In this document: piece by piece, positions 1 through 64,000 of the stretch | How the letters are laid out: each line of letters opens with the position of its first letter | How positions within the stretch are numbered: position 1 is the first letter of the stretch | Source of the DNA: a virus | Taxonomy: Duplodnaviria > Caudoviricetes | Strand: one strand, 5' to 3' | IMG/VR virus record: IMGVR_UViG_3300021592_000001 | Coordinates: 1-64,000 of that record | DNA length: 64,000 nt | The notes under the pieces: generated by a model | Database searches by the model: none | Seen by the model: the letters and a program-made list of their open reading frames with translations, nothing else | Told to the model about the DNA's origin: nothing | Made by a program: the position numbers and the translations under genes

Positions 1-66
1 ATGTAGTTATTGATTTTGACGAAATGCAGAGAAGAATCCAGGATTGGTGAAAGGGGAAGTATTGAG

Positions 67-188
67 GCCAGAGTGGCGGAACTGGTAGACGCTGGAGAAG
101 GCGCAGAACTCCCACAGGTAACAGGTCACTGCCTGTGATGGTGAGTCCCGGGCGCAAGGGCGTGCAGGTTCGAATCCTGCCTCTGGCC
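67..188 (+). tRNA. tRNA-like RNA (Leu/Ser-class D and T arms) with an oversized, non-canonical anticodon/variable region; anticodon not assignable
   Basis: GCCAGAG...CTCTGGC acceptor stem, TGGCGGAACTGGTAGACGC D arm, GCAGG-TTCGAAT-CCTGC T arm; ~121 nt versus ~85 expected; no encoded CCA. Confidence 0.6.
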
Positions 189-228
189 TCTTAGGTTTTT
201 GTCATAATTCTTAAACAGGAGGTCATTT

Positions 229-1956
229 ATGAGTGGTGATCCAGCTATTTATATTCAAAATTTATCTGGTAAGACCATAGTATTATCAAACGGGTTGTTA
301 TTGAGGCCTGGAATTGTCAAGCGTGTTCCTGGCAATATTGACATAGATATGATTATGCGGTATTCAGACGTTCGTAATCTTGTATCACGAGGTGAAATAC
401 AGGTAACCTGTAGCGGCTATGATTCCTACTATCCCGCTATCAACACTAGAGATCAGGTTGTGGAGCTTATCCATCGGTATGGAAGTCTTAGCTCTGAAAT
501 CGCTTCGTTCATGGCCCCGTTGTTCGATGACGAGTTACCCTCCCCAGATATCCTTCTGACTGACTCCAGACCGAATGCTCTGGCAGATGCTATAAATTCA
601 GCTTCTGACCACGATGTGATAATAATAGATACCGACGCTGTCTACAATCCTGTTACCATAACGAAACCCATTATAATAGCAGCAAATTCGAATCGCAATG
701 TGAAAATAAATGCGACTGGCAGTGTTTACGGTGTTCTGTTCGTCGACGGTGTTTCTGAAATCATATTGCATAATCTCGAAATATACGGGCAGCAAGGGTC
801 AAATACTCCAGGAGCGTTCGATAATGCAGGTGGTATATGTCTGCAGTCTCCCGCTCTCGTCAAAAATATTGTGATCAACAAGTGCTATGTTCACGATTGT
901 GATGAAGCAGGAATACAGTTCCAAAGAACCGCCAGTGTGACAACACAGCCGTCAAATGTAGAAGACCTCTGCAGAGGAATATGGATAACCTCTTGTATTC
1001 TTGAGAACTGCTCTCGTGTCGACAATACTGAAAATGGAGGAATCACAATATACGATGCCCGTGACGTGTTCATTCTCGGCAATCAGTGCTTCAGTAATTT
1101 AAGAGGAGTCCTGGTAAGTAATACCATCGACGCAGTAGTCCAAGGAAACTGGACTAAGAATAACCGCTATTGTGGACTCAAATTCGATACCGTATCAAGC
1201 GGTCAGTTCCCGAGATCTACAGGTATCATAGCTAATAATCTGTCCGAATCTGACTGCGTTAACGACTACGGAGCTGGAATTCGTCTTGATGACATGTCTG
1301 GTTGTGCTGTCGTAAACAATGTTGTATATAACAGCGGCAGGGACGGGATCCTTGTTGAAGACGATTCTGACTCCTCTATTGTTATGAACAATATCGTGTT
1401 CGGGTGTTCTCGTTATGGCATAAGAGTAGAAAGCTCCGTTGACAGAACCTTAGTGTTCAATAACAATTCCCATTCTAACGATACAGATTATCTCATTGAG
1501 GGGTCAACTCCTATCTCCATCTCAAATATCTCTGTTCCACCATATTTCCGTGATCCCTCTAACGGCGATTTCACGCTCCAAGACAAATCTCCTTGTCTGT
1601 TTGCTGGGTACAATATGATGAAAATGGGTCTTCTTCTCAATAGCTTTACTCGTCACGTCCCGACTATCTTGACTGCGACGTTCGCTCACAATCTTTTCAC
1701 TCACGTCCAAGGACTGCGACATGACTTCTTCCCAGAGAATGAGCGGTCTGGTTCTGTTGAAGTTTCAGGTTCTACTAGTGTAGATGTCGCTTTCAGATAT
1801 CCCCTCCCTAATAACAGTTACCAGGTGCTCTGCACTCCGAGTGCAGATGTTCGGTGCTGGGTCACAGACAAGTCAAGTCAGGGGTTCACCATTCACTTTT
1901 CTGCCAATTTCACAGGAGTGGTTGACTGGTTCGTCAAGCTGTTAGACCTGGCTTAG
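229..1956 (+). CDS. Right-handed parallel beta-helix (pectate lyase-like) protein, probable tailspike/virion-associated depolymerase
   Basis: Repeating GI.. and NN.. beta-helix rungs (GIRLDD, GILVED, GIRVES, NNVV/NNIV); C-terminal small beta domain typical of tail-fibre ends; AGGAGG SD. Confidence 0.75.
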   Translation: MSGDPAIYIQNLSGKTIVLSNGLLLRPGIVKRVPGNIDIDMIMRYSDVRNLVSRGEIQVTCSGYDSYYPAINTRDQVVELIHRYGSLSSEIASFMAPLFDDELPSPDILLTDSRPNALADAINSASDHDVIIIDTDAVYNPVTITKPIIIAANSNRNVKINATGSVYGVLFVDGVSEIILHNLEIYGQQGSNTPGAFDNAGGICLQSPALVKNIVINKCYVHDCDEAGIQFQRTASVTTQPSNVEDLCRGIWITSCILENCSRVDNTENGGITIYDARDVFILGNQCFSNLRGVLVSNTIDAVVQGNWTKNNRYCGLKFDTVSSGQFPRSTGIIANNLSESDCVNDYGAGIRLDDMSGCAVVNNVVYNSGRDGILVEDDSDSSIVMNNIVFGCSRYGIRVESSVDRTLVFNNNSHSNDTDYLIEGSTPISISNISVPPYFRDPSNGDFTLQDKSPCLFAGYNMMKMGLLLNSFTRHVPTILTATFAHNLFTHVQGLRHDFFPENERSGSVEVSGSTSVDVAFRYPLPNNSYQVLCTPSADVRCWVTDKSSQGFTIHFSANFTGVVDWFVKLLDLA

Positions 1957-1957
1957 A

Positions 1958-2051
1958 AAAAGCCCTATGTTTTATACGTACCCTAAAAATTTGACGCTGG
2001 AGAGCCTTGTAAATAAAGGCTTTCCAGCCCCGATTTTGGCGTTTTTAGCAA
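1958..2051. repeat. Left copy of ~94-bp long inverted repeat with internal 13-7-13 palindrome
   Basis: Reverse complement of 21864-21957 with one mismatch; core GCTGGAGAGCCTT-GTAAATA-AAGGCTTTCCAGC. Confidence 0.95.
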
Positions 2052-2100
2052 TTTCCCAAAACCGTTATCAGAGCGTAATGACCCCAGCGGAGGTAAAACG

Positions 2101-2442
2101 ATGATGGTAAATTTCTGTCCGAACGTGAAGTGTCCCAAGTGCGGACACGTCGCACCAGTTGCAATATCAGGATTCGGAAGGGAGGGATTAAACAGGAGGC
2201 TGAAGACCTGTTCCAAGTGCGGAGCCGACTTCGTGGTATCGGTCTTCGTTCAAACTGATCTGGAGACCGACACCACCGATGGTCACATAGCTTCCCTCGA
2301 AGCCTCCATCAGATATCACAAGTCCTTCCTCAAAAAGTCTCTGCAAGAGAAATCACAGATCCTAAACCGTCTCAAGGCTCTCACCCGAACCGAGAGAGAG
2401 GAAATCGAGCTCCTCCTCTCAGGAGCATCAGCCAGCGCCTGA
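2101..2442 (+). CDS. Zinc-ribbon protein with C-terminal coiled coil
   Basis: CPKC...CSKC; GGAGG SD. Confidence 0.6.
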   Translation: MMVNFCPNVKCPKCGHVAPVAISGFGREGLNRRLKTCSKCGADFVVSVFVQTDLETDTTDGHIASLEASIRYHKSFLKKSLQEKSQILNRLKALTRTEREEIELLLSGASASA

Positions 2443-2470
2443 GAAGTTTAAAAGAAAAAGGGAGGTAGAA

Positions 2471-3082
2471 ATGATAACTCTGCCAGTAAAGAAAGCCTGG
2501 AAACATCTTCAATCTACTAACTACGATCACCTCCGAATCGCCGACATCTGGCTCATCTCCTCCAAAGAAAGTATCCTCTCCAAACTAATACGATGGGCGA
2601 CCCGACATCAGCAAGGAGACCCAGTTCAGTTCTCTCACGTAGCAGGCTACACTGGATCTGGACACATCCTCGAAGCTCTCCAGTTCGTGACCGAGCGACC
2701 CGCTAAAGTATATTTCCGTTCCAATTTCACTCTTAAAGTAATAAGAAACGTGACCTGGACGAACCGACAGAGAGCCTCCATTCTGTTCCACGCTAAACAA
2801 TATCAAGGCTATCCCTACGGTTACGCTAAAGTATTCCTGCTCCAACTCCTCGACTGCCTATTCAAGACCGACAAGTTCACTCGTTATTTCTCTATCACTC
2901 CCTACCCTTACTGCTCTCAGCTCTGGGCTAAAGCGGTAGCAAAAGCAGGAGTCACTAACAAAATCAATAACAAATACCCTCAGTCAGTCACTCCAGATGA
3001 CTGGGACGACGAGTCTCTTAACAATCCCAATGAATGGTCTATTGTCCTTAAACATGACGGCTCTCTCTGTCATATCTTCTAG
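2471..3082 (+). CDS. Permuted papain-like NlpC/P60 (YiiX/YebB, peptidase C92-like) enzyme
   Basis: His before Cys order: FSHVAGY ... GYPYG ... YCSQL ... VTPDD. Confidence 0.8.
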   Translation: MITLPVKKAWKHLQSTNYDHLRIADIWLISSKESILSKLIRWATRHQQGDPVQFSHVAGYTGSGHILEALQFVTERPAKVYFRSNFTLKVIRNVTWTNRQRASILFHAKQYQGYPYGYAKVFLLQLLDCLFKTDKFTRYFSITPYPYCSQLWAKAVAKAGVTNKINNKYPQSVTPDDWDDESLNNPNEWSIVLKHDGSLCHIF

Positions 3083-3500
3083 CAGTCTATTATCCTTTAA
3101 ATATGACAGCTCTCTTTGTGTTGGCACTCTTTAAATATGACAGCTCTCTCTGTCAGGTCTATTATCCTTAAAGTTTAGCAGCCATTAAACATGATAAGTC
3201 ACCTCTAAATATGACAGCTCACTCTGTCAGGTCTATTATCCTTTAAATGTGACAGCTCTCCTAGTAGTCGAGTTTGCATTGACAGCTCTCTGTCGGGTCT
3301 ATCGTCCTTAGTCATTAAATACGATAGGTCTGTCGCCCTTTAAATTAGTAGTCACTCTTTAAATATGACAGCTCACTCTGTCAGGTCAGGTCTATCATTC
3401 TTAAAGTTTAGCAGCCATTAAACATGATAAGTCACCTCTAAATATGACAGCTCTCTCTGTCAGGTCTATTATCCTTTAAATATGACAGCTCTCTCTGTCG
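3036..3500. repeat. Irregular array of ~9 copies of TAAATATGACAGCTCTCTCTGTCA (TGACAG-N6-CTGTCA palindrome); origin/iteron-like
   Basis: Copies start near 3049, 3098, 3132, 3206, 3244, 3280, 3360, 3439, 3477; linkers are re-used (GGTCTATTATCCTT; AAAGTTTAGCAGCCATTAAACATGATAAGTCACCTC). Confidence 0.9.
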
Positions 3501-3800
3501 AGTCACTTGGTGAAGGCTTGCTGGGGGCTGGGGTCACGAAGGCGGAGGCATATATAGAATGAAGAAGTCACGTAATAAGCTATATCACCGCTCACAGGTC
3601 TGGAGATGTAAGTGTGGAGAAGAAGCATCTTATAATAGAGGAGAAGTATTCTTGTATTACAACGGGAGGCTATGTAAGAAGTGTAGGAAATCTATGAAAC
3701 TAGAGATTGGGAATACATCTAGCAAGAGATAGTTCCAAATAGGAAACTTATAGTATATTAATGAATCCCTGGATAGTTATAGCTTATAAGAGGAGGAAAT

Positions 3801-3968
3801 ATGGCACTACCAATAAAACCTACTCCAGTTTTGAATGAGAAAAAATCATTGGAATTTCTGAAGAAAGTGGAAAGGGACTTGAAGAAGCCTACAGGATCAA
3901 AAGACACCTCAAAGGCAATTGAGGCAAAAAAGATTGCTATGACTCATGCTGTCTTGGGACCGAAATAA
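3801..3968 (+). CDS. 55-aa protein (MALPIKPTPVLNEK...) resembling small antitoxin-like partners of GNAT toxins
   Basis: Not in ORF track; AGGAGG SD 4 nt upstream; MAxPIxxTPVL motif recalled from ORFs preceding GNAT acetyltransferases. Confidence 0.5.
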   Translation: MALPIKPTPVLNEKKSLEFLKKVERDLKKPTGSKDTSKAIEAKKIAMTHAVLGPK

Positions 3969-4044
3969 AATCGAAACTAAAGATTGGGAATTTGTTCAAG
4001 TTTTGATTTTTGACTGCGTATTCTACTCGGAATACGATAGCTGA
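3946..4044 (+). pseudogene. Possible truncated GNAT-toxin N-terminus (MLSWDRNKIETKDWEFVQVLIFDC...)
   Basis: Overlaps end of 3801 ORF as in TA operons; FDC motif like the N-terminal FxCG of GNAT toxins; stops after 32 aa. Confidence 0.3.
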
Positions 4045-4215
4045 CAGAGTGGAAAAGTTGGTAAATCGTAAGACCGAAAGGGACTCAATCAGTCCACTCA
4101 CATAAACCGCCTAATTTTCAGTTAGTCCTTCAAAAGAAAACTATTTTTTGCTGGGTCTTGGTTTGATTGTTATGATCGTTCTATGGATTATTCTCTAGGA
4201 AAGAGAGGTAGTGAC

Positions 4216-4518
4216 ATGGATCGTGCAAAATTTACAGAAGTGATTGAATTCCTTGTTAGGGATAAGCATCTGGTGTCTTTGGCTACATTAAAATCTATGA
4301 CAGGAAGCTTACGGGAAGCCAAAGAGAGATTCGAGAAGGTCGGAACTTGTCTTTCGGACTATCTTTCCTATCTTGATTATGGTATTTGTGATATGTGCAC
4401 CGAGGGATGTGTAGGGGAATACAATATTAGGGATAGATGTAAGAAGTTCAAGTTAGACGGTGATCGCCTGCTCAAGTTCGAGGACTTCTGCAGGCGGGAG
4501 GGGAAGTCATGGGAATAG
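4216..4518 (+). CDS. Hypothetical Cys-containing protein
   Basis: GAGG SD before ATG 4216; CxxC..C motif. Confidence 0.5.
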   Translation: MDRAKFTEVIEFLVRDKHLVSLATLKSMTGSLREAKERFEKVGTCLSDYLSYLDYGICDMCTEGCVGEYNIRDRCKKFKLDGDRLLKFEDFCRREGKSWE

Positions 4519-4798
4519 AGGAATACCTTTTGTTAGCTCTCGGTCTTGTTATGACATCTATAGTTATATGGATCGTCGTATGAAGGTCTTGTTTGTTCTA
4601 TTAAGGGAAGTCTGTGATTGCTCCGTGGATTCCTTTTATATAGACTATCGGGATGGTATAGTAGATGAGTGGTTAAGTTTTGAGGAGGAGCGTCCGAAGG
4701 TCTGTCACTACAGGGCAATCTTGTTTCGTGACAGGGATAGCCTCAACAAGAGAATGAGGTGAAGGACGCTATTCTGTTGAAGGTACAGGAGGTATGTT

Positions 4799-5410
4799 AT
4801 GGACGTGAAACTGATTAGACTGGAGGAGAGTGAAATCACGATAGGTGTTCTCCTATTGAATGGTGCGATGGAGTGCTTCGTGGCAGAACCTCCGTGGCGT
4901 GACAATAGACCGTCTGTTTCCTGTGTTCCTGAGGGTATTTATACCTGTATTAGAAGATATTCTCATAAAGTCGATGGGGACACGTTCGAACTTGTGGATG
5001 TTCCTGGTAGGGAGAACATAATCATTCACTGGGGTAATACTATAGAAGATACGGAAGGTTGTCTTCTTACTGGGACGGTCGTAGGATATCTTTCGCCGGA
5101 CAAGAGACGAGCGAGCATGACACCCGTTGACGGATACAGGAGAGCGGTCTTAAGGTCTAAGGCTGCATTCAGACGTTTCATGGGAAGAATGAATGACGTG
5201 AACGAGTTCAAGCTCAATATAACAAGACCGAGTGAAGTTCTCTGGTGTAGGAAGTGTCCGACGAGTCCTTTTTGCGACCCGGACAATTGTAAATGGGAAG
5301 TGAAAGATCTGCTGGAGAATCTGGTCCGATTACAGAATCGGGTAAAAGCTTCAATGGAACAGTGTGATCAGATCATTGAGGCTCTCGTGAGAATTCTCGA
5401 GGAAGACTGA
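4799..5410 (+). CDS. DUF5675 family (L,D-transpeptidase-like) protein
   Basis: EPPWRDN..SCVPEGIY ... VPGRENIIIHWGNT..DTEGCLL motif. Confidence 0.85.
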   Translation: MDVKLIRLEESEITIGVLLLNGAMECFVAEPPWRDNRPSVSCVPEGIYTCIRRYSHKVDGDTFELVDVPGRENIIIHWGNTIEDTEGCLLTGTVVGYLSPDKRRASMTPVDGYRRAVLRSKAAFRRFMGRMNDVNEFKLNITRPSEVLWCRKCPTSPFCDPDNCKWEVKDLLENLVRLQNRVKASMEQCDQIIEALVRILEED

Positions 5411-5412
5411 TG

Positions 5413-5478
5413 AGGACACTCGCTACTTCTGTAGAGCTTTCGCCTCCTTTCCTCTTGGGAGTTGCGGGTGTCCTTTTT
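5413..5478 (+). terminator. Long intergenic hairpin with anti-SD (CCTCC) in its loop followed by a T-tract
   Basis: AGGACACTCGC pairs with GCGGGTGTCCT; loop CTTTCGCCTCCTTTC. Confidence 0.55.
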
Positions 5479-5501
5479 CCCTTCTAAGGAGTGTTATTGC
5501 G

Positions 5502-5975
5502 ATGGCTAAGTTTAAGTGTCACGTCTGTGGGAGGTGTCTTCCCACAGACGTCAAGCACGATCATCACATCATTCCTCGGTCGGTTCGCAAGACCGAGGAA
5601 ACGGTGGAACTCTGTCCTCTCTGTCACTCCGCAGTTCATCGTATCGCTCAGATCGTTCTGAGCGGGTCTGGCTACGGTGAACTTCGTGAGATGATACGTG
5701 AAACCTATCCCGACCGTGACGTGGCTCTCCGAGCGACGGGACTAGCTAGGGCTATCGTTGAAGCTACTATCCTCGCTGAAGACAATCCCAGTCCGTCTGG
5801 CTCTCCCGTGTCCCTCCGTATTTATCTGACACCAGAGGAGCGAAGTCTCCTCAAGCTCGCCGCTAGAGATTCCAACCTTTCTGTCACCGCTTACATCAAG
5901 TCAGTCGTGAGATCTCTTATTCTCAAGTTCAAAAATAAATCTGATGATTCTAACAATTCGCCTCACTACTTATAG
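5502..5975 (+). CDS. HNH endonuclease domain fused to C-terminal ribbon-helix-helix-like domain
   Basis: CxxC..HDHHIIPRS..LCPLCH; C-terminal LRIYLTPEERSLLKLAA..SVTAYI. Confidence 0.75.
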   Translation: MAKFKCHVCGRCLPTDVKHDHHIIPRSVRKTEETVELCPLCHSAVHRIAQIVLSGSGYGELREMIRETYPDRDVALRATGLARAIVEATILAEDNPSPSGSPVSLRIYLTPEERSLLKLAARDSNLSVTAYIKSVVRSLILKFKNKSDDSNNSPHYL

Positions 5976-5983
5976 GAGGAAAA

Positions 5984-6523
5984 TTGGAAATGAGAGTCCG
6001 TGTTTTACCTGAATACTGCCTGCGGGTGAAGAAGCTGGTGTATAACTCCCGAATACCCGACTTGTGCAAACTTCCCTATCCTGGACACCCGTCGGGATGT
6101 CCTAACTACGGTAAGAAACCTGACTGTCCTCCTCAAGCTCCATTTGTGACAGACATACTGGATGTGAACCGCAAAATGTATTTAGTATATTCGGAGTTTG
6201 ACCTGGAGAGTCATGTTCGCAGGATGAAGGAGAAACATCCTGACTGGTCAGATCGACAGCTCCGAAACGTGATCTACTGGCAGGGGACCTCCAAGTCTCA
6301 GCTACGTCATCGGGCTCTTCGGGTCTTGAGTATAGTCAATGCAGACGTGGCCATACTGAAGGGTGAAGCTCATGGCGTCAATCTATACGTCACCTGTAGT
6401 AAGTCTGGTCTCAAGCTAGAGCGTATTCGTGATCTTCGTATCTGTCATCATGTCGCTCTGGTCGGATGGCTGCCTGAGAACGTTTCCAACCTACCTAAAT
6501 TACCTTCCCTAATAGTCAGGTGA
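5984..6523 (+). CDS. DUF2284-like predicted metal-binding protein
   Basis: CKLPY..GCPNYGKKPDCPP and EAHGVNLYVTC motifs. Confidence 0.65.
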   Translation: MEMRVRVLPEYCLRVKKLVYNSRIPDLCKLPYPGHPSGCPNYGKKPDCPPQAPFVTDILDVNRKMYLVYSEFDLESHVRRMKEKHPDWSDRQLRNVIYWQGTSKSQLRHRALRVLSIVNADVAILKGEAHGVNLYVTCSKSGLKLERIRDLRICHHVALVGWLPENVSNLPKLPSLIVR

Positions 6524-6541
6524 CGGAAGTCTTTCCGTCAC
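6520..6541 (+). terminator. Perfect hairpin at gene end
   Basis: GTGACGGAA-GTCT-TTCCGTCAC. Confidence 0.55.
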
Positions 6542-6542
6542 T

Positions 6543-6650
6543 TGCCTACCTACTGATACCTATCACTTATTGATACCTGTCAATACCTGATACCTGTCCT
6601 ACCTGTCACTTATTGATACCTGTCATACCTGTCAATACCTGACACCTGTC
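6543..6650. repeat. Dense short-repeat array of (TGA)TACCTGTC(A)
   Basis: About ten imperfect TACCT(GTC) units in ~110 bp. Confidence 0.85.
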
Positions 6651-6851
6651 GTCCAGGGTCTTGTCCTACCCGTGACTGCATAACCTACCAAAATCATTAG
6701 GTTTTCCCAAAATCACCAAGAAAAGGTGTAAGTTTGTTATAAACCCTTAAAATCATTGGACTTTTTGGTAGGCAATTTCGCACTTAAAATGCTAAAAATA
6801 AGCCATTTTTACCAGCACTGGTCACGGCAGGGCGCCAAATTTGTGATTTTG

Positions 6852-6924
6852 TTTGTAAACCCTTAAAATCATTAGGTTTTTGGTCGCATGTTTTCTTGCA
6901 TATTATATATAAATATGTTACTAT
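6852..6924 (+). promoter_or_regulatory. Sigma70 early promoter with conserved upstream box
   Basis: TTGCAT(6896)-17-TACTAT(6919), extended TG; AAACCCTTAAAAT starts 39 nt before -35. Confidence 0.75.
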
Positions 6925-6984
6925 TTAGGCAAATAATAAATAACAGCTTGCTAAAAATAATACCTTGCTTAAAAGGAGGTAGGT

Positions 6985-7149
6985 ATGTTAGCTGGAAAGA
7001 CTAATTGTGAGACCTGTCCCTGGTGGGACGGTCATAGTGGATGTTGGTTAACAGGAGGCAGTAATTACAACTGTCCTCTGGAAGGGAAAGGGAAAGGAAC
7101 TAATCCCTCCGACGAGGCTCGCAAAGATTCCGAGCCTTCTGGGGGCTAA
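6985..7149 (+). CDS. 54-aa Cys-rich first early protein (MLAGKTNCETCPWW...)
   Basis: AAGGAGGT SD, directly downstream of promoter; below ORF-track cutoff. Confidence 0.55.
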   Translation: MLAGKTNCETCPWWDGHSGCWLTGGSNYNCPLEGKGKGTNPSDEARKDSEPSGG

Positions 7150-7207
7150 TCTCTTAGTCCTTTCCCTTTTATATAATTAAATATAATTTTAAAGAAAGGA
7201 GGTATAT

Positions 7208-7942
7208 ATGATAGTCGAAAGAACAGAACGGAGTATTCAAGTCTGTATAACAGACTTGGATATAAGAGAGAAAGCAACAATTTCCGAAAAGAAAGCGCTA
7301 AAGCTACTAAGGGAAATTGGGGATGAACTCGAAGCAATTGTCCCTAAGCTTATAAAGCACAAGCTTTTGGAAAAGGGGTATATAATACCCGCTTGCTTGC
7401 GATAAAGATGAAGAGGAGGTAAACATGAAGAAAAAAATAGATGTAGATATTACTCTCTATCGTGGAGACGCTATCGTCGAGGGAGGTATCGACGGACTAT
7501 ATAGCGGCTCCTTCGCTTCCCTCCAAGAGGCAAAAGAAAAGGTGGATCGATTATGGGACTGCTATGCGTATGCGTGGCATGTGACAAGCATTATAGCCAG
7601 CTCCAGAAGGAGCGGCGAAATTCTCTACGAAAGGAAAAAATAATGGAAATGGAATATATCTCCTCTATAGAAAACGGTCTTCTCACCACGGCCTCTGTGA
7701 CTATACGTCACAGTGAGAGCGAGTGGGAGTGGTGGGAAAGTGTTGCTAAAAAGTTAAATCCATCGCTTTCATCCCCCTTTGAGGAAGACGAGGGGATAGT
7801 ATGGATAGACCGAACTACCCATAGAGCTACGTCGCTAGGTGTAGAAGAAGCTATTATTCTTTTCGCTTCGATCGTGAACCATCTGCTGACGGCTCCAGGG
7901 TCTTCTCAGGTAACTTTGGAAATATTAATTGAAAGGAGGTAA
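7208..7942 (+). CDS. Run of three small hypothetical early genes (7208-7405, 7425-7643, ~7643-7942)
   Basis: Strong SDs and translational coupling. Confidence 0.55.
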
Positions 7943-7947
7943 AAGCA

Positions 7948-8451
7948 ATGAAAAAATATTTGACGGCGACGATTTCGCCTTCAATGATTCCCTCCTCCCT
8001 CCGAGGACTTGCAATCCTCGAGATTTTTGAAATCGAAGAGTTCACTTTCGGGAGGCAAGTGAAAAAGTACAGAGACGAAGTGATCCCAGCAGTAGGACAC
8101 GAAAACACCGCTCGCTTCTTGGAAAAGCGATTGGCATTACTTAATACCAATCTGTTCAGCAGAGTCAATGTCACTCTCGAACCTGGTGACATTGTTTATG
8201 CTGCCATACCCCAGGTTCGCCTCCCTGAGGCGACCGAATTTTCTGATGAGCAAATTCAGTCTGCTCCCTTCCGATTCTTCGTCGGGGAGCTGCGTCCTAC
8301 AAAGGCATGGGAAATCTTGCATAATAACGACTCAGAAGCAGAAAGGAGGTGGAAAAGAAAAGTAAAAGAAAGAGCGGCGAAAAAGAGAGAAGCTGTAGTA
8401 ATGAAGAAAGCGAAGGCAAGAGCAACGGAATCGAACGAGGAAGGAAATTAA
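7948..8451 (+). CDS. DUF1874 / STIV B116 / YddF-like DNA-binding protein with basic C-terminal extension
   Basis: AVGHENTARFL ... SRVNVTLEPGD ... RLPE motif. Confidence 0.7.
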   Translation: MKKYLTATISPSMIPSSLRGLAILEIFEIEEFTFGRQVKKYRDEVIPAVGHENTARFLEKRLALLNTNLFSRVNVTLEPGDIVYAAIPQVRLPEATEFSDEQIQSAPFRFFVGELRPTKAWEILHNNDSEAERRWKRKVKERAAKKREAVVMKKAKARATESNEEGN

Positions 8452-8483
8452 CAATAATAACAACATAAATAGGAGGGCTTAAT

Positions 8484-8891
8484 ATGATAGTAAAAGGAGA
8501 AGTAAAGAAAGGAGCTATGATTGAAGGAGTAGACGTTAATGGCAAAAAGGTAAAAGGCAGAATTTATGTAGTAAGGAAATCAAAGGGGTTTGTTCGTATA
8601 GAGGATAAGAAAGGGAATAGATTCAAAATAGAGATTGAGGAAGGCAAGAAAAAGAAAAGAAATAAAAAGAAGGTAAAAGACGAGAAGAAGGTAACTGGGA
8701 AAAGGACAAGGGAAGCTTTCGGAGGCTACGCTATTTCGTTCAAAGGATGTAAAGCTTCTCTGGAAGATGTATTCGGAAAGAAACCAATTCCTCCTAGCCA
8801 AATGACAAAGTTGTTATGGGAGTACATTAGGGAAAAGGGGCTAGGAGGGAAAGAGAAAGACAAAAAGAAGAAAAATAAGAAGAAAAAATAG
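8484..8891 (+). CDS. Lys-rich protein: SH3/KOW-like N-domain plus SWIB/MDM2-like C-domain
   Basis: LEDVFGKKPIPPSQMTKLLWEYIREKGL matches the SWIB pattern; N-domain paralogous to 14348. Confidence 0.65.
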   Translation: MIVKGEVKKGAMIEGVDVNGKKVKGRIYVVRKSKGFVRIEDKKGNRFKIEIEEGKKKKRNKKKVKDEKKVTGKRTREAFGGYAISFKGCKASLEDVFGKKPIPPSQMTKLLWEYIREKGLGGKEKDKKKKNKKKK

Positions 8892-8914
8892 AAAAGTAGA
8901 AGAAGGAGGGAGCA

Positions 8915-10370
8915 ATGAATCCGAATCCGAATTATTACGATATTGTCGTTTCAGTAGCAAGGATGAACGGAGACGCCCGTCTTCCATGGTGGAAGCTAGA
9001 CCGAGATGTCAGCTTTTTTGAGAAAAAGTTTGGCGTGTCAGTTGATCGGATTCAGCTAAGAGAGGGATGGCGTGAGTTTACAAACGCCATCCCCTCTAAA
9101 CAGTTAAGTAGAGAAAGGAGGCAAGTATGATACACGAGATTACAAAATTTTATGACGAAGAGCGTGGGCTGGAATATGAGTATCGCCCGATCGAAGAAAC
9201 TTTGACCGTAAAGGAAACGGGCGACGGCTGGATAGCGAAATATCTTGCTCAAGATCCGATACCCGATCCTCCAGATAATAGCGACGACGAATGCTTCTTG
9301 GCTCACTATCATAGAGACTTCACGGTGGATCCTGACCAGATTTCTGTTGAAGACGTTAAGGCATGGTATCGAGGTGAGGAGGCTTTGGAAAACTACTGGG
9401 TCTTTCCCGTTAAGTCTCTCATCCATGGGATAGTTCACCTTGATATAGGAACTGACGGCTTCGCAGAAGACCCAGGAGGGTGGGATACTAGCCATGTCGG
9501 GGTGGTTTGTGTTGCGAAAAAAGGAAAAAAGAAGGAGGAAGCAGAAAGGGAAGCAAGATTACTGATTTCTGACTGGAATACTTACCTGAGAGGAGACGTT
9601 TATCTACTAGTTGTAGAAAAATACGATCGGGAGAAAAAGCCGATTGAAACTGACATAACGGCGACGATATATGGTTATGAGAATGCCTTACAAGAAATAG
9701 AAGATGGAGGAAGTGAAGTATGAAAAAGATAGCAATAGTAATAATGACAATAGTGATGGCTTGCATCTTCCCTGCCCATACCATTGCAAGTGAAATAGAA
9801 GGCGAAATTGAAAGCATACAGATGCAGATCCTCTCTTACGATGAACTGATTAACGCTGTCTTCTCCCTGTTAAATGACAGGGAGGTTATCAGCGTTCTGC
9901 AAGATCCTGACATCCAGAAACTTTTGATTGATGGAAATATGGAAGCTTTATTGAAAAACAAAAAAATACGAAATTTGCTCAACGACCCAGAGATGAGAAG
10001 CGTCGTAAATAAAGTTAAAGAAAGGAGGTAAAGATGGAAGAGTATGATTATGATTATGATTATGACTTTTTATATTATGCCGAATGCGAATGTAATTGCA
10101 GAAAGGAGGATAACGATGACGAATGTTGAAATAGTATTTTTTAATTTGGAAGAGGGAGAATTCCTCTCAAAGGGAGTGGGGGAGTCTCTCCCTCCAGAGC
10201 AAAGGGGAAGTTCTGTTTGCTTTCATTCTGTCAAATTTACTTGCCGCAATGGCAGACAGTTTGAAATCTCCTTCGAAGATGCAAACAGCATTCGAGTTAG
10301 GGAGGTAAGTGATTCTTCCTCTGAAGTAATGGCTATCCCATCCTCTTGGGATAGCTTTATTATTAGATAA
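8915..10370 (+). CDS. Small hypothetical genes (8915-9130; 9127-9723; secreted 9720-10031; 10116-10370)
   Basis: SDs and overlaps; 9720 has a signal peptide; 10116 is paralogous to 30862. Confidence 0.55.
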
Positions 10371-10521
10371 AGGAGGTATATTATGTGTCGTGTTTTTAAC
10401 TGTTCAGAGTGTAAACATGGTATAAGGTATAACCAGAGCGTAAACTGTTGCGAAGGATGGGGACTCTGGAAAGAATATGAATTCGAACCAATCCAAGAAG
10501 ATGAAGATGAGGAGGTAACAG

Positions 10522-10917
10522 ATGTGTCTGGACTGGTTGAAGAATTTTAAGATTTCTAGATATGAGGGTTGGCAAATTTTCTCCGAGTTTAAGGGAGAGT
10601 TATATCCTGTTCTTAGGCCCTCCAATTATATAGAAGCCTTTTCTAGGGAGACTGTACCAGTGAACGTCTGGCAGTCGGATAAAAACAATTATGAGCTTAA
10701 ATGCCGTCTCACGACGGAGAGATATCGTACTGGATTTCATCTCTTCCCTACTAGAAAAGAGGCAGAGCTTTATATGAAGCGAATGCGAATTTTGCATACT
10801 GAAGGTAAGGCAGTGATCAGGAAGGTTCTCTTTACTAAGGTAGTAGCTAAAGGCGGTATAGGAGTGGTTAAACCACTCAGGGCTATAGTAGTAAGAGAAA
10901 GATTTGTTTGTTCTTAA
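10522..10917 (+). CDS. Hypothetical protein, paralogue of 11365-11757
   Basis: Shared LDWL..FKISRYEG, PVNVWQ.DKNNYEL.CR, TGFHLFPT, RER.VCS. Confidence 0.75.
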   Translation: MCLDWLKNFKISRYEGWQIFSEFKGELYPVLRPSNYIEAFSRETVPVNVWQSDKNNYELKCRLTTERYRTGFHLFPTRKEAELYMKRMRILHTEGKAVIRKVLFTKVVAKGGIGVVKPLRAIVVRERFVCS

Positions 10918-10937
10918 GCTTAGAAAGGAGGTTATAG

Positions 10938-11348
10938 ATGAGTCAGTTTGAACCTACGGACGAAATACTTAAAGTAGTTAGGGGAATCCAGATAATAAAC
11001 GTTACACCTCATCCAATAACTTTTGGATTTGAAGGTGAAGATGAGACGGTTGTGGTAGAGCCGTCTGGTTTTCTAATAAACGCTCGCTCTGTAGAGGAAG
11101 TTGTAAAGGAAGACTTTCGGGGCGAAAGCAAAGTTACATTTGTTAGGACTAGCTTCGTTCCAGATGAAGACTCTGAACATTTACTTCAGATGTTAGAGGA
11201 GAAGTTTCCGGAAGCGGTTATTATTGGTAGTATAATTGCAGCTCAAGCCTTTCCAGGTAGAGTTGTAGCTATGATTCCAGTTAAAGGTTATGAGAGAGTT
11301 CCTACCTTGGAGAAGAGAGTGAAACATGACAGGTTTACGGTTTTTTAA
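10938..11348 (+). CDS. Conserved phage hypothetical protein (NxTPH motif)
   Basis: IINVTPHPITF..VEPSG..IIGSIIAAQAFPG. Confidence 0.65.
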   Translation: MSQFEPTDEILKVVRGIQIINVTPHPITFGFEGEDETVVVEPSGFLINARSVEEVVKEDFRGESKVTFVRTSFVPDEDSEHLLQMLEEKFPEAVIIGSIIAAQAFPGRVVAMIPVKGYERVPTLEKRVKHDRFTVF

Positions 11349-11364
11349 GAAAGGAGGTAATAGA

Positions 11365-11757
11365 ATGTCTTTAGATTGGTTAAGAAGGTTTAAAATTAGC
11401 AGATATGAAGGTTATCAGTGTTTTAAGCTTCGGGAGGGTAGATTATATCCTATTTCTGCATCTCATAGTTATGAAAGTGCATTCTCTCGAGAGGATGTAC
11501 CAGTAAATGTCTGGCAGGAGGACAAAAACAATTACGAGCTTGAGTGTCGCTTCTCGAAGGAAAAATATCTTACAGGATTTCATCTCTTCCCTACTATGGA
11601 AGAAGCAGAATTTTTTGTGAAGCTGAAGTTACGTGGTAAGAGTCCAATAAGTGTTAGGAAAGTGATTTTCAGCGGAGTAACGGCTAAGGGTTATATCGCA
11701 AACGGACTATACCCTATCAGAGTCATAGTAGCAAGAGAAAGGTATGTTTGTTCTTAA
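11365..11757 (+). CDS. Hypothetical protein, paralogue of 10522-10917
   Basis: See paralogue; SD places start at 11365. Confidence 0.75.
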   Translation: MSLDWLRRFKISRYEGYQCFKLREGRLYPISASHSYESAFSREDVPVNVWQEDKNNYELECRFSKEKYLTGFHLFPTMEEAEFFVKLKLRGKSPISVRKVIFSGVTAKGYIANGLYPIRVIVARERYVCS

Positions 11758-11777
11758 GTTTAAGAAAGGAGGCAAAA

Positions 11778-12314
11778 ATGAAGGAAAAGGTAACAGTAGG
11801 TTTTAAGGAAGATGAAAATAAAAACAAATATCCTTATATTGACGTAGGTAGTGAGACCCATGGACGGCCTTCCTTCCGCCTATGGGTAAGTATGAAGCTT
11901 GTGAACAAAGACAAGAACGACAGGTATTGCCTAGAGTTCCCACTGAGAGCGGAAGTTTTTAAGACACAAAAGGGAAGTTTGGTTCTACGTCCAAGTGAAG
12001 ATAGGATGGTCTTCTATATTTATGCAAGCTGCGGGTATAGAGGCCATTCCGAAGTGCAGGTACTGTCTGATCACTTTGACGAGTACGATTTTTACACCTA
12101 TCATAGTCCGAGAGGAAGTTTGGGTGTCAGTCATGGTAAGCTGGTAGTTGCTCCAATCAAACCATTAAAATGGAAATGGTTAAGGTCAGGGAGACTCTAT
12201 GGAGGAGCTTCCCAAGGGATAACGATAACTATGACCGACGGAGAGGAAAAAGACATCGACCATCTCCCTGATGGTCTGGAAGCTTTGGATGAGCTAAAGA
12301 ATGCGATTGAATAA
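11778..12314 (+). CDS. Hypothetical protein, paralogue of 36675-37118
   Basis: Shared RLWV, LRP, GYR..S, S.GK.V, W.RSGRL.G..GIT. Confidence 0.7.
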   Translation: MKEKVTVGFKEDENKNKYPYIDVGSETHGRPSFRLWVSMKLVNKDKNDRYCLEFPLRAEVFKTQKGSLVLRPSEDRMVFYIYASCGYRGHSEVQVLSDHFDEYDFYTYHSPRGSLGVSHGKLVVAPIKPLKWKWLRSGRLYGGASQGITITMTDGEEKDIDHLPDGLEALDELKNAIE

Positions 12315-12600
12315 ACAAGAAAGGAGGCTTTATTATGTTACTTCACATAAAAACTCGAGAAATCAATGACTTCATTAACTTGGATAACGTTCTTGGTATA
12401 GAAATTGACTCCCGAGAGGGAAGAATATTTTTTGTAGGAGTTACAGGTAGAGACGTATGGAGATATACGGTACAAGAAGAATCTCCTTCTAGTGGAGTCC
12501 GTCTCACACGAGAGGAGTTTGACTCCCTAGTGGAATTTCTCGAAAATATGGGAGATGTTCGTAAGGTTGTTAGTCCTCCCAAGAAAGGAGGTGAATAACG

Positions 12601-12834
12601 ATGATAAAAAGATTGCTATTGCTATTAGTTCTGTTAATGACATTTGGATGCGCTACAACTCCTCATGTCGTAACCAGGAACTATGAGGTAGTTCCAGAGA
12701 GAGTGATCTACGTTTCCCAGCCAAGAGACGCTAGCGACGAAATAAGAGATTTGAGCAGACTAGTGGAAGAGATGAACAGATTAGCACGTTCCATTGACTT
12801 ATTGCTTTACGAAATTGATAATATAGGGAATTGA
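12601..12834 (+). CDS. Small lipoprotein
   Basis: Hydrophobic signal with lipobox-like TFGC. Confidence 0.6.
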   Translation: MIKRLLLLLVLLMTFGCATTPHVVTRNYEVVPERVIYVSQPRDASDEIRDLSRLVEEMNRLARSIDLLLYEIDNIGN

Positions 12835-12854
12835 TAATATAGGGGGATGCAAAA

Positions 12855-13058
12855 ATGGCAAGGAAGAGTAATAAAGAGAACAAGAAGATCTTGTCCCATT
12901 CCTTCGTTGGGCAAGCATTCGAAGGTTATTCCCTGTGCTTCAAAGGATGTAGAGACACGTTGGAAGATGTGTTCGGAAAGAAACCAATTCCTCCTAGCCA
13001 AATGACGAAGTTGTTATGGGAGTATATTATGAACAAGGAATCTAATATAAGGAGGTAA
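12855..13058 (+). CDS. Stand-alone SWIB/MDM2-like protein, paralogue of the 8484 C-domain
   Basis: Near-identical DNA and protein over LEDVFGKKPIPPSQMTKLLWEYI. Confidence 0.7.
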   Translation: MARKSNKENKKILSHSFVGQAFEGYSLCFKGCRDTLEDVFGKKPIPPSQMTKLLWEYIMNKESNIRR

Positions 13059-13330
13059 TATTGTGAAGAAGAAAAAGAAAGGAGAATGGGAAGAATGGGT
13101 AAAACAGGTATGCGGTATTGAGAGAAAGAAGCGGTGTCCGTCTGTTTCGTGGACACATCTGGATGTAATAGAGGAGGCGAACTCGAAAGGAATTGAAATG
13201 TCTGAAAAGGAGGCAGAAAGTTTATTGGAAGAGATTGGAGATAGTCTTGTCGAGAACATGCTCAGCGTTGGCTGGCATGTAATTGGGGAGGCTATTGACA
13301 AGCGGTATAAAAATGCCCGTGACTGAAAAC

Positions 13331-13404
13331 CCTTGTAAACCCTTAAAATAATACAGTTTTTTTGGGTAAGTTTGCTTGCATATTGTTTTATAATATGTTA
13401 TAAT
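13331..13404 (+). promoter_or_regulatory. Sigma70 promoter with conserved upstream box, driving the rimK-polX-ligase operon
   Basis: TTGCAT(13376)-17-TATAAT(13399), extended TG; AAACCCTTAAAAT 39 nt before -35. Confidence 0.8.
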
Positions 13405-13425
13405 ACTACCAGAAAGGAGGCAGCT

Positions 13426-14304
13426 GTGCATATACTTCTGCTAAGCAGCGGAAACGTTTATGGTAACGAAGAAATAGTCGCTTCCCTAAGAAAGCGGGGA
13501 CACGACGCAAAGTATGTCCATCTGTCTTCGATTTTCTTTGATACAGGAGGAGAAACATCGGTTAGGGATTTTGATGACGTTGATGCTGTTCTGGTTCGTG
13601 TTACTGGAAGCTACGCTAAGCATGCGAGACTGATGGCTATGTGGATGAGAAAGAAGAAGAAAATCGTAGTTGATAGCAGGTTAGCGAACTTCCAAGAGCT
13701 TGGGAAAATATATTCGTTGTTCGTCTTGTCGAGTCATGGTATAAGATGCCCCAGGACAGTGCATACAGCTAATCCCAAACTCTTGAAGAAGGCAATAAGA
13801 GAGTTTAAACTGCCTCTTCTTGTTAAACCCTTAGGAGGCAGGAAAGGTAGAGGCATAAAAAAATTTGAATCATACGAATCTGTTCTGAGGTATATATCCA
13901 GGAGAGACAGTAGATTCTTGATTCAGGAATACATAGAGGAGGAGGCTGACTTGCGAGTATTCGTGACAGGCGATAAGGCTTTGGGATGCATGAGGAAAAT
14001 CCCAAAGCAAGGAGAGTTCAGAGCTAACGTTGCGTTAGGGGCAAAGACGGAGGTGTATAATGCAGATGATAGTATTATGAGGCTGGCCATTAGGTCTGCA
14101 AAAATTTTGGGAATACAAATAGCTGGTGTAGACATCGCTATTGACAAGGAAGGAAAGCCCTGGGTACTGGAAGTGAATAGAGTGCCTCAGTTTAAGGCTT
14201 TCCAGAAAACGACAGGCATCGACGTTCCAGACGCTATAGCCGAATATGTCGATGCTGTAGTAAAGAAAGGAGGTGAAAAGTTCTGGTCAGAAGTTGTGAC
14301 ATAA
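13426..14304 (+). CDS. rimK: RimK/LysX-family ATP-grasp alpha-L-glutamate ligase
   Basis: KP.GG..GRG, IQEYI..DLRVFV, EFRANVALG, AGVDI, LEVN..P; GTG start after AAGGAGG. Confidence 0.9.
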   Translation: MHILLLSSGNVYGNEEIVASLRKRGHDAKYVHLSSIFFDTGGETSVRDFDDVDAVLVRVTGSYAKHARLMAMWMRKKKKIVVDSRLANFQELGKIYSLFVLSSHGIRCPRTVHTANPKLLKKAIREFKLPLLVKPLGGRKGRGIKKFESYESVLRYISRRDSRFLIQEYIEEEADLRVFVTGDKALGCMRKIPKQGEFRANVALGAKTEVYNADDSIMRLAIRSAKILGIQIAGVDIAIDKEGKPWVLEVNRVPQFKAFQKTTGIDVPDAIAEYVDAVVKKGGEKFWSEVVT

Positions 14305-14347
14305 TTTCAAAATTTCAAGATTAACATCAAAGGAAAAGGAGGTTATC

Positions 14348-14653
14348 ATGGCTAAGAAAGAAAAATTAGTTGTTCACAAAGGGGATATTATAAAGGGAAA
14401 AACAAGTGAAGGTAAAACTGTAAAGGGGACAGTATATAGAGTGAATAATATAAAGGGCTTCTGTAGAATAGAAACGAAGGCAGGAGAGAGATACAGAGTA
14501 GAGGTAGAGGATATACTCTCCATCAAGCAAGCAAGAGGTTCAGCTCCTAAGGAGCTGAAGCCAAAGAGAAGTAGTAAGAAAGAAAAGGAGAGTAAAAAAG
14601 CAAGAGCAAAGACGAAGGCAAAAGCAAAAGCAAAGAAAAAGAAGAGAGGATAA
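14348..14653 (+). CDS. Basic histone-like protein: SH3/KOW-like domain plus KAKAK tail
   Basis: Highly Lys-rich tail; N-domain paralogous to 8484. Confidence 0.6.
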   Translation: MAKKEKLVVHKGDIIKGKTSEGKTVKGTVYRVNNIKGFCRIETKAGERYRVEVEDILSIKQARGSAPKELKPKRSSKKEKESKKARAKTKAKAKAKKKKRG

Positions 14654-16300
14654 ATGAAAGTTCCCAATAGCAAAGTCGCTTCACTCCTTAGACAGATTGC
14701 TTACCAATATAAGCAGTCTGGAGACAAATGGAGAGCTATTGCCTACGGTAAAGCCTCCAAGACGGTCAGAGATCTTGCTTATCCGCTGACCGATGTAGAC
14801 ATTTCAAGTCTCAGCGGTATAGGAAGTTCGATAAAAGAAAAGATTGAAGAGATACTGGAAACAGGCAAATCTTCTTTGCTGGAAGAACTGCAAAAGAATG
14901 GTGTGCCTGCGTCTCTTGAAGAGCTAGAGAAGTTACAGGGAGTTGGACCGAAGACTGCAATGAGGTTGTGGAAGGAATACGGTGTTAAGTCTCTCCAAGA
15001 TTTGGAGGAGAATAAGGCTCTTCTCAAAAAAGAGCCTGAAATTGCGGAAGCCTTAGCGCTATATAAGAGAAGAAGAGAAAGGATTCCTGTCTACCTAGCA
15101 GATAAAGCTCTTCAGGAGATTTGTGCAATCCTTCGGTCTGGCGGATGCAAGTTCGTATCTCAAGCGGGTTCTTGCAGAAGGAAAAAGTTCCTCGTTCGAG
15201 ATTTAGATGTCGTAGTTGCTATTTCTGACAGTAAGAAGAATAAATTTATGAAATACGTGAGGAAGAACTTGAAAGTTGTAGCAGGAGGAGAATCTAAGTT
15301 GATATTCGAATATACGGTATCTGGTGAACCTAGGAATGGTGATATTGTTATGGTAACTCCAAAGGAAGCTGGCAATGCTATCAACTATTTGACTGGCTCT
15401 AAGCAGTTCAACATCGCAATGAGAAGACTAGCGCTCCGCAAAGGGTTTACGGTGAACGAACGAGAGACCAGAAGCAAATACAGCGGCAAGCGGATGCCTT
15501 CTGCTACAGAAGAAGACCTGTTTGATGTTTTGGATATCCCGTTCATTCCTCCAGAATGTCGCATAGACGGAACTGAAGTCGGAAAAGACCTTTCAGATCT
15601 GATTACACATGGAAGCGTTAAAGGCGATCTGCATATTCATACTACCTATTCAGATGGACTTATGAGCCTCAAGATGCTGGTTCGCTCTGCTAAGGAAGCT
15701 GGTCTTAAATTTGTAGGTGTAGCAGATCACTCCTATTCGCTCGGCGTGACTGGAGGGATGAAAGCTAAAGATGTGCCACGAATTAGGGATAAAGTTAAAT
15801 CTTTGCAATTTCCCGTCTACTTTGGCGTAGAAGCAGACGTTAAAGTGGACGGAAGCTTGCCTTACAAAAAGAAACTGCTTTCTGAGTTTGACTATCTGAT
15901 TTTAGCTACTCACAGTTCTCCAGACAGGAATCTGGAAAGCAGGCTGATTAGGGCTATAAAGAAAGTTGCTGGAGATAACCGAGTAATATTGGCTCATCTG
16001 ACTAACAGAAAGAGTGACCGTGAAGCGGCTGAAGCTAACTGGGACAATGTCTTTAAGATTTGCAGGAGGTATGATGTTGCTATTGAGATAAACGCTCAGC
16101 CAGATCGTATGGATCCTCCTGCTGACCTTATAAGGCGAGCAAAGCGGTTCGGATTGAAGTTCGTCATCAATTCTGACACTCATGATACAAGCATTAATCT
16201 ATATTGGGGAGTCATACAAGCCAGAAAGGGACTTCTGGAGAACCGAGACGTCATTAATACGTCTCATAAGTCCTTTAGGAAGTGGCTGGAAAGGAGGTGA
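14654..16300 (+). CDS. polX: DNA polymerase X family with C-terminal PHP domain
   Basis: HhH GIG/GVGPKTA, GSCRR..DLD, TGSKQFN; PHP HIHT.YSDG, DHS, NSDTH. Confidence 0.95.
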   Translation: MKVPNSKVASLLRQIAYQYKQSGDKWRAIAYGKASKTVRDLAYPLTDVDISSLSGIGSSIKEKIEEILETGKSSLLEELQKNGVPASLEELEKLQGVGPKTAMRLWKEYGVKSLQDLEENKALLKKEPEIAEALALYKRRRERIPVYLADKALQEICAILRSGGCKFVSQAGSCRRKKFLVRDLDVVVAISDSKKNKFMKYVRKNLKVVAGGESKLIFEYTVSGEPRNGDIVMVTPKEAGNAINYLTGSKQFNIAMRRLALRKGFTVNERETRSKYSGKRMPSATEEDLFDVLDIPFIPPECRIDGTEVGKDLSDLITHGSVKGDLHIHTTYSDGLMSLKMLVRSAKEAGLKFVGVADHSYSLGVTGGMKAKDVPRIRDKVKSLQFPVYFGVEADVKVDGSLPYKKKLLSEFDYLILATHSSPDRNLESRLIRAIKKVAGDNRVILAHLTNRKSDREAAEANWDNVFKICRRYDVAIEINAQPDRMDPPADLIRRAKRFGLKFVINSDTHDTSINLYWGVIQARKGLLENRDVINTSHKSFRKWLERR

Positions 16301-16388
16301 TAATAGGATGTGATAGCTTCAATCTTATTAGGCAATGAGGAATCATTATTAACAATAATAATCCTTTTAGTAAAAGGAGGTAAGTAAT

Positions 16389-17138
16389 ATGTTAAAGAAA
16401 TTAAGACACCATTTGTCCGAAGCATTAAAGATTGCTGACAGGCTTGAACTGGAAGAGGAAGAGCTTGAGGAGCTCGAAGAAGAAGAAGAGATGGAAGAAG
16501 AAGAGGAAGAGTCTAAAGGCAAACGTAAAGGTAAAGCTAAAGGCAAAGGCAAAGGTAAGAAGGTTGAAGAGGAAGAAGAAGAAGAGGAAATGGAAGAGGA
16601 AGAAGAAGAGGCTGAGGAAGAGGAAGCTGAAGAAGAGTCTGAGGAAGAAGAGTTGGAAGAAGAAGAATCAGAAGAGGAAGAAGAGTCTGAGGAAGAAGAG
16701 GAAGCTGAGGAAGAAGAGGAAGAAGAGGAAGCTGAGGAAGAAGAAGAGTCTGAGGAAGAAGAGGAAGAAGAAGAGGAAGCCGAGCTAGCTCTGAAGAAGG
16801 GAATGAAGGTTCGAGCCTACAAAGGTAAACAAGCCTTTGTAGGTCTCGTCCAAAAGGGTGGAAAGAAGCCAGTGATTAAGTTCAAAGGCAAAGGGAAAGA
16901 CCTCAGTGGATCCTTTTCGCCAAAAGATCTGAAGAAGCACAAAGTTGAAATTGTTCCAACTGTGGATATGCTCGATGAAGATGATAAAGTCAAAATGAGA
17001 TTCGGCAAGAAGGTTCTGACAGGGACTGTCGTAAAAACGACTAGGAGGAAAGCGACCATTCGATTCTCTTCTGCCAAGAAATACAATGGAGATTACGGCA
17101 ATAAGGACTTGGAAGAGAAAGCTACGCTGTTATCGTAA
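16389..17138 (+). CDS. Extremely acidic poly-Glu protein with two C-terminal SH3/KOW-like basic domains
   Basis: ~75-residue near-pure E tract from GAA/GAG repeats; AAGGAGG SD. Confidence 0.8.
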   Translation: MLKKLRHHLSEALKIADRLELEEEELEELEEEEEMEEEEEESKGKRKGKAKGKGKGKKVEEEEEEEEMEEEEEEAEEEEAEEESEEEELEEEESEEEEESEEEEEAEEEEEEEEAEEEEESEEEEEEEEEAELALKKGMKVRAYKGKQAFVGLVQKGGKKPVIKFKGKGKDLSGSFSPKDLKKHKVEIVPTVDMLDEDDKVKMRFGKKVLTGTVVKTTRRKATIRFSSAKKYNGDYGNKDLEEKATLLS

Positions 17139-17196
17139 GCCTAAAACAGGGACGGGGGATTTCATTCCCCCTCCCCATATTTAGGAGGGAGCAACT

Positions 17197-17904
17197 ATGA
17201 AATCGATCAAATTAAAGGAAACTATAGAAGAAGGGATCCCATTTCTGTCGATTAGTATAAAATCCCTTCCTCTTAAAATCGCAAAGAAAGCAGGTTTTCA
17301 AAAGAAGGGTAAGAGATGGTTTATGGAAAAGCCATCTGACTTCTCTGAGCTTTCCTCGAAGCTAGAGAAGTACGGGTATAGAGCTGTTATAGATTACAAA
17401 CCCGTGAAGCCAAAATCTACCAACAAAGTAAAACGTCTTCTCTCTGTCTATGAAAAAAGAAAGAAAGAAATGGAGGAAGCGGAAAAGAGGCTGAAAGAGA
17501 TAAGGGCGAAGCTGGAAAAAATTGTAAAGAAGCAGGGTGCTAAGCGGAAGCCTGGAAGTGACGATTCTGTCCTAATCGTCGGTGACACAAGAATACATTA
17601 TTGTTTTGTAACGGGGAGAAGAACATGGAAAGGAGAAGAGGAAGGCGTAAAGTGGTTGATGAAACATGGGTTTAAGAACTGTATAAGAAAAGCTATCAAT
17701 AGAGATGCCTGGGATGATCTAAAAAAAGAAGGGAGAATACCTGTTAATGTGATCTCGAAAGTTGAGAGGAGAGCAGACCCTTCGTATCGCTTATTCATTC
17801 GCAAGGTCAGTGAACTTGTTTGTCCGAATTGTGGGACGGATGTTTCCCGTAGAGATAAATTCTGCAGGGAATGTGGTAACAAATTGAAAGGAGGTTTATC
17901 ATGA
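17197..17904 (+). CDS. Basic coiled-coil protein with C-terminal zinc ribbon
   Basis: CPNCG..KFCRECG. Confidence 0.65.
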   Translation: MKSIKLKETIEEGIPFLSISIKSLPLKIAKKAGFQKKGKRWFMEKPSDFSELSSKLEKYGYRAVIDYKPVKPKSTNKVKRLLSVYEKRKKEMEEAEKRLKEIRAKLEKIVKKQGAKRKPGSDDSVLIVGDTRIHYCFVTGRRTWKGEEEGVKWLMKHGFKNCIRKAINRDAWDDLKKEGRIPVNVISKVERRADPSYRLFIRKVSELVCPNCGTDVSRRDKFCRECGNKLKGGLS

Positions 17905-18539
17905 AAAATCCTATTGATCTTGAAGACTTGAAGGTTTCTAAAGAGTGGCGAAAGACCGAAGACTTTGAGGCGGTCTTCGCTTTTATAAAAGCATCAAGAC
18001 CTATACGTTTAAAAAGAGCCTCTGTAGATACTCTTGAGGAGTGTCCATTTTCCGGCTGTAAGGAGCAACTCTCCGAAATCGTTCTGGAAAGTCCTGACGG
18101 CAAATGGAAATTTCAGGACAGTCTTGAACACCTGATAATGATGCATGGGGTTGTTCCTTGTGATGAATTTGTGTCTGATGCAAAGTCATGGGTGAACTCG
18201 TCGAAGCTTTCTTTACGTGATATTGTAGCTATTGATATAATTACAGACAGAATCCTTATAGAGTCTGAAACTGTTGAGGAGATTCTGTCGTCTCTCCCTC
18301 CAGGCAAAGGAATGGACGCAAAACGTTCAATAGAGCGTATCATAAAGGAGTTGGGGAATCTCAGAGATGCAATGGAGACGATAACTAACGGAGTTAAGCA
18401 AGAAGAAGAGGAATCCGAGCCTGAAGCCAAGCAGGAAAAAGAGGAGCCTGAACCTGAACCTGAAGAAGAATCCGAAGCTACCAGTCTTGACGACGTGGAA
18501 AGAGTTGGGAAAAAGAAAAAAGTTAAAATCAAAAAGTAG
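17901..18539 (+). CDS. Hypothetical protein with acidic tail
   Basis: SD, overlap with upstream stop. Confidence 0.6.
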   Translation: MKNPIDLEDLKVSKEWRKTEDFEAVFAFIKASRPIRLKRASVDTLEECPFSGCKEQLSEIVLESPDGKWKFQDSLEHLIMMHGVVPCDEFVSDAKSWVNSSKLSLRDIVAIDIITDRILIESETVEEILSSLPPGKGMDAKRSIERIIKELGNLRDAMETITNGVKQEEEESEPEAKQEKEEPEPEPEEESEATSLDDVERVGKKKKVKIKK

Positions 18540-18601
18540 TCGGGAGTCAAATCGTTGCTCCCTCCTCTCGGCGGAGCCTCGCTCCGCCGATGCTCCCGAC
18601 T
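18538..18601 (+). promoter_or_regulatory. Structured leader upstream of ligase carrying an anti-SD
   Basis: AGTCGGGAG/CTCCCGACT closing stem, inner TCGGCGGAGC/GCTCCGCCGA hairpin, unpaired CTCCCTCCT; SD GGAGG follows immediately. Confidence 0.55.
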
Positions 18602-18614
18602 GGAGGTTAGTTTT

Positions 18615-19961
18615 ATGTATGGATTTGCTAAGGGAATGTCTCCTGTTGAGAGAGCGTTTAAGACTCTGGACTGTCTGGAAAGGGAGTCAGGCAGGAACAA
18701 GAAGCTTGACATTCTACAGTCAGCTTCCGATAATAAGATACTGAAAACCCTGATAGTGAAGGCTTACGACTGGAGAGTGAGATACGGTATAAGACCGTCT
18801 GTTCGAGTGGGTAAGATTAAGACCAGCTCAGTTTCAGAAGTAAATTACAAAAGGTTTCTGAAACTTACTGACAGATTGGCTAAAGGCTTGTCTGGAAACA
18901 AGGCAATCGCTGCTGTGGATAAATTCTTTTCCAGATGTTCTGACCTGGAAAAGAAGTGGTATTCGAGAGTGCTGAATCGAGACTTGAGAGTAGGATGTGC
19001 GTCTAAAACTTTCAATACAATATGGGAAAACTTGATTCCAGAGTTTGGAGTTCAACTTGGAATACCGTTCGAAAAGTACCTTGAAAAGGGGAAGTTGAAG
19101 TTTCCTCTCTATGTCGAGCCTAAATACGACGGAACACGAGGCGTATTTGTGAAGAAAGGCGATAGCGTGTCCTGTTACAGCAGACGTGGAACTGATATGA
19201 CTGAGATTGTTGATTTTGCAGTGAAGCCGCTATCGAAGGTCATGCCTGACGGTTTGCTGGATGTCGAGTTCCTCGCTGCATGGTCTAAGAAGGACAAGAA
19301 GAAATTTAAGGACGTTTGGTCGAAAACGCAGACGCTGTTGAAGCGAGGGAGGAAGAAGGAAGGCTATGTGGCGGATAAAGACTGGAAGGAATATGTTAAA
19401 AGCAATATAAGAATCATGGCCTTCGACTTGGCCAATCCAGATGTATTTAAATCAAGTAAAGGATACACCGATCAGACACCTCTCAGAAAGAGGAAAATCA
19501 GGCTAAAGAAACTTGTAAAGAAGCTCCCAGAGTTCTCAAGAGCGGAACTCGTTCCTTTCACTAAAGTCTTCAGCAGGAAGGAACTTGATAGATTGTATAA
19601 CAAGTATATAAAGGAAGGATACGAGGGAGTGATGATAAAAGACCCATCATCTCCGTATTCCATAAGCCTTTCTAATTATCGTCCCAGTTATTGGATCAAA
19701 AGGAAGAAGTTTGTGACCAATGATTACAAGATAGTCGCTGTAAATGAAGGTTCTGGAAGACTGAAAGGCACACTGGGATCACTAACGGTATTGAATGAAG
19801 ATGGAGAGAAGCTCAATGTTGGAACAGGACTGAGCGATAAGGAAAGGGATCTCCTCTGGAAAAAGAGGAAATCCTTAATAGGGAAGTATATAGAGGTAAA
19901 AAGGCAGAGTGGTTCTTCCAAAAAGAGATTTCCATCTTTCAGGATCAGAGAAGATAAGTAA
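18615..19961 (+). CDS. lig: ATP-dependent DNA ligase
   Basis: EPKYDG (motif I), EGVMIK, W.K.K, OB-fold VGTGLSD, RFP. Confidence 0.95.
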   Translation: MYGFAKGMSPVERAFKTLDCLERESGRNKKLDILQSASDNKILKTLIVKAYDWRVRYGIRPSVRVGKIKTSSVSEVNYKRFLKLTDRLAKGLSGNKAIAAVDKFFSRCSDLEKKWYSRVLNRDLRVGCASKTFNTIWENLIPEFGVQLGIPFEKYLEKGKLKFPLYVEPKYDGTRGVFVKKGDSVSCYSRRGTDMTEIVDFAVKPLSKVMPDGLLDVEFLAAWSKKDKKKFKDVWSKTQTLLKRGRKKEGYVADKDWKEYVKSNIRIMAFDLANPDVFKSSKGYTDQTPLRKRKIRLKKLVKKLPEFSRAELVPFTKVFSRKELDRLYNKYIKEGYEGVMIKDPSSPYSISLSNYRPSYWIKRKKFVTNDYKIVAVNEGSGRLKGTLGSLTVLNEDGEKLNVGTGLSDKERDLLWKKRKSLIGKYIEVKRQSGSSKKRFPSFRIREDK

Positions 19962-19975
19962 AGGAGGGAAATAAA

Positions 19976-21837
19976 ATGAAATGCAAATATTGCGGCGAGA
20001 CTAGCCCGTGCAGGCTAATCATATTTAGCAAAGATCTGTTCAAATGCGATTCCTGTGGGAGGATCCAGACTTGTACAGATGCCGACGAAAGTAGAACATT
20101 GAATCTCATCAAACTGATGAATCGTCATGAGGAACTCCTTAAGAGAAAGGAGGTGTAACCGTTGAGGCGAGGGGAATACAGGATTTTCTTTCCTCGTATG
20201 GAGGAAGAAGGCTACGCCAAGAAGAAGAAGAAAGCTCACAGTCGTATCAGAAGTCTTATCCGTCTTATTAAAGAAGAAGATCCTTTGCATTTTAACTGTT
20301 CAATTGATGACCGTGAATGCAAAATCAGATGGGAGGTGATAAATTGAGAAACATAGAAGACACTATATTTGATGATATGCTCCCAGTCAATTCTCTGGCA
20401 ATGATTGAGAGATTGAGGGAAGTCTTGGACGAGAGAGGAACTAACTGTCTCTCTAACATTAGAGACGATCTCAGGGTGCGGAAGCTAATGTGGCTTCTGA
20501 ATTCCCAGGTGTATGGACAGTCCCACATTATTGATATGGAAGATGAATGGTTTTCTATGCATATGAAGGAGGGTTCGAGATGAAATACGAAGGACGCATT
20601 TGCGATAATTGTCGCAAAGCTGTAGAAGATCACTACTCAGAGAAGGGATGGATCTCCTTTGACTCGAATGGCTTTCGGATTACGAACCAGAGGACACTGG
20701 AGGGAGAAGCAGTCATTGAAGCGTACTTTCCCGTGCTTCAATACGGCTCTGGGAATTCGTCGGACTCGCTTGATTTCTGTTCTGCGAAATGCTTATTGGA
20801 GTGGATGTTCTTATCCGACAAGACCAACAACAAGAATAGGTCTCTCAAAGAGAGAGAGGAATTTATGAGAGAAATGATGGAAAGAAGCGGGATAAAAATT
20901 ATCGAAGATAGAAAGGAGGTATATTAGGAAATATGGATCTCTATTTTAGGGGCAGGACACTGGACGATAGTAAGACAGTCATAGGATTCCCTTATTCTCT
21001 GAAACCTTTTTGGGATCAGAGGAATCAAGAGCAGTATTTGCTGTTCTTTAACCCAGATTATGATCTGGAATCTCACATTAACTACCTGAGAGACCCAGAG
21101 AAATTTTCCCATCTCAAGGACTGCATTTGGAAGGTAGATCCCGAAACAGTTGAAATTGTATTTAGTATGAAAGTCAAATAAATGAAAGGAGGCAAGTTAT
21201 GTGCAATTCAAAAAACACGGCAGAAGTGGAAGAACAATTGTCAGCAGAAAATTTTCTAGATGCCAGTATATGGGACCGTCTGGGGAAATACAAATTCTCA
21301 ATTGAAAGAGCGGCGGCTCTTCTGGGGTATGACCCAGATGAACGTCGCAAGATTAGACGGAGAATAAGCGGCTGCTGGGGAGAGTTTGAAGATGAAGTCG
21401 AGGGATTGTCATTAAGGGAGCTATACGAGTCCATCCCTCACGTTGAATCAGAGAAGCTGCCTCTCTACTTGGTAGAGGGATGGGAATGGACGGAAGGGGC
21501 TAGGGTAGTTGAAATACGGTCTAGACTAGACCGTATAGAATACCTGGTAGATTGGGGAAGATGGAGACTTCCCATCTGTTGGGACAGCCTCTTCCGTCAT
21601 CGGGAGAGACACCTAAAAGGTATGGATGGAGTCAGAAGCTTCCATTATATAAAGATAAATTTGTCGGGATTGAAAGTCTCGATTCAGAAGCACGAGCGAC
21701 ATGAGATTCACTATTATAAATATGATGAGGACTACGGCAAAAGGCTCATTCAGAAAGAAACTTATTTTAGAGTCCCTTTCAGAGAATTTTTGAGAGGGGC
21801 TTATTTGAGTCAGGAAGCTTTTTGGGGACAGGAATAG
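19976..21837 (+). CDS. Run of small hypothetical genes (19976, 20162, ~20344, ~20580, 20933, 21199)
   Basis: SDs and tight packing; several with Cys pairs. Confidence 0.5.
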
Positions 21838-21863
21838 CTCCCACATTTCGTAGGATTGGAAAT

Positions 21864-21957
21864 TTGCTAAAAACGCCAAAATCGGGGCTGGAGAGCCTTT
21901 ATTTACAAGGCTCTCCAGCGTCAAATTTTTAGGGTACGTATAAAACATAGGGCTTTT
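21864..21957. repeat. Right copy of ~94-bp inverted repeat with perfect 13-7-13 palindrome
   Basis: GCTGGAGAGCCTT-TATTTAC-AAGGCTCTCCAGC; reverse complement of 1958-2051; ends just before the SD of ORF 21976-22140. Confidence 0.95.
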
Positions 21958-21975
21958 GTCAAAGGAGGTAAAATC

Positions 21976-23014
21976 ATGAAAATCAACCTTGATTTAGACG
22001 ATCTTGTTCAGTTGAATGAGGAGAGTCAGGAGATGATTGGCGACGCAGTCGCTAAATTCCTGGAGAATAGGCTTGGTTCTACCGATTTCTGCTACAATTA
22101 CTCTGTAAAAGTGGAAATCAATGTCCCAGAGAAGAGGTAAGAGAAATGTATGCGTATTTATCCTACAGGCATGGCAAGCCTCGTATTGAGAAATGTCGCA
22201 CATTTAAAGAGGCTTTACGGAGCTTTCTCTCCGACTTTGACAGCGGAGAGGCCTACGGAATAGGTATCTACGTCGAATGTGACAAAGCTCTGTATCTGCC
22301 TGACTTCAAAGACCGTGAACAATCAGTTTCGGAAGCAAAGAGGTTGGGTTATGAAGTCATGAACGTCTACACTTTTGAAGGAATCGCTGTGTGATTGCAT
22401 ATTTGAAGAGGACACTACTATGAAAACAGAAGAAGCACTAAACCAACTCAAGAACGAAGGTTACACTGTCTTAAAAACTGGCATAAATGACAACGGAGAC
22501 GAAGTGGCTCTACAAATCATAGAGCAAGTCGACGAAAATGTTTATGTCTACCGTTTTGCTAGGAAGCCTTACGTAGATCCAAAAGAACTAAAAGAAATAT
22601 TTATAGGAGAGACTATTGAGGACGTAAGGGACTTCCTTGAGAAAATGAGAACGCACCTCCAAGAGATAAAACGTAAATGGCATCTCATACTTGAGAAAAT
22701 TAGGCATTCTCTAAAGGAGGCGATAAAGGATGATAACGATGATGAAGAAGATATTCGAGAACAAGATCAACAAGGCTATAGACGAGGAAAAACAAATGTC
22801 TAGAGACTTATTCACGGTATTGATGGATTACGACGGGGACTGGAGCATTGAGAAGGAAGGGGGAATCATCAAAATCACTCTCACCAGAAGAGATAAATCA
22901 GTCGTCAAGAAGATCAGCGAGTGTCTTTCAGTGACGCAGATAAACTATCTCAGAAGCAAGCGTTATGTTACAGATCTTGTCAGAGATCTCATTGAGAGGT
23001 TAAAGGGAGAGTGA
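21976..23014 (+). CDS. Four small hypothetical genes (21976-22140, 22146-22394, ~22420-22803, ~22739-23014)
   Basis: SDs and coupling. Confidence 0.5.
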
Positions 23015-23018
23015 GTCT

Positions 23019-24092
23019 ATGAGAAATTTAACTGTGGTAGTCGGGGGACAGTTCGGTAGCGAAGGAAAGGGAAAGGTAGTCGCACATCTATGTCGAAATT
23101 ACAGATTTGATGCATGTGTGAGAGTAGGAGGACCGAATTCAGGACATACTGTCACTCTGAACGGTAGAAGGACAGTCCTAAGACAAGTCCCTGCTGGAGT
23201 AGTGAATCCTCATACGCAACTCTTTATAGCGAGTGGATGCTTGGTGGATCCTGAAATTCTACAAAGAGAGATTAAGATGCTAGGTCTGTCGCCAGACAGA
23301 CTGAAGATCGACAGAAACGCAAGTCTCCTGGACAGGTCTGACGCTGAATTCGAGAGAAGAATTGGACTTGAGGGTAGAATTGGTTCTACAGCTACAGGAG
23401 TTGGCTCTGCGGTTATCAAGAGAATCCTGAGGAAAGACAGCAGTATCATTCTCGAAAAAAGGATTGATGACTATCCTTTCCTTATTCCGTATCTTGCTGA
23501 CGTCTCCAAGGAGATTAACCGTCTGTGCGATGCGGGGAAGAGCACGGTAATCGAAGGAACACAAGGCTTCGGTCTATCCCTTTACCATTCTTCTTATTAT
23601 CCCTTCGTCACAAGCAGAGATGTAACTGCTTCTGGTTTTCTGAGTGAAGTCGGAGTTAGTCCCCTGCTTGTAACAGACATTATCCTTGTCATCAGAACAT
23701 TTCCTATCAGAGTAGGAGGGAATTCTGGAGACCTTCCTAATGAGATTGACTGGGAAACAGTCAGAAAGGAAAGCGGTTATCCTCACGAAATTAAGGAGCT
23801 TACTTCTGTCACAGGTAGAGTTCGTCGAGTTGCACGACTTGATATCGGTCTCGTGAAGAAAGCTGTTCAGATTAACAGGCCGACTTTTATTGCTTTGATG
23901 GGAGTCGATTATCTTGACTTTAAGAACAGAGGAGTGAGAAGTCTTGAAAGTCTCTCTTCTAGGACTCATGACTTTATTACTTCCCTTGAAAGGGAAACGG
24001 GTATCCTCGTATCTTTGATAGGGACTGGTCCGAGTGACTTTGAGATAATTGATCTAAATGGGAGAAGCAGAAAAGGAGGGAAAGAAGTATGA
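23019..24092 (+). CDS. purZ: PurZ0-type N6-succino-2-amino-deoxyadenylate synthetase (adenylosuccinate synthetase homologue of the Z-base pathway)
   Basis: GGQFGSEGKG (Ser replacing the PurA catalytic Asp), IRTFPIRVGGNSG, ELTSVT.RVRR, and Asp retained in LMGVDY (GTP-type); short archaeal-like 357 aa. Confidence 0.85.
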   Translation: MRNLTVVVGGQFGSEGKGKVVAHLCRNYRFDACVRVGGPNSGHTVTLNGRRTVLRQVPAGVVNPHTQLFIASGCLVDPEILQREIKMLGLSPDRLKIDRNASLLDRSDAEFERRIGLEGRIGSTATGVGSAVIKRILRKDSSIILEKRIDDYPFLIPYLADVSKEINRLCDAGKSTVIEGTQGFGLSLYHSSYYPFVTSRDVTASGFLSEVGVSPLLVTDIILVIRTFPIRVGGNSGDLPNEIDWETVRKESGYPHEIKELTSVTGRVRRVARLDIGLVKKAVQINRPTFIALMGVDYLDFKNRGVRSLESLSSRTHDFITSLERETGILVSLIGTGPSDFEIIDLNGRSRKGGKEV

Positions 24093-24770
24093 AATACAAT
24101 CTCGGGAAAAGATTCAGGACTCCATTCTCTTTCCTTAAAGAGAAATCAAAGGCGATTATGTATCTGCTCTCAATCATAGAGCAGAGGCTGCTGTCAGATT
24201 TTCCTTCCGAGGCAGAATCTATAAAGAGGATTTTCAGAAGGCTCTATTCTACACTGCGAGCCTATTCAAGAGGGAAAGGAAAGTCTCCAGGGATAGAGTG
24301 GGAACATATAAAAGCAGCTGCCGATAATTCTCAGATCGCTATTGACAGGTGCATTCGCTGCTTGGAGAATGACTTCTCGCTGGAAGGGATAGAAACAGTT
24401 TTGGATATTCTTCCTTTAGGACCAGATTGTTGTCCGTTCTGTTTGAGTAAGGTCTCCTGTAGCGAGTGCGGATACGCTACCTTGCACAAGAGATGTGGCG
24501 AAGCAAATTCGTCGATAACGAAGTTATATGAAGCTTTAGGTGATTTAAAAGGCAAGATTCACAATCTTAAACAAAAAGGAGGCAAGAATGAAAAAGACAA
24601 AAGAGAAGAAATCTATCAAGGTCATAGCCAAGTATGAAAGAGACACGAAGCGGTATCACAGGTTCTCCTTCCGTAAGGAGAACGGTTCTGATGTAGTGTC
24701 TGGAACTATCTACTTTTCCAAGGATATGGATATTCCAGACAAGGTGATTTTGAACACTAAGGTAGAATAG
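24089..24770 (+). CDS. Two hypothetical genes (24089-24637 with Cys cluster; 24588-24770)
   Basis: CCPFC..CSEC..C; SDs. Confidence 0.5.
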
Positions 24771-24781
24771 AAGGAGGGAAA

Positions 24782-25183
24782 ATGAGTGAAATTATGGACA
24801 GACGAAAATTCCTGAAAACAGCACTTACGGTAGGTGCATCTGTCCTGTTTGATCTCCCGTCGCTTTTTGACTATCTCAAGGCAGAGGATGGATACAGAGA
24901 ATCCTTGCGTCAGATCAACCACTTTGTTGCAGAGGAGCTTGAAAAGATAGTCTATAGCTTTGAAATGAACGATAGCCGTCTCAGGTCAAAATTACGTGAC
25001 TCCATAAGTCGTAAGCTCTCACAGATGAAGTCGGAAGGAAAGCTGATTGATTACCGTGTGATTTGTGATGAGACTAACAACACGCCAGAGGTGATAGATA
25101 ATCACGGATTGGTTGTAGACGTTATTGTAAAGATATCTTCAGGATATCCTTACTGCAAGGCGACATTCTCAACATTGAGGTGA
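24782..25183 (+). CDS. Stand-alone tail-sheath C-terminal-like domain preceded by twin-arginine-like signal
   Basis: MDRRKFLK.. hydrophobic; FEMND..LR ... DYRVICDETNNTPEVIDN..LVVDV.VK. Confidence 0.7.
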   Translation: MSEIMDRRKFLKTALTVGASVLFDLPSLFDYLKAEDGYRESLRQINHFVAEELEKIVYSFEMNDSRLRSKLRDSISRKLSQMKSEGKLIDYRVICDETNNTPEVIDNHGLVVDVIVKISSGYPYCKATFSTLR

Positions 25184-25189
25184 TTGACT

Positions 25190-25498
25190 ATGCGAATACT
25201 ATATTCAAAAAGAGGAACTGGTAAGACAAGAGAGGCAATCTCGATCGCTTCCAAGACATCTTCTCATATAGTCTGTGAAGGGAAGAAAAGAGCCTCTGAA
25301 GTCTTTTCCATGGCAAAGGAGATGGGAATGGATATTCCATTCCCACTGACCTATGATGAGTTTGTAGAAGGTAGGTTCTATGGCATGAGCGTAAAATCAT
25401 TTGTCATTGAAGATGTTGACCTGCTGATTCAGAGGTTCGCTCGAGGCATTCCAGTCAAATTAATAACTATAACAAGGGAGGGAGAAGATCATGAATAA
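25190..25498 (+). CDS. Small degenerate P-loop protein
   Basis: RGTGKT; VIEDVD. Confidence 0.55.
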   Translation: MRILYSKRGTGKTREAISIASKTSSHIVCEGKKRASEVFSMAKEMGMDIPFPLTYDEFVEGRFYGMSVKSFVIEDVDLLIQRFARGIPVKLITITREGEDHE

Positions 25499-25838
25499 AC
25501 CGTCCAGTCAAATATTTCTATTTAACGCATGGGTTGATAATACCAATTATCTCCTGAACAAAGATTTACTTAAGATGAAGGCTGTCCGTTTTTGCAGAGA
25601 TGTCGGCTTGACTATAGTCTCTACGGATGAGTTTGTTTTCCCTAAAACTTCAGGCATCACTATGACGTTCATCATAGCTGAGTCAAGTCTATCGATTCAT
25701 ACATGGCCAGAAATGAACTACATTCGCATTGTACTGGATTCATGCAAAGCCTTAGAACCTTTGGAGGTATCGGAATCCCTTCGCAGGAACTTTGAAATTC
25801 CTGCAGAGCGATCTGATTTGAAAGTAATTTTATGGTAA
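25491..25838 (+). CDS. Pyruvoyl-dependent S-adenosylmethionine decarboxylase (SpeH/class 1b) homologue; substrate uncertain
   Basis: IIAE|SSLSIHTWPE self-cleavage motif and downstream catalytic Cys (DSCK); His after ES replaced by Ser. Confidence 0.85.
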   Translation: MNKPSSQIFLFNAWVDNTNYLLNKDLLKMKAVRFCRDVGLTIVSTDEFVFPKTSGITMTFIIAESSLSIHTWPEMNYIRIVLDSCKALEPLEVSESLRRNFEIPAERSDLKVILW

Positions 25839-26279
25839 GTGACCATGAAGGGGAGAAGGAAAGAAAAATACTATCTGAAGGCTTACTTCAAGCCTTTCGA
25901 TGTCAAGAAGACTGCTAGATTTGTCAGGAAGGTGAGGAAGAAGCTAGGTCTTTCGCAAGGAGAACTTGCAATCCTATTCGGCAGGGCAAGGTCTACACTT
26001 TCCAAGTGGGAGAACGGTCAGGCTATTTGTCCTGGAGACATAATTCTAGGTCTTCAGGACTTGGTTAAGATGGTAGAGAGAGGGGAATTTAAAATAAAGC
26101 GTAAGAGCCATAAGCTCAAGATCGTGGACGAGCGAAGGAAGATTGAAGAGGAAGAGGAAGAGGAACTGGAAAGTGTAGAATCTGTCCTGGAGAGAAAGTC
26201 CTTGGAAGAGGAAGAGGAAAAGGAAGACTTGGAGGTAGAAGAGTATATTGAAAGACTTAAGAAGGGAGGTAGTTTATGA
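25839..26279 (+). CDS. XRE/Cro helix-turn-helix regulator with acidic tail
   Basis: RKKLGLSQGELA..FG.ARSTLSKWENG..P. Confidence 0.85.
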   Translation: MTMKGRRKEKYYLKAYFKPFDVKKTARFVRKVRKKLGLSQGELAILFGRARSTLSKWENGQAICPGDIILGLQDLVKMVERGEFKIKRKSHKLKIVDERRKIEEEEEEELESVESVLERKSLEEEEEKEDLEVEEYIERLKKGGSL

Positions 26280-26674
26280 AATCACTTCTCGTGTCTCTAT
26301 TGTTTGTGACTGGGATAAATCTGGCTGGATCGGACGGGAACATGATTCCGTGGCCGAATCTGGTTGGAGTTGGGATGGCTGTATTGTCAATGTTAATAAT
26401 GGATGATGGAGGGGAAATCGAATGAGACAGGAGTACTCTGTAGATGAATGGAGATCGATCATTCAGAGGCTGTTAGACGTGACACACCTGATTCTACAGA
26501 AAAAGTATAAGTTTATTGCAGAATGGAACATAATACCGAATGCTGTCTTCATACCATATAAGATGCTGCCTGAAAAGGTAAAAGAATTGGAGATAGCTGA
26601 ATTGAGTGTCGTTATAGGCTATAACATAGACGACATACACGTCGGGTTGATTTCTTAGAAAGAGGAATTCCATA

Positions 26675-27736
26675 ATGGATTGTGATTACAGTCCTATATT
26701 CCAGTCCAAGACCAAAGAGAGCGATATCTACGACGAGTTTGTCGAGTTTTCGAATCTGCAGTATGCTACACTTGACTACGATCCGTTCCATCCGATGCTT
26801 GTGAAGCTGCAAGAGAACCTGGAGGAAGAGGAATCTCTTTGGATGTCAACATTGTATATGGCTTTCTACAACATAGGCTCTTGTTACTTTGCGTTTCTGA
26901 GGAATCCGAAACCTCTATCGGAACTGGATGATGTTCTCGGGAAGCTTCCCATCGGATTACAGAGAAGGAATCTGAGGGGTGGTGAGGTGATAAAATACTT
27001 CCACCGCTTCAGGAAGAAGGTAAAGCCTTATGGAAGTATCAAGAACTTTCTGACTCACAACTTTACAGGTTCTAAGGAGAAGGACTGGTTCATACTGTTA
27101 AAGAATTTGAACTCTGTCTGGGGTAATGGCAGATGGGCATCTTTCACTCTTGGAGAGATTTTTCAGAAGGTCAACAAGTTGCCTGTGCTCCCGACAGATA
27201 TAATGAATGAAAACAGTAGCGGTCCGAGGACAGGACTGGAACTGTTGATGGGAAAGGCGAAAGGAAAGACCAAAAAGGAGAAGCTGGCAGATCTGAAAGC
27301 TAAGGCCGACGCTCTCTTTAGGATGGTTCGTCCGAGAATTAAGACGAACATATTCTACCTTCCTAAGAATCATTATGACTATGGTATGATGGAAAGTCAG
27401 TTATGTGACTTTAATTCTATGACTAAAGGTCTCTACTATACAGGCAGAGACATAGATCGGGATCTGGAGCGTATAATAAGAACGCTGAGGGTCGCAGCTG
27501 ATGTTGGAATAGATATAAGACCAGCGAAGCGACTGTGGGAGATAAGGAGGGAAGTGTTCCCCTCCGAGCTCCTTGGAGAACTACATGGATGGTATAAGAG
27601 ACATACCTATGCAAAGAAGTTCTACAAAAACTTCGGGATAATAGCTAAGAGTCACAAGGAAATACGTGACTATCTTGGAATATGGAGAGAGGATAGACTA
27701 GATGACAGGAAGAAAATTGCTAGGGGATTATGGTAA
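26675..27736 (+). CDS. Amino acid:DNA transferase (aGPT-PPlase clade 2 / ADDT), thymidine hypermodification enzyme
   Basis: DYDP, RRNLR, GNGRWA, SSGPRTGL, ESQLCDFNS..G.YY.G.DID, W..R...FP..LGE motifs. Confidence 0.85.
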   Translation: MDCDYSPIFQSKTKESDIYDEFVEFSNLQYATLDYDPFHPMLVKLQENLEEEESLWMSTLYMAFYNIGSCYFAFLRNPKPLSELDDVLGKLPIGLQRRNLRGGEVIKYFHRFRKKVKPYGSIKNFLTHNFTGSKEKDWFILLKNLNSVWGNGRWASFTLGEIFQKVNKLPVLPTDIMNENSSGPRTGLELLMGKAKGKTKKEKLADLKAKADALFRMVRPRIKTNIFYLPKNHYDYGMMESQLCDFNSMTKGLYYTGRDIDRDLERIIRTLRVAADVGIDIRPAKRLWEIRREVFPSELLGELHGWYKRHTYAKKFYKNFGIIAKSHKEIRDYLGIWREDRLDDRKKIARGLW

Positions 27737-28952
27737 CCTACTCCACGAAGTTCTATCCAGGACGGATATGAAGATTGAAATAAATGACGGGAAGAGAGTG
27801 AAGAAAGTTTGCGTAATAGTAGGTTCTTCACGCTCAGGTTCGTCATTACTGAAGAGAGTTCTGAGCAACAGCTTTGACGTGGTATCCCTGTCAGGAGAGG
27901 AAGAGCCTTTCTACATCCTGTCTAGGAATGGATTCTCATTTTCCAGTGACAGCGATAGTTTCAATTCAATTAGGAATGCTGACCTTATCCATAAGTTGTT
28001 TTATAATGACTTTAGTGTTAGAGATACTAAGATTAGTTTGGAAGATATCTCGTTTAGATGGAAGAATAGACTGCTTCTGCAGCTTCCTCGGTTTATGATT
28101 GATGATTGTTTTGTTAGTAAAGTAGATGAGCTGTTGAAGAACGTTTACGATAAGTTCGAGTCAGATGAGAAGTCCTACGAGCTCAAGTCAGCAATCTTCA
28201 TAAAGAAGCTTCTCGGGAAGAGAGCTGGTTATTACGATATTATTGCTTCCAATTCAGGAGTTACATTTGAGGAGACATTCAAAGTAGAAGAGCCTCCGTT
28301 CGTGATCCCCCCATTCGGAAGGATGTTCAGAGAGAGCGAGGACTTTGACAAGGTCTTCTTATTCAAGACACCTCAAGACTGCTATCGGATTGGGATATTC
28401 GAACAACTCTATCCCAATGCAGAGATATACTACGTATGTCTCCTTCGTAACTACGCCTCTGTAGTTAATGGGTTGATGGATGGATGGCTGTGCGATTATG
28501 GATTCTTTGCTCACAATCTAAGCATGCACGGGGAATGTCTAGACATAGATGGGTACACGAATGTGAAGCCGTACGGAAAAATATGGTGGAAGTTTGATCT
28601 ACCTCCGAACTGGCATCACTTTAAACGAAAGCCCTTGTTAGAAGTTTGCACCAATCAGTGGGTTTCGGCCTACCGCCATATAATTGATAATGTCGTGAGA
28701 AGGAAAAAGAATCATCTAATCGTCAGGTTCGAGGACTTTATTCTTAATCCACAAGAGCAGACAGATAGAATAACTGAGTTCTTGGGTATATCACCTATTG
28801 TAGTACATGACTTACCATTAGTAATGATCACGGAGACTCCGAAGCTAAAACGTTGGAAAAAGCGAGAGGATCTGCTGATTCCTCCTCCAGGAGAAGTAAT
28901 AGATATAATGGAGATACTAAGATATGACTTGGACATCGAAACTTGGCTATGA
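27702..28952 (+). CDS. PAPS-dependent sulfotransferase-fold protein
   Basis: 5'-PSB loop IVGSSRSGSSLL, LFKTP, 3'-PB LLRNYASVVNG, IVRFEDFI.NP...ITEFLGI. Confidence 0.85.
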   Translation: MTGRKLLGDYGNLLHEVLSRTDMKIEINDGKRVKKVCVIVGSSRSGSSLLKRVLSNSFDVVSLSGEEEPFYILSRNGFSFSSDSDSFNSIRNADLIHKLFYNDFSVRDTKISLEDISFRWKNRLLLQLPRFMIDDCFVSKVDELLKNVYDKFESDEKSYELKSAIFIKKLLGKRAGYYDIIASNSGVTFEETFKVEEPPFVIPPFGRMFRESEDFDKVFLFKTPQDCYRIGIFEQLYPNAEIYYVCLLRNYASVVNGLMDGWLCDYGFFAHNLSMHGECLDIDGYTNVKPYGKIWWKFDLPPNWHHFKRKPLLEVCTNQWVSAYRHIIDNVVRRKKNHLIVRFEDFILNPQEQTDRITEFLGISPIVVHDLPLVMITETPKLKRWKKREDLLIPPPGEVIDIMEILRYDLDIETWL

Positions 28953-29841
28953 CCCACACTGTCCGAAGGAGGGAGAATTCTATTGTGACAGTGAATGGGG
29001 TGAGCTTCAAGTTGTTCTGCTCCTGTTTTTGAGTAAGGATGCGTTCGAGGCAATCGGAGATAACTATAAAGATGCTATGTTCATTTCCAAACCGAATTAC
29101 GAATTGGTTATGGAAGAGTTCTGGAACTATGTTAATCTTCTTAAGAAGCTGGGTATCAGAGTTCTTGTTCACGAAGTTGATGAATTCTTCCCCAACATAT
29201 TTTATGCGAGGGATCTGGCTGTCATAACACCAGACGGACGCTGTATTCTTGCGAACCCAAAATATAGGATCAGAAAGGGGGAAGAGAAGGTTTTATATAG
29301 GATTCTTCTTTCTACCTATAATAGTGATGAAAGGAAGTATATTTTTGCTCGCAGCACAATGGAAGCGGCAGATCTGTTCTGGTTGAACAACAGATCTGTT
29401 ACAGTTTCCGTGGGCAATAGAACTTCGCCCAAGTTCGCTGACGAATTGAAGACTCTATATCCAGACCTGGAAATCCGACTGTTTGAAGCACTGCCAGAAC
29501 AAGTTCCTCAACATATTCTCGGTCATAAACATATCGTTTCTCATGACTGTATAATTTTGAGGAGTGAGTTAGGAGGCTGTGAAAGTCTGGGATTCAAAAA
29601 AATTATCCATTTGAAGGAGAATCATGAAGTCGTCAATAGATTCTCTATGAATATTGTAACTATCGATTCTTATGAGATAGTGATGCCCGATGGGTGTGAA
29701 GAGACGAAGAGGATTTTTGAGTCTCATGGGATAAGATGTCATACCGTCTATATAGAAGAAATACTGAAAATGGGAGGAGGACTGGCATGTATGACATTAC
29801 CTCTAAAGAGGAAAGAGTATTTCCTTAAGAAAGGAGGGTAA
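28924..29841 (+). CDS. Amidinotransferase / arginine deiminase / DDAH (pentein) family enzyme
   Basis: PNIFYARD, R.GEE, MEAAD, GNRT, His (QHIL), C-terminal GGGLACMT.P catalytic Cys. Confidence 0.9.
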   Translation: MTWTSKLGYDPHCPKEGEFYCDSEWGELQVVLLLFLSKDAFEAIGDNYKDAMFISKPNYELVMEEFWNYVNLLKKLGIRVLVHEVDEFFPNIFYARDLAVITPDGRCILANPKYRIRKGEEKVLYRILLSTYNSDERKYIFARSTMEAADLFWLNNRSVTVSVGNRTSPKFADELKTLYPDLEIRLFEALPEQVPQHILGHKHIVSHDCIILRSELGGCESLGFKKIIHLKENHEVVNRFSMNIVTIDSYEIVMPDGCEETKRIFESHGIRCHTVYIEEILKMGGGLACMTLPLKRKEYFLKKGG

Positions 29842-29844
29842 ACT

Positions 29845-32149
29845 ATGGAAAGAGAATGCCTAAACTGTGATCGACCGTCTGACCCTAAGTACACAGTGTT
29901 TGTATATGAGACACCGTGGGACGACATAGAGGTGGAGAAGAATTTCTGTAGTAAGGAATGTCAGGAGGAATACTTGTATTCTGGCGACTTCTCTTACTTC
30001 TTCTGCGACCGCTGTATGAGAGAAATATGTACCCAGAATCCTGGGAACGGATGGCATATACAGTATCGAGATCACGGTGGAGATACTTTGTGTCTGAAAT
30101 GCTACCAAGAGGTGATACTTGAAAACGGAGTGGAAAGAGATAAATTTGAGGAAGGACGTATTCCAGGGATGTTCTTCTCTTATGGCAATGAGGAAGCTGT
30201 CGAGGCTGGTTATGTAGAAGTGCCTGGATTTTCCAATTTCTATATTCACGATCAGAGTACAGTAGACAGGTTCTGTGGTAAAGCTTTAGAGCTAATTGAC
30301 AAGGGTCAGAAGGTGATCGTAGCGTATGAAAGGATAGCTATAGGCGGAGGTGAGGGTTACGTAACTTTGATGACGAAATCAGGAGAGAACAGATGAGCGA
30401 TTTGAAAAGGCTTTTAGTGTTTAACGTTGACGGTAAAAAGAAAGAATTAGAATTCGATTTAGATCTTAAAACTGGCAAAGCTGTAGTTGATTTTAATGAT
30501 CTGCAGAACTTATTGGACAAGATTTCAATGTATCCGTTTGAATATAAAGTTATAAGTGTTTCAAAATAAGAAAGGAGGGATTGGAAGGTAGAAATGAACG
30601 AGTCTGCCAATGCCAAATATATTCTATTTGTAGATAATCAGTCTGAAGTGTCAAGGGAGTTACTGGAAAAGATAGATAGAATAAGAAACGAAGTCTACGT
30701 GGTGGATGTGTCAGATCCAGAGTTCGGATGTCTATATGATTTTATAAGAAAGTTCAGCCCTACTAAGTATAAAATACCTCTACTGTTTTCCGCACGTGAC
30801 CTGAGAGTTGTTGACGATATACATGAGGAAATCTCTAAGATTTTGGGAAAGGAGGTTCTCAATGAAAGTTGAGATAACGTCTTTTGACAGGAATACGGGC
30901 GAAGCTCGTTTGCAAGAAATCGATATTTCTAATCTCTATTCTGTTAAATTTATCACTGCTGCAGGTAAATTGTTCGACATTTCCTTCGTTGATGAAGGAA
31001 ACAGTATCCGCATCAGAGAGGCTAGTGGTTTCTCCTCTGGAGTGACAGTTCTTCCAGAGGCAAATAATAGTATTATTGTTAAGTGATAATATCATTTGAA
31101 GAAAGGAGGGTATTGTGGAAGCTAGAGATGTTGTCAATAAAGTAACAGATTATCTAAACGTTCTTGGAGATTCTGAGAGAATAAGAGATTTTGTTCTCGA
31201 GATGGAATGTCAGCATAGAACTCTTCAGCAGGGATTTACTCGTCTTTGCATTGCATGGTTAAAGAGACTCGCTGACCCTGACTTTATGTTCGATGACAGA
31301 AATAAGGCAAGTGTAGAACTGGCTAAGCGTTTGAAAGAATATTTGGACAATGCTTATTTACCCTTAATTTAGGAGGAAGCAAGATGTCTTCCTTTGAGAC
31401 AAATTTCGATGGTCTTCTTATAGAGCCAAAGGGGCGAAGACTACTAAAACTGCTTATGTGGATGCTCAGGAATGGTATAGAGTATTACGAGGATCGTGAA
31501 ATTAATTTAGGGAAGGGAGGATCAAATGACGGTTCTGCAGAAAAGGAATAGCTTTGAAGACTACTTTGAAGATGATGTAGAGTATCCTGATTCCTGCATG
31601 ATGGTCGACGATATACTGCCAAGAAATGTGATGCTGAACTACGTATCATCTAGCTTTCTGAATGGTTTTATAAACTACGTAAAAATAATTCGTGTTTGGC
31701 TACTACGAAGATATACTCTTCCCTCCTCGGAGGAGGGAGAATATACAATCTCAATTGCGAAAGAAGATAAGACTGCTATAGAACATCTCAGTCAGGCAAG
31801 TCTTGTAAGTGACGACGGGTACTGGCTGGAGTATAGTTTTACCTGTTTTGATGACTTTATTAAGGCATGGTTAGAATCTGATCACTTTCATGTCAAGTTT
31901 AGTGAGCTGCACGATGATGTAGTTGTTTTGGCACGTTCTGCGTCTCATTACTGGTTCTTCTGGTTTGATCTCGATTGTTCGGATTGCAGTGTGGGGCGGT
32001 TTCAGACGGAAGATCCCGAAGATCTGGTTATTGAGAAATTCGACCAGTACGTGAGAGGGATTCAGTATTCAGAAAACAAACACTATCAAGAGAAGGCAGA
32101 CCCGATATTGATACCCGTTGAAAAATTAAAGGGATGGTTATCGTCCTGA
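29845..32149 (+). CDS. Hypothetical genes (29845 Cys-rich; 30393; 30594; 30862; 31115; 31526)
   Basis: SDs; 30862-31086 paralogous to 10116. Confidence 0.5.
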
Positions 32150-32165
32150 AAGGAGGGATAGGTCG

Positions 32166-33278
32166 ATGAAATGTTTCTATCACAACGATCTGGACGGACG
32201 CTGTGCGGGAGCTATAGTATATAGAGCTGTTTCAAGGAAGGATGATTGGGAATTTATTGAAGTTGATTATAAAGATGAAATTGACATTGATAAGATTGAA
32301 GATGGCGAGAAAATAGTTATCGTAGATTTTTCTTTCGAACCTGAGGTAATGGAAAAGGTCTTGCTGAAGACAGACGATATCATCTGGATAGACCATCACA
32401 AAACATCATTTGAATACAAGTATTCCAGAGAGCTGGACGGATTGAGATTAAATGAGTATTCGGGATGTGAACTTGCCTGGAAATACTTTATGAAGAATAG
32501 ACCGATACCGTATCCTGTCGAATTAATAGGAGATAGAGACACATGGAGATGGAAACATGGTACAACAACAACTTATTTTAATGAAGGGTTGAAACTGTAT
32601 CCTCACCACCCAAAAGACGAAATATGGGACTACCTCCTCTCAGAAAATGAATTTCTGGTATTTGGTTGGGTCAAGGAGATAGTTGAGGAAGGAAGAACCG
32701 CTGCAAGATATAGAGACGTGATTTGTGAAGACTATGCTAATAATTTCGGCTTTGAGACCACATTCGAAGGGTATAGATGTTTTGCGATAGGACTGCTTAT
32801 GTTTGGAAGTCAAGCATTCGGGGAGCGATTTGACCGCTACGACATTTGTCTGGCGTACGAGTTTTTAGGCGACAAGTGGGTAGTCAAGCTTTATTCTGCA
32901 ACTGTGGATGTTTCTGCAGTTGCGAAGAAATATGGAGGGGGAGGACACAAAGGAGCTGCTGGATTTATTTGCAGCGATTTGCCCTTTAAGAAGAAGGGAT
33001 CACAAAATATGAACACGACTCCGTATCAAAAAGCTATGCGGAAGGCTGAAAAATACTTTGCAGAGCAAGAGAAGAAATACGACGAAAGGGAGAAAAGAAT
33101 TTTTATGGTTTCCTGGGGAACTTGTCCAAGGTGCGGATCAGATTTAGTTCAAAAGAAGACAAGAGGGCTTCTTAGTTATCTCTTCTTCGATAAAAATAGC
33201 TACAAGCTTAAGTCTAGGTGTCCGAACTGCGGTTTCTATGACGAGTATCATCATGTAGGGGAAGACGGATTGACATAG
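32166..33278 (+). CDS. DHH/DHHA1 phosphoesterase with C-terminal zinc-ribbon extension
   Basis: YHNDLDG, VDFS, IDHH, SGC, GGGGHKGAAGF; then CPRC..CPNC. Confidence 0.9.
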   Translation: MKCFYHNDLDGRCAGAIVYRAVSRKDDWEFIEVDYKDEIDIDKIEDGEKIVIVDFSFEPEVMEKVLLKTDDIIWIDHHKTSFEYKYSRELDGLRLNEYSGCELAWKYFMKNRPIPYPVELIGDRDTWRWKHGTTTTYFNEGLKLYPHHPKDEIWDYLLSENEFLVFGWVKEIVEEGRTAARYRDVICEDYANNFGFETTFEGYRCFAIGLLMFGSQAFGERFDRYDICLAYEFLGDKWVVKLYSATVDVSAVAKKYGGGGHKGAAGFICSDLPFKKKGSQNMNTTPYQKAMRKAEKYFAEQEKKYDEREKRIFMVSWGTCPRCGSDLVQKKTRGLLSYLFFDKNSYKLKSRCPNCGFYDEYHHVGEDGLT

Positions 33279-33319
33279 AGAAACGACTCTATACCAGTAT
33301 AGAGAAAGGAGGTAAAGTT

Positions 33320-33865
33320 ATGAAAGTGTATTTAGTTCCTACATTACCAGGGAGATATGATGAATTCTTGACTGCTTTAAAAGCGGAGAGTGTTAAAGCT
33401 TCAGAATTTGGCCTTGATAGGTGGACATATGCATCTAAGTGCTATCAATTAGACGCAGATGTTATTCTGGACAGGAAATTAGAAATTCCCACACGATGTG
33501 GACTTGTGATCTTCGATGAAGAGTGGAATATAACAGAGACAAAGGACGGAGAACTTATTAACCTTCTTAGTTTCTATGACTACGATCTGGAGTACAGATG
33601 TAGGAGAGGTAGGCTTGTATGTTTCTGGAGTGTTAAACATTCTTATTCTAAGCTCTATGCTATTATCCATGAGATCATGAAGAACAAGCCAAAAAGTAGG
33701 ACAGAGGAACTAAAAGAGGAAATAAAGAGCAAAGATCAAAAGATACAAGAACTCGAGAAAGAGCTTCAGGAGTGTAGACTTGAGATACAAGAGCTCGAAG
33801 AAAGACTTGATATTATAAGAGAGAAACTGGAAGATAAAATGGAAGAGATATTAGCAATGTTTTAA
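33320..33865 (+). CDS. Hypothetical protein with C-terminal coiled coil
   Basis: SD; heptad E/K/L tail. Confidence 0.55.
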   Translation: MKVYLVPTLPGRYDEFLTALKAESVKASEFGLDRWTYASKCYQLDADVILDRKLEIPTRCGLVIFDEEWNITETKDGELINLLSFYDYDLEYRCRRGRLVCFWSVKHSYSKLYAIIHEIMKNKPKSRTEELKEEIKSKDQKIQELEKELQECRLEIQELEERLDIIREKLEDKMEEILAMF

Positions 33866-33874
33866 TTTTACATA

Positions 33875-34372
33875 ATGAAAGGGCAACTTAATATGGACAA
33901 GAAGATTATAGACATCGGATATAAGAGCGAGTGGCCTGCTTCTGCTCTTAGTAACTTTGCGGCTCACAGATTTGTAATAGATGGAGTAGTATGTGAATCT
34001 ATGGAAGGCTTCCTGCAGTCATTGAAATTTGAAGACCCAGAAGTTCAAGAGAAAGTGTGTAAGCTGGTAGGAGTGAAAGCTAAATATCGAGGCAAGCGGA
34101 AAAAATGGTGGCTGACCCAAACCTTATGGTGGAGAGGAAAGAAATATGATAGACATGGTAAAAGGTATCAGAAATTATTAGACCGAGCTTATCTCGCTCT
34201 ATCAAAGAATAAAGACTTCAGAAAAGCTCTACTCGCAACTGGTGACGCTACGCTGATCCATTCGATTGGTAAGACTGACCCTTATAGGACGATACTAACT
34301 GAGCAGGAATTTTGCTCTAGGTTAGAGAAGATTAGGGAACTAATTAGCAAACGAAGGAAAAAAGAATTGTAA
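33875..34372 (+). CDS. NADAR-family ADP-ribosyl hydrolase (T4 gp30.3-like)
   Basis: LSNFA..F..DG...SMEGFLQSLK, FRKALLATG, H..GK.D...T.LT..EF. Confidence 0.85.
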   Translation: MKGQLNMDKKIIDIGYKSEWPASALSNFAAHRFVIDGVVCESMEGFLQSLKFEDPEVQEKVCKLVGVKAKYRGKRKKWWLTQTLWWRGKKYDRHGKRYQKLLDRAYLALSKNKDFRKALLATGDATLIHSIGKTDPYRTILTEQEFCSRLEKIRELISKRRKKEL

Positions 34373-34388
34373 AAAGGAGGTTAGACAA

Positions 34389-34970
34389 ATGGAAGGGTAT
34401 AAACCACAGAGAATAAGAGTAGCAATATCTGGTCCTCACGGTGTAGGTAAGAGCACTCTTGCAAGGAGAATTGCTGACGAGCTCTGTATATGGTATATAC
34501 CTGAAGTCGCAAGAGAACTTTTGGATAAAGCCCGAGACAGGAATTGGAAGGAATTTAGCGCTGAAGAGGCTTGTGAGTTTGAAAAAGCTATAATCCATTC
34601 GCATCTGTTCTACATAAAGCAAGCTAATCGGATGAACACAAGCTTCGTATCCGACCGCAGTGTCTTTGATGCATTTGGCTATATAGATTGGCAAGAGGAA
34701 TGTCGGGGTATGAAATTGGGTATAAATTACCATCGTATTAAGATGAGAGATTCTTATCTACCTTACATAGATAAGATTCTATTTTTTAAGTTCAGAGAAG
34801 AAGATAATCCTGACGAATCACAATGGTGGTTCCAGAACAGACTCGAAAAATTTTTCTCTTTCGACCCATTCCCTGATATCGTTGTTGAGATTGACAGAAA
34901 GACAGAATTTGAGGAAATTATTAGAATAATAACTTCAACAGGAAATTCATACCAAGCTCAAAAGAGATAG
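34389..34970 (+). CDS. P-loop nucleotide kinase (AAA_28/NadR-like)
   Basis: GPHGVGKSTL, IPEVAR, SDRSVFD..Y. Confidence 0.8.
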   Translation: MEGYKPQRIRVAISGPHGVGKSTLARRIADELCIWYIPEVARELLDKARDRNWKEFSAEEACEFEKAIIHSHLFYIKQANRMNTSFVSDRSVFDAFGYIDWQEECRGMKLGINYHRIKMRDSYLPYIDKILFFKFREEDNPDESQWWFQNRLEKFFSFDPFPDIVVEIDRKTEFEEIIRIITSTGNSYQAQKR

Positions 34971-35011
34971 GGCGTTTTGAGATAACTTTAAACCTATAGG
35001 AGGAAGAAGTC

Positions 35012-36107
35012 ATGTTAGAAATTTATTTAGGTACAGAAGATGAGTTAAGAGGGAATTATTTTACCCTTGAAGAAAAGTTGCCTTTTTGTCCAGGACAACT
35101 AGTCGTCCTAAATTTTTATAATTTATTGGATAAGTATGTCCTTCCGAAGAAAGGAAATCTGACTGGAGAGGATTACAAAAGAAAGCTAGAGGAAAGTAGG
35201 GTTTCTGTTCCAGGAGTTATTAAGAGTGTCAGGCTTTTTGCTCAATCTGCCTGCCGCTTGCCCTTAGCTGACGTCTACTTTCTCTCTCGCTGGAACAGTG
35301 GAGACGTCTCGGGTTACTTAGAAGTAAAAGATATGCCTGTCTGGAGATATGTAAATTGGTCTGAACCTATTCCAAATTGGTTTATTGAAGAGATTAGAAG
35401 TATAGCTAACAGAAATGAGAAAGAGGGTTGCCCAAAAACATGGATGGATATTCCTGTCAAGGATTTGTTCTACATCAGACATATAATAAGAGATGACGGC
35501 AAAATCTCTGTCTACAAAATTTATCCCTTTAGGGAAAGTCCTTCCATCTACCCGATGAAGTGGTGGTGTGGTAATTGTAGCGAACCAGAAGCAGGATACG
35601 AAAGGGGAACTATAACTGAAGAAGTAAACACGAAATTATGGAAGGAAGCTGACAAACAGGAGTGTTAGTATCTATGGAGGCTCTAAAGAGCCGAGAAAGC
35701 TCTGACTGGCTCAGAGGGTAAGGTCAGACTATTTTGTATGTGAACTTCAACTGGGGAGGGAGGCTAAAGGAGGTTTCATGTTTATGTTCATTCCGAATCC
35801 GAAGAGAGTGAAAGTTGGGCAGAAATGTACAAAGTTCTACAAATGTCCGTATTATGGAAAATGTCTCGAGGTAGCGATAGGCTGGGATAATTTTGACTGT
35901 ACGAACTGCTTTATGATCAAGAATGCTAAGGCGAATGATATTGTTACCTTTAAAGCTCGGAGCGGTTCTACAGGAAGAGAAGGACATTCCTCAGAAAGGG
36001 CAAAGAGAGCGATCGTTGAACTGTTCCAGATAGCTCTTGCAGAAATGGACAATTCTATGGAAACGGACGAAAGCGAAAATAAAGGAAATGACCGACATTG
36101 TTTGTAA
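35012..36107 (+). CDS. Hypothetical genes (35012-35668; Cys-rich ORF ending 36107)
   Basis: SDs. Confidence 0.5.
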
Positions 36108-36174
36108 GTCTTTAATAATATTACACTTTTAAAGGTAAAGTTGCTTGTAATTTGTAAACTATATATGTTATAAT
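36101..36174 (+). promoter_or_regulatory. Third member of the conserved promoter family
   Basis: TTGTAA(36145)-18-TATAAT(36169), extended TG; degenerate box AAGTCTTTAATAAT 39 nt before -35. Confidence 0.65.
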
Positions 36175-36185
36175 GAGGCTGCGGT

Positions 36186-36617
36186 ATGACTGAAATAAAA
36201 AACAGGATGAAGATACCTATAACGCTATCTTGCGGTAGAACTATTCCTCCTCAGAAAAGTATAGTAGTCGAAGAGTCTATAGAGTCTCTCACAAGGAGGA
36301 AGGACGTAAAGAACCTCCTCGATAGAGGATGGATAGAGCTTCCGCAGGAGGAACGTAGTGAGGACGTAATCAAAAGGCTTCAGTCACAAGTTAATTCTCT
36401 CAAACTGCGCAATAAGGAATTGTTAAGAGACATTAGGCTTCTGCATGCAAAGCAGGAGTCGAACTGTACAGAGATTGCGGAGATCCTGGCTGCAGATAAG
36501 AATGCCAGGTCTAAATTAAAAAATATTTCTTCGCTAGTGAAGAAATGGAACAGCTTTTTAGAAGCCTATACTATTGAGGAAGATGAGGAAGAGGACTATG
36601 GTGAGTGGGAAGTTTAG
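36186..36617 (+). CDS. Coiled-coil protein whose N-domain resembles the N-domain of the beta-helix protein (229)
   Basis: I.N....I.LS.G....P ... R..DV.NL..RG.I shared. Confidence 0.65.
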   Translation: MTEIKNRMKIPITLSCGRTIPPQKSIVVEESIESLTRRKDVKNLLDRGWIELPQEERSEDVIKRLQSQVNSLKLRNKELLRDIRLLHAKQESNCTEIAEILAADKNARSKLKNISSLVKKWNSFLEAYTIEEDEEEDYGEWEV

Positions 36618-36674
36618 GATCTTCGTGGGAGAGAAGTTGTAAGCCTTCACTAGAAACATTAGTAGGAGGATAAG

Positions 36675-37118
36675 ATGCGTGAGATGCCCTTGGAATTTGA
36701 GAAAGGGTCTGCCTATGTTGACTACGGCAAAACTAGACTATGGGTAGACAAAAGGCTAGTAACTAGGAAGCGTGACGGAGCTGTCATTGTCTATCCTGTT
36801 AAGAATGGTAGGATAGAAGACGGTAATGTACTGCGACCAGCAACTGGTTATACCACTTTCGATATCTTAATTCTACCAGGGTACAGAAGTAGCAGTCGAA
36901 TAGAAGTGATAGAGCCAAATCCCGAGGCAATTCTGGAGTATGAGGCTCGCTACCGTACAAGAAACTCAGGTACATCTTACGGCAAAGTGGTTAGCGTAAG
37001 AGGTGACTATCTGATCTACAGATGGTTCAGAAGTGGTAGGCTTCATGGTAGTCCTGCAACTGGTATAACGTGTGCTACCAGTGACGGGAAGATGAGAGCA
37101 CTTTCTTATGAGGATTAG
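36675..37118 (+). CDS. Hypothetical protein, paralogue of 11778
   Basis: Shared motifs; SD. Confidence 0.7.
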   Translation: MREMPLEFEKGSAYVDYGKTRLWVDKRLVTRKRDGAVIVYPVKNGRIEDGNVLRPATGYTTFDILILPGYRSSSRIEVIEPNPEAILEYEARYRTRNSGTSYGKVVSVRGDYLIYRWFRSGRLHGSPATGITCATSDGKMRALSYED

Positions 37119-37177
37119 ACGCTAGGGAAGGACTGAAAGACGCTTCAAAGGCAAATAAAACTAAAGGAGCGAGAACC

Positions 37178-38086
37178 ATGATAAAATCTGTTTTAGTTGT
37201 CGGAGATGTAATGCTAGATACCTATATTATAGGGGAAGTCAACAGGCTCTCTCCTGAAGCTCCAGTTCCTGTCTTGAGAGTGACCAGAGAACTTAATTAT
37301 CTTGGTGGAGCAGCAAATGTTGCAAGGAACTTAAGAGAATTGGATATGGACGTCACACTAGTTGGCTTAATTGGAAAAGATAAAACGGCAGACACTCTCC
37401 TTAAATTGCTGAACAAGTATGCAATAAATAATTTATTATTGAGCAAAGAGGAAGTCATAACAACTCGGAAAATCAGGCCGATGACCAATTATGGCAAAAC
37501 CCAATTACTAAGGATAGATGAAGAAAATGCAGTTAAAGTTAATATTGACGAAATTGCGGATGAAGTCAAGAAAATAGCTGCTAAATCTCAATTCATAGTA
37601 GTTTCAGATTATGCAAAGGGGGTAGTTACTCCATTGCTGATGCGGATGGTAGATTCTGTAAATGTTCCTATCGTATTAGATCCAAAACCGATAAATTCTG
37701 AAATATATAAAAAGATGAAAAATATAATGGTTTCAACTCCGAACACATCCGAACTGAAAGCTATGACTATTCACCCAACTACATATTCAAAGTATGTTTT
37801 TGAAACAAAAGGACCTGAAGGGATATGTGTTCATCGTAAAAATAAGAGTTCTTTCATAGTAAAACCTGAACGAGTTGAAATCTTCAATGTTATAGGAGCA
37901 GGAGACGTCGTAACAGCAGTCGTAGCCAAGTGTATTTCTGCGGGGATGACAATTGAGAAAACTGCTGCAATAGCATGTGCTTGCGCTTCCAGAGCGGTTA
38001 CAGAACCATGGACTGCTATAGTTGACAAATCACATTTCTATAACGTCTCAAACGAATATAAAGAAATGGAAACATGGGAAGTTTAA
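37178..38086 (+). CDS. RfaE/HldE domain I-like heptose-7-phosphate kinase (PfkB family)
   Basis: VVGDVMLD.Y..G.V.RLSPEAPVPV, GGAANVA.N, SDYAKG, DPK, TPN, GAGD. Confidence 0.9.
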   Translation: MIKSVLVVGDVMLDTYIIGEVNRLSPEAPVPVLRVTRELNYLGGAANVARNLRELDMDVTLVGLIGKDKTADTLLKLLNKYAINNLLLSKEEVITTRKIRPMTNYGKTQLLRIDEENAVKVNIDEIADEVKKIAAKSQFIVVSDYAKGVVTPLLMRMVDSVNVPIVLDPKPINSEIYKKMKNIMVSTPNTSELKAMTIHPTTYSKYVFETKGPEGICVHRKNKSSFIVKPERVEIFNVIGAGDVVTAVVAKCISAGMTIEKTAAIACACASRAVTEPWTAIVDKSHFYNVSNEYKEMETWEV

Positions 38087-38128
38087 TATTGCGGAGACAT
38101 TTTACTCTTCCTCGTAAGGGAGAGGGAG

Positions 38129-38917
38129 ATGAAAGTTAATGTAGTTTATGCAAAGTCGTTCTTTGGCCTCGACGAAGTTGAAGATGATTCCGTAGATTTG
38201 ATTTTCGCTGATCCTCCATACGGAATTTCCAAGGATACATTACTATCCAATCCACAGATTGGCTACGAACCAAAAAAGGGAAACTGGGATTTAGTCAGCA
38301 AAGAGTATCTAAAAGAATTTGCGGAACACCTCGGAGCTGATGCCTTGCGAGTACTGAAGCCCAGCGGAAGCATAGTCGTGTCGGGAGTATTCGGCTCCCT
38401 TAGGCCATATTTTGCGAATTTTGTATCTCTCGGTTTTAAGTTTCGTCATCATATCGTATGGCACAAGACGAATCCTGCTCCCTCGGTGCACCGTAGATCC
38501 TTTGTTTATTCCAACGAAATTTTATTATGGTTCAGTAAGACAAATAAATGGTATTTTGATTATGATTTATCGAAAACATACAACAAAGGTAAGCAGCTTC
38601 ACGACGTATGGGACATTCCATCTGTCAGAAAACAGGCAGGAGTTACAAGGAAACCTAAGGAACTGATGGAGAGAATCGTTAGAATTCTCTCCCCGGAAGG
38701 AGGGTTAGTTCTCGATCCTTGTGTCGGTTCAGGAACGACTATCGAGGTTGCTAGAAAATTCCGCAGAAAGTTCGTTGCCTACGAAATAGGCAACGAACAG
38801 CTCAAACTACTAAGGAAGAAGAAATTCAATGTGGTAAATCACAAAATAAAGGTTCGTCTGAGACCGAAGATGAGAAAGAGAGGAGTGAAACTCAAACACT
38901 TCCACTTTTGTGATTGA
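38129..38917 (+). CDS. DNA amino-methyltransferase, beta class
   Basis: DLIFADPPY ... KP..LMERI ... VLDPCVGSGTT. Confidence 0.9.
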   Translation: MKVNVVYAKSFFGLDEVEDDSVDLIFADPPYGISKDTLLSNPQIGYEPKKGNWDLVSKEYLKEFAEHLGADALRVLKPSGSIVVSGVFGSLRPYFANFVSLGFKFRHHIVWHKTNPAPSVHRRSFVYSNEILLWFSKTNKWYFDYDLSKTYNKGKQLHDVWDIPSVRKQAGVTRKPKELMERIVRILSPEGGLVLDPCVGSGTTIEVARKFRRKFVAYEIGNEQLKLLRKKKFNVVNHKIKVRLRPKMRKRGVKLKHFHFCD

Positions 38918-38925
38918 GGATAAAG

Positions 38926-39516
38926 ATGTTAAGAGTAAAGAAGAATAGAATGGATCCCGACAATTACAATAGTACATTCAAAAATTGGCCGCCTTTGGTA
39001 AGATTTGGTCGCTGGGTCTATGGTATTTGGATAATTGGTAATAATTATAAGTCAAAAAAGAAGTACTATGGTGAATATCCGCCTACTTATCTGAAAAGGA
39101 TAAAGGCTCTTTTTCCTAATGCTCGGAATGTTCTCCATCTTTTCTCTGGTGTTGTTGAAAAGGGATTGTGGTCAAATGAGGTTACTCTAGATATTAGAGA
39201 AGAATTGAACCCAGATATCTGCTGTGATGCTGAAGAACTGAGCAAGCATGTAAGGGGTAGTTATGATCTTATTTTGGCTGATCCACCTTATTCTGGAGAA
39301 GATGCAGCTCATTACGGACGGCCTTTGATAAATAGGTTTAAAGTAATAACCGAGTGCGTAAAAATCTTGACCTCTGGCGGGTATTTGGTTTGGCTTGATC
39401 AAGTTTTTCCGATGTTCAGAAAATCTGAATTAAAATTGATTGGCACAATAGGTATAATCCGTTCGACTAATCATAGAGTTAGAACAGTATTTGTGTTCAA
39501 AAGGTTTAAAAGGTAG
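38926..39516 (+). CDS. Small DNA amino-methyltransferase-like protein
   Basis: YYGEYP, LHLFSG (motif I), DLILADPPY. Confidence 0.8.
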   Translation: MLRVKKNRMDPDNYNSTFKNWPPLVRFGRWVYGIWIIGNNYKSKKKYYGEYPPTYLKRIKALFPNARNVLHLFSGVVEKGLWSNEVTLDIREELNPDICCDAEELSKHVRGSYDLILADPPYSGEDAAHYGRPLINRFKVITECVKILTSGGYLVWLDQVFPMFRKSELKLIGTIGIIRSTNHRVRTVFVFKRFKR

Positions 39517-39526
39517 TAGGAGAAGA

Positions 39527-40330
39527 ATGAAAAAGAAAAAGAAAAATAAAGCATCTAGCAAGATAAAATTATATGTGGGGGACTGCATTGCCGTTATGAA
39601 AACGAAAATAGATGATGAAAGCATTGATTTGATAGTCACTTCCCCTCCTTACAATTGCGGAATAAAATACGATAATTACAATGATTCGCTCCCTAAAGAA
39701 AAATATTATAGGTGGTGCAAAAATTGGTTAAAAGAATGCTACAGAGTATTAAAAAATAATAGAAGAATAGCTATTAATGTTCTACTTAATAAAGGGAGTA
39801 GTAGAGAGGGTAGAGAACAGCCAGTAGTAGAATTCTGTAATTTATTAAAAAAAGTTGGTTTTTCTTTAAATAATATAACTCTATGGATGGATGAACATAG
39901 GGTAAAGCATACTGCTTGGGGCTCCTGGAAGAGCGCTTCGGCTCCTTATATATTTAATCCTTACGAAGTTATAATTATGGCTTCTAAGGGAAAGTGGGAG
40001 AGAAAAGATAGAGGAGTGTCTGACATTACAAGAGATGAATTTATGGAATGGGTTACTGGACGGTGGAGATTTAATCCCGAGCACAGAAGATTGAACCCTG
40101 CTCCTTTTCCAGAAGAATTGCCTAAAAGATGTATAAAACTACTAAGTTATGTTGGAGATACAGTTTTAGATCCTTTTGTAGGTTCAGGAACTACTTGTGT
40201 CGCAGCTAAAAAACTGAATAGAAATTGCATAGGAATTGACATTTCAAAAAAGTATATAAATATTGCGAAGAAGAGAATAAAGGAACAGAAGTATGGGAGG
40301 CTTAAATGCAGGAAGATATTCAAGGTATGA
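39527..40330 (+). CDS. DNA amino-methyltransferase, beta class (SPPY, probably N4-cytosine)
   Basis: VTSPPY, PAPFPEEL, VLDPFVGSGTT. Confidence 0.9.
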   Translation: MKKKKKNKASSKIKLYVGDCIAVMKTKIDDESIDLIVTSPPYNCGIKYDNYNDSLPKEKYYRWCKNWLKECYRVLKNNRRIAINVLLNKGSSREGREQPVVEFCNLLKKVGFSLNNITLWMDEHRVKHTAWGSWKSASAPYIFNPYEVIIMASKGKWERKDRGVSDITRDEFMEWVTGRWRFNPEHRRLNPAPFPEELPKRCIKLLSYVGDTVLDPFVGSGTTCVAAKKLNRNCIGIDISKKYINIAKKRIKEQKYGRLKCRKIFKV

Positions 40331-40395
40331 TCACGTAGTCAGTAGTGATAATATCAGTTTGGTAAGAAGGGAGAAGCAATAACGGGAGAATAAGG

Positions 40396-41146
40396 ATGCT
40401 AAAGTGCGGATCATGTGTCTGGTTAAGAACACTGCCGAGGTTATACAAAGGAAAACACGTTTATTGTTACGATCTCGGCTTTCACGATGAAAACAGGGCT
40501 TGCCGAAACTGGAGAGCAGACTTCAGTAAGTTGCGAAAGAAATCGAGATTTTCTTGGTTCTTGCGAAGCTTAGGTAAGCTCAAACTTCGTGACCTTGACA
40601 TCGTTGAACAGTTAATCAAACAGCAAAGAGACCTAATTAAGAAGAAGGCTCCCTACAAGATAGGGAGCCTGGTTTGTTATTACTTTATGAATAGATGGTT
40701 CGTGATATTCGTTGAGGGAATTATCTCCATAGACGGAGTGGCTTATATACAGGGCAGAAGTGTAGACGGTAATACTACCTTTACAGTACCCTGTACCTCT
40801 GTAAGACTACGTAAAAAGCTTCGTGTAAAAGTTAAAAAGGATATCAAAATAAAGGTAAAATTGAAAGATGATAGGAGGAAAAAACATGACAAGAGAGGAA
40901 CAGCTGGAAAAATGGATTTCGGGGGTATCTCTACATAATGATGAGCTTGATGAATGTTGCCCAGATTTCTCCTGCTGTTGCGAAGGGATATCTACTCCTG
41001 TAGAAGTCAAGAAGGCATTCAGAGATGCTTACATTCGAGGGGATAGTGAAGAAATGGAGCGAATGCTTTGGACGTTTCTCAGCGACGCTATACCTAAGAT
41101 TGTCAAGAATGATAATGTCCGTAGTGTAATCTTGATCGGCGAATAA
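40396..41146 (+). CDS. Two hypothetical genes (40396-40938; ~40886-41146 with CCPDFSCC)
   Basis: SDs; Cys motifs. Confidence 0.55.
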
Positions 41147-41151
41147 TAAAA

Positions 41152-41415
41152 ATGAAAAAGTGGTATGTATATATCCTTGAATGTTCGGATGGTAGCTATT
41201 ATACAGGTTCGACTTGTGACGTCAAAGGAAGAATAGAAAAACATAATGACGGTAAGGCTTCGAAATATACCAGGAGCAGATTACCTGTGAGACTCATCTA
41301 TTTGGAGAGGTTCGGCAGCCGCAGTTCCGCTTGTTCCAGGGAGCATCGAATAAAGAAAATGACAAGGAAAGAAAAGGAGGCACTTGTAAATGGCGAGGAA
41401 AACCCTCTTAGATGA
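41152..41415 (+). CDS. GIY-YIG nuclease (UPF0213-like)
   Basis: WYVYILECSDGSYYTG.T..R..HN.G...KYTR.R.PV. Confidence 0.9.
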   Translation: MKKWYVYILECSDGSYYTGSTCDVKGRIEKHNDGKASKYTRSRLPVRLIYLERFGSRSSACSREHRIKKMTRKEKEALVNGEENPLR

Positions 41416-41716
41416 GAGGAACATATTGGATAGTGATGGGACGTTAATAATTACGGAAAATGGTCGACAAAAGAAGTCAGACCCAACTGTAGTATTATGT
41501 AGAAAGCATGACCGTCCCTTCGTACGTATTGATCTTTCAAAGGTGTCAGTTCCAGTTGCCGCTAGGATTATCAAAACTTGGCTTAAGAAAAGCAATGTTA
41601 AAGTTCTCAATGTCGTCTGCTCCTGTTCAGAACATAGAGACAGAAAGTTGCTATCGTTGCTTCCATTCAGAGTTTCGATTTCCAATAAGGAAAGGAGGTG
41701 TAACTATGAAGCTTAA
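41390..41716 (+). pseudogene. Truncated SLOG / putative molybdenum-carrier (cpYpsA-like) fragment
   Basis: N..DSDGTLII ... PFVRIDL ... VLNV present, but N-terminal SGGQTG and C-terminal AGPR motifs absent. Confidence 0.5.
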
Positions 41717-41966
41717 ATCCCTTGCCTTGTGCTTCGCTTCGTTTATGCTAATAGGATGTGCTACTGTCAAATTCAATCCTGAAACTGGTGAAGTCAAATA
41801 TACTAGAATTGGAGACCAGCATATTCAAGGTTTTGAGATGGAGATAAAGCAAAGTGGCGATGTGATAGTTCGATTAAAAGGACAGCAGTCGAATGCAGAA
41901 GCTCTGACTGAAGCTATTCGTATAATAGGTGTTCTTTCTACATCATCTACTAAGGCAGTTAAGTGA
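41706..41966 (+). CDS. Small lipoprotein
   Basis: MKLK..hydrophobic..LIGC lipobox; AAGGAGG SD. Confidence 0.7.
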   Translation: MKLKSLALCFASFMLIGCATVKFNPETGEVKYTRIGDQHIQGFEMEIKQSGDVIVRLKGQQSNAEALTEAIRIIGVLSTSSTKAVK

Positions 41967-42008
41967 GGGAAAAGGAGGAGACTACGAAAGATATATCCGA
42001 ACGGGAAA

Positions 42009-42898
42009 ATGGATGCAGTCAAACCTGATGATAGTAAAGAGGAGGTGATAGGTATGTGTAATAACTTACACGAGGAAGGCTTCCGACCAATTCCAAAGCG
42101 TGGAGTAGGTTGGAAGATATTTGGAATAAATGTAGTACCTCCAGCCGATTGTGATACAATGATAATTACTTCAATACACGGAGTCGCATTCAAACGTGCA
42201 GATGACGGTTGGGTCGAGTGGAAGTGGAACGACGTAGATGAGAGGCATAGAGGATTTTGTTTCTTCTTGAAACAGAGAGACGCGATCGATGGTGCAAGGA
42301 AGTGGTGTCAAAGTATCGACTACTACGGTTGTAAGCCTTATAAAACATATATAGTGTTGAAGATTGAGTACGATCAAGGGTTAGGAGAGTGTAACGAGAG
42401 CAATTTTATAGAAGGAGAAGTCGTACGAATTGCACTTGCGAAACGTTTCAGGATTATTGGAGTGGATGGGAGGAGGTGATAGGTATGTGCAATAATTTGC
42501 ATGAAGAAGGCTTCCGGCCTATTCCGAAACATGGAGTGGGTTGGAAGATATTTGGAATAGGTGTAACGTCTCCAGATGACAATAGCGAGCTGAGCATAAG
42601 CTCAATACATGGAACTATATTTGAACGTGCAGAGGACGGTTGGGTCGAGTGGAAATGGAGCGGTATAGAAGAGAAGAACAGAGAATTTGGGTTTTGCTTT
42701 TTCCTGAAGCGGAGGGACGCAGTAGACGCTGCGAAAAAATGGTATCAGTGTATCGGTAATGATTGTAATCCTTGTGAAACATGTGTAGTCATGAAAATCG
42801 AATACGATCAAGGATTAGGGGAGTACAATGAAAATAATTTTATTAAAGGAGTAAGAACTGCACTTGCAAAACGATTTAGAATTATTGGTATAGAGTAG
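42009..42898 (+). CDS. Tandem duplicated hypothetical genes (42009-42479, 42476-42898)
   Basis: Both MCNNLHEEGFRPIPK.GVGWKIFG ... GFCFFLK ... ALAKRFRIIG. Confidence 0.8.
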
Positions 42899-43362
42899 AT
42901 ATAACTGTAGAAGAGGAAGCATTGGAGGTATTTTATGAATCCTAGTTATAAAATACTTTTTGAGGAAATAAGTAAGGCTCAGATGAAACTAAATCAGTGG
43001 AGCCGTAATTTTCGTCTTGAGATATTAGGTTTCGCATTGCAAGGTGAGAAAGTCGCTGTTCTTGTGAAAAGAACGCCTCTACCTGGAATTATGGAAGAAG
43101 AAGACGATGACCGCTAAAAATCGAACCAAATGCAAATACGGAGGGATAAAATGAATGTATTAAAAGAATTACAAACTATGATGCAGGTAATACAGAAGGA
43201 ATATGGGGAATGTGAACTATCTATCCGTGTTAAGACGGATGCAATTTCATTCGTCGTCGTTAAAAGGGAATCAGACGGGACAACTATCACGGTTGATATC
43301 AGTTGTCCTGTGAACAAGTTAGGAGGGAAAGAGAATGTCCATTAAGGGGGGGTGTATATTAT

Positions 43363-44028
43363 ATGACTCTGAATCCTTTCTATGTAGAGGCTACTACATT
43401 GGATGATGCTTGGCACCAATTAGTCTATAACATATTTGACAAAGGTTACTATTACAGAATTGATAGAGGGAGCTACGCAGGGAGCTACAGATGGGAATAT
43501 GACTGGGTCACAGTCCATATAACAAAACCATCTGAGTATCCAAGGGTCCCTCAAATACCTGAGAGCCTTTCTATTCCGCCACCTGTAACAGAAGATTATG
43601 TTGTAGACTACTTTAATAAGTATATTATCGGAAAGGAAAAATCTGAAGGTGAGAGCTACACTTATGGAGAGCGAATGCTATCTTCAAATCAGATAGCAGA
43701 AATAATTGAGCGATACAAATCTGCTCCGAATGATAATCAACTGATACTGCAAATAGCTATGCCATCGGATATAACACTTGATGATCCACCTTGTTTGAGG
43801 CACATAGATACCCGTATCAGATACGGTAAACTACATTTCTTTCCCTACTTTAGATCATGGGATTTGTGGTCTGGATTTCCAGCAAACCTTGCTGCCCTTC
43901 AACTCTTGAAGGAGTATATGGCTTCAGAAATCGGCGTTGCTGATGGCGAAATTATAGCTAGCTCTAAAGGTCTGCATATTTACAAACACGTTGAAGACAT
44001 AGCAAAGATTCGATTTTATAGAGGATAG
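43363..44028 (+). CDS. Thymidylate synthase / dUMP hydroxymethylase homologue (short archaeal-like type)
   Basis: YTYGER, PPCL catalytic Cys, FRSWD..G.PAN (Asn = dUMP specificity), LHIY. Confidence 0.85.
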   Translation: MTLNPFYVEATTLDDAWHQLVYNIFDKGYYYRIDRGSYAGSYRWEYDWVTVHITKPSEYPRVPQIPESLSIPPPVTEDYVVDYFNKYIIGKEKSEGESYTYGERMLSSNQIAEIIERYKSAPNDNQLILQIAMPSDITLDDPPCLRHIDTRIRYGKLHFFPYFRSWDLWSGFPANLAALQLLKEYMASEIGVADGEIIASSKGLHIYKHVEDIAKIRFYRG

Positions 44029-44063
44029 CTTGTTCACAATTAGTTAGCGAAGGAGGAATAGCA

Positions 44064-44426
44064 ATGGATACTAACGAACGAAGAGCTATTTTTGTCTATG
44101 AGGGAGCAAGACTACATGCCACTTACCTAAAGTGTCCTGTCATTCCTGCTCCCTGGGACGAAAGGGAAAGTGATTTCAAGGAACAGTTCGTTGAACTCAT
44201 ATCTGACTTAGTTTCAGGTAAAAGAAAATTTCAGGATTTTGAAGAAGCTCATGATTCTTGGGTGAAGAAATACCTGGAGATGGGATGGAGGTATGGCGAG
44301 AAATACGATCCCGCTAATAGAATTCATCCTGACTTAGTTCCTTATGAAGAACTAGACCCGAGAGAAAAGGTTAAAGACGAGGTATTTCTGAGACTTGTCG
44401 AAATAGCTAAAGATTGTATCTGGTAA
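44064..44426 (+). CDS. RyR-repeat domain protein
   Basis: HDSW......GWRYG...D...IHPDLVPYEEL...EK.KD. Confidence 0.8.
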   Translation: MDTNERRAIFVYEGARLHATYLKCPVIPAPWDERESDFKEQFVELISDLVSGKRKFQDFEEAHDSWVKKYLEMGWRYGEKYDPANRIHPDLVPYEELDPREKVKDEVFLRLVEIAKDCIW

Positions 44427-44877
44427 GGAGAAGTAGCAGTGGAAAGTAAGACTTAGTAGAAAGGAGGTTTACTATGACAATACCCTATGACGACTCAGGG
44501 AAACTTTATCTTTTAGATGTGATCACTTTTAAAGGCAAGAAATATAAGATGTGGATGAAGCACGAGGTATTTGACGAGATCGTTGGAGTCTATATCTGTG
44601 AGGGCAACCAGACGAAAAAGTATGTAGCCCACGGACAAATGGAGTGTATGAATACTTTTATTCCGTATGAGGAAAGGTGGGAGACATTCATAGATCATTT
44701 TCAAAAGGAAATAGATAGAGCTTTGAACAAGCCTGACGATTCTGAGCAAGAAAAGCCAGAAATCGAAAAGGCTTGGGAAGATGTATCTATGCTTAGATTG
44801 AAAGTAGTTGATGGAAGAGTAGTAGTGGAAAAGTCAGGGAGAAACTAAGATTGTATCTGGTAGTAGGAGGGAATTCC

Positions 44878-45468
44878 ATGGAAAGAAAAACTAAAGATCT
44901 TGATCTTATTGTTGTGATTGGATGTATTTTGTGGGCTTGCCTCGGATTTATTGTGGCAAGATGCGTCATTAAGGAAAATGTAAAAGTAATATATATGGAC
45001 AGATATAAATATAGGTATGTATTGGATGACGAAATGATAACTGTTGCAAAATATATAAGATTAGTTAATCGAAAAGTCCCTGAAAGTGTAGCTAACAGAA
45101 TTGCTTATGAAGTTGTTAGTCAATCAAGAAAGGAATCACTTCCATTTGAATTAGTACTTGCTATAATAGAAGTTGAGTCAACTTTCAATCCTATGGCTAC
45201 CTCTTCAAAAAACGCCCGTGGTCTTATGCAGGTTTTATATGGAAATAACGATATCAATAAAATTTATAATATAGATTATAATATTAGTCGTGGTATAGAG
45301 ATTCTGAAGATGTGTCTGTCTGAGTCGAAAGGCGACCTGTCGGCAGCTCTTTATAAATACGTCGGAGGAAGCGACAAGTATAAGGAGAAAGTATTAAGAA
45401 GTATTGGTAGTTTTATCCTGTTTAGGAGTATCGAATATGCGAAAGGAAGGGGACATACGAATAGATAA
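44878..45468 (+). CDS. Lytic transglycosylase (SLT) with N-terminal membrane anchor
   Basis: AIIEVES.FNP.A.S..ARGLMQV, NI..G, AL..Y.G. Confidence 0.9.
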   Translation: MERKTKDLDLIVVIGCILWACLGFIVARCVIKENVKVIYMDRYKYRYVLDDEMITVAKYIRLVNRKVPESVANRIAYEVVSQSRKESLPFELVLAIIEVESTFNPMATSSKNARGLMQVLYGNNDINKIYNIDYNISRGIEILKMCLSESKGDLSAALYKYVGGSDKYKEKVLRSIGSFILFRSIEYAKGRGHTNR

Positions 45469-46591
45469 TCTAACGTCTCTCTTGGAAGAGAGACTAAATA
45501 AGGTAGAACAGAATATAAACCCAGAATCAGTTTATTTAGTTTTGTCTATACTAGGACTGGAGTGTGTAGAGAAACTCCAATGCAAAACTTGCTCCAGGGA
45601 GGAACAGATAAGATGTCTGAAAATGTATGCAGGCAGAGCGAAGCTGTTATGGCATAACTTATTGACGGATACAGATCACAGATGGGCTAAAAAGTTGTAT
45701 TATTCAAAGTTATTCGATCTTATCGACTCAATGTTGAAAGACGCTAATATTACTACCAGATTATGGCATAAGGAACTTCAGAGATGGGTCCCATTTATAG
45801 ATATTCAAGGGAATAAGGTACTGATAGTTGTCGGAGATAAAATAGTCGAGTCTCCTATGAGTTTGTATGATCCGTCTGTAAAGACTGATGCCGACGTTGA
45901 AAGGCTAAAGTCTGAAGAAAAAGAGAGGGAATTTGAAAAAGCCAAGATGATGGCGAAACTGCAAACTGAGATAAAAAAGGTGAGATTCACTCTTAAGCGG
46001 GAATATATTTTAAGAGTCAAACAGAAGGTAACCTTGGATATCTCTAAATATGATCTACTTCTCCTCCGTAGGAAAACCCATAAATTGTTCGTCTGGAGAA
46101 AGGATAATAGCGTATGGATAATCCCGACAGAGAAGGTGTGGGGATTGAAGGTGGCTAAGGCGAGACGTGAAGCACTCGATTACCTAAAGGCAAATGCACG
46201 ATGCATTTATACTCCATCTTCTTAAGGAGGTGATGCTATGAAGAAGACAGAAAATAAAACTATAAACGCATTAACAAAGATGGTCTTAAGAGACATAAAC
46301 ACGCTTAGGACGAATATGAACGTAGTCCGCAGAAACCCGACAGATATACTGATAGCTATACAGTTTGATGACGGCCATATTCACACTATTCTCCCTCACA
46401 TGGAAGTAGTCAGATCGATGGTGAATGTGCTGCTCATGCAATTGGATGAATACGATCGGAAGGATGAGATACAGCAAGAGCCTAGACCTATTCCTACACC
46501 ACCAATTCGCCCAGTTTCATTGGAGGAAGGCAAGAAAAATATAGATGAGAAAGCAGAAAAAAGAGAAGATCAGGAGAATAAAACAGAGTAG
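45437..46591 (+). CDS. Two hypothetical genes (45437-46225; 46238-46591)
   Basis: Long ORFs in the dominant orientation. Confidence 0.55.
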
Positions 46592-46600
46592 GAGAACGAT

Positions 46601-47311
46601 ATGATTTGTGCTAAACTGTTTTATGCTAAAAATAAACTAGAAAAAGAAGAATGTGACTTACTGTTTAAATATGCTCTTGGTTTGTCTGCTTCTTATCCGA
46701 TCAATAATATTGTTCGCAGAAGGCAAATCCAGGACATCAAGTATTTTCTAGACTATTCTTATTATAGTCTAAGTTGTTTATGGAGATCTGTAGTGTCGGT
46801 ATTAGCTTGTGGCGAAGATGTGAAGAAGGCTTGTACCATCTTCGGTTCTACTGTCAGAGATGTTATGTATATATTAGATGACTGCTTGGACAAGAAGGAA
46901 ATTTCTGTTCTTGTGCGTAGAAAGACGAAGTTAAACCGCTTAAAGAAAACGGAATTATGGGACATAGCTTTCGACAACATGAGGATGATAGATAATCTTG
47001 TTGAGAAGAAACTGAGGTTCGTATATTTGTCTAATTGCTTTGAAAAGGATGATTTTGTAAATGATACATTTATTGCCGTCCTACGGTATCTATACAAGAG
47101 AGATTGGCAGACAAAAACTTTCCTGGTAAACGGAGTTCGGAAATGTATAGTTAATCATATTGTCAATCTTATATACAGATACACTGCTCAGTGTAGAAAT
47201 AGGCTAAGGTATGGAGATAATGGTTGGGAGAACATAATAGTTCCTGAGGAACTTGGAGCGGCAGAACTTCAAATGAGCAATTGGAGGAGAGTTGATCACG
47301 CTCAAGTCTGA
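46601..47311 (+). CDS. Hypothetical protein, C-half weakly like sigma70 region 2
   Basis: DDFVNDTFIAVL...I.NHI.NL..R pattern only. Confidence 0.35.
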   Translation: MICAKLFYAKNKLEKEECDLLFKYALGLSASYPINNIVRRRQIQDIKYFLDYSYYSLSCLWRSVVSVLACGEDVKKACTIFGSTVRDVMYILDDCLDKKEISVLVRRKTKLNRLKKTELWDIAFDNMRMIDNLVEKKLRFVYLSNCFEKDDFVNDTFIAVLRYLYKRDWQTKTFLVNGVRKCIVNHIVNLIYRYTAQCRNRLRYGDNGWENIIVPEELGAAELQMSNWRRVDHAQV

Positions 47312-47334
47312 AGTTCCAAATCGTCTTCACATAA

Positions 47335-49648
47335 GTGATGAAACTAAGGAGGCTTGAAATGAGTCTGTGCGTTCTTTTACAGATAAGTTGGGTAGGAGGA
47401 ACGCCCGGTGAAGTTGTCCCCATCGCTGAAAAGCACTATAACGCTTTAAATGAAAGGTATCATCTTATAGCATTGGAGCTTAGAAGCAAGGGATTTAGAG
47501 AAGGTTTTAAATTACTTAAAGAACAGCCTAGTGAAGAAGCAATCAAGTTCCTGAAAGGTATTCGTGATTGTAGATGTCACTATGAAGGGACTAAAGGGAC
47601 ATTCTGGTCCTGGGGTACTGTAGGGAACTGTTTGATTGTATCTCGTATAGTCAAAGAGCTTATTCCATTTTTCCATGATCTCTATTCTAAAAAGGTATTA
47701 GTTAGTCGTGATAGGATAATAGCTTTATCTGAGCGGGAAGATGCAGAAGCTGTAGAGATAATCTTGTTACGATGGACTGGCTCTGAAGTGAAGATAGACA
47801 CCTTTAGAGATGATAAATGGTTTTGGGGAGTGTGACAAAAGGAGAAATATTGACAGAACTCGTGAAGGGAAGGAGGTGAGACTATGGAAGAAATAACAAT
47901 TGAAATCTATTTTGACGATTTAAAGGAAGAAAAACAGAAGGAAATTCTACAAGCCTATGGAGTGGATAGGCTGCAGAAAACGAACTGTCCTTTACTATAT
48001 CTTACAGTAAAAAGAAGCCTTTATAGTGAGAGAAAGGAGTGAAATAGTATGAATATAAGAAAAGAAATATTGAGAAATGCATACTTTGAGTTAACTCGAA
48101 TTGTTTTTAAGTTTGAGTCTTGTAAAGCGTGTCCGCTCAGGGAAACAGTAGGAAAAGGTTTCAAGGTTTGCTCTTTGGTGTCGGATGATCACAGAATTGA
48201 TGAAGCCAGTGATGATTTTCCTATATGGTGTCCTTTGAGGCTTAGCGGAGGCTATGAGGATTATGAGAAAGTAGTTGAGGAATTGAGACGTCGTTTGGAA
48301 GGAGTTGCTATCTATTGTAACTGGAGAAAAGTAGAGGTCTCGAATATCAGTGAGATGGTTGTTACATTTAAGTCTGAGGAAGCTCCAGTGGAAGTAGACA
48401 TCAAATTGATGTATTCCAATGGTATTTGGATTCCCTTTGTAAAAACAAAGCTTAATCTATTTCCTGATATAAGCTTGGATGAAGCGAAAACTCAGATAGA
48501 GAGGGCTGAGAGCTTTGTTAAGGGAGTTGAATATCTTGTACCAAGTGTTTCTTGGTGGTGAGAAAGGAGGCAGTTATGCACGGAAGAATATTTGTAATTG
48601 TAGACGAAGACTCTTTGAAAAATGGCGACAGATTTTGTCCATTCGTGGCGGCCGATATGGTGGACTGGATTCCTGGTTGTGAATATGTCGTAAAAGAATC
48701 TGAAAGAGATTTTAAGGAGAGCCTTAATTGGTTATCAGAATGTCTCAACTTTGACCTAAAAATTGAATTTAAGGACTTAGATGGAAAGAAGGTTCTTGTT
48801 GGAACGATCAGTCAAGATGGAGTCAAGGGCCTGATTCAGGCTATAGAAGAAGAGAAAAAGATACGACTAAGAGCCATTAGAGAGGAACTTAAAAAGGAGA
48901 ACCCTGATATGTGGAGAATTGCTTATCTCGCTTACAATAACAACACTTTCTACTTTGTGCTACCCCAGGGTGAATTCTCCAATGAAATGGACTTTCTTAA
49001 ATCTTTAAGACAGTTCCAAAAGGAATATAACGGATCTCTTTTTATCACGGAAAGCTATGGTTACCAACTGTCGAAGTTTGTTATCAAGACGACTGAGTAG
49101 CCTAGCTATTAAGTAAGACACCAATCTTGGTCAATAGCTTCTTATATAATCAATCTTAAAATGAGGAGGACAATTATGCAAAAGTTGATAGAGGAAACCA
49201 TTGAAAAGGTAGGGAATCCATCTTCTAACGAAGATGTTTTCAATGAACTAGCTCAACGTATAGCAATAACCTCTATACGGAACTTCAGCGGTAGTCGGCT
49301 CTGGGCAGGGCTAAGAATAGCTTTTGCAGTGGCCGAATTTGGAAACTGTTTCTATGATCAAAACTGACAAATCCTAAATCTCATAGGAGGACGTCGATGG
49401 AGTTTATTGTTTCAAGAACTTCTATAGAAAATGGAGACGATAGCCCTTGCAAGGAAGCTTATAGAAAGATTTATAAGAGAGATAATCTTCCAGTAGACTA
49501 CTGGCCAAAAGAGACGGAAGCATGGTTTATACGGCTTAACTCTCTGGAAGAGCTGCTGGACTTCGTGGACAAGTACGATAGAATCATCTTAACACGGGAC
49601 TGCAATAAGTCCTGGTGGATAGAAATATATGATGATTATCGAGAATGA
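47335..49648 (+). CDS. Last run of + strand hypothetical genes (~47359, 47884, 48049, 48576, 49176, 49397)
   Basis: SDs; ends at the convergence with the - strand block near 49650-49680. Confidence 0.5.
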
Positions 49649-49678
49649 ACGTAGGGGATGTCACAGCTGAATCCCGAT

Positions 49679-50191
49679 TCATTTTCCTTTTGAGACAATT
49701 ACGAACCTATCATCGAGATACTTCTCTAGGAGAGGTCTCACAGTTTTATACTTTAGTTCTCCTGCTCCACATCCAGGTCTTGGCAGATGAATGTTTGTTA
49801 GTTTCCGTTTATTTGCAAGGGTCACTAGTTGCTTACAGCTCTGCTCTATTACCCTGAGATCAGCTTTCGCAGCCCACCCTGGGACTGTATCACCTATACG
49901 GAAACGATGCCTCATGTGTTTGACTGCATTTGAGCCGTTGAATACAGCAGTCCTAGGTTTCACGGGGAATGAGATAATACGCTTTCCGTCAGCCTGAACA
50001 CCTAGGTCAAACACACGATTCCCGTGCTTTGCTATATACCTTCCGAGCTTCAAGGGCAGTTTCGGATACCGCAATTTGGCTTCATAAGCACATCCTCTTC
50101 CCATTACGCACTCACCATTGGATTTCACGAAGCCATTTGTAGTTATACAGAGGATTTCAGCAGTCCAGAGGTCTTTGATTTGCTCTATCAT
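49679..50191 (-). CDS. Macrodomain ADP-ribose hydrolase (DarG/Poa1p-like)
   Basis: ITTNG.V...G..VMGRG.A, SFPVK, LPRPGCGAG.L. Confidence 0.85.
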   Translation of the reverse strand: MIEQIKDLWTAEILCITTNGFVKSNGECVMGRGCAYEAKLRYPKLPLKLGRYIAKHGNRVFDLGVQADGKRIISFPVKPRTAVFNGSNAVKHMRHRFRIGDTVPGWAAKADLRVIEQSCKQLVTLANKRKLTNIHLPRPGCGAGELKYKTVRPLLEKYLDDRFVIVSKGK

Positions 50192-50409
50192 CTGATTTTC
50201 CTCTTTGCACATTTAGAACAGAGTTCGAGGTAAAAGGGTGGAGGGTTGGGGTTTATTGCTTCGGGATTATATATTTCACTGGCATTTAAGGGGATAGTCT
50301 CTCCGCACTTGACACACCAGCGGCTTCCTCTTTTTTTGAGAAGCGACTTATCCTTTGGAGAAGATATTTTTCTGATTCGTCTGTTTTTCATTTATATCCT
50401 CCCTCGATT

Positions 50410-51003
50410 CTATCTTTTGATTTCCCTAATTGGCGGTGTCCCTATAGGCCAAAGTCTGTTGATTTCGTTAGAGATAATACTATCCCTGTATTTTTCCAAT
50501 CCGTAAAGCTGTATAAGGAAATTCAGTATAGCTACTGATAATAATTTATCAGTATATTCACGAAGCCTTCTATCATCGAATCTAGTTACCGTTCCATTTC
50601 TAACAAATTCGTCTTGCAAATTCAGTAACGTTCGATTGAGTTCGTTCTCGATTTCAAATACATAATTTATTATATTGCGTATTCCCTCTTTGTACCTACC
50701 CGAAGACTGTGGTTTAAAGAATACAAATTTGTTACATATACGTCCTTTTCTATCTTTACAGGTAAAGACACAGTCTCCACACGTAAATTTTGATACGAAG
50801 TCCTTGCATATCGGTTGTAAAGCGCTCTTCGTCTTTTTGCAGGACTTAAACTTCTTGCAGAATATACATTTGATGTCTGTCGTAAATTTTTTGCAAACCT
50901 TGCTGCTTGGCTTCCTTCCTCTTTCCTCACATGTCTGTAGCCTACCAGCCTTTCTTCTTCTTGGTTCTTGAGAAAAGAACCTACACAATCTGCATGTTAT
51001 CAT
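50410..51003 (-). CDS. Cys-rich repeat protein
   Basis: Three CxxC...C..F repeats. Confidence 0.6.
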   Translation of the reverse strand: MITCRLCRFFSQEPRRRKAGRLQTCEERGRKPSSKVCKKFTTDIKCIFCKKFKSCKKTKSALQPICKDFVSKFTCGDCVFTCKDRKGRICNKFVFFKPQSSGRYKEGIRNIINYVFEIENELNRTLLNLQDEFVRNGTVTRFDDRRLREYTDKLLSVAILNFLIQLYGLEKYRDSIISNEINRLWPIGTPPIREIKR

Positions 51004-51028
51004 CCGCTTTCAATTCCTTTTAAACCGA

Positions 51029-51448
51029 TCAGCCTGACTGATCGAATTCCCAAACTTTCTCTTCATTAAATGCAACGAGAGGCTTGAAGTTCGCAATTTG
51101 AGATCCCTTCCAAATGTCGTCGCCATATCCTAAAGCACCGTTATCAAGTACCCACGGATCATCCTCGTTTTCGTACCAACAACAGACCATGTGCATGGAC
51201 GAAAAGCGCCCAGTTGCATCCATAACCATCCCAATAACAAGAGCTAACTCTTCAAGAGGGAATCCCACTTCTTTAAGAAGTCCGTATTTTGCTATAGCTT
51301 GGCCGTCACAGTCTTCTCTTCTAATCTCCTTCATTTCTCTGGTTGTAGGCCAGTAATCTATCTTTCCCCAGACCTCCTTATCCGAAGCGTACTGGATATT
51401 CCTATTTACCCAATTGTTGATTCCACGTAATATTTTGTGTTTGTCCAT
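51029..51448 (-). CDS. Transglutaminase-like cysteine peptidase (C93/BTLCP, LapG-like)
   Basis: N.WVN..I.Y.SD..VWG..DYW.T, DCD..AIAKY, HMV, VLDN (Cys-His-Asp). Confidence 0.85.
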   Translation of the reverse strand: MDKHKILRGINNWVNRNIQYASDKEVWGKIDYWPTTREMKEIRREDCDGQAIAKYGLLKEVGFPLEELALVIGMVMDATGRFSSMHMVCCWYENEDDPWVLDNGALGYGDDIWKGSQIANFKPLVAFNEEKVWEFDQSG

Positions 51449-51862
51449 TTCCTTTAATTATCTCCTTTGTACAGCATAGAATTACTGATCCTGCGTGCTC
51501 CTCTCTCTTTGTTGCCAGTCCTTTATCTGTTCTTTGTATAGAACAGGATGCTTTGATTCTTTCCTTTCCCAAGAATAGGGAGAGGAAGAGCATCCTGCTA
51601 ATACTAAGAAAGTTAGTGGCCATATCATTAATTTCTTTTTCATGCATTCCTCTCAATTTTGTAATAATAATAAGAGGTCTATCTTGCCGTCTGTATCTGC
51701 TATCAGTTCAATATTTACTATTTCTCTGTCTTCTCTCCATATTCTGTCGTAGGCATCTTTAATCGTCTGACAGACGATGTAGATATTCCCACGGTCTCCT
51801 GAAATCCCTTCTTGTACAGTTACTCTAAATAACTTCATAGTTAAATACCCTCCTTTGAGGCT

Positions 51863-51958
51863 CTCGCTAGGAAACCCGACCTTTCCTGGCGAGGATTGTT
51901 AATAAGATATTCTGTCAGGTTAGGTCTGACAGCGGCTTTACCAATTGGAGAGGGTCGG
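51863..51958 (-). other. Structured intergenic element: two hairpins with possible pseudoknot
   Basis: CTCGCTAGGAAA-CCCGACC-TTTCCTGGCGAG; CTGTCAG-N7-CTGACAG; loop CCGACC complementary to GGTCGG at 51953-51958. Confidence 0.45.
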
Positions 51959-51960
51959 AT

Positions 51961-53418
51961 TTATACCGAAAGGTCTATGCCCTCTTCAATCCATCGGTAT
52001 TCGTAATCCGACGGTTGGTAAGAATAAACAATGTTACCGTCTTTCACGTATTCTGGCTTCAACTTGCCATCAAAGTATTTATACGGATATTGAGTATTCC
52101 ATTTATTGAGTAAATAGTCTTTTAATGTATATCCTCTTCTCAGAGCAGATTTCTCTCCTATAATAGCAGGCATGTTATTAGTCAGTATAGAATCGTCCAA
52201 GAAAGTCAGATATTTGTTCTCCTTTGTAATTTCTGGCGAAAATACGTCCTCGAATTCTATCCTTGCGTCTTCGCCTCTCCAAAACTTCTTCCTCAATTCA
52301 ATAATAGCGTTGGTCATTTGGTATTTAGACCAGTTAAATAAATTTTGGTTAATTTTTATCCCAAGCCGTTCTGCAGTTTCCCTGTCAGGGAGTCCACAAC
52401 AGGACCCGACCATACCTAGTTCCTTAAAATCTGGATCACTGCAAGCAAATATCATATCATGTTCCAAACAGTACTCATAAACCTTCCTTATATATCTCTC
52501 TTTCACTAGTCTATTTAGTCTCTTGTATGTCCCCCTGTGTGATGGGGACAGTTTATCATAGTAGTCGTATAGATCGTCTATACCAGCATGGTGCTTCATA
52601 GCTTCTGCTAACTTATCTTGCCACGTATCTTTGTTCCTTCTGTCTTTAAAGTTTAAAGCATAGAACTCTATGCTGACTGCCCTTGCTCCTGCCTTCCTTG
52701 CCATAGAGAGAAGTTTCATATAGGAATCATTTTTATCAGATATTCCTATAATGAACGGTCTGAACCTTAGAACACAATAGTATCCTAAGTTAGAGAGCTT
52801 TTCCATCGCCTTAATTCTGTCTTTTGGCGAAGGAACTCCCCTCTCAATCTCTTTTGCAATGTTTTCATCGCTAGTTATCATACTAAACTGAAATGCAAAA
52901 TTGCCTTGCTTAGAAGCCTCCTTAAAAATTTTCATGCATCTGTCAAATTTTCTTATATCCCCTTTTGTTGAAAAGAATACAGGATAATCTTCTTCTGCAG
53001 CGAGTTCTATAATTTCAGCGCCAACATTGTGCTTCTTTTCTAAATAGCAAAATGGATCAGCTAAACCTCCCCAATGTAATACGAATTTGTTCTTGAAGAA
53101 AGACTTCTTAAGTGGTTTGAATACTTTCCACAATACTGTACTACTTTCTTTCTGTTTTATGTGTGTTCCCTTTCTGAAGAGGGGATACAAAGTATGGACA
53201 GCGACCGATCTAACTTTGAATTTGCCTCTACTATGGACAACAGGGTTCAGTTTTTTGAACACGTGTGCAAAGCAGTATAGACAATGATAGCTACACATAT
53301 TATACTGGTCAAAGGTCATAGGCAAACTGCAATCCAATACTTCGCTGGAAATTCTCGGGGAAGGGTAATAACTGCCTATTTTCTTAAGAGCTTTCTTAAT
53401 AGTTCTTTCAAACTTCAC
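51961..53418 (-). CDS. Radical SAM enzyme, spore-photoproduct-lyase-related
   Basis: CSYHCLYC (CxxxCxxC), GGLADPF, STKG, E...PSP..R, RFRPFI.G, SCCG. Confidence 0.9.
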   Translation of the reverse strand: MKFERTIKKALKKIGSYYPSPRISSEVLDCSLPMTFDQYNMCSYHCLYCFAHVFKKLNPVVHSRGKFKVRSVAVHTLYPLFRKGTHIKQKESSTVLWKVFKPLKKSFFKNKFVLHWGGLADPFCYLEKKHNVGAEIIELAAEEDYPVFFSTKGDIRKFDRCMKIFKEASKQGNFAFQFSMITSDENIAKEIERGVPSPKDRIKAMEKLSNLGYYCVLRFRPFIIGISDKNDSYMKLLSMARKAGARAVSIEFYALNFKDRRNKDTWQDKLAEAMKHHAGIDDLYDYYDKLSPSHRGTYKRLNRLVKERYIRKVYEYCLEHDMIFACSDPDFKELGMVGSCCGLPDRETAERLGIKINQNLFNWSKYQMTNAIIELRKKFWRGEDARIEFEDVFSPEITKENKYLTFLDDSILTNNMPAIIGEKSALRRGYTLKDYLLNKWNTQYPYKYFDGKLKPEYVKDGNIVYSYQPSDYEYRWIEEGIDLSV

Positions 53419-53927
53419 CTTTCTGACTCCTCTTGATTTGCTTCATAGCGGCTTTTATCAGCCATTTATTATCGTCGACTACAACGAATCTATCAAGCCC
53501 TGATATTCTTGCAAATTTGCAAAAAAGGGAATAATCTTTGTCATTGGAAAATACCAGGGTCACAAGTCTCTTTGAGAGCATATTAACAGGCTCTTCAAAC
53601 GATACTGGTTCAAGTCTATCCGGCCTCATGTGTTTTAGTTCAAGATATCTTAGTTCTTTTGGATCTTTAGTTTTTTCCATCTTCTTCAGAAGCTTTCTCT
53701 GCTTCTGGAGTCTGGTTTCACGAGGATAGACCTCAAATATACGTCTTATCATGACTTCTCTTTCCCATCTTATTTAAGCATTTATAATACTTTGTTATCA
53801 TAGCACCAGTCATACATTGTTCCAGCGGAATTCCATTTATATCTTTTATTCCGCATTTCTTAAGAACAGATATGATATTTTTCCTAGTCATCTTTATAGG
53901 TTTAGTCATAATATGAATCTGAGTCAT
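53408..53927 (-). CDS. Two small hypothetical genes coupled to the radical SAM gene
   Basis: Overlapping ends. Confidence 0.5.
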
Positions 53928-54240
53928 CGTGGTGTGTTGATACCTCTATGAATTTGCAGAGCTTTCCTACGGCTCTGAACCTATGTCGATTCATAGGCAT
54001 CACTCTAAAGGAAGCTCCTTCAACAATCTGATGATCCATCACCGAATCTCCGTTTTTAATCTGAAGCTGCAAAGTTCCCTCCAAGACGTAAAAAGTCTCG
54101 TCCTTCAGTTTATGATAATGGAATTTACCATTTGAAGACCAGCGATTTCCAACTACCATAAACTTACCGCAGTACTTTTCATTATTTTCAAAACATTCTT
54201 CATATCCCCAATTTTTCAATACTTTGCTATGTCGTCGCAT
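53902..54240 (-). CDS. Cupin (sugar isomerase-like)
   Basis: K.WG.E, HYH..KDETFYVLEG, HRF, EVST.H. Confidence 0.85.
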   Translation of the reverse strand: MRRHSKVLKNWGYEECFENNEKYCGKFMVVGNRWSSNGKFHYHKLKDETFYVLEGTLQLQIKNGDSVMDHQIVEGASFRVMPMNRHRFRAVGKLCKFIEVSTHHDDSDSYYD

Positions 54241-54250
54241 ACTCCCTCCC

Positions 54251-55259
54251 TCAAGGGTTTAATAGTTTACCTAGAGTTATTTCGGCGATCGCCCTGATTT
54301 CTTTCAGGGCAAAGTGAGTGTTGCTCAAATTGATTTCGACCATTTCTGCCGTATCCAATATAAATTCTAACTGCCTCTTTATTTCGTAGAGAGGTCTAAA
54401 TGTTCTCTGCATGAAAGCGTTCCTTGCTTCTTGATTACCTAGCATAGATATATGGTCTCTGTATTTGTCGTAGACATAAGAACGAGCCAGATTTTCTATA
54501 GATATCAACTCGTTTAGTATAGATTTTATGGATATTCTTATCTCAAGAGTTCTATCTCTATAGGCTTGAGTTTCTTCGAACAGAGAAGCCAACTTGGACA
54601 ACTCTCTCTTACTCCAATTAGCTATCGGGACACGTATATTTCTAGCTATTGATTTTGCCCTTACGGAGAATACCTTAAACGATTTGAGCTCATCCATCAC
54701 AGATTCGTCTACAAAGAACTGCTTCGAAGAAAGCTTCCTCTTAAGTTTATTTATGAAGGAATCGTCGTACAGTCTTGGCTTAAACTTAATGCAGGCTGGC
54801 GAAAAGTCGTTTATTTTGTAGATGTTTTTACAGCTATCTATATTCCTACAATCTCCGCACAATATATAGGGATTATGGTGAGCCTTTGGGGGCTTGGACT
54901 TCCTCTTTCTCTTTTTCTTTGCCATCAGTCCTCCTATCTAGACATATTAAGACTTCATTGTTGTCATAAAGATAAATGCGTATATATTTGTCACGAAAAG
55001 CAATTTTATAGGGAGATATATCATTAGATACCTTCCCGCAATACAAATGAGCCTCTCCGTGAGCTATCACGGTGTCCTTGCATCTAAATGTGTATCCTAT
55101 TACGTAGTTGTTCGTCTTATGAATAAGGACAGACACGCATCCATAATTTTTCGGCTTAGCTGACGGAGCTTTGAGGCTATCTCTTATTTTATATACGAAC
55201 TCGCTGTCTGATATGCGCATCATTTTCCCTACGGGAACTTTGCTCCAGTCTATCTTCAT
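54251..55259 (-). CDS. Two hypothetical genes (54251-54925 helical, possibly recombination mediator; 54873-55259)
   Basis: Position in the replication block; SDs. Confidence 0.45.
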
Positions 55260-55677
55260 TCTTTTTTATTCCTTTTTTAAGGAGTTTCAAAAATTCCTTT
55301 CGGTCTGATAACCATCCTCCGTACTTTTTAATTACTTTAAGAAATTCCTCTACGTCATGTTTTCTTATCTTCCATCTCTGATTACCTTTCGAGTCCACAG
55401 AAGCTTGAATGTGTAGCAATTCGTGCAATAGCAGAGCTTTCTTCTGTTTTTTATTTGACTTGTTCCAAAAACCTTCCCACACTTCAATTATATAGTCATA
55501 CCCCGTCAAAAATTTGACTAAAGGAGAAGTTTTTTTGCATACCCCTAAATAAGGGGAACTTCCTGATTTGCGTATCAGAAATTTTATACGACATCCTTTA
55601 TTTGCATCTAAGCTCTTGTTTGACTTCAGTACTTTCTGGGCTAATCTATCAAGTTCTTTACTTTCAACGTATTTCAT
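55189..55677 (-). CDS. Putative phage zinc metallopeptidase
   Basis: LLHELLH, HDVEEF..V...YG. Confidence 0.85.
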   Translation of the reverse strand: MKYVESKELDRLAQKVLKSNKSLDANKGCRIKFLIRKSGSSPYLGVCKKTSPLVKFLTGYDYIIEVWEGFWNKSNKKQKKALLLHELLHIQASVDSKGNQRWKIRKHDVEEFLKVIKKYGGWLSDRKEFLKLLKKGIKKNEDRLEQSSRRENDAHIRQRVRI

Positions 55678-55690
55678 TACCAGTTCCCTC

Positions 55691-56767
55691 CTACTGGACT
55701 AGCGGGAAAACATACGAAATATCTTGTTTTGTAGACCGTATTACTGCTACGTCTTTATAAACTTCAATTTTTGACGACACTTTGACAAGACTGAAGAGAT
55801 CTGAAGCAATTTTATTACTTATATTAAAAGAACAGTCTTTACCTTGCTTCTTATGTATCGGTACGGTATATGTAGCATTTGCAGTCCCAGTAACTGCTTT
55901 CATTTCAAGTTTGTTTTTCTTGGTAGAACATATAATTTTAATCTCGTCCAACTTAGACGATTTGACGAGACTAAACAGCGTCTCGCACGCTTTATGTAGT
56001 TTTGAGGCATCTGCAATAAACGAAACCTTTGCATTCTTCAGTTTAGAGATGAACTCCTCGGACGTACTAGGTTTTGTTACTTGTAAAGCAGGGTATTGGC
56101 AATCTATAGATTCTGTCACTACTCTCATCTGCTTTCCGTCTGTACCGAATTTCATTATTTCGGCTCCTGATATTATATTGGATATACGTCGCATAGATTC
56201 AAAATTGACGTTCACTTTGAACTTTTTAGCTGACGTTGTAGACTTAAACACACCGCCTCTGTAGCTATCGTTAGTAGACATTATAAATTCTCCGCTATTT
56301 GTGATACGGATACTCAAATTTTTACTGTCCTTCCCTGCAAGAATAGGGCTATAGTTTAAATAGGAGATCCCTTCGCACAGTAGCTTCGGGTCTATCTGAT
56401 ACTTCGCTGTTATTGCTTTCAGAGGTTTGTGCTTGGTAACTTTATTCTTGTCAATCAATTTCGAAAGTGTTCCCTTGAACGATCCACAAGCGAATGACAG
56501 AGATCTCCCTTCTAAAGAGAAATTTATAGTATCCTTAGGAAAATTAATTGCAGATATTGTGGAATATTCTATTGCAAACGTCTCGTTTTTAGAGCCTGTA
56601 ACTGGAATCTTCTGACTTATCCACGCATTCTTCTCGCCACAATTAATGGTGAGAACATTCTTCTTGGCATTGATCTCGAATAGTGCAGACACGTCAGAGT
56701 TACCGAATATAGTTTCTATCACTTTAGTTGCATACTTTAGGTCGTCCCTCTTGACTTTAAATTCCAT
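55691..56767 (-). CDS. Sliding clamp (DnaN-like beta subunit)
   Basis: ~358 aa three-domain size, MEFKV.R..L start, STNDSYR and YP linker motifs; replication context. Confidence 0.7.
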   Translation of the reverse strand: MEFKVKRDDLKYATKVIETIFGNSDVSALFEINAKKNVLTINCGEKNAWISQKIPVTGSKNETFAIEYSTISAINFPKDTINFSLEGRSLSFACGSFKGTLSKLIDKNKVTKHKPLKAITAKYQIDPKLLCEGISYLNYSPILAGKDSKNLSIRITNSGEFIMSTNDSYRGGVFKSTTSAKKFKVNVNFESMRRISNIISGAEIMKFGTDGKQMRVVTESIDCQYPALQVTKPSTSEEFISKLKNAKVSFIADASKLHKACETLFSLVKSSKLDEIKIICSTKKNKLEMKAVTGTANATYTVPIHKKQGKDCSFNISNKIASDLFSLVKVSSKIEVYKDVAVIRSTKQDISYVFPLVQ

Positions 56768-57611
56768 AACACTTCCTCCCTTTTTTAAGGTTTATCCAAA
56801 AATCGGAGCCGTATTTTTTAATACCATTATCTTTCATTATTTTGAGAAATATAGTTTTATCACCTCTAATATCTTCCTGTTTGACTTTTACTTTATTCTT
56901 CAATTTTACGATTTTGTAGAAAAATTTTATCTGCTCTCTATTATTTTGTATTATTTCCCTCAGATGACTGTCTCTTTTTGATATACTAAAAAAAGATTTC
57001 AACGTTTTGGAACTATTTATTACGTCTATTATCTTTTTCCTTGGTAATCTACAATTCAGCTTTGGTATGTTGTCAGACTTATCCCCAAAGATGGCCTTAT
57101 AAAGGCAGATTTTCTTTGGATTTCTTATGCCGTATTTGCTCTCTACGTAATCACGAGAGATAACATTTCCGCTAAGATCAGCTAGGAGCACTCTCTTTCC
57201 GAATAATTGCCACAGATCATGGTCTGAACTAATTACTATTGTGCAGTCATCTATTTTCTTTACATAAGAAGCTATTACAGAATCAGCTTCTTCGTGCCTG
57301 TTATATATTATCCTACAAGGTAGGGTTCTTATTATTTTCTCTATGTCTGGGACAGGGTTGAATCTGCCTCTGATTCTGTTAGCTTTGTATCCTGGGAATA
57401 CTTTATAAACATGCTTGGGATAGCCGTCTATTGCAAATACAAATACAAGAGCATCCCCCTTCTTCCCAAATTTATTATAGAAAGAGTTCAATTTAGATAC
57501 AAATCCGTAGATATGTGAAGTTTTCTTACCTTCGAAATTGGCAAATCGGTATCCTTTTGCATAATAACAGGCGTATGCTAAATTTGATGTATCGATAATT
57601 ATTTCAGTCAT
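56757..57611 (-). CDS. 5'-3' exonuclease / flap endonuclease (PolI-N / T4 RNase H-like)
   Basis: IIDTSN, YKANR, EEADSVIA, SSDHDLWQ, GDKSDNIP. Confidence 0.9.
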   Translation of the reverse strand: MTEIIIDTSNLAYACYYAKGYRFANFEGKKTSHIYGFVSKLNSFYNKFGKKGDALVFVFAIDGYPKHVYKVFPGYKANRIRGRFNPVPDIEKIIRTLPCRIIYNRHEEADSVIASYVKKIDDCTIVISSDHDLWQLFGKRVLLADLSGNVISRDYVESKYGIRNPKKICLYKAIFGDKSDNIPKLNCRLPRKKIIDVINSSKTLKSFFSISKRDSHLREIIQNNREQIKFFYKIVKLKNKVKVKQEDIRGDKTIFLKIMKDNGIKKYGSDFWINLKKGRKCYGI

Positions 57612-58972
57612 TAGTCCGGCTCTATCGGTATTAGTTCGTAATCTTCCCGCTCGGCTACTAATTCTTCAGTCGAACGGTATCTCCTACTTTTGGCTTTTGC
57701 CCTGACATCTCGCTTACCGTCTTTAGCTGTATAATCTCTTATTATCATTTTATCGAAATCTGCTACCAAAGTGAAAGGAAACACTTTTTGGTTTCTCGCT
57801 TTCTGTTGATTTACCGTGATAATATTATTTTCCCCCATAGGATTATAGTTCCAAGACCACATATTGTCACAATTTTCTTTAATCGCTCTAGAATATCTGA
57901 TCCTTTCCTCGTCATTCACCTGAGCAAGAATAACAACTACACTATTAGTGTCTTTTGCGAACAGCTTTCCATATCTTGTTGATTCAGCTAACGACTTCCA
58001 CTGCTCGTCCCTTTCTTGTTTTAATAATGAAGCATAGTCTATAACGAAGACATCATAGTTATAAGGTTTTAGGCGGAATAGTATGTCTCTTATGTATAGG
58101 TCTTCGCTAGGAGTATATATAGTGTACTTACAGTCATTGCGCTTCCCAAACTTTTGGAAACTATTCCAAGACGTAATTATTCTTTGTTTATCGGCTTTAG
58201 TTAGTTTGTTAAGACTTATATTAAGAGAATCTACTCCAGAAATATTTGACAATATTCGTGTAAGAACCTGTTCCCTATCCATTTCCAGAGAAACGAGCAC
58301 TACGCTGAACCCTGAAAGATACATATTTATAAGAAGTTGAATAGCCATAGCACTCTTACCGCCAGAAGTATTAGCTCCTATGACTACGAGGCTGGATCTT
58401 TTAAATCCACCGTTTATAGAGTCGAACTGCTTTATTCCAGTAGGTATGCAAGGAACTACTTCCCCTTCTATAATCTTCTTTACGACATCGTCCGCATTAT
58501 CCCTGTTTCCTATATGTAAGATGTCATCTTCAGAGCTTGCGGACTTTGCCTTCATCAAAGTATCTTCCCATAACCTTATTAAGGCATCTGGGTCTACGGC
58601 TTCCTTGGAAACTATGTCAGACGATTTAATAAGACTGTGCTTGATAGTTCTAAATTTTCTATAATTTTCGAGAATGTCTATGAGAGTCTTCGCATCTTTC
58701 TCAGTAGTAATTCTATATTTCTTCTTTTTAGAAGTTCTTAGCATCACCCTTGCGGACTCAGGCAGAACAGCGTCTTCCGCAAGTGTAGATACCTTCGGTA
58801 TAAGCTTACCTTTTGAGAGAAGATTCCTAATCCTTCTAAATACCTTACGAATATCTTCGTGTCCGAAATGGTCTTCCCTTAGGAATCCAAGGAGAATAGA
58901 CTTTGCAACTTCACTACCGTCACAGATAGTGATAATAGCCTTCAATTCGCTCTTAATAGATATGCTTCTCAT
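57611..58972 (-). CDS. DnaB-like replicative helicase
   Basis: IPTG..FD...GG, GGKS, SLEM, IDY, LAQ.N, KARN. Confidence 0.9.
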   Translation of the reverse strand: MRSISIKSELKAIITICDGSEVAKSILLGFLREDHFGHEDIRKVFRRIRNLLSKGKLIPKVSTLAEDAVLPESARVMLRTSKKKKYRITTEKDAKTLIDILENYRKFRTIKHSLIKSSDIVSKEAVDPDALIRLWEDTLMKAKSASSEDDILHIGNRDNADDVVKKIIEGEVVPCIPTGIKQFDSINGGFKRSSLVVIGANTSGGKSAMAIQLLINMYLSGFSVVLVSLEMDREQVLTRILSNISGVDSLNISLNKLTKADKQRIITSWNSFQKFGKRNDCKYTIYTPSEDLYIRDILFRLKPYNYDVFVIDYASLLKQERDEQWKSLAESTRYGKLFAKDTNSVVVILAQVNDEERIRYSRAIKENCDNMWSWNYNPMGENNIITVNQQKARNQKVFPFTLVADFDKMIIRDYTAKDGKRDVRAKAKSRRYRSTEELVAEREDYELIPIEPD

Positions 58973-59556
58973 GACTCAGCGAAGTAGTTAATGGGATGTA
59001 ATATATAATCAACAGGATGTCTTAACATGTCTGAAAAGAATGAGTAAGCATCGATTCCTCCTATTATTAGAAAAAGCGTACTGGTGTCTAAGTATTTTGT
59101 TACAATGTCTCTAAGTTTCATAGTTCTGTCTACTGTAATATGGTCTGTAATATTATAAATGAATAGAGCCTTACAGGGTTCTGGAGAATATGTTTCCGAC
59201 AAATTTACCATCAATACATATTCTCCTCTCTTAATAGCTTTGCTAAATAAGGTAGAGGCTACCATCATAGCTAAAGCATCTGTCGGCTCTGAACTAATAC
59301 CTATTATCTTATTGTGTGGAATACCTTCTTTGCAGAAGAACTTGAACCATCTCTCTTGCACATCATCACTTATCGAGCTCACCTTTCCTTTCCTCGTTTT
59401 ATATATGATTCTACCAAATTTGAATGAAACTTCTTTGAAAGCTGAATATCTTAGTGGTAGTCCTCTCGACTTCGCAATCAGTTCTATGTTCTTACCACGA
59501 GAGCTTTTGAGTATTTTGCTCGATTTCGCCTTCTGTGATAAAGCCTTCTTGCTCAT
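58969..59556 (-). CDS. Hypothetical protein, possibly degenerate helicase loader
   Basis: Adjacent to DnaB; GLPLRY..F pattern; no intact Walker A. Confidence 0.4.
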   Translation of the reverse strand: MSKKALSQKAKSSKILKSSRGKNIELIAKSRGLPLRYSAFKEVSFKFGRIIYKTRKGKVSSISDDVQERWFKFFCKEGIPHNKIIGISSEPTDALAMMVASTLFSKAIKRGEYVLMVNLSETYSPEPCKALFIYNITDHITVDRTMKLRDIVTKYLDTSTLFLIIGGIDAYSFFSDMLRHPVDYILHPINYFAES

Positions 59557-60955
59557 GTACTTTCTCCGCTATCCTTTTACATGCATAGACAGCTCCGTGT
59601 CCCTTATCCAGGAAGTATCTCACTACAGGCATAGGTTTTCCTTTATATGGAGTGCGGATTCTCGATACTTCCTGATAGTAATTCTCGCTATAAGCTATAG
59701 GACATACATTGTAATAAGCTGACCATAAAGGAACATCAATACCAAACTTCGTTATTTTTCTGGAAGCTACGGTTACTCGTAGTTTACCACTCCTAGCTTC
59801 CTCCAAAATTTCTTTTCTATTACTGTTACCGAGAAATGATCTTGTATATACTCCTCTCTCGTTGATCATTCGAGAGAGTTCTTTCGCATGAGCTACTCTG
59901 TCTGTAACTATCAGTATATAATGTCCGTCCTTAGCGTCCTTTACTGCCCAGTCAGCTATCAGCTTGTTTCTGCTCTTATTTTTGCAGAGTCTGTTGATGA
60001 ACGTTGTCCACCTGGAAAAAGCAGGAACACGATAATCAGTTCTTATAAAAGTCACTTTACATATCATAGAGTCTGCTTGACCTATAGACGTAACAGGACC
60101 GAGGATATCGTCAGCTAGAATATGTAGCTCGTCTTTCCGTCTTGGAGTAGCAGTCAGCCCCATTCGGTAGTAAGAATTGATGACATCAACTACATGTCTA
60201 TAATTATAGGCCGAAGACAGATGGCACTCATCTACTACCAGCAATCCAAAGCTGTTTCTATTTCTGTGCAATATCTTGCTTCCACGTTCTCGAATAAAAG
60301 CTTGGTAGGTGGACATCACTACATCATATTCGTTGAGACTGCTCCAGTTCGTTATTCTCCCTACTATATACTTTGTTCTATGCAACTTCCTTAGATGCTT
60401 CAAATTTGTGAACTTTTCAAAAGTTGATACAAACTGGTCAAGAAGATCTGCTTGATGTGAGAGGATAAGAGTCTTCATGCCAAGCTTGCATATAATATAG
60501 CAAGCCATCACAGTTTTACCGCTTCTTGCAGGTGCTTTGAGCTGTCCGTATTTGTATTCCATCCATTCATCTACTGCTTCACGTTGATTCCTCCAAAGTT
60601 CACCTGTGAATTCTAAACCGTAGGACATCTTAGGTTTAGCTCTCTTATCCTTAACTCTGTACATCAAGTCTGAAAAGACTTTATAGAGCTTGCCTAAATC
60701 GCCACGACAAAACGATACGTATTTATCATGGTTCTTATAAGTAACAATCTGCAGCGACAGTCCTTCTCTGGTCTTTATTTTATATGTAAAGCTTTTTTTA
60801 TGAAATGGTTCAACGAGTTTCTTGGGTACGTACAGACGTTCCTTTAGGATCAATCTCTTCTTCTGACTTTTCATCTTTCTTGCATTCTCCAACGGCATGA
60901 TAAGTGCCGCATTTCTTACAGAATTCGATAGGTTTTTCTTCTGTAGATACAGCAT
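59492..60955 (-). CDS. SF2 DEAD/DEAH helicase (UvsW/XPB-like); real start probably 60874
   Basis: Q motif, APARSGKT, DECH, TATP.R.D, GIDVP, Q...RI. Confidence 0.9.
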   Translation of the reverse strand: MLYLQKKNLSNSVRNAALIMPLENARKMKSQKKRLILKERLYVPKKLVEPFHKKSFTYKIKTREGLSLQIVTYKNHDKYVSFCRGDLGKLYKVFSDLMYRVKDKRAKPKMSYGLEFTGELWRNQREAVDEWMEYKYGQLKAPARSGKTVMACYIICKLGMKTLILSHQADLLDQFVSTFEKFTNLKHLRKLHRTKYIVGRITNWSSLNEYDVVMSTYQAFIRERGSKILHRNRNSFGLLVVDECHLSSAYNYRHVVDVINSYYRMGLTATPRRKDELHILADDILGPVTSIGQADSMICKVTFIRTDYRVPAFSRWTTFINRLCKNKSRNKLIADWAVKDAKDGHYILIVTDRVAHAKELSRMINERGVYTRSFLGNSNRKEILEEARSGKLRVTVASRKITKFGIDVPLWSAYYNVCPIAYSENYYQEVSRIRTPYKGKPMPVVRYFLDKGHGAVYACKRIAEKVHEQEGFITEGEIEQNTQKLSW

Positions 60956-60987
60956 CTCCAGTTACTATTTCCATGTTTATACCCTCC

Positions 60988-62443
60988 TTATATATTATCC
61001 CATTCCTCTAAATCACTATAGAAGTCTTCATTTATACTTTTGGCGCTTCTAGACAATTTGCTTCTCTTCCTCTCCGTTTTAGCTATCAGTTCAGCCCCAA
61101 AAGACTCTATAGCTGCCTTGACTTTGCTATTGCGCATGGATAATACCTTCAAAAGTTCTACACTGCTAAGGTCGATAACAGATAACACACCAGTCGGTCT
61201 TAATACTCTTCTTCTTAGTTCCTTCAATATAAGGGTTCTATAAGTAACATCGACTACCATGCCGAACAACTTTCTATGTAGCTTATCGTCGTAATGAACT
61301 GTGATTTCTTTTCCGATAAGGTCTTCAAATGACTTCACTGTATCGCTCTTGTTGCGCAAGGTCATCTTCACTACATTTCTGAGGTCTATACTTTCTACAT
61401 CTACCTTACCACCATACAAAGGTCGACTTATAAAGATAACACCATCGTCTATACCTACACATTTAGCTCTAGACCTTCTAGTTCTCCAGCGATGAGTATG
61501 TATTTCTACTATTTTTCCTTTCAAAGAAGATATACGCCAGCCTCCATGTTTTGCACTGGCATCTATTTCCAAATTTTTAGGTTTACTTCGATCTTTTGCC
61601 ATTTCCCTTTATTCCTCTCTTTTTAGATTTCTTTAAAGGGAAATCGTCCGCAGAAGCGTATGCGGAGACGATATCCAAATCCTTACGGGACACTCTAGCA
61701 TATTGACTTACAACGTCTTTCTCGGCAGAGAAAATTCTGAGATCCAAGTACGCTTGTGATAATCTCCCACAGTATTCGCTATTAAGAAATCTATCGAGAG
61801 CATCTCCTTTTATATTATATTTTGCTTTAGTGATAGGGAGTTTCTTGATCTTTCTCATTCCTAGTACGTACTCCACTATTCTTTTAGTTATAGCATTCTT
61901 CTTTTTGTCTGATAGGCTAGCAGTTATCTTCTCGAGAATATCCGAAAGGGTTGCACTGTTACTGTTGCTATTTATAGTCTCCATAATCGTATTACGGTCT
62001 GCATCCTTTACAACAGTCATTCCGTCTCTGTTTTCTATCATCAGGCCATCTTCGTTATCTGTATCGCCATCTAGGGATGGTACTCCAGGTGAACAATCTT
62101 CCAAAGCTGTATTAAATATATCTGGAGTCATTGAAAAATATTCGCAACTGCCGTCTGACTTAATAGCAGTGTCTACTAGTTCGAGAAATAGACCCCTTAG
62201 ATTAAAGAGACTATCAAATACTACCACTTTTACGTTTGAAAGGTCGTATTTTGAGGCATACTTTTTGAGCAGCCTCAAAGTATCTACTAGTAATACCTTC
62301 GTCCTGTCACTATCCTTTCTCAACCATTCTGACAGCTTTTCTTCTTCGGTAGAAGATCCTTCTCCTGCTACGAATGGGTAGAATTTCTCTCTATTTATTA
62401 TCAGATTTAATACCGCTGGATTATACTGTGTGAATCCTATCAT
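60988..62443 (-). CDS. Two hypothetical genes (60988-61602; 61583-62443)
   Basis: Long ORFs with SDs in the replication block. Confidence 0.55.
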
Positions 62444-62475
62444 GATAACAGCCCTCCATTTATTTGATTATTTAT

Positions 62476-64000
62476 TTACGATTTCAAGATTTCTATTTTG
62501 CCGAAATTTGTGTACATTACTTTGTTAAACTCCTCAAGCGGTATTCTGGTCTTTAAATCATTACCTTCCTTAATAGCAGGACCTAGCATGAATATGCTGT
62601 TGTATTTCTTCTTGAGAAAGGGTATCAATGTTTCTCCAATTAGAGAAGTTCCTATGTCGTCTACATTAGCATCCACCTCGTCAAGTATTATTAGATTACT
62701 CTGTTTTGAGGAGGGAACAAGGCTTGAGATTACAGGTATCAAAAGCAGCATCAGTCTTTTCTTCATTCCTCCGCTCAAAAAACGAACACTCCGTTCCTGT
62801 CCCTTTTCTCTAAGTTTTCTAAAATAGATAGCTGAACTGTCTGACTTTTTGACAGAAGAGAAGACTATTGGAGACTCGAATATCATCGGTGCAAGCATAT
62901 TTAAGTATGAAACTACCGTACTATTAATATCGTGAATACGATCCAACTTCAATTTGTCTGGAGCATACGCTTTATACAAAGCGTTGAGCAACTTCATCTT
63001 TCTCTCACGTTTTTCAATCCTCTTAATGTCTGGCGTTAGGGTTTTAAGCTCTTTTTCTATTCTTTTAATCTCTTCCAATTCCCTTTGTAGCTTTCCGACC
63101 GACATACTCAACTTTGATACTGAGCGGTCGATGTCTTTCTTTCGCTTTTCAGCCCTTTTGAGTTTCTTTTTCAATCCATAAGTCTCAAGATGCTTATCTC
63201 CTAGCTTCTTGTTGATAGAAGAGAGCTCTTTCATAAGAGGGTAAGCTTTCAACGTGTTTGCTTCTTCCCGCTTTAACGCCTCCATCATTTTCTTAATTTT
63301 AGGGAGCTTCTCTTTAGCTTCTTTGTATTCATCCACAGATATATCTCTATATTCTGAGAGCTTTTCTCTAAGAGAGAGAACGTGTTCAAGCGTCTGTATT
63401 TCATCAGAAATGTCTACTAATGAGGATAGGTCTCCACTAGGCAGCTCGTCGACCCGTGCTTTTATTGCTTCTATCTTACGCAAAGCTTTAACCTGCTTTT
63501 CGAGCTGCTCTATAGTCTTGTCTATTGCGCTAAGTTCTTGTTCATATTTCTGTCTTGCTTCCTTTCTATTCTTAATCTGCTGCACTACGAACTTTGGATC
63601 GTCTATAGGTCTGAAGCACTTATCACATACGGCTTTATCTTTCAACGACGAAAGTTTTTTAAGTTCCTTGTTTATAGTAGATATTGCCTCTTCTGTATGT
63701 GCTCTTTTCCTTTCTGCTTCTTTTAATTTCTCTTCACAGTTCTCTTCAACTATTCTTTTCTGATACATTCTGATGGTGTTCTCATATTTCGCACGTTTCC
63801 GAATCAGAGAACGTTCTTTAAGTAATCTTCTTAGTTCCTCCAGTCTTTTTCTCAGACTATCTATACTATAATGGGAATATTTCTCGCCATTTGACTCCTT
63901 TAGTTCTTTTATAAGTTGTGCTTTCCTATCTCCTCGAAATACAATCTGTTCCAAGGTCTTTACCCTGTCTTCGAGATAGTCTTTTTCTTTTGCAATAGTT
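62476..64000 (-). CDS. sbcC: SbcC/Rad50-like SMC ATPase, 5' end outside the window
   Basis: Coiled coils, CDKC zinc hook, LSGG signature, IILDE Walker B. Confidence 0.9.
   Translation of the reverse strand, partial: TIAKEKDYLEDRVKTLEQIVFRGDRKAQLIKELKESNGEKYSHYSIDSLRKRLEELRRLLKERSLIRKRAKYENTIRMYQKRIVEENCEEKLKEAERKRAHTEEAISTINKELKKLSSLKDKAVCDKCFRPIDDPKFVVQQIKNRKEARQKYEQELSAIDKTIEQLEKQVKALRKIEAIKARVDELPSGDLSSLVDISDEIQTLEHVLSLREKLSEYRDISVDEYKEAKEKLPKIKKMMEALKREEANTLKAYPLMKELSSINKKLGDKHLETYGLKKKLKRAEKRKKDIDRSVSKLSMSVGKLQRELEEIKRIEKELKTLTPDIKRIEKRERKMKLLNALYKAYAPDKLKLDRIHDINSTVVSYLNMLAPMIFESPIVFSSVKKSDSSAIYFRKLREKGQERSVRFLSGGMKKRLMLLLIPVISSLVPSSKQSNLIILDEVDANVDDIGTSLIGETLIPFLKKKYNSIFMLGPAIKEGNDLKTRIPLEEFNKVMYTNFGKIEILKS

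Follow-up and report, generated by a model that had tools for sequence, protein, structure and literature searches.

A phage-borne member of the PurZ superfamily from a mostly cellular sister branch, without recognisable Z-synthesis helper genes

To our knowledge, all biochemistry of Z-DNA synthesis comes from two viral branches of synthetases, PurZ and PurZ0, each of which is accompanied by a fixed set of helpers editing the nucleotide pool. In one survey, dutZ is present in 98 of 98 PurZ0 genomes (PMC12884076), usually accompanied by dmtZ and DUF5664. PurZ homologues have been predicted in over 2000 viruses (PMC13128860), and one more homologue is therefore unsurprising in itself. The gene described here is a viral member of a third, much larger branch (clade II), which is otherwise found in bacterial and archaeal cassettes, and it is unaccompanied in the present phage, whose genome measures at least 188 kb. 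What is new is the mostly cellular branch, the absence of every known helper from the record of a jumbo-size genome, and the position of the gene upstream of an AdoMetDC-ADDT-sulfotransferase module. The window, that is, the whole stretch of DNA analysed, covers the initial 64 kb of an IMG/VR virus record that is 188,322 bp long and has a CheckV completeness of about 73%.

The synthetase gene and its active site

The synthetase is encoded by an ORF that matches Pfam Adenylsucc_synt (PF00709). The features of the gene and of its immediate surroundings are as follows.

23019..24092, plus strand: clade II synthetase gene of the PurZ superfamily (non-Asp, PurA-like), encoding 357 aa (PF00709, E 1.5e-53; trees; PDB search)
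23003..23011, plus strand: ribosome-binding site AAGGGAGAG, 8 nt 5' of the ATG at 23019 (read from the sequence)
23055..23072, plus strand: P-loop G13-S14-E15-G16-K17-G18, with Ser in place of the PurA catalytic Asp13 (sequence, alignment)
23694..23729, plus strand: loop R226-T-F-P-I-R-V-G-G-N-S-G237 (differential-conservation table, alignment blocks)
23802..23804, plus strand: codon of T262, aligned with phiVC8 T262 and S-2L T273 of the 2-amino-group pocket; Gly in canonical PurA
23907..23909, plus strand: codon of the guanine-reading Asp, D297, which corresponds to D333 of E. coli (alignment)
24089..24637, plus strand: downstream ORF, 182 aa, Cys-rich, orphan; translationally coupled through an ATGA overlap of the synthetase TGA with its own ATG

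The ORF upstream of the synthetase gene ends with a stop codon at 23012-23014, and the AGGAGG site of the coupled downstream ORF lies within the 3' end of the synthetase gene. The downstream ORF matches no Pfam, NCBIfam or PADLOC family and found no homologue but itself among 5.8 billion proteins, so that there is no case for a helper role. Further downstream, genes of a pyruvoyl AdoMet-decarboxylase-like protein, ADDT (PF18724), a sulfotransferase-like and an amidinotransferase/DDAH-like protein stand in a row on the plus strand (25491-29841) and look like a thymidine-hypermodification-type module; the synthetase gene lies 1.4-2.6 kb upstream of the AdoMetDC-ADDT-sulfotransferase cluster. Elsewhere on the plus strand, three genes close together at 13372-19961 form a repair-like set that is unusual for a phage; they encode a RimK-family ATP-grasp ligase (13372-14304), a PHP-domain PolX (14654-16300) and an ATP-dependent DNA ligase (18555-19961). 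A PfkB-family kinase at 37178-38086 (plus strand), whose best match is the heptose-7-phosphate kinase domain RfaE-I at 214 bits, below the cut-off, may be a sugar-building gene, along with others in the phage genome.

The original prediction had read three features in the active site, and all three are borne out by alignment. The catalytic Asp of PurA is replaced by Ser: residues 13-18 read G-S-E-G-K-G, with Ser14 encoded by AGC at 23058-23060, and S14 of phiVC8 and S23 of S-2L fall in the same column. The R-x-x-P-I-R-V-x-x-N-S-G loop is present at residues 226-237. The guanine-reading Asp is retained as D297, which aligns with the Asp of PurA and of the PurZ0 of phage Archimedes. [quoted passage not shown]

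In a word-based search covering 5.8 billion proteins, the 120 best homologues are 54-65% identical to the window protein; 87 of them carry Gly and 33 carry Ser where PurA has Asp13, and none carries Asp. Judged by these sequences, none of which retains the residue that is 99% conserved in true PurA (PMC12884076), the Ser of the window protein is not a chance substitution. Ser and Gly have replaced each other many times at this site within clade II, eight Gly-type genome rows alone accounting for six changes on the tree. Because the two residues interchange repeatedly, the selected feature seems to be the loss of the carboxylate and not the Ser hydroxyl, which agrees with the 3.7 Å distance reported for S23 of S-2L.

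A differential-conservation screen, which asked for at least 90% conservation of a residue in archaeal PurA and for a different conserved residue in the non-Asp clade, yielded 13 positions. Six of them have one conserved residue across both short archaeal and long bacterial-type PurA and another in the non-Asp clade, and the window protein is of the PurZ type at all six (S14, E112, R226, I230, T262 and G335). R226 and I230, both superclade-specific, lie in the 226-237 loop, which also bears a one-residue 'GNSG' insertion common to the window protein and PurZ0; canonical PurA has K..T..G-(A/S)-GPF instead. The Val preceding the loop lies against C2' of dGMP in S-2L PurZ (PMC8342488). The dGMP-pocket triad of the window protein is F12/S14/T262, against W/F, D and G in canonical PurA. 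[quoted passage not shown] The general catalytic residues K17, N40, H43, Q182 and R269/R270 are invariant across the subclade of the window protein. The base pocket consists of G295, D297 and Y298, against F295, N297 and Y298 in phiVC8, and R267, at the position of E. coli R303, is Arg as in PurA, with Lys found in phiVC8 PurZ and in PurZ0.

Phylogenetic position and cellular relatives

Overall similarity places the window protein nearest to archaeal PurA. In a sequence search of the PDB, the PurA of P. horikoshii ranked first with 225 bits, followed by the PurZ0 of Gordonia phage Archimedes (7VF6) with 159, phiVC8 PurZ with 125 and S-2L PurZ with 85. An AlphaFold model (pLDDT 78.6) has 5K7X and then 7VF6 as its top fold matches in Foldseek; as a prediction, it confirms the PurA fold and ranks archaeal PurA over PurZ0, with no discrimination between substrates. 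The protein falls below the cut-offs of both relevant NCBIfam models. It scores 227.4 bits on the PurZ model NF038379 (cut-off 300), where phiVC8 reaches 397, Wayne 367, S-2L 350 and Archimedes 325, and other clade II members 219-242. On the archaeal PurA model NF003295 (cut-off 368) it scores 333 bits, within the range of other clade II members (256-348) and below the 510-586 bits of 29 true archaeal PurAs.

In an IQ-TREE phylogeny of 85 sequences (LG+C20 PMSF), which agrees with a FastTree of 156 rows, the non-Asp sequences form one clade of 70 rows together with the reference PurZ and PurZ0 proteins (support 100/100). Its sister is Asp-type archaeal PurA (99/94). The non-Asp clade divides into the mostly viral clade I (97/91), which contains the PurZ and PurZ0 references, and clade II (97/94), most of whose members derive from bacterial or archaeal assemblies and the rest from viral contigs. 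Within clade II, the window protein falls into a mainly Gly-type subclade of 13 rows (100/95), where its sister is a Gly-type metagenome protein with 65% identity; its branch is long, 0.52 against 0.15 for this closest relative. A tree constrained to unite the window subclade with PurZ0 is worse by 46.45 lnL units (p-AU 0.0496), a borderline rejection of a grouping named after the tree had been seen.

The original prediction of a PurZ0-type enzyme distinct from ordinary PurA thus divides in two. The distinction from PurA stands, with Ser for Asp13, the F12/S14/T262 triad and a place in the 100/100 superclade of PurZ and PurZ0, apart from Asp-type PurA. The assignment to the PurZ0 branch does not, with the protein in clade II against clade I for PurZ0, a score of 227 bits against the 300 asked of PurZ, and no DutZ. 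On the phylogeny, then, the window protein is a PurZ-superfamily member of a sister branch rather than of the PurZ0 branch. Clade II is probably the same group as a small number of Ser- or Gly-bearing archaeal sequences that were placed basal to PurZ0 plus PurZ (PMC12884076).

Further relatives were collected by pattern scans of IMG/VR contigs, GTDB genomes and JGI metagenomes, in which the Ser/Gly state was part of the pattern and is not independent evidence. Five cellular genomes with a Ser/Gly paralogue also encode a canonical Asp-type PurA; from this gene content, the Ser/Gly protein is a paralogue with another job and not the housekeeping enzyme. One Archaeoglobaceae MAG encodes the paralogue, and it is the only one to do so out of 41 genomes sampled across its phylum.

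Clustering of the neighbours of PurZ-like genes across 160 loci revealed a recurrent cassette. A DCD/dUTPase-fold protein of about 290 aa is encoded in 101 of the loci, directly downstream in 73, and takes the form of an NDT-dUTPase fusion (DmtZ-DutZ-like) in some viral contigs. The gene order in the window's subclade and in most cellular loci is an RNase-H-like gene (PF13482, about 540 aa), the Ser/Gly synthetase and the DCD-like gene; in some loci a deoxynucleoside kinase follows the DCD-like gene, and in one (L083) an adenylosuccinate lyase stands just upstream. Examples of the cassette are L082:8380-12490, L083:7026-12019, L084:131-4336 and L085:8217-12560, as well as L214-L242. Its hosts are Acidobacteriota, Dehalococcoidia, Archaeoglobaceae, Methanosarcinales, Clostridia and other MAGs, and include complete chromosomes with a normal PurA. 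The RNase-H-like partner occurs in cellular or metagenome loci only, and in none of the IMG/VR set. PADLOC names no system for the window protein or the cassette proteins, the weak matches of the cassette being limited to a candidate family, a Cas-associated DEDDh exonuclease model and VakA, and a literature search for this gene combination returned nothing. The company of deoxynucleotide enzymes (DCD/dUTPase-like, dNK and sometimes PurB) indicates deoxy substrates for the clade, and the cellular cassette may serve something other than Z-DNA synthesis.

Helper genes and polymerase of the phage record

DatZ and MazZ had been predicted to be missing near the gene. Neither is recognisable in the window, and the absence extends to the whole 188,322-bp record, which is about 73% complete. 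The Pfam models PF00692 (dUTPase), PF05014 (NDT), PF03819 (MazG), PF04447 (DUF550, dATP-dGTP_PPHyd), PF18909 (DUF5664, dGTP_diPhyd_N) and PF12917 (YfbR-like) have no match at E<=1 in the record, while control genomes respond to them. DutZ and DmtZ are likewise absent from these 188 kb, and DatZ and MazZ of S-2L and DatZ of phiVC8, used as queries, matched nothing in the record. Six-frame translations of the 188 kb were also searched with HMMs for the DCD-like, dNK, PurB and RNase-H-like partners, which found nothing, nor did an HMM built from 118 PurZ-adjacent Dut/DCD-like proteins in the same, roughly 73% complete record.

Two generic proteins came into question as substitutes. An HD protein encoded in the replication module (whole-record 76866-77462, minus strand) is not YfbR-like and is unmatched by the DatZ of S-2L or phiVC8. 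At E 1e-15 it matches an HD family whose members lie near PurZ in 10 viral contigs, there too within replication genes and not beside PurZ, and the protein is a weak candidate for a DatZ substitute. A NUDIX protein at whole-record 121437-122195 was set aside as generic.

The family A DNA polymerase (whole-record 177912-180608, plus strand) carries an N-terminal UDG-superfamily domain and a 3'-5' exonuclease domain, and is not DpoZ-like. Its nearest isolates are the non-Z jumbo phages Lu11, PaBG and Dickeya JA29, at about 27% identity; in pairwise matches, only the Acinetobacter phage PolA among four Z-phage PolA references was hit (E 0.002). An N6/N4 DNA methyltransferase that contains an intein may be encoded by a 607-aa ORF at whole-record 67192-69015 (minus strand), which weakly matches DNA-methylase, LAGLIDADG and intein-splicing families.

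Large viral contigs besides this one (81-312 kb) also hold clade II copies that lack a recognisable helper beside them; the arrangement is therefore recurrent and no accident of assembly. In one 81-kb viral contig (IMGVR_UViG_3300029908_000015), the second gene downstream of a lone clade II copy encodes a homologue of the anti-CBASS protein Acb1 (PF23474, E 1e-25; L002:11391-11879). The 735-kb uncultured phage LR756503.1 (L166) encodes a long bacterial-type PurA with an intact catalytic Asp (G-D-E-G-K-G) at 6001-7146. This shows that a genuine PurA can occur in large phages and that a PF00709 match alone is not a sign of PurZ. The record CAKLQF020000006.1 (L167), labelled 'Acinetobacter phage MD-2021a', has alaS, epd, hisZ, purA and crp in a row and looks like a bacterial chromosome mislabelled as a phage.

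Proposed function and comparison with known systems

The F12/S14/T262 triad, the loop insertion, D297 and the invariant catalytic residues make a GTP-dependent dGMP ligase the activity best supported by the residues. We assign a probability of about one half to the reading in which the gene encodes an active PurZ-superfamily enzyme, most likely one that ligates aspartate to dGMP at the expense of GTP and thereby supplies dZTP synthesis, with a substitution that may be partial; the substrate, the phosphate donor and any Z in the DNA we infer from homology. Such an enzyme would phosphorylate O6 of dGMP with GTP, and aspartate would displace the phosphate, giving N6-succino-2-amino-2'-deoxyadenylate. 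The adenylosuccinate lyase (PurB) and the nucleotide kinases of the host would convert this product to dZTP, which the UDG-exo-PolA of the phage or another, non-selective polymerase would insert opposite T. The replacement of A by Z would be expected to be partial, because the record encodes no dATP-clearing or dGTP-to-dGMP enzyme of a known type, unless the generic HD and NUDIX hydrolases or genes in the missing 27% or so act as helpers. Cloned Z-clusters point to incomplete replacement when dATP is not removed (PMC8342488). Counted against Z synthesis are the score below the PurZ cut-off, the absence of helpers, a polymerase that is not DpoZ-like and the cassette setting of the nearest relatives.

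The last of these points, together with the lack of all the enzymes that make Z replacement efficient, is what would be expected if the enzyme manipulated nucleotide pools and the phage DNA stayed A-containing. As the cellular cassettes may also do, it would then drain or convert dGMP, or make dSMP or dZ nucleotides as inhibitors or signals, in the service of host takeover, of competition with other phages or of interference with a similar cassette in the host. We regard this as rather unlikely: although the closest relatives, at 54-65% identity, reside in cellular cassettes and not in Z-clusters, a lone synthetase making dSMP would still give dZTP through host PurB and kinases, as cloned Z-clusters do (PMC8342488), and lone copies from clade II recur in other large viral contigs.

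The identity of the F12/S14/T262 pocket to that of phiVC8 PurZ, the one-residue insertion after V232 common to PurZ0 and the deoxynucleotide-enzyme partners of related loci speak against a different substrate, such as ribo-GMP, 7-deazaguanine, xanthine or another 2-substituted 6-oxopurine nucleotide undergoing aspartate-based amination. An enzyme of this kind may feed the adjacent DNA-hypermodification genes, and the gene does lie 1.4-2.6 kb upstream of the AdoMetDC-ADDT cluster, yet none of the related loci shares any gene with the window neighbourhood. The toggling between Ser and Gly implies that the side chain itself is no reader of specificity, and R267 is Arg as in PurA, where E. coli R303 contacts the 2'-OH, with Lys in phiVC8 PurZ and PurZ0; even with these points in its favour, we consider such a substrate unlikely. 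An ordinary auxiliary PurA, boosting AMP synthesis from IMP through adenylosuccinate during infection, would account for the intact GTP site and for archaeal PurA being the best single match in the PDB and NCBIfam. It would have to do so lacking the essential Asp13, scoring 333 bits where the cut-off is 368 and true archaeal PurAs reach 510-586, separated from Asp-type PurA by branches of 100/100 and 99/94 support, and belonging to a type of paralogue whose genomes keep a canonical PurA, all of which renders it very improbable. An inactive protein, or some other explanation, takes up the remaining probability.

Synthesis of a dZTP precursor by a GTP-dependent clade II enzyme acting alone would supply 2-aminoadenine without the known helpers, and the ADDT-sulfotransferase module 2.6 kb downstream would hypermodify thymidine, so that both partners of the A:T pair would be altered. 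This combination is a speculative proposal, and an improbable one by our estimate; if true, it would also give the large cellular family of clade II its first assigned function. The activity of the branch bears both on the role of the cellular cassette and on the installation of Z without DatZ, MazZ or DutZ. Should the enzyme not use dGMP, the prediction of over 2000 Z-genomes from PurZ homology alone (PMC13128860) would be too generous.

Of the described enzymes, archaeal short-type PurA (P. horikoshii 2D7U/5K7X; NF003295) is the best overall match of the window protein (225 bits, TM 0.84-0.89), with the same length and GTP site; the window protein differs from it by the replaced catalytic Asp, the clade-defining substitutions, a score below the cut-off and a separate position in the tree. 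With the ATP/dATP-dependent PurZ (phiVC8 6FM1, S-2L 7ODX; identity about 27-31%) it shares the non-Asp superclade and, in phiVC8, an identical F12/S14/T262, whereas it has a GTP-type NTP pocket (D297 against N/Q, G295 against a stacking Phe), and the phage lacks the DatZ and MazZ of these systems. PurZ0 (Archimedes, PDB 7VF6, and Wayne; identity about 35-37%) resembles it in having Ser at Asp13, an F/S/T pocket for dGMP, an FPIRVxGNSG loop that includes the insertion, a guanine-reading Asp still in place and a short architecture of the archaeal type. It is set apart from PurZ0 by its sister clade and by 227 bits on NF038379 against 325-367, and its phage by a genome of at least 188 kb against about 44 kb for the PurZ0 actinophage, and by the lack of DpoZ-1 and of a neighbouring DutZ, DmtZ or DUF5664. 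The phage copy also departs from the cellular Ser/Gly paralogues, having no cassette partner in 188 kb and Ser where most of the subclade has Gly; these clade II proteins of Acidobacteriota, Dehalococcoidia, Archaeoglobaceae and other MAGs, at 54-65% identity, are nonetheless its true nearest relatives.

Follow-up and report, generated by a model that had tools for sequence, protein, structure and literature searches.

A PurZ-type synthetase gene beside a thymidine hypermodification cluster in an uncultured hydrothermal vent jumbo phage

Phages that replace adenine with 2-aminoadenine (Z) and phages that hypermodify thymine have so far been treated as following separate strategies, and no paper reporting the two together was found in our literature search. 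The window studied here, the first 64,000 nucleotides of IMG/VR record IMGVR_UViG_3300021592_000001 from an uncultured jumbo phage of a hydrothermal vent, carries a PurZ-like gene 2.6 kb from an amino-acid:DNA transferase (AADT) gene in the same co-directional block, and so raises the question of whether both bases of its A:T pairs are altered. Were both systems to operate, minor- and major-groove changes would fall on the same base pair, which would matter for how the DNA evades restriction, for its duplex stability and packaging, and for why standard sequencing chemistries fail on it. The record, a contig assembled from a metagenome and lacking end repeats, was analysed over 188 kb (73% complete, for a genome size of ~250 kb), and the four open reading frames (ORFs) behind the original prediction were confirmed in place, all on the forward strand of one contig. 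The synthetase gene and the ORF that follows it are:

23019–24092, forward strand: PurZ-type short adenylosuccinate synthetase homologue, 357 a.a. (PF00709, Adenylsucc_synt, 1.5e-53; phrog_1211, 7e-73)
24089–24637, forward strand: Cys-rich ORF, 182 a.a., with CxxC-type clusters, overlapping the stop codon of the PurZ-like gene (ATGA); searches of Pfam, PHROG, and PADLOC gave no significant family

The PurZ-like ORF is intact, keeping all 35 invariant columns of our alignment (A3), and its PurA-family fold matches PurA of P. horikoshii (1.5e-65) and PDB 7VF6 (2e-45), the GTP-dependent 2-aminoadenylosuccinate synthetase PurZ0 of actinophages (Gordonia phage Archimedes/Ghobes). In its P-loop (GGQFGSEGKG), Ser14 replaces the catalytic Asp of PurA (D13 in E. 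coli) and aligns with S14 of phiVC8 PurZ. Residues F12, S14, T262, W252, and P233 and the GGNSG loop are the same as in phiVC8 PurZ and Ghobes PurZ0, while position 262 is Gly or Ser in Asp-type archaeal PurA; roles for F12, S14, T262, and W252 have been described (bioRxiv 10.1101/2025.10.22.683976). The guanine-reading Asp is retained (GVDYLD), which implies GTP as the phosphate donor, and position 295 is Gly, so there is no F295/Y298 ATP pair; judged by these residues, the donor pocket is of the GTP type. The product is, therefore, a candidate synthetase of N6-succino-2-amino-dAMP from dGMP and Asp. It resembles PurZ0 in its short archaeal-type PurA fold, the Ser in place of the catalytic Asp, F12, T262, W252, the GGNSG loop, and the retained guanine-reading Asp, but identity is only ~37% and the two belong to separate clades. 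In a quick, midpoint-rooted tree, the phage protein lay inside a clade of cellular cassette-type proteins (SH-aLRT 99%) and was not monophyletic with actinophage PurZ0, with Ghobes PurZ0 and phiVC8 PurZ placed in another part of the tree. The name PurZ0, first given to this gene, hence suits its residue pattern but not its clade, and we refer to it as PurZ-like.

The cellular cassette has the order RNase_H_2–PurZ-like–DCD–dNK and was seen in seven loci, some adjoining integrases, PIN toxins, and helicases; it is undescribed in the literature searched, and no PADLOC model covers it. The phage protein is 54–65% identical to the cassette members and nested among them, and the Asp position is Gly or Ser in all of its nearest 120 homologues. 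The Gly/Ser substitution is thus common to both, although the closest sisters carry Gly where the phage protein has Ser, and the phage has the synthetase alone, with no RNase_H_2, DCD, or dNK partner.

What surrounds the enzyme departs further from known Z phages. Genomes with PurZ0 always encode DutZ, usually DmtZ, and a DpoZ-1 polymerase (PMC12884076), none of which were found in this phage. In the 188 kb (73% complete), we found no DatZ, MazG/MazZ, DUF550, DutZ, DmtZ, dUTPase-fold protein, DCD, NDT, or PurB, no BLAST match to the Z-partner proteins of phiVC8 or Ghobes, and neither a dATP-clearing nor a dGTP-to-dGMP enzyme. The sole protein resembling a pool-editing enzyme is a generic HD-domain protein (record positions 76863–77504), which modelled only at pLDDT 32, showed no similarity to DatZ, and could be a dNTPase. 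The family A DNA polymerase (PolA) lies ~155 kb from the PurZ-like gene, is fused to a uracil-DNA glycosylase (UDG) domain, and gave only a weak BLAST match to DpoZ (1e-3). The full Z pathway originally proposed is, therefore, reduced to its synthetase, and that from a cellular-cassette clade. Most polymerases accept dZTP, and an incomplete Z-cluster in E. coli gave lower Z substitution (PMC8342488); if dATP is not cleared, Z could at most take the place of some of the A. Z-partner genes, or the 5-hydroxymethyluracil (5-hmU) kinase discussed below, could conceivably sit in the missing part of the genome.

The thymidine side of the locus has stronger support. Downstream of the synthetase, the cluster comprises:

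25491–25838, forward strand: small pyruvoyl-dependent decarboxylase of the AdoMetDC/SpeH family (PF02675, AdoMet_dc, 5.6e-15)
25839–26279, forward strand: Xre-type HTH DNA-binding protein, between the decarboxylase and AADT genes (HTH_3/HTH_31, ~4e-7)
26675–27736, forward strand: AADT (aGPT-Pplase2), 353 a.a. (PF18724, ADDT, 1.5e-15; 58 bits against a curated cut-off of 26.2 bits)
27702–28952, forward strand: sulfotransferase, 416 a.a. (Sulfotransfer_3, PF13469, 1.6e-12), sharing 35 nt with the AADT gene
28924–29841, forward strand: guanidino-group-modifying enzyme of the DDAH/arginine deiminase (ADI) fold, 305 a.a. (PF02274, ADI/DDAH, 5e-10; PF19420, 8e-9)

The catalytic residues of AADT, Glu240 and Cys244 (ESQLC), do not vary when the phage protein is aligned with four relatives and the characterised M6 gp51; mutation of the Glu or Cys in M6 gp51 and ViI gp247 abolished activity (PMC8989533). 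The relatives are 41–50% identical and are located in thymidine hypermodification clusters. In the sulfotransferase, GSSRSGSSLL (residues 41–50) is what we take to be the PAPS-binding 5′-PSB-like loop; the protein has 620 homologues, the best being 40–48% identical over the full length, and is a candidate for either 5-hmU activation or tailoring. The DDAH-like enzyme aligns with P. aeruginosa DDAH (2.4e-9, residues 52–292), including the nucleophilic Cys (GGGLACMT vs. GGVSCMS). The decarboxylase matches AdoMetDC of T. maritima (1.3e-6); the Glu-Ser motif for self-cleavage (AES/S vs. ESH), the His, and the Cys all align, and it is a candidate tailoring decarboxylase.

Further genes relevant here lie elsewhere in the record:

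14654–16300, forward strand: PolX (pol beta-like) with a PHP domain (DNA_pol_B_thumb, HHH_8, PHP)
18555–19961, forward strand: ATP-dependent DNA ligase (DNA_ligase_A_M, 1.4e-22; OB_2)
34389–34970, forward strand: P-loop kinase, thymidylate/dNMP kinase-like (AAA_28, 1.3e-13; phrog_761 and phrog_2107, ‘thymidylate kinase’)
43303–44028, forward strand: divergent, C-terminally short thymidylate synthase (TS) homologue (PF00303, 53.8 bits, covering only profile positions 108–218 of 266)
177912–180608 of the record: UDG–3′-5′ exonuclease–PolA fusion, 898 a.a., with the UDG at the N-terminus

The TS homologue, with no second TS-family gene in the 188 kb, retains the catalytic Cys (PPCL) along with the Asn that specifies uracil (FPANLAA), and is a candidate dUMP hydroxymethylase, that is, a source of 5-hydroxymethyl-dU; the choice of hydroxymethylase over methylase is our interpretation. 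No Tet_JBP domain was found in the record. The polymerase fusion has Klenow and Taq as its best PDB sequence matches, with its UDG domain closest to stand-alone prokaryotic UDGs (e.g., TM0511, 4ZBX). It joins UDG, exonuclease, and PolA in one protein, as do the UDG-fused family A polymerases of SPO1, SP-10, SP-15, and YerA41, and, as in those phages, PolX and ligase are phage-encoded; this architecture has been linked to 5-hmU and T-hypermodified phages, where PolX has the role of base excision repair partner that it may also play here (PMC13697223).

The neighbourhoods of relatives point the same way. Locus L003 combines AADT with HMUDK_HMUD1, HMUDK_hel (8.7e-38), and a TS homologue, and L006 combines Tet_JBP with sulfotransferase-like, ADI-like, and AADT genes. 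The sulfotransferase and DDAH-like pair recurs in L006/L007 and in L149/L150, in the latter adjoining an APH-type kinase and a TS homologue, and in Rhodoferax the sulfotransferase is paired with an arginase-family enzyme. The 5-hmU DNA kinase (PF18723, PF18748) is absent from our phage and from two related genomes, G004 (100% complete) and G005, and is present in three others (G001–G003); no AADT relative combines this kinase with the sulfotransferase/ADI pair. In our phage, the place next to AADT is taken by the sulfotransferase. Compared with the systems of M6, ViI, PaMx11, and PhiW-14 (dUMP hydroxymethylase, 5-HMUDK, aGPT-Pplase2/AADT, and tailoring enzymes; PMC8989533), the phage shares the AADT Glu/Cys and a candidate TS-family hydroxymethylase and, as in these and the Tonitrus-type Tet/JBP variants (PMC11955845), its tailoring enzymes are clustered with AADT. 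It differs in lacking the 5-hmU DNA kinase and in having a sulfotransferase, a DDAH-like enzyme, and a pyruvoyl rather than PLP decarboxylase; the words ‘sulfotransferase’, ‘amidinotransferase’, and ‘arginine’ each occur zero times in the text of PMC8989533. With the TS homologue, UDG-PolA, PolX, ligase, and these neighbourhoods, the thymidine hypermodification gene set is well supported, and this half of the original prediction emerges strengthened.

A survey for the pairing itself, as first proposed, returned none of 48 AADT-clade viral records with a PurA homologue and none of 80 PurZ-like viral records with AADT (0/128 in all), so the pairing is rare and the two modules are most likely independent. 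The small distance between the PurZ-like gene and the cluster, in one co-directional block, could nonetheless reflect a functional linkage.

We, therefore, favour, at a probability of about 0.55, two independent modules lying side by side, with hypermodified T on the one hand and, on the other, a solitary PurZ-type synthetase that yields at most partial Z or has another role. From the observed gene identities, catalytic motifs, relatives’ neighbourhoods, and rarity of the pairing, we infer each step of the chemistry and the final state of the DNA as follows. The TS homologue would make 5-hydroxymethyl-dUMP, which would be phosphorylated and then incorporated instead of T by UDG-PolA. Its hydroxymethyl group would be activated in the DNA, probably by the sulfotransferase using PAPS given that no 5-hmU DNA kinase is present, and the leaving group would be displaced by an amine or amino acid through the AADT Cys/Glu mechanism. 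The DDAH-like enzyme and pyruvoyl decarboxylase would then tailor the adduct, for which a guanidino-bearing, arginine-derived group is a guess. The sulfotransferase may instead serve in tailoring and not in activation, considering its place beside an APH-type kinase in L149 and with an arginase-family enzyme in Rhodoferax. The synthetase would have been captured from the RNase_H_2–PurZ-like–DCD–dNK cassette, and its residues predict a GTP-dependent conversion of dGMP to a dZMP precursor, from which host PurB and kinases would feed some dZTP into replication. Even without Z, a hypermodification cluster with a sulfotransferase/DDAH-like pair in place of the canonical kinase merits biochemistry, as does the further finding of a jumbo phage that carries a cassette-type PurZ-like gene by itself.

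The additional amine of Z occupies the minor groove and adducts at C5 the major groove, making the two chemically compatible. A doubly modified genome, with most adenine replaced by 2-aminoadenine through the PurZ-like enzyme together with host or unrecognised phage enzymes, and hypermodified T paired with Z genome-wide, would be in keeping with this, with the intact PurZ-type active site, the single gene block, and the HD protein that has no assigned role; a metaGPA study also found a statistical association between the UDG domain and dZ-modified contigs (bioRxiv 10.1101/2025.10.22.683976). Four-bp palindromes made of G/C only show strong depletion (observed/expected 0.31), unlike those with A/T in them (0.85–0.93), the pattern expected if A:T-containing restriction sites are protected; however, T modification alone explains it equally well, and some A/T-rich 6-mers are still strongly avoided (e.g., GTATAC, 0 observed vs. 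43.6 expected). The missing Z partners, the cassette derivation of the synthetase outside the Z-phage lineage, and a polymerase that is only weakly DpoZ-like, with the UDG-fusion architecture of T-modified phages, also weigh against it, as does the N6-adenine methyltransferase that the phage encodes:

38129–38917, forward strand: DNA methyltransferase, N6-adenine type (PF01555, 4.5e-41; DPPY at residue 28)

We consider genome-wide double modification unlikely, and hold as rather unlikely still the specific version in which a cassette-derived PurZ-type enzyme, with none of the usual helpers, supplies 2-aminoadenine in place of a large share of A in the virion DNA, paired with a T that bears a new adduct made via sulfate-activated 5-hmU. 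The idea that both A:T bases are altered holds as far as the genes go, both sets being real, intact, and on one strand of one contig, but is weak on the Z side, where the synthetase stands alone.

We judge it similarly improbable that the PurZ-like enzyme has no part in genome chemistry, being instead a captured piece of a conflict cassette that manipulates nucleotide pools or counters cassette-bearing hosts, with thymine the only modified base. Its nearest relatives do sit in the conserved RNase_H_2–PurZ-like–DCD(–dNK) operon, whose partner genes are all absent here, and complete large phages repeatedly carry a PurZ-like gene on its own; of the six PurZ-like records with a completeness of 90% or more, four lack both a dUTPase-fold and an HD_3 protein. 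Against this, the cassette matches no PADLOC defence model, the dGMP-pocket residues predict PurZ chemistry, and ordinary polymerases would incorporate any dZTP that was made (PMC8342488).

That AADT, the sulfotransferase, and the DDAH-like enzyme instead act on the 2-amino group of Z, or on a non-thymine base, as was also suggested at the outset, has gene proximity alone in its favour and is very hard to sustain. The Cys of AADT attacks C6 of a 5-substituted uracil (PMC8989533), a published mechanism whose motif is conserved here; the trio of AADT, sulfotransferase, and ADI occurs in a 100%-complete Tet/JBP phage with no PurA homologue, and is tied to a TS homologue or Tet/JBP in all relatives.

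Least credible of all is that two different viruses were joined during assembly, a reading for which the lack of end repeats on a metagenome-assembled contig leaves room, given that GC content and GC skew run across 23019–29841 with no break and that a 27,964-bp Logan contig from run X1 (probably the source sample, and so independent solely in the assembler used) covers 22300–30400 at a uniform depth of 19.4 with one difference. This check, set with the original prediction, thus revealed no obvious chimera. Fragments of the PurZ-like gene and of the AADT/sulfotransferase genes were also present, at similar low depth, in three other vent/sediment runs.

G000 is a 188,322-bp IMG/VR virus record derived from hydrothermal-vent metagenomes, 73% complete by CheckV and without terminal repeats, the first 64 kb of which form the window. 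Between 4 kb and 50 kb of the window, every gene is encoded on the plus strand, and both GC content and GC skew are steady. The original prediction placed purZ0 and an ADDT cluster within ~7 kb on one strand, and the open reading frames (ORFs) of a PurZ-like gene and three cluster genes were found exactly at the stated coordinates, listed here with two further genes lying between them:

23019-24092, plus strand, PurZ-like protein (Pfam Adenylsucc_synt, 1.5e-53)
25491-25838, plus strand, pyruvoyl decarboxylase of the AdoMet_dc family (Pfam, 5.6e-15)
25839-26279, plus strand, HTH protein (Pfam)
26675-27736, plus strand, AADT (Pfam ADDT, 1.5e-15)
27702-28952, plus strand, sulfotransferase (Pfam Sulfotransfer_3, 1.6e-12)
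28924-29841, plus strand, DDAH-like protein (Pfam ADI/DDAH, 5e-10)

No cultured phage gave a megablast match to window positions 20000-32000, and locus searches using the PurZ-like protein alone or the polymerase returned no close viral relatives. PADLOC holds no model for the PurZ-like, AADT, sulfotransferase or DDAH-like proteins, and a promoter and terminator scan of 22000-30600 scored no better than for shuffled sequence. Amid these nucleotide-metabolism genes, and distant from any tail module in the window, lies a 133-aa ORF (24782-25183) whose match to phage tail sheath proteins (phrog_23, 1.8e-14) is confined to their C-terminal domain. A role as ThiD-like hydroxymethylpyrimidine kinase or nucleoside kinase was weighed for the PfkB kinase at 37178-38086 and rejected, since its best structural relative by sequence is the heptose-7-phosphate kinase HldA. 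The same early-gene block carries a RimK-type ATP-grasp ligase (13372-14304), and neither gene has a link to the present finding.

Support for thymidine hypermodification is much stronger than that for Z (2-aminoadenine). The AADT retains Glu240 and Cys244 in its ESQLC motif, both invariant in an alignment of four relatives with M6 gp51, an enzyme characterised biochemically, and mutating either residue abolishes the activity of M6 gp51 and ViI gp247 (PMC8989533). The nearest viral AADT relatives are 41-50% identical and occur in two kinds of neighbourhood: in three records (G001-G003), AADT is accompanied by both 5-hmU DNA kinase domains (PF18723, PF18748) and a thymidylate synthase (TS) homologue, and in two others (G004 and G005), a Tet_JBP gene is followed by sulfotransferase-like, ADI-like and AADT genes. 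On one of these phage contigs, a 481-aa membrane transporter (CitMHS/Na-sulfate symporter-like, L003:6665-8110) lies between the AADT and 5-hmU kinase genes. In the product of the sole TS-family gene in G000 (43303-44028), the catalytic Cys and the Asn that specifies uracil are retained; its match to the TS profile is limited to the C-terminal core, and it ends early. The G000 polymerase is a UDG-exonuclease-PolA fusion, and PolX and a ligase are encoded in the window; UDG-PolA fusions have been tied to phages replacing T by 5-hmU or hypermodified T, with PolX and ligase needed for their repair (PMC13697223). The YerA41/phiLo and DpoZ structures were absent among 60 of the 61 PDB sequence matches of this polymerase. 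The candidate tailoring enzymes look competent by their residues: the decarboxylase has its Glu-Ser self-cleavage site and catalytic Cys, a full-length alignment of the DDAH-like protein to Pseudomonas aeruginosa DDAH shows the nucleophile Cys to be conserved, and a PSB-type loop is present in the sulfotransferase.

From homology and gene context, we infer a thymidine pathway of five steps, in which the TS homologue would turn dUMP into 5-hm-dUMP, 5-hmU would enter the DNA, its hydroxymethyl group would be activated, AADT would displace the leaving group with an amine, and the adduct would then be tailored; any identity given to this adduct would be a guess. The distribution of the 5-hmU kinase domains versus the sulfotransferase/DDAH-like pair favours sulfation for the activating step: the two are mutually exclusive among the six records compared (G000-G005, three versus three), one of the kinase-less records being 100% complete. 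Two observations weaken this reading. The same sulfotransferase/ADI pair (3e-113 and 3e-66 versus the window proteins) occurs in two phage-like contigs (L149:6001-10739 and L150), where it is followed by a 303-aa protein matching no family, a kinase of the APH/protein-kinase fold and a TS homologue, so that in L149 an APH-type kinase stands beside the pair; these genes may represent a further form of pyrimidine hypermodification. Secondly, in a cellular Rhodoferax sp. contig (L151:2927-7988), a 42%-identical sulfotransferase is paired with a translationally coupled arginase-family enzyme, and an APS kinase lies close by; this suggests that the sulfotransferase family acts with enzymes processing guanidino groups. 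Instead of activating 5-hmU, the sulfotransferase/ADI pair may serve to prepare, or to tailor, a side chain with a guanidino group.

The PurZ-like protein carries the P-loop GGQFGSEGKG, with Ser at the position of the PurA catalytic Asp. In an alignment, it shares F12, S14 and T262 with phiVC8 PurZ and Ghobes PurZ0, as well as W252, P233 and the two-residue insertion of PIRVGGNSG, and at the donor site the Asp of GVDYLD is retained and the F295/Y298 pair of ATP-using PurZ is absent. Because of these residues, the protein is predicted to be a GTP-type, dGMP-specific enzyme, i.e., functionally a PurZ0. The earlier PurZ0 label therefore fits the residue pattern but not the descent, given that the Ghobes and Archimedes PurZ0 proteins are only 37% identical to the window protein and fall in a separate clade. 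A maximum-likelihood tree puts the PurZ-like protein within a 20-row clade of near relatives (99% SH-aLRT), with a Gly-type set as the sister of the protein, and the known PurZ0 and PurZ proteins branch elsewhere. The position of the catalytic Asp is Gly in 87 (one by eye) and Ser in 32 of 119 metagenomic proteins 54-65% identical to the PurZ-like protein; among the best 150 representatives at 50% clustering, it is Ser in 121, Gly in four and Asp in three. Many Ser-type representatives (P0183, P0186, P0201, P0203 and others) measure 500-560 aa and carry ~120-215 extra residues at the N-terminus.

A full Z pathway, as originally proposed, was not supported, the synthetase alone being found in the 188 kb of G000. 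MazG, DCD, Lyase_1 (PurB), dUTPase, DUF550 and NDT domains were all absent from these 188 kb (73% complete), as was any BLAST similarity to DatZ, DutZ, DmtZ or the partner genes of the cellular cassette described below. One generic HD protein is encoded on the minus strand (G000:76863-77504), for which an Atlas search returned 'HD domain' only; it matched neither HD_3/YfbR-type profiles nor DatZ, no homologues were found for an alignment, and its single-sequence AlphaFold model (pLDDT 32.5) was unusable. Coupled to the PurZ-like gene is an ORF (24089-24637) for a Cys-rich protein matching no known family. The window also encodes an N6-adenine methyltransferase with a DPPY motif (38129-38917), and 0.6 kb away lies a second methyltransferase of the N6_N4 family (SPPY, N4-cytosine type, 39491-40330).

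A DutZ-like gene lies within 10 kb of the PurZ-like gene in 46 of 80 viral loci. Proteins of the dUTPase fold and HD_3 proteins were both absent from four of the six large-phage records that are at least 90% complete and carry the most similar PurZ-like genes, so the missing Z partners are not simply due to the incompleteness of G000. Z substitution has been shown to be lower with incomplete Z-clusters, and dZTP to be accepted by ordinary polymerases (PMC8342488); partial Z in the phage DNA is therefore possible, and complete Z is unlikely.

Six of the seven clade members examined in contigs are flanked by an RNase_H_2-domain protein (515-551 aa) and a DCD-fold protein (L015:508-4170, L017:8382-12323, L019:8348-12598, L021:1708-5404, L022:1445-5618 and L023:8377-12070, in archaeal and bacterial contigs). 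The gene order of this cellular operon is RNase_H_2-domain protein, PurZ-like protein (Gly or Ser) and DCD-fold protein, sometimes then a deoxynucleoside kinase; a deoxynucleoside kinase, PurB or PfkB is often near the cassette, and purB/purE adjoin it in some contigs. Its surroundings vary, with archaeal or bacterial housekeeping genes in some contigs and integrases, PIN toxins and helicases beside others. The seventh member (P0074) has none of those cassette partners within 10 kb.

A survey of viral records for co-occurrence of purZ and ADDT yielded no second case. A PurA-family gene was found in 0 of 48 records with this AADT clade (11 of them at least 90% complete) and an ADDT-family gene in 0 of 80 records with a PurZ-like gene (29 at least 90% complete), using a search that recovers the ADDT gene of G000 as a positive control; full-text literature searches turned up no paper describing PurZ alongside thymidine hypermodification. 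The two modules thus move independently of each other, and the presence of both in G000 is a singular event, not a conserved two-part system. A chimeric junction between the PurZ-like and ADDT genes is very unlikely, as a contig from a second assembler runs across the entire region with even coverage. Parts of each module are present in three further samples (runs X2-X4, from other vents or sediment), as short fragments only; outside the probable source sample, no contig joins the PurZ-like gene to AADT. In the X2 contig, from another vent sample, 407 bp of window 22380-22788 are missing and replaced by 10 other letters, which removes most of a small ORF (22375-22803) directly upstream of the PurZ-like gene.

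The gene observation is confirmed, and the prediction that both bases of A:T may be altered is partly supported: the thymidine half by the AADT motif, the neighbourhoods of its relatives, the TS homologue and the UDG-PolA fusion, with the synthetase alone present on the Z side. Most likely, thymidine is hypermodified and adenine is largely canonical or in part replaced by Z. Scored against Markov expectation, 4-base palindromes of G and C only are strongly depleted (observed/expected 0.31), and those with two (0.85) or four (0.93) A/T letters are not; this hints at the pattern expected if A:T-containing sites are protected, with modification of A and of T not told apart, and with strong avoidance persisting for some A/T-rich hexamers. 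Across the 188 kb, strong avoidance was seen for CGCG (0.05), CCGG (0.11) and GTAC (0.50), and among hexamers for GTATAC (0 observed versus 43.6 expected), CATATG (4 versus 32.4) and GGTACC (0 versus 8.8).

Follow-up and report, generated by a model that had tools for sequence, protein, structure and literature searches.

Here, we describe three overlapping genes of an uncultured jumbo phage which, with roughly equal chances either way, represent a novel branch of thymidine hypermodification in phages, in which an amino-acid:DNA transferase (ADDT) would couple an arginine-derived nucleophile provided by a cassette of a sulfotransferase (ST) and a guanidino hydrolase. The window analysed, a stretch of 64,000 nucleotides, is part of a record of 188 kb that is 73% complete, and megablast of the region revealed no match among GenBank phages. 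As had been stated in an initial sequence-only reading, the genes for the ADDT, the ST and a pentein-fold protein follow each other on the plus strand in overlapping frames (35 nt for ADDT/ST, 29 nt for ST/pentein), with the gene of a pyruvoyl decarboxylase about 0.8 kb upstream, ending 837 nt before the start of the ADDT gene; all open reading frames were confirmed at their coordinates, and the domain scores, including those for ADDT, Sulfotransfer_3 and AdoMet_dc, lie above the respective cut-offs. A scan of the region showed promoter and terminator signals around the genes at chance level only.

By its profile matches, the first gene (26675-27736, plus strand, 353 aa) encodes an ADDT, also named AADT or aGPT-Pplase clade 2. 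It displayed 58 bits against PF18724 (cut-off 26.2) and an E value of 1e-18 against phrog_6364, its PF18724 match at 27011-27415 is the only one in its own genome, and the protein is basic with a pI of 9.45. Showing 26-31% identity to actinophage aGPT-Pplase2 proteins, it is much closer (49-50%) to the ADDTs of three classical clusters (L105-L107), the records of which contain a 5-hmdU DNA kinase (HMUDK) and a thymidylate synthase (TS), but no ST. A tblastn search (E 1e-5) gave no match in characterised AADT phages, revealing homologues in actinophages only, and no protein with an ADDT fused to another domain turned up when such fusions were searched for.

The second gene (27702-28952, plus strand, 416 aa) codes for a sulfotransferase with a predicted PAPS-binding loop. 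It reached 48.6 bits against Sulfotransfer_3 (cut-off 27), all top PDB matches of its AF2 model (pLDDT 90) in the fold search were sulfotransferases, and its structural neighbours in the atlas were Sulfotransfer_3 clusters with TM scores of 0.79-0.85. By profile as well as by fold, the best PDB matches were the activating sulfotransferases of CurM and OLS (4gbm, 4gox), though this likeness is weak, with an E value of about 3e-5 and TM scores of 0.40-0.55. What the phage enzyme has in common with them is the 5'-phosphosulfate loop, its SRSGSS aligning with PRSGST of the CurM and OLS enzymes, and the YIHL-R motif, in which R249 of YIHLTR corresponds to YIHLVR of the OLS sulfotransferase. In total, 620 homologues were found, and R44, G46 and S47 of the loop are invariant in 30 homologues; the 3'-phosphate motif (R-x7-S) is only partly canonical, as its Arg is there while the usual Ser is missing, the downstream position being taken by an invariant N256/G257. 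Unlike CurM and OLS, in which the sulfotransferases are domains of polyketide synthases, the phage ST is free-standing and contains an insertion of about 100 residues. Invariant acidic residues are numerous in the ST family, and most of the ST and pentein proteins have an acidic character, in line with a small substrate that is cationic, the ST being basic in two of the related loci (L015 and L016). Regarding the supply of PAPS, no APS kinase was found in the phage genome.

The third gene (28924-29841, plus strand, 305 aa) had been assigned to the amidinotransferase family in the sequence-only reading, which holds at the level of the pentein superfamily, while by sequence the protein is DDAH-like. 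It matched the Pfam families ADI (PF02274) and DDAH_eukar with 39 and 36 bits, and its best NCBIfam match is dimethylargininase, where its score of 47 bits stays far below the cut-off of 450 (DiMArgaseDdah); it forms a subfamily distinct from characterised DDAH. In the profile search against the PDB, Pseudomonas aeruginosa DDAH (PaDDAH) was matched over the full length with an E value of 9e-29, whereas amidinotransferases aligned with the C-terminus alone, for example AGAT with about 60 residues (positions 220-278) at an E value of about 1e-9 (1.6e-9). The model (pLDDT 89) superposes on PaDDAH with a TM score of 0.86 and an rmsd of 2.7, and both proteins are of similar size and share the pentein fold (TM 0.83-0.86 for 1h70 and 3rhy) at an identity of about 20%, the phage protein possessing about 50 extra residues at its N-terminus. 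Amidinotransferases of the AGAT, StrB1 or HsvA type are larger, with about 350-420 aa. In the alignment, D97, R117, E147, R166, H197 and C289 correspond to D66, R85, E114, R132, H162 and C249 of PaDDAH, so that the Cys249/His162/Glu114 triad and the equivalents of Arg85, Arg132 and Asp66 are conserved; the triad C289/H197/E147 is invariant among 13 homologues. In the 1h70 structure of PaDDAH, the residues R85, R132 and D66 bind the alpha-carboxylate and guanidino group of arginine. Since the triad and both predicted carboxylate-binding arginines are kept, a DDAH-like hydrolase of an arginine-type guanidino group with intact catalytic residues is more likely than an amidinotransferase. In contrast to PaDDAH, the phage pentein is genetically joined to a sulfotransferase, and therefore an N-omega substituent of its substrate, if there is any, is probably not methyl.

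A true amidinotransferase would act on an amine adduct such as putrescinyl- or ornithinyl-thymine, made with the help of the AdoMetDC-like decarboxylase, resulting in an agmatine-like guanidino thymidine, perhaps sulfated. We consider this very unlikely, even though the polyamine amidinotransferase HsvA is the top Foldseek match, closely followed by SxtG and AGAT, so that the fold search does not separate DDAH from amidinotransferases, the Cys/His/acid triad is common to amidinotransferases as well, and AdoMetDC homologues of phages are proven arginine or ornithine decarboxylases (PMC9992855, PMC10407285). The profile prefers DDAH by 20 orders of magnitude over the full length, the pentein is DDAH-sized, and the decarboxylase is not co-conserved. 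Moreover, arginase-family hydrolases stand in for the pentein in two phage loci (L015, L018) and in bacteria, and a hydrolase cannot replace a transferase. Together with the full-length DDAH match, these swaps argue for the removal or cleavage of a guanidino group rather than for amidino addition. We also considered that agmatine formed by the decarboxylase might be the substrate of an agmatine deiminase or agmatinase, but did not adopt this as the main explanation, given that the pentein retains the two carboxylate-binding arginines of DDAH and that the decarboxylase does not accompany the trio in the related loci.

Using the ST as bait, 18 viral loci were found; single-sequence queries with ST or pentein returned nothing, and alignment-based queries were used. 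In all 18 of them a guanidino hydrolase adjoins the ST, being the pentein in L003, L005-L014, L016, L017, L019, L021 and L022, and an arginase-family enzyme instead in L015 and L018. The L015 arginase-like protein retains the DxHxD metal motif, and N-omega-hydroxy-arginine amidinohydrolase is among its relatives. An ADDT adjoins the cassette in eight of the 18 loci (L015-L019, L021, L022 and the window), which represent several ST lineages and no fewer than seven distinct phage contigs, with reading frames often overlapping. The adjacency of ST, guanidino hydrolase and ADDT is far above chance. Co-conservation had been set beforehand as one of the points at which the proposal could be refuted, and this refutation failed, as the trio recurs across diverse phage contigs. 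TET/JBP or TS genes are located near the ADDT in the relatives, HMUDK_hel is present in the records of L015, L017, L018 and L019, and further kinases lie beside the cassette, namely, in L016, a Ploopntkinase3 gene directly before the ST and, in L017, a pair of P-loop kinases before the ADDT. The L016 phage, with 79 kb and a CheckV completeness of 100%, shows the order ParB_N, Tet_JBP, Ploopntkinase3, ST, DDAH-like, ADDT. In a further group of loci, referred to as type A, the cassette is surrounded by genes for dNMP-kinase-like proteins, an APH-like kinase and a pair of TS-like paralogues. Upstream of the type A ST lies a P-loop protein of 167 aa, which resembles a generic NMP kinase rather than an APS kinase; for a neighbouring protein of 197 aa, no PDB relative was found. 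ST and pentein of the window share 43-50% identity with the type A cassette, but only 23-33% with those of the other ADDT loci. With a cassette close to type A and an ADDT close to ST-less kinase clusters, the two seem to have been joined independently, and this speaks for a functional link.

The cassette is not confined to phages, being common in Burkholderiales and CPR bacteria with either a DDAH-like or an arginase-like hydrolase. An ST followed by an arginase-family gene was found in at least 60 of 80 bacterial loci, a HemK/PrmC-like methyltransferase lies upstream in at least 39 of the 80, and sensor kinases flank the cassette. Two proteins in which ST and pentein are fused, with 766 and 788 aa, were identified on apparently bacterial metagenomic contigs. 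For the bacterial cassettes as well as for the fusions, no DNA-modification gene was seen nearby. The ST-hydrolase pair is thus a self-contained cassette taken up by phages and no dedicated pair of DNA enzymes, and its native substrate need not be DNA-related. This distribution, the mostly acidic character of ST and pentein and the frequency of polyamine genes in phages (PMC9992855) would also suit an auxiliary pathway outside DNA modification that merely lies beside the ADDT in an early-gene region, for example arginine or polyamine metabolism, or sulfation of a metabolite or of glycosylated phage proteins. Such a role is rather improbable in our view, as the ADDT adjoins the cassette in these seven or more distinct contigs and in several ST lineages, often with overlapping frames, as phages lacking the ADDT place the cassette among TS-like and nucleotide-kinase genes, and as the L016 cassette sits inside an array of ParB, TET/JBP, kinase and ADDT genes.

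The decarboxylase gene (25491-25838, plus strand, 115 aa) encodes an AdoMetDC/SpeD-like protein with 56 bits against AdoMet_dc (cut-off 25) and 44.7 against the NCBIfam equivalog, below the cut-off of 75.65. Its E|S self-processing site is kept, AESSLSIHTWPE aligning with SESHLTIHTWPE of the Thermotoga maritima enzyme. Like the phage AdoMetDC/SpeD homologues proven to be arginine or ornithine decarboxylases (PMC9992855, PMC10407285), it belongs to the small class 1 proenzymes and has the E|S site, but its likeness to neofunctionalised SpeD is one of sequence, and it is not conserved beside the trio. No homologue was found at any related locus. The sequence-only reading had counted it as part of the module; since it adjoins the trio only in the window, this link is weak, and membership is possible at best, while the enzyme is probably a separate polyamine gene.

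The TS-family gene (43303-44028, plus strand, 241 aa), situated 14 kb downstream of the ADDT, is a candidate for the dUMP hydroxymethylase supplying 5-hmdU, although its sequence does not separate it from a plain thymidylate synthase. It showed 53.8 bits against Thymidylat_synt and resembles the archaeal-type TS below the cut-off (105.7 versus 174.55), and in its translation the catalytic Cys is seen within PPCL and the Asn that specifies uracil within FPAN. For the HMUDK P-loop and helical domains (PF18723, PF18748), no match at E<=1 was obtained in the 73%-complete record of 188 kb; a custom kinase HMM gave only a weak P-loop match at 187301-188002 (E 6e-4). Accordingly, the classical activation step is missing in the record as available.

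This gap may raise the question of whether the ST itself is the activator. CurM and OLS sulfotransferases sulfate a hydroxyl and thereby create a leaving group, and, borrowing this idea, the phage ST could sulfate the hydroxymethyl group of 5-hmdU in DNA or nucleotide, so that sulfate would replace pyrophosphate, the ADDT or arginine would attack, and the hydrolase would cut back the arginine attached through N-omega, leaving an aminomethyl or ureidomethyl group. Besides the lack of detected HMUDK domains and the nature of its nearest solved relatives, the absence of an ST from the records with the closest ADDTs, which hold HMUDK and TS, would fit this scheme, as would the basic ST of L015 and L016 and the chemistry of DDAH, converting N-omega-alkyl-arginine into citrulline and an amine. 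We nevertheless regard it as unlikely: most phages with ST and ADDT (L015-L019) also encode a kinase, so that replacement of pyrophosphate by sulfate is no general rule and an ST as a general substitute for the kinase is down-weighted. In addition, the ST-hydrolase pair occurs in bacteria and fusions where no hydroxymethyl-pyrimidine pathway was seen, CurM and OLS resemble the phage ST only weakly, and the genome of the window is incomplete.

In the preferred scheme, in which the ADDT installs an arginine-derived group, the TS-family enzyme would generate 5-hmdUMP, leading to DNA built with 5-hmdU, and the hydroxymethyl group would be activated, for which the relatives use a P-loop 5-hmdU DNA kinase. 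The leaving group would then be displaced by the ADDT with an arginine-derived nitrogen nucleophile. The ST-hydrolase cassette may produce this nucleophile from L-arginine and PAPS, or may trim and sulfate an arginine adduct on the DNA. N-omega-substituted arginines are cleaved by DDAH and by N-omega-hydroxyarginine amidinohydrolase, and since these are relatives of the hydrolases found here, a concrete version would be that the ST forms N-omega-sulfo-arginine, from which the hydrolase frees a small N-nucleophile to be coupled by the ADDT. The final base would be a thymine with an ornithine/citrulline-type or an N-sulfo-amino side chain. We infer these substrates and the chemistry of the trio, including the exact adduct, guanidino or sulfated, from the predicted enzyme families, and we know of no precedent for arginine or a sulfo-amine as ADDT donor. 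That PAPS sulfation takes part in base hypermodification at all, be it by a sulfate leaving group on 5-hmdU or by an N-sulfo-arginine-derived nucleophile installed by the ADDT, is a tentative proposal.

Hypermodified thymidines shield phage DNA against both restriction and CRISPR nucleases, and they are a source of DNA-labelling enzymes. To our knowledge, the described thymidine pathways all tailor with PLP, radical SAM, flavin, acetyl-CoA or amidoligase enzymes, and a conserved module of ST and guanidino hydrolase predicts a new base chemistry, in which PAPS might be used in DNA modification for the first time. If the involvement of PAPS holds true, the expected product would be a thymine bearing sulfur or an arginine-derived group, a base not known from DNA, and the function of a widespread bacterial cassette would be revealed. 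In any case, the analysis exposes an uncharacterised two-enzyme cassette of an ST and a DDAH-like or arginase-like hydrolase, and L016, with its six genes in one compact operon of a fully recovered phage genome, is amenable to heterologous expression. In agreement with the sequence-only reading, no pathway pairing an ADDT with an ST and an amidinotransferase-family gene was found in the literature searched, and neither was the combination of ADDT, ST and guanidino hydrolase, though Iyer et al. 2013, who defined the aGPT-Pplases, could mention such neighbours; sulfotransferases and deiminases or arginases find no mention in PMC8989533 or PMC13229309. In previous metavirome surveys, the 5-hmdU DNA kinase served as bait (PMC8989533), and kinase-poor variants like that of the window could have been missed.

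With respect to the logic of the chemistry, the D-cycloserine pathway offers a parallel. There, arginine is hydroxylated at N-omega, the arginase homologue DcsB releases hydroxyurea, and hydroxyurea is coupled to activated serine. Arginine serving as a carrier for a small N-nucleophile, which is then released for a substitution, may apply to the phage module too, in the relatives of which an arginase-family enzyme replaces the pentein. The D-cycloserine pathway has a hydroxylase, whereas the phage module has none and the ST would, by pure analogy, be the modifier; in place of activated serine, activated 5-hmdU within the DNA would act as the acceptor.

Most closely comparable are the clusters of phages M6, ViI, PaMx11, SP10 and PhiW-14, which combine a 5-hmdU DNA kinase and an aGPT-Pplase2/AADT with tailoring enzymes, the known donors of the transferase being Gly, Ser, Glu and putrescine (PMC8989533). 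Their ADDTs belong to the same Pfam family as the one described here, their source of 5-hmdU would have its counterpart in the candidate TS-family gene of the window and in TET/JBP of its relatives, and in both cases the genes form a compact array in a DNA-metabolism region. A kinase beside the ADDT is likewise present in relatives of the module (HMUDK or P-loop), but no HMUDK was found in the genome of the window. The main difference lies in the tailoring, which in those phages is carried out by PLP decarboxylases, radical SAM enzymes, flavin lyases, acetyltransferases, amidoligases and GATases, whereas here a sulfotransferase and a predicted guanidino hydrolase take their place.

The IMG/VR record whose first 64 kb make up the window is 188 kb long at a CheckV completeness of 73%, and therefore represents a jumbo phage. 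On the plus strand it encodes an AdoMet_dc protein (115 aa, 25491-25838), an ADDT (353 aa, 26675-27736), a Sulfotransfer_3 protein (ST; 416 aa, 27702-28952), and an ADI/DDAH protein, here called the pentein (305 aa, 28924-29841), all with Pfam scores over the cut-offs. The overlaps are 35 nt between ADDT and ST and 29 nt between ST and pentein. The sequence-only reading had described the sequence correctly. The gap between the decarboxylase and the ADDT holds a 78-aa ORF and an HTH gene of the XRE type.

Other DNA-related genes are found in the neighbourhood. At 13372-19961 and 38129-40330 (+), the window carries a RimK-like ATP-grasp ligase, a PolX-PHP polymerase, an ATP-dependent DNA ligase, and two N6/N4 DNA methyltransferases with a single 200-aa ORF between them. 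A PurA/PurZ-like gene (23019-24092, +), 2.6 kb upstream of the module, has the P-loop GSEGKG, whose Ser takes the place of the catalytic Asp of PurA; its NCBIfam scores are 333 bits with archaeal-type PurA, for which the cut-off is 368, and 227 bits with PurZ, for which it is 300. Should the gene be a PurZ, this phage may have A:T pairs in which both bases are altered. Also within the DNA-metabolism region, distant from the structural genes, a 133-aa ORF (24782-25183, +) resembles phage tail sheath proteins in their C-terminal domain only (31 bits; phrog_23), and two related jumbo-phage loci (L008, L014) have longer homologues some 9 kb upstream of their ST.

The pentein had been read as an amidinotransferase-family protein, an assignment that its sequence does not support. 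A fold search alone could not separate DDAH from amidinotransferases, since HsvA, PaDDAH, SxtG, and AGAT all matched with an E-value of about 1e-15. A profile of 13 pentein sequences, in contrast, aligned over the full length with P. aeruginosa DDAH (E 9e-29), but with AGAT only over the last ~60 residues (E 1.6e-9), and the top NCBIfam model is dimethylargininase, albeit with a score far under the equivalog cut-off. D97, R117, E147, R166, H197, and C289, invariant within the family, align with D66, R85, E114, R132, H162, and C249 of PaDDAH. In the PaDDAH structure, these residues make up the catalytic triad, an Asp that binds the guanidino group, and an Arg pair that holds the alpha-carboxylate of the substrate. 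By sequence, the pentein is thus a DDAH, and with all of these residues kept, its substrate is probably arginine-like and not agmatine.

The predicted structure of the window ST (pLDDT 90) has only sulfotransferases as top PDB matches, the best ones by fold and by sequence profile alike being CurM and the olefin-synthase sulfotransferases. Its 5'-phosphosulfate loop (SRSGSS versus PRSGST) and the YIHLTR motif (versus YIHLVR) are conserved in 30 homologues; the 3'-phosphate motif, by contrast, has no conserved Ser. Many acidic residues are invariant across the family. In total, 620 homologues of about 40-48% identity are detectable in bacteria and in contigs of jumbo-phage size.

An alignment-based ST scan of IMG/VR yielded 18 loci, and gene contexts established by tblastn and ORF clustering fall into three kinds. 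In type A (L003 and L005-L014, a jumbo-phage cluster; 6369-13275 in L003), the genes follow in the order guanylate-kinase-like, 197-aa protein, 167-aa P-loop kinase, ST, DDAH-like, first TS-like paralogue, APH-like kinase, second TS-like paralogue; these loci have no ADDT. The first of the paralogues is divergent (302 aa, no Pfam match). This array looks like a nucleotide-level route to a modified pyrimidine employing the same ST and hydrolase cassette. In type B (the window and loci within L015-L022), the ST directly adjoins the ADDT, so that the synteny proposed for inspection in other phages does extend beyond the window, with a hydrolase alongside: a DDAH-like gene in L016, L017, L019/L021, L022, and the window, and an arginase-family gene in its place in L015 and L018. 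The arginase-like protein of L015 retains the DxHxD metal motif, and the PDB entries related to it are arginases and N-omega-hydroxy-arginine amidinohydrolase.

The third context consists of 80 bacterial loci, mostly from Oxalobacteraceae and other Burkholderiales, plus CPR MAGs, with the order HemK/PrmC-like methyltransferase, ST, arginase-family gene. At least 60 of the 80 contain the arginase-family gene and at least 39 the methyltransferase, both lower bounds as ORF calling is crude in high-GC loci. Examples of the three-gene array are L004:7306-10051 and L031:7274-9994, with about 60 more among L023-L102; its HemK/PrmC-like enzyme is of the N-methyltransferase type, its ST homologue is ~41% identical, and hybrid sensor kinases and an NMT1/SsuA-like binding protein often flank it. 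Moreover, ST-DDAH/ADI fusions of 788 aa (L122:10001-12367) and 766 aa (L123:2045-4345) occur on metagenomic contigs of apparently bacterial origin, away from any DNA-modification gene; the former adjoins a large metallophosphatase and a TPR protein, the latter a second sulfotransferase. Synteny across these contexts, together with the fusions, identifies ST plus guanidino hydrolase as the invariant unit, in which two unrelated hydrolase folds are interchangeable. Such an exchange is a classic sign of a guanidino-hydrolysis step in the pathway, and it counts against amidino transfer.

No phage locus has the cassette on its own: its neighbours are either an ADDT or TS-like and nucleotide-kinase genes. 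The most promising operon to reconstitute in a heterologous host is that of L016, a 79 kb record (CheckV 100% complete): ParB_N, preceded by a primase-helicase, is followed by Tet_JBP, Ploopntkinase3, ST, DDAH-like, ADDT, and Dam (7732-13644), in a genome with neither TS nor the HMUDK helical domain. A C5-cytosine methylase lies just past the array on the opposite strand. Elsewhere, the array itself also includes HMUDK P-loop and helical genes (L015, L019), or a YfbR-like deoxynucleotidase and two P-loop kinases precede ADDT, ST, and pentein (L017).

ADDT and cassette seem, judging by sequence relationships, to have been joined more than once. The window ST and pentein are 43-50% identical to those of type A and 23-33% to those of other ADDT loci, and in a quick tree with long branches they fall in the type A/bacterial part. 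The window ADDT, on the other hand, is 49-50% identical to those of three classical clusters (L105-L107: ADDT, two P-loop kinases, HMUDK_hel, and TS), in whose records ST is absent. It shares 26-31% identity with actinophage aGPT-Pplase2 proteins located in ParB, TET/JBP, and kinase clusters, and showed no match at E 1e-5 to the characterised AADT phages M6, ViI, PhiW-14, and PaMx11. Repeated joining would be hard to account for without a functional link. The AdoMetDC-like protein, which had been proposed as a further pathway member, keeps its Glu-Ser self-cleavage site but has a homologue in none of the related loci; in phages, homologues of AdoMetDC are known to serve polyamine metabolism (PMC9992855, PMC10407285), and the gene is probably separate from the module.

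As to the mechanism, the TS-family enzyme at 43303-44028, with its catalytic Cys and uracil-specifying Asn, would produce 5-hmdUMP; 5-hmdU in DNA would then be activated, and the ADDT would couple to it a nitrogen nucleophile presumably derived from arginine. Sulfate might itself replace the leaving group otherwise made by a kinase, as the solved structures nearest to the ST are those of activating sulfotransferases, a kinase but no ST accompanies the nearest ADDT relatives, and the 188 kb record gave no PF18723 or PF18748 match and only a weak P-loop match to a custom HMM (187301-188002). We nevertheless consider this main rival unlikely and rank it lower: the window phage genome is incomplete, five of the seven distinct ST and ADDT architectures also hold a P-loop or HMUDK kinase, and in bacteria the ST is still paired with a guanidino hydrolase despite the lack of any visible hydroxymethyl-pyrimidine pathway. 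For the missing kinase step, the window offers two putative candidates, a PfkB-family kinase at 37178-38086 and an AAA_28 P-loop protein at 34389-34970. In the preferred reading, the cassette would either build the nucleophile from arginine and PAPS or process an arginine adduct on DNA. A small cationic substrate handled by ST and hydrolase as a unit fits the fusions, the mostly acidic nature of ST and pentein, and the fact that enzymes for N-omega-substituted arginine exist in each of the two hydrolase families (DDAH; hydroxyarginine amidinohydrolase). In analogy to D-cycloserine biosynthesis, where hydroxyurea is set free, N-omega-sulfo-arginine could be cleaved to yield a small N-nucleophile. 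The cassette may also act on DNA, as the ST is basic in L015 and L016 (pI ~9.2) and the L016 pentein mildly so (pI 8.4).

The earlier statement that no described pathway is known to pair ADDT with a sulfotransferase and an amidinotransferase agrees with the literature searched. PMC8989533, in which metaviromes were surveyed with the kinase as bait, names partners of the rSAM, PLP, flavin, acetyltransferase, amidoligase, and glutaminotransferase kinds and mentions no sulfotransferase, arginine, deiminase, or amidinotransferase, while the 2026 T-dioxygenase paper (PMC13229309) names only GATases, P-loop kinases, and AADTs. A full-text literature search, the 2013 family-defining paper lying outside its coverage, returned no sulfotransferase together with thymidine hypermodification topics. 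There is a fair, though less than even, chance that the chemistry of the module is unprecedented. ParB-dependent T-dioxygenases, P-loop kinases, and AADTs form the post-replicative T-hypermodification layout (PMC13229309), and in L016 the cassette sits in the middle of this layout; neither PMC8989533 nor PMC13229309 mentions a sulfotransferase or a deiminase/arginase, whereas the module of the window has a sulfotransferase and a guanidino hydrolase.
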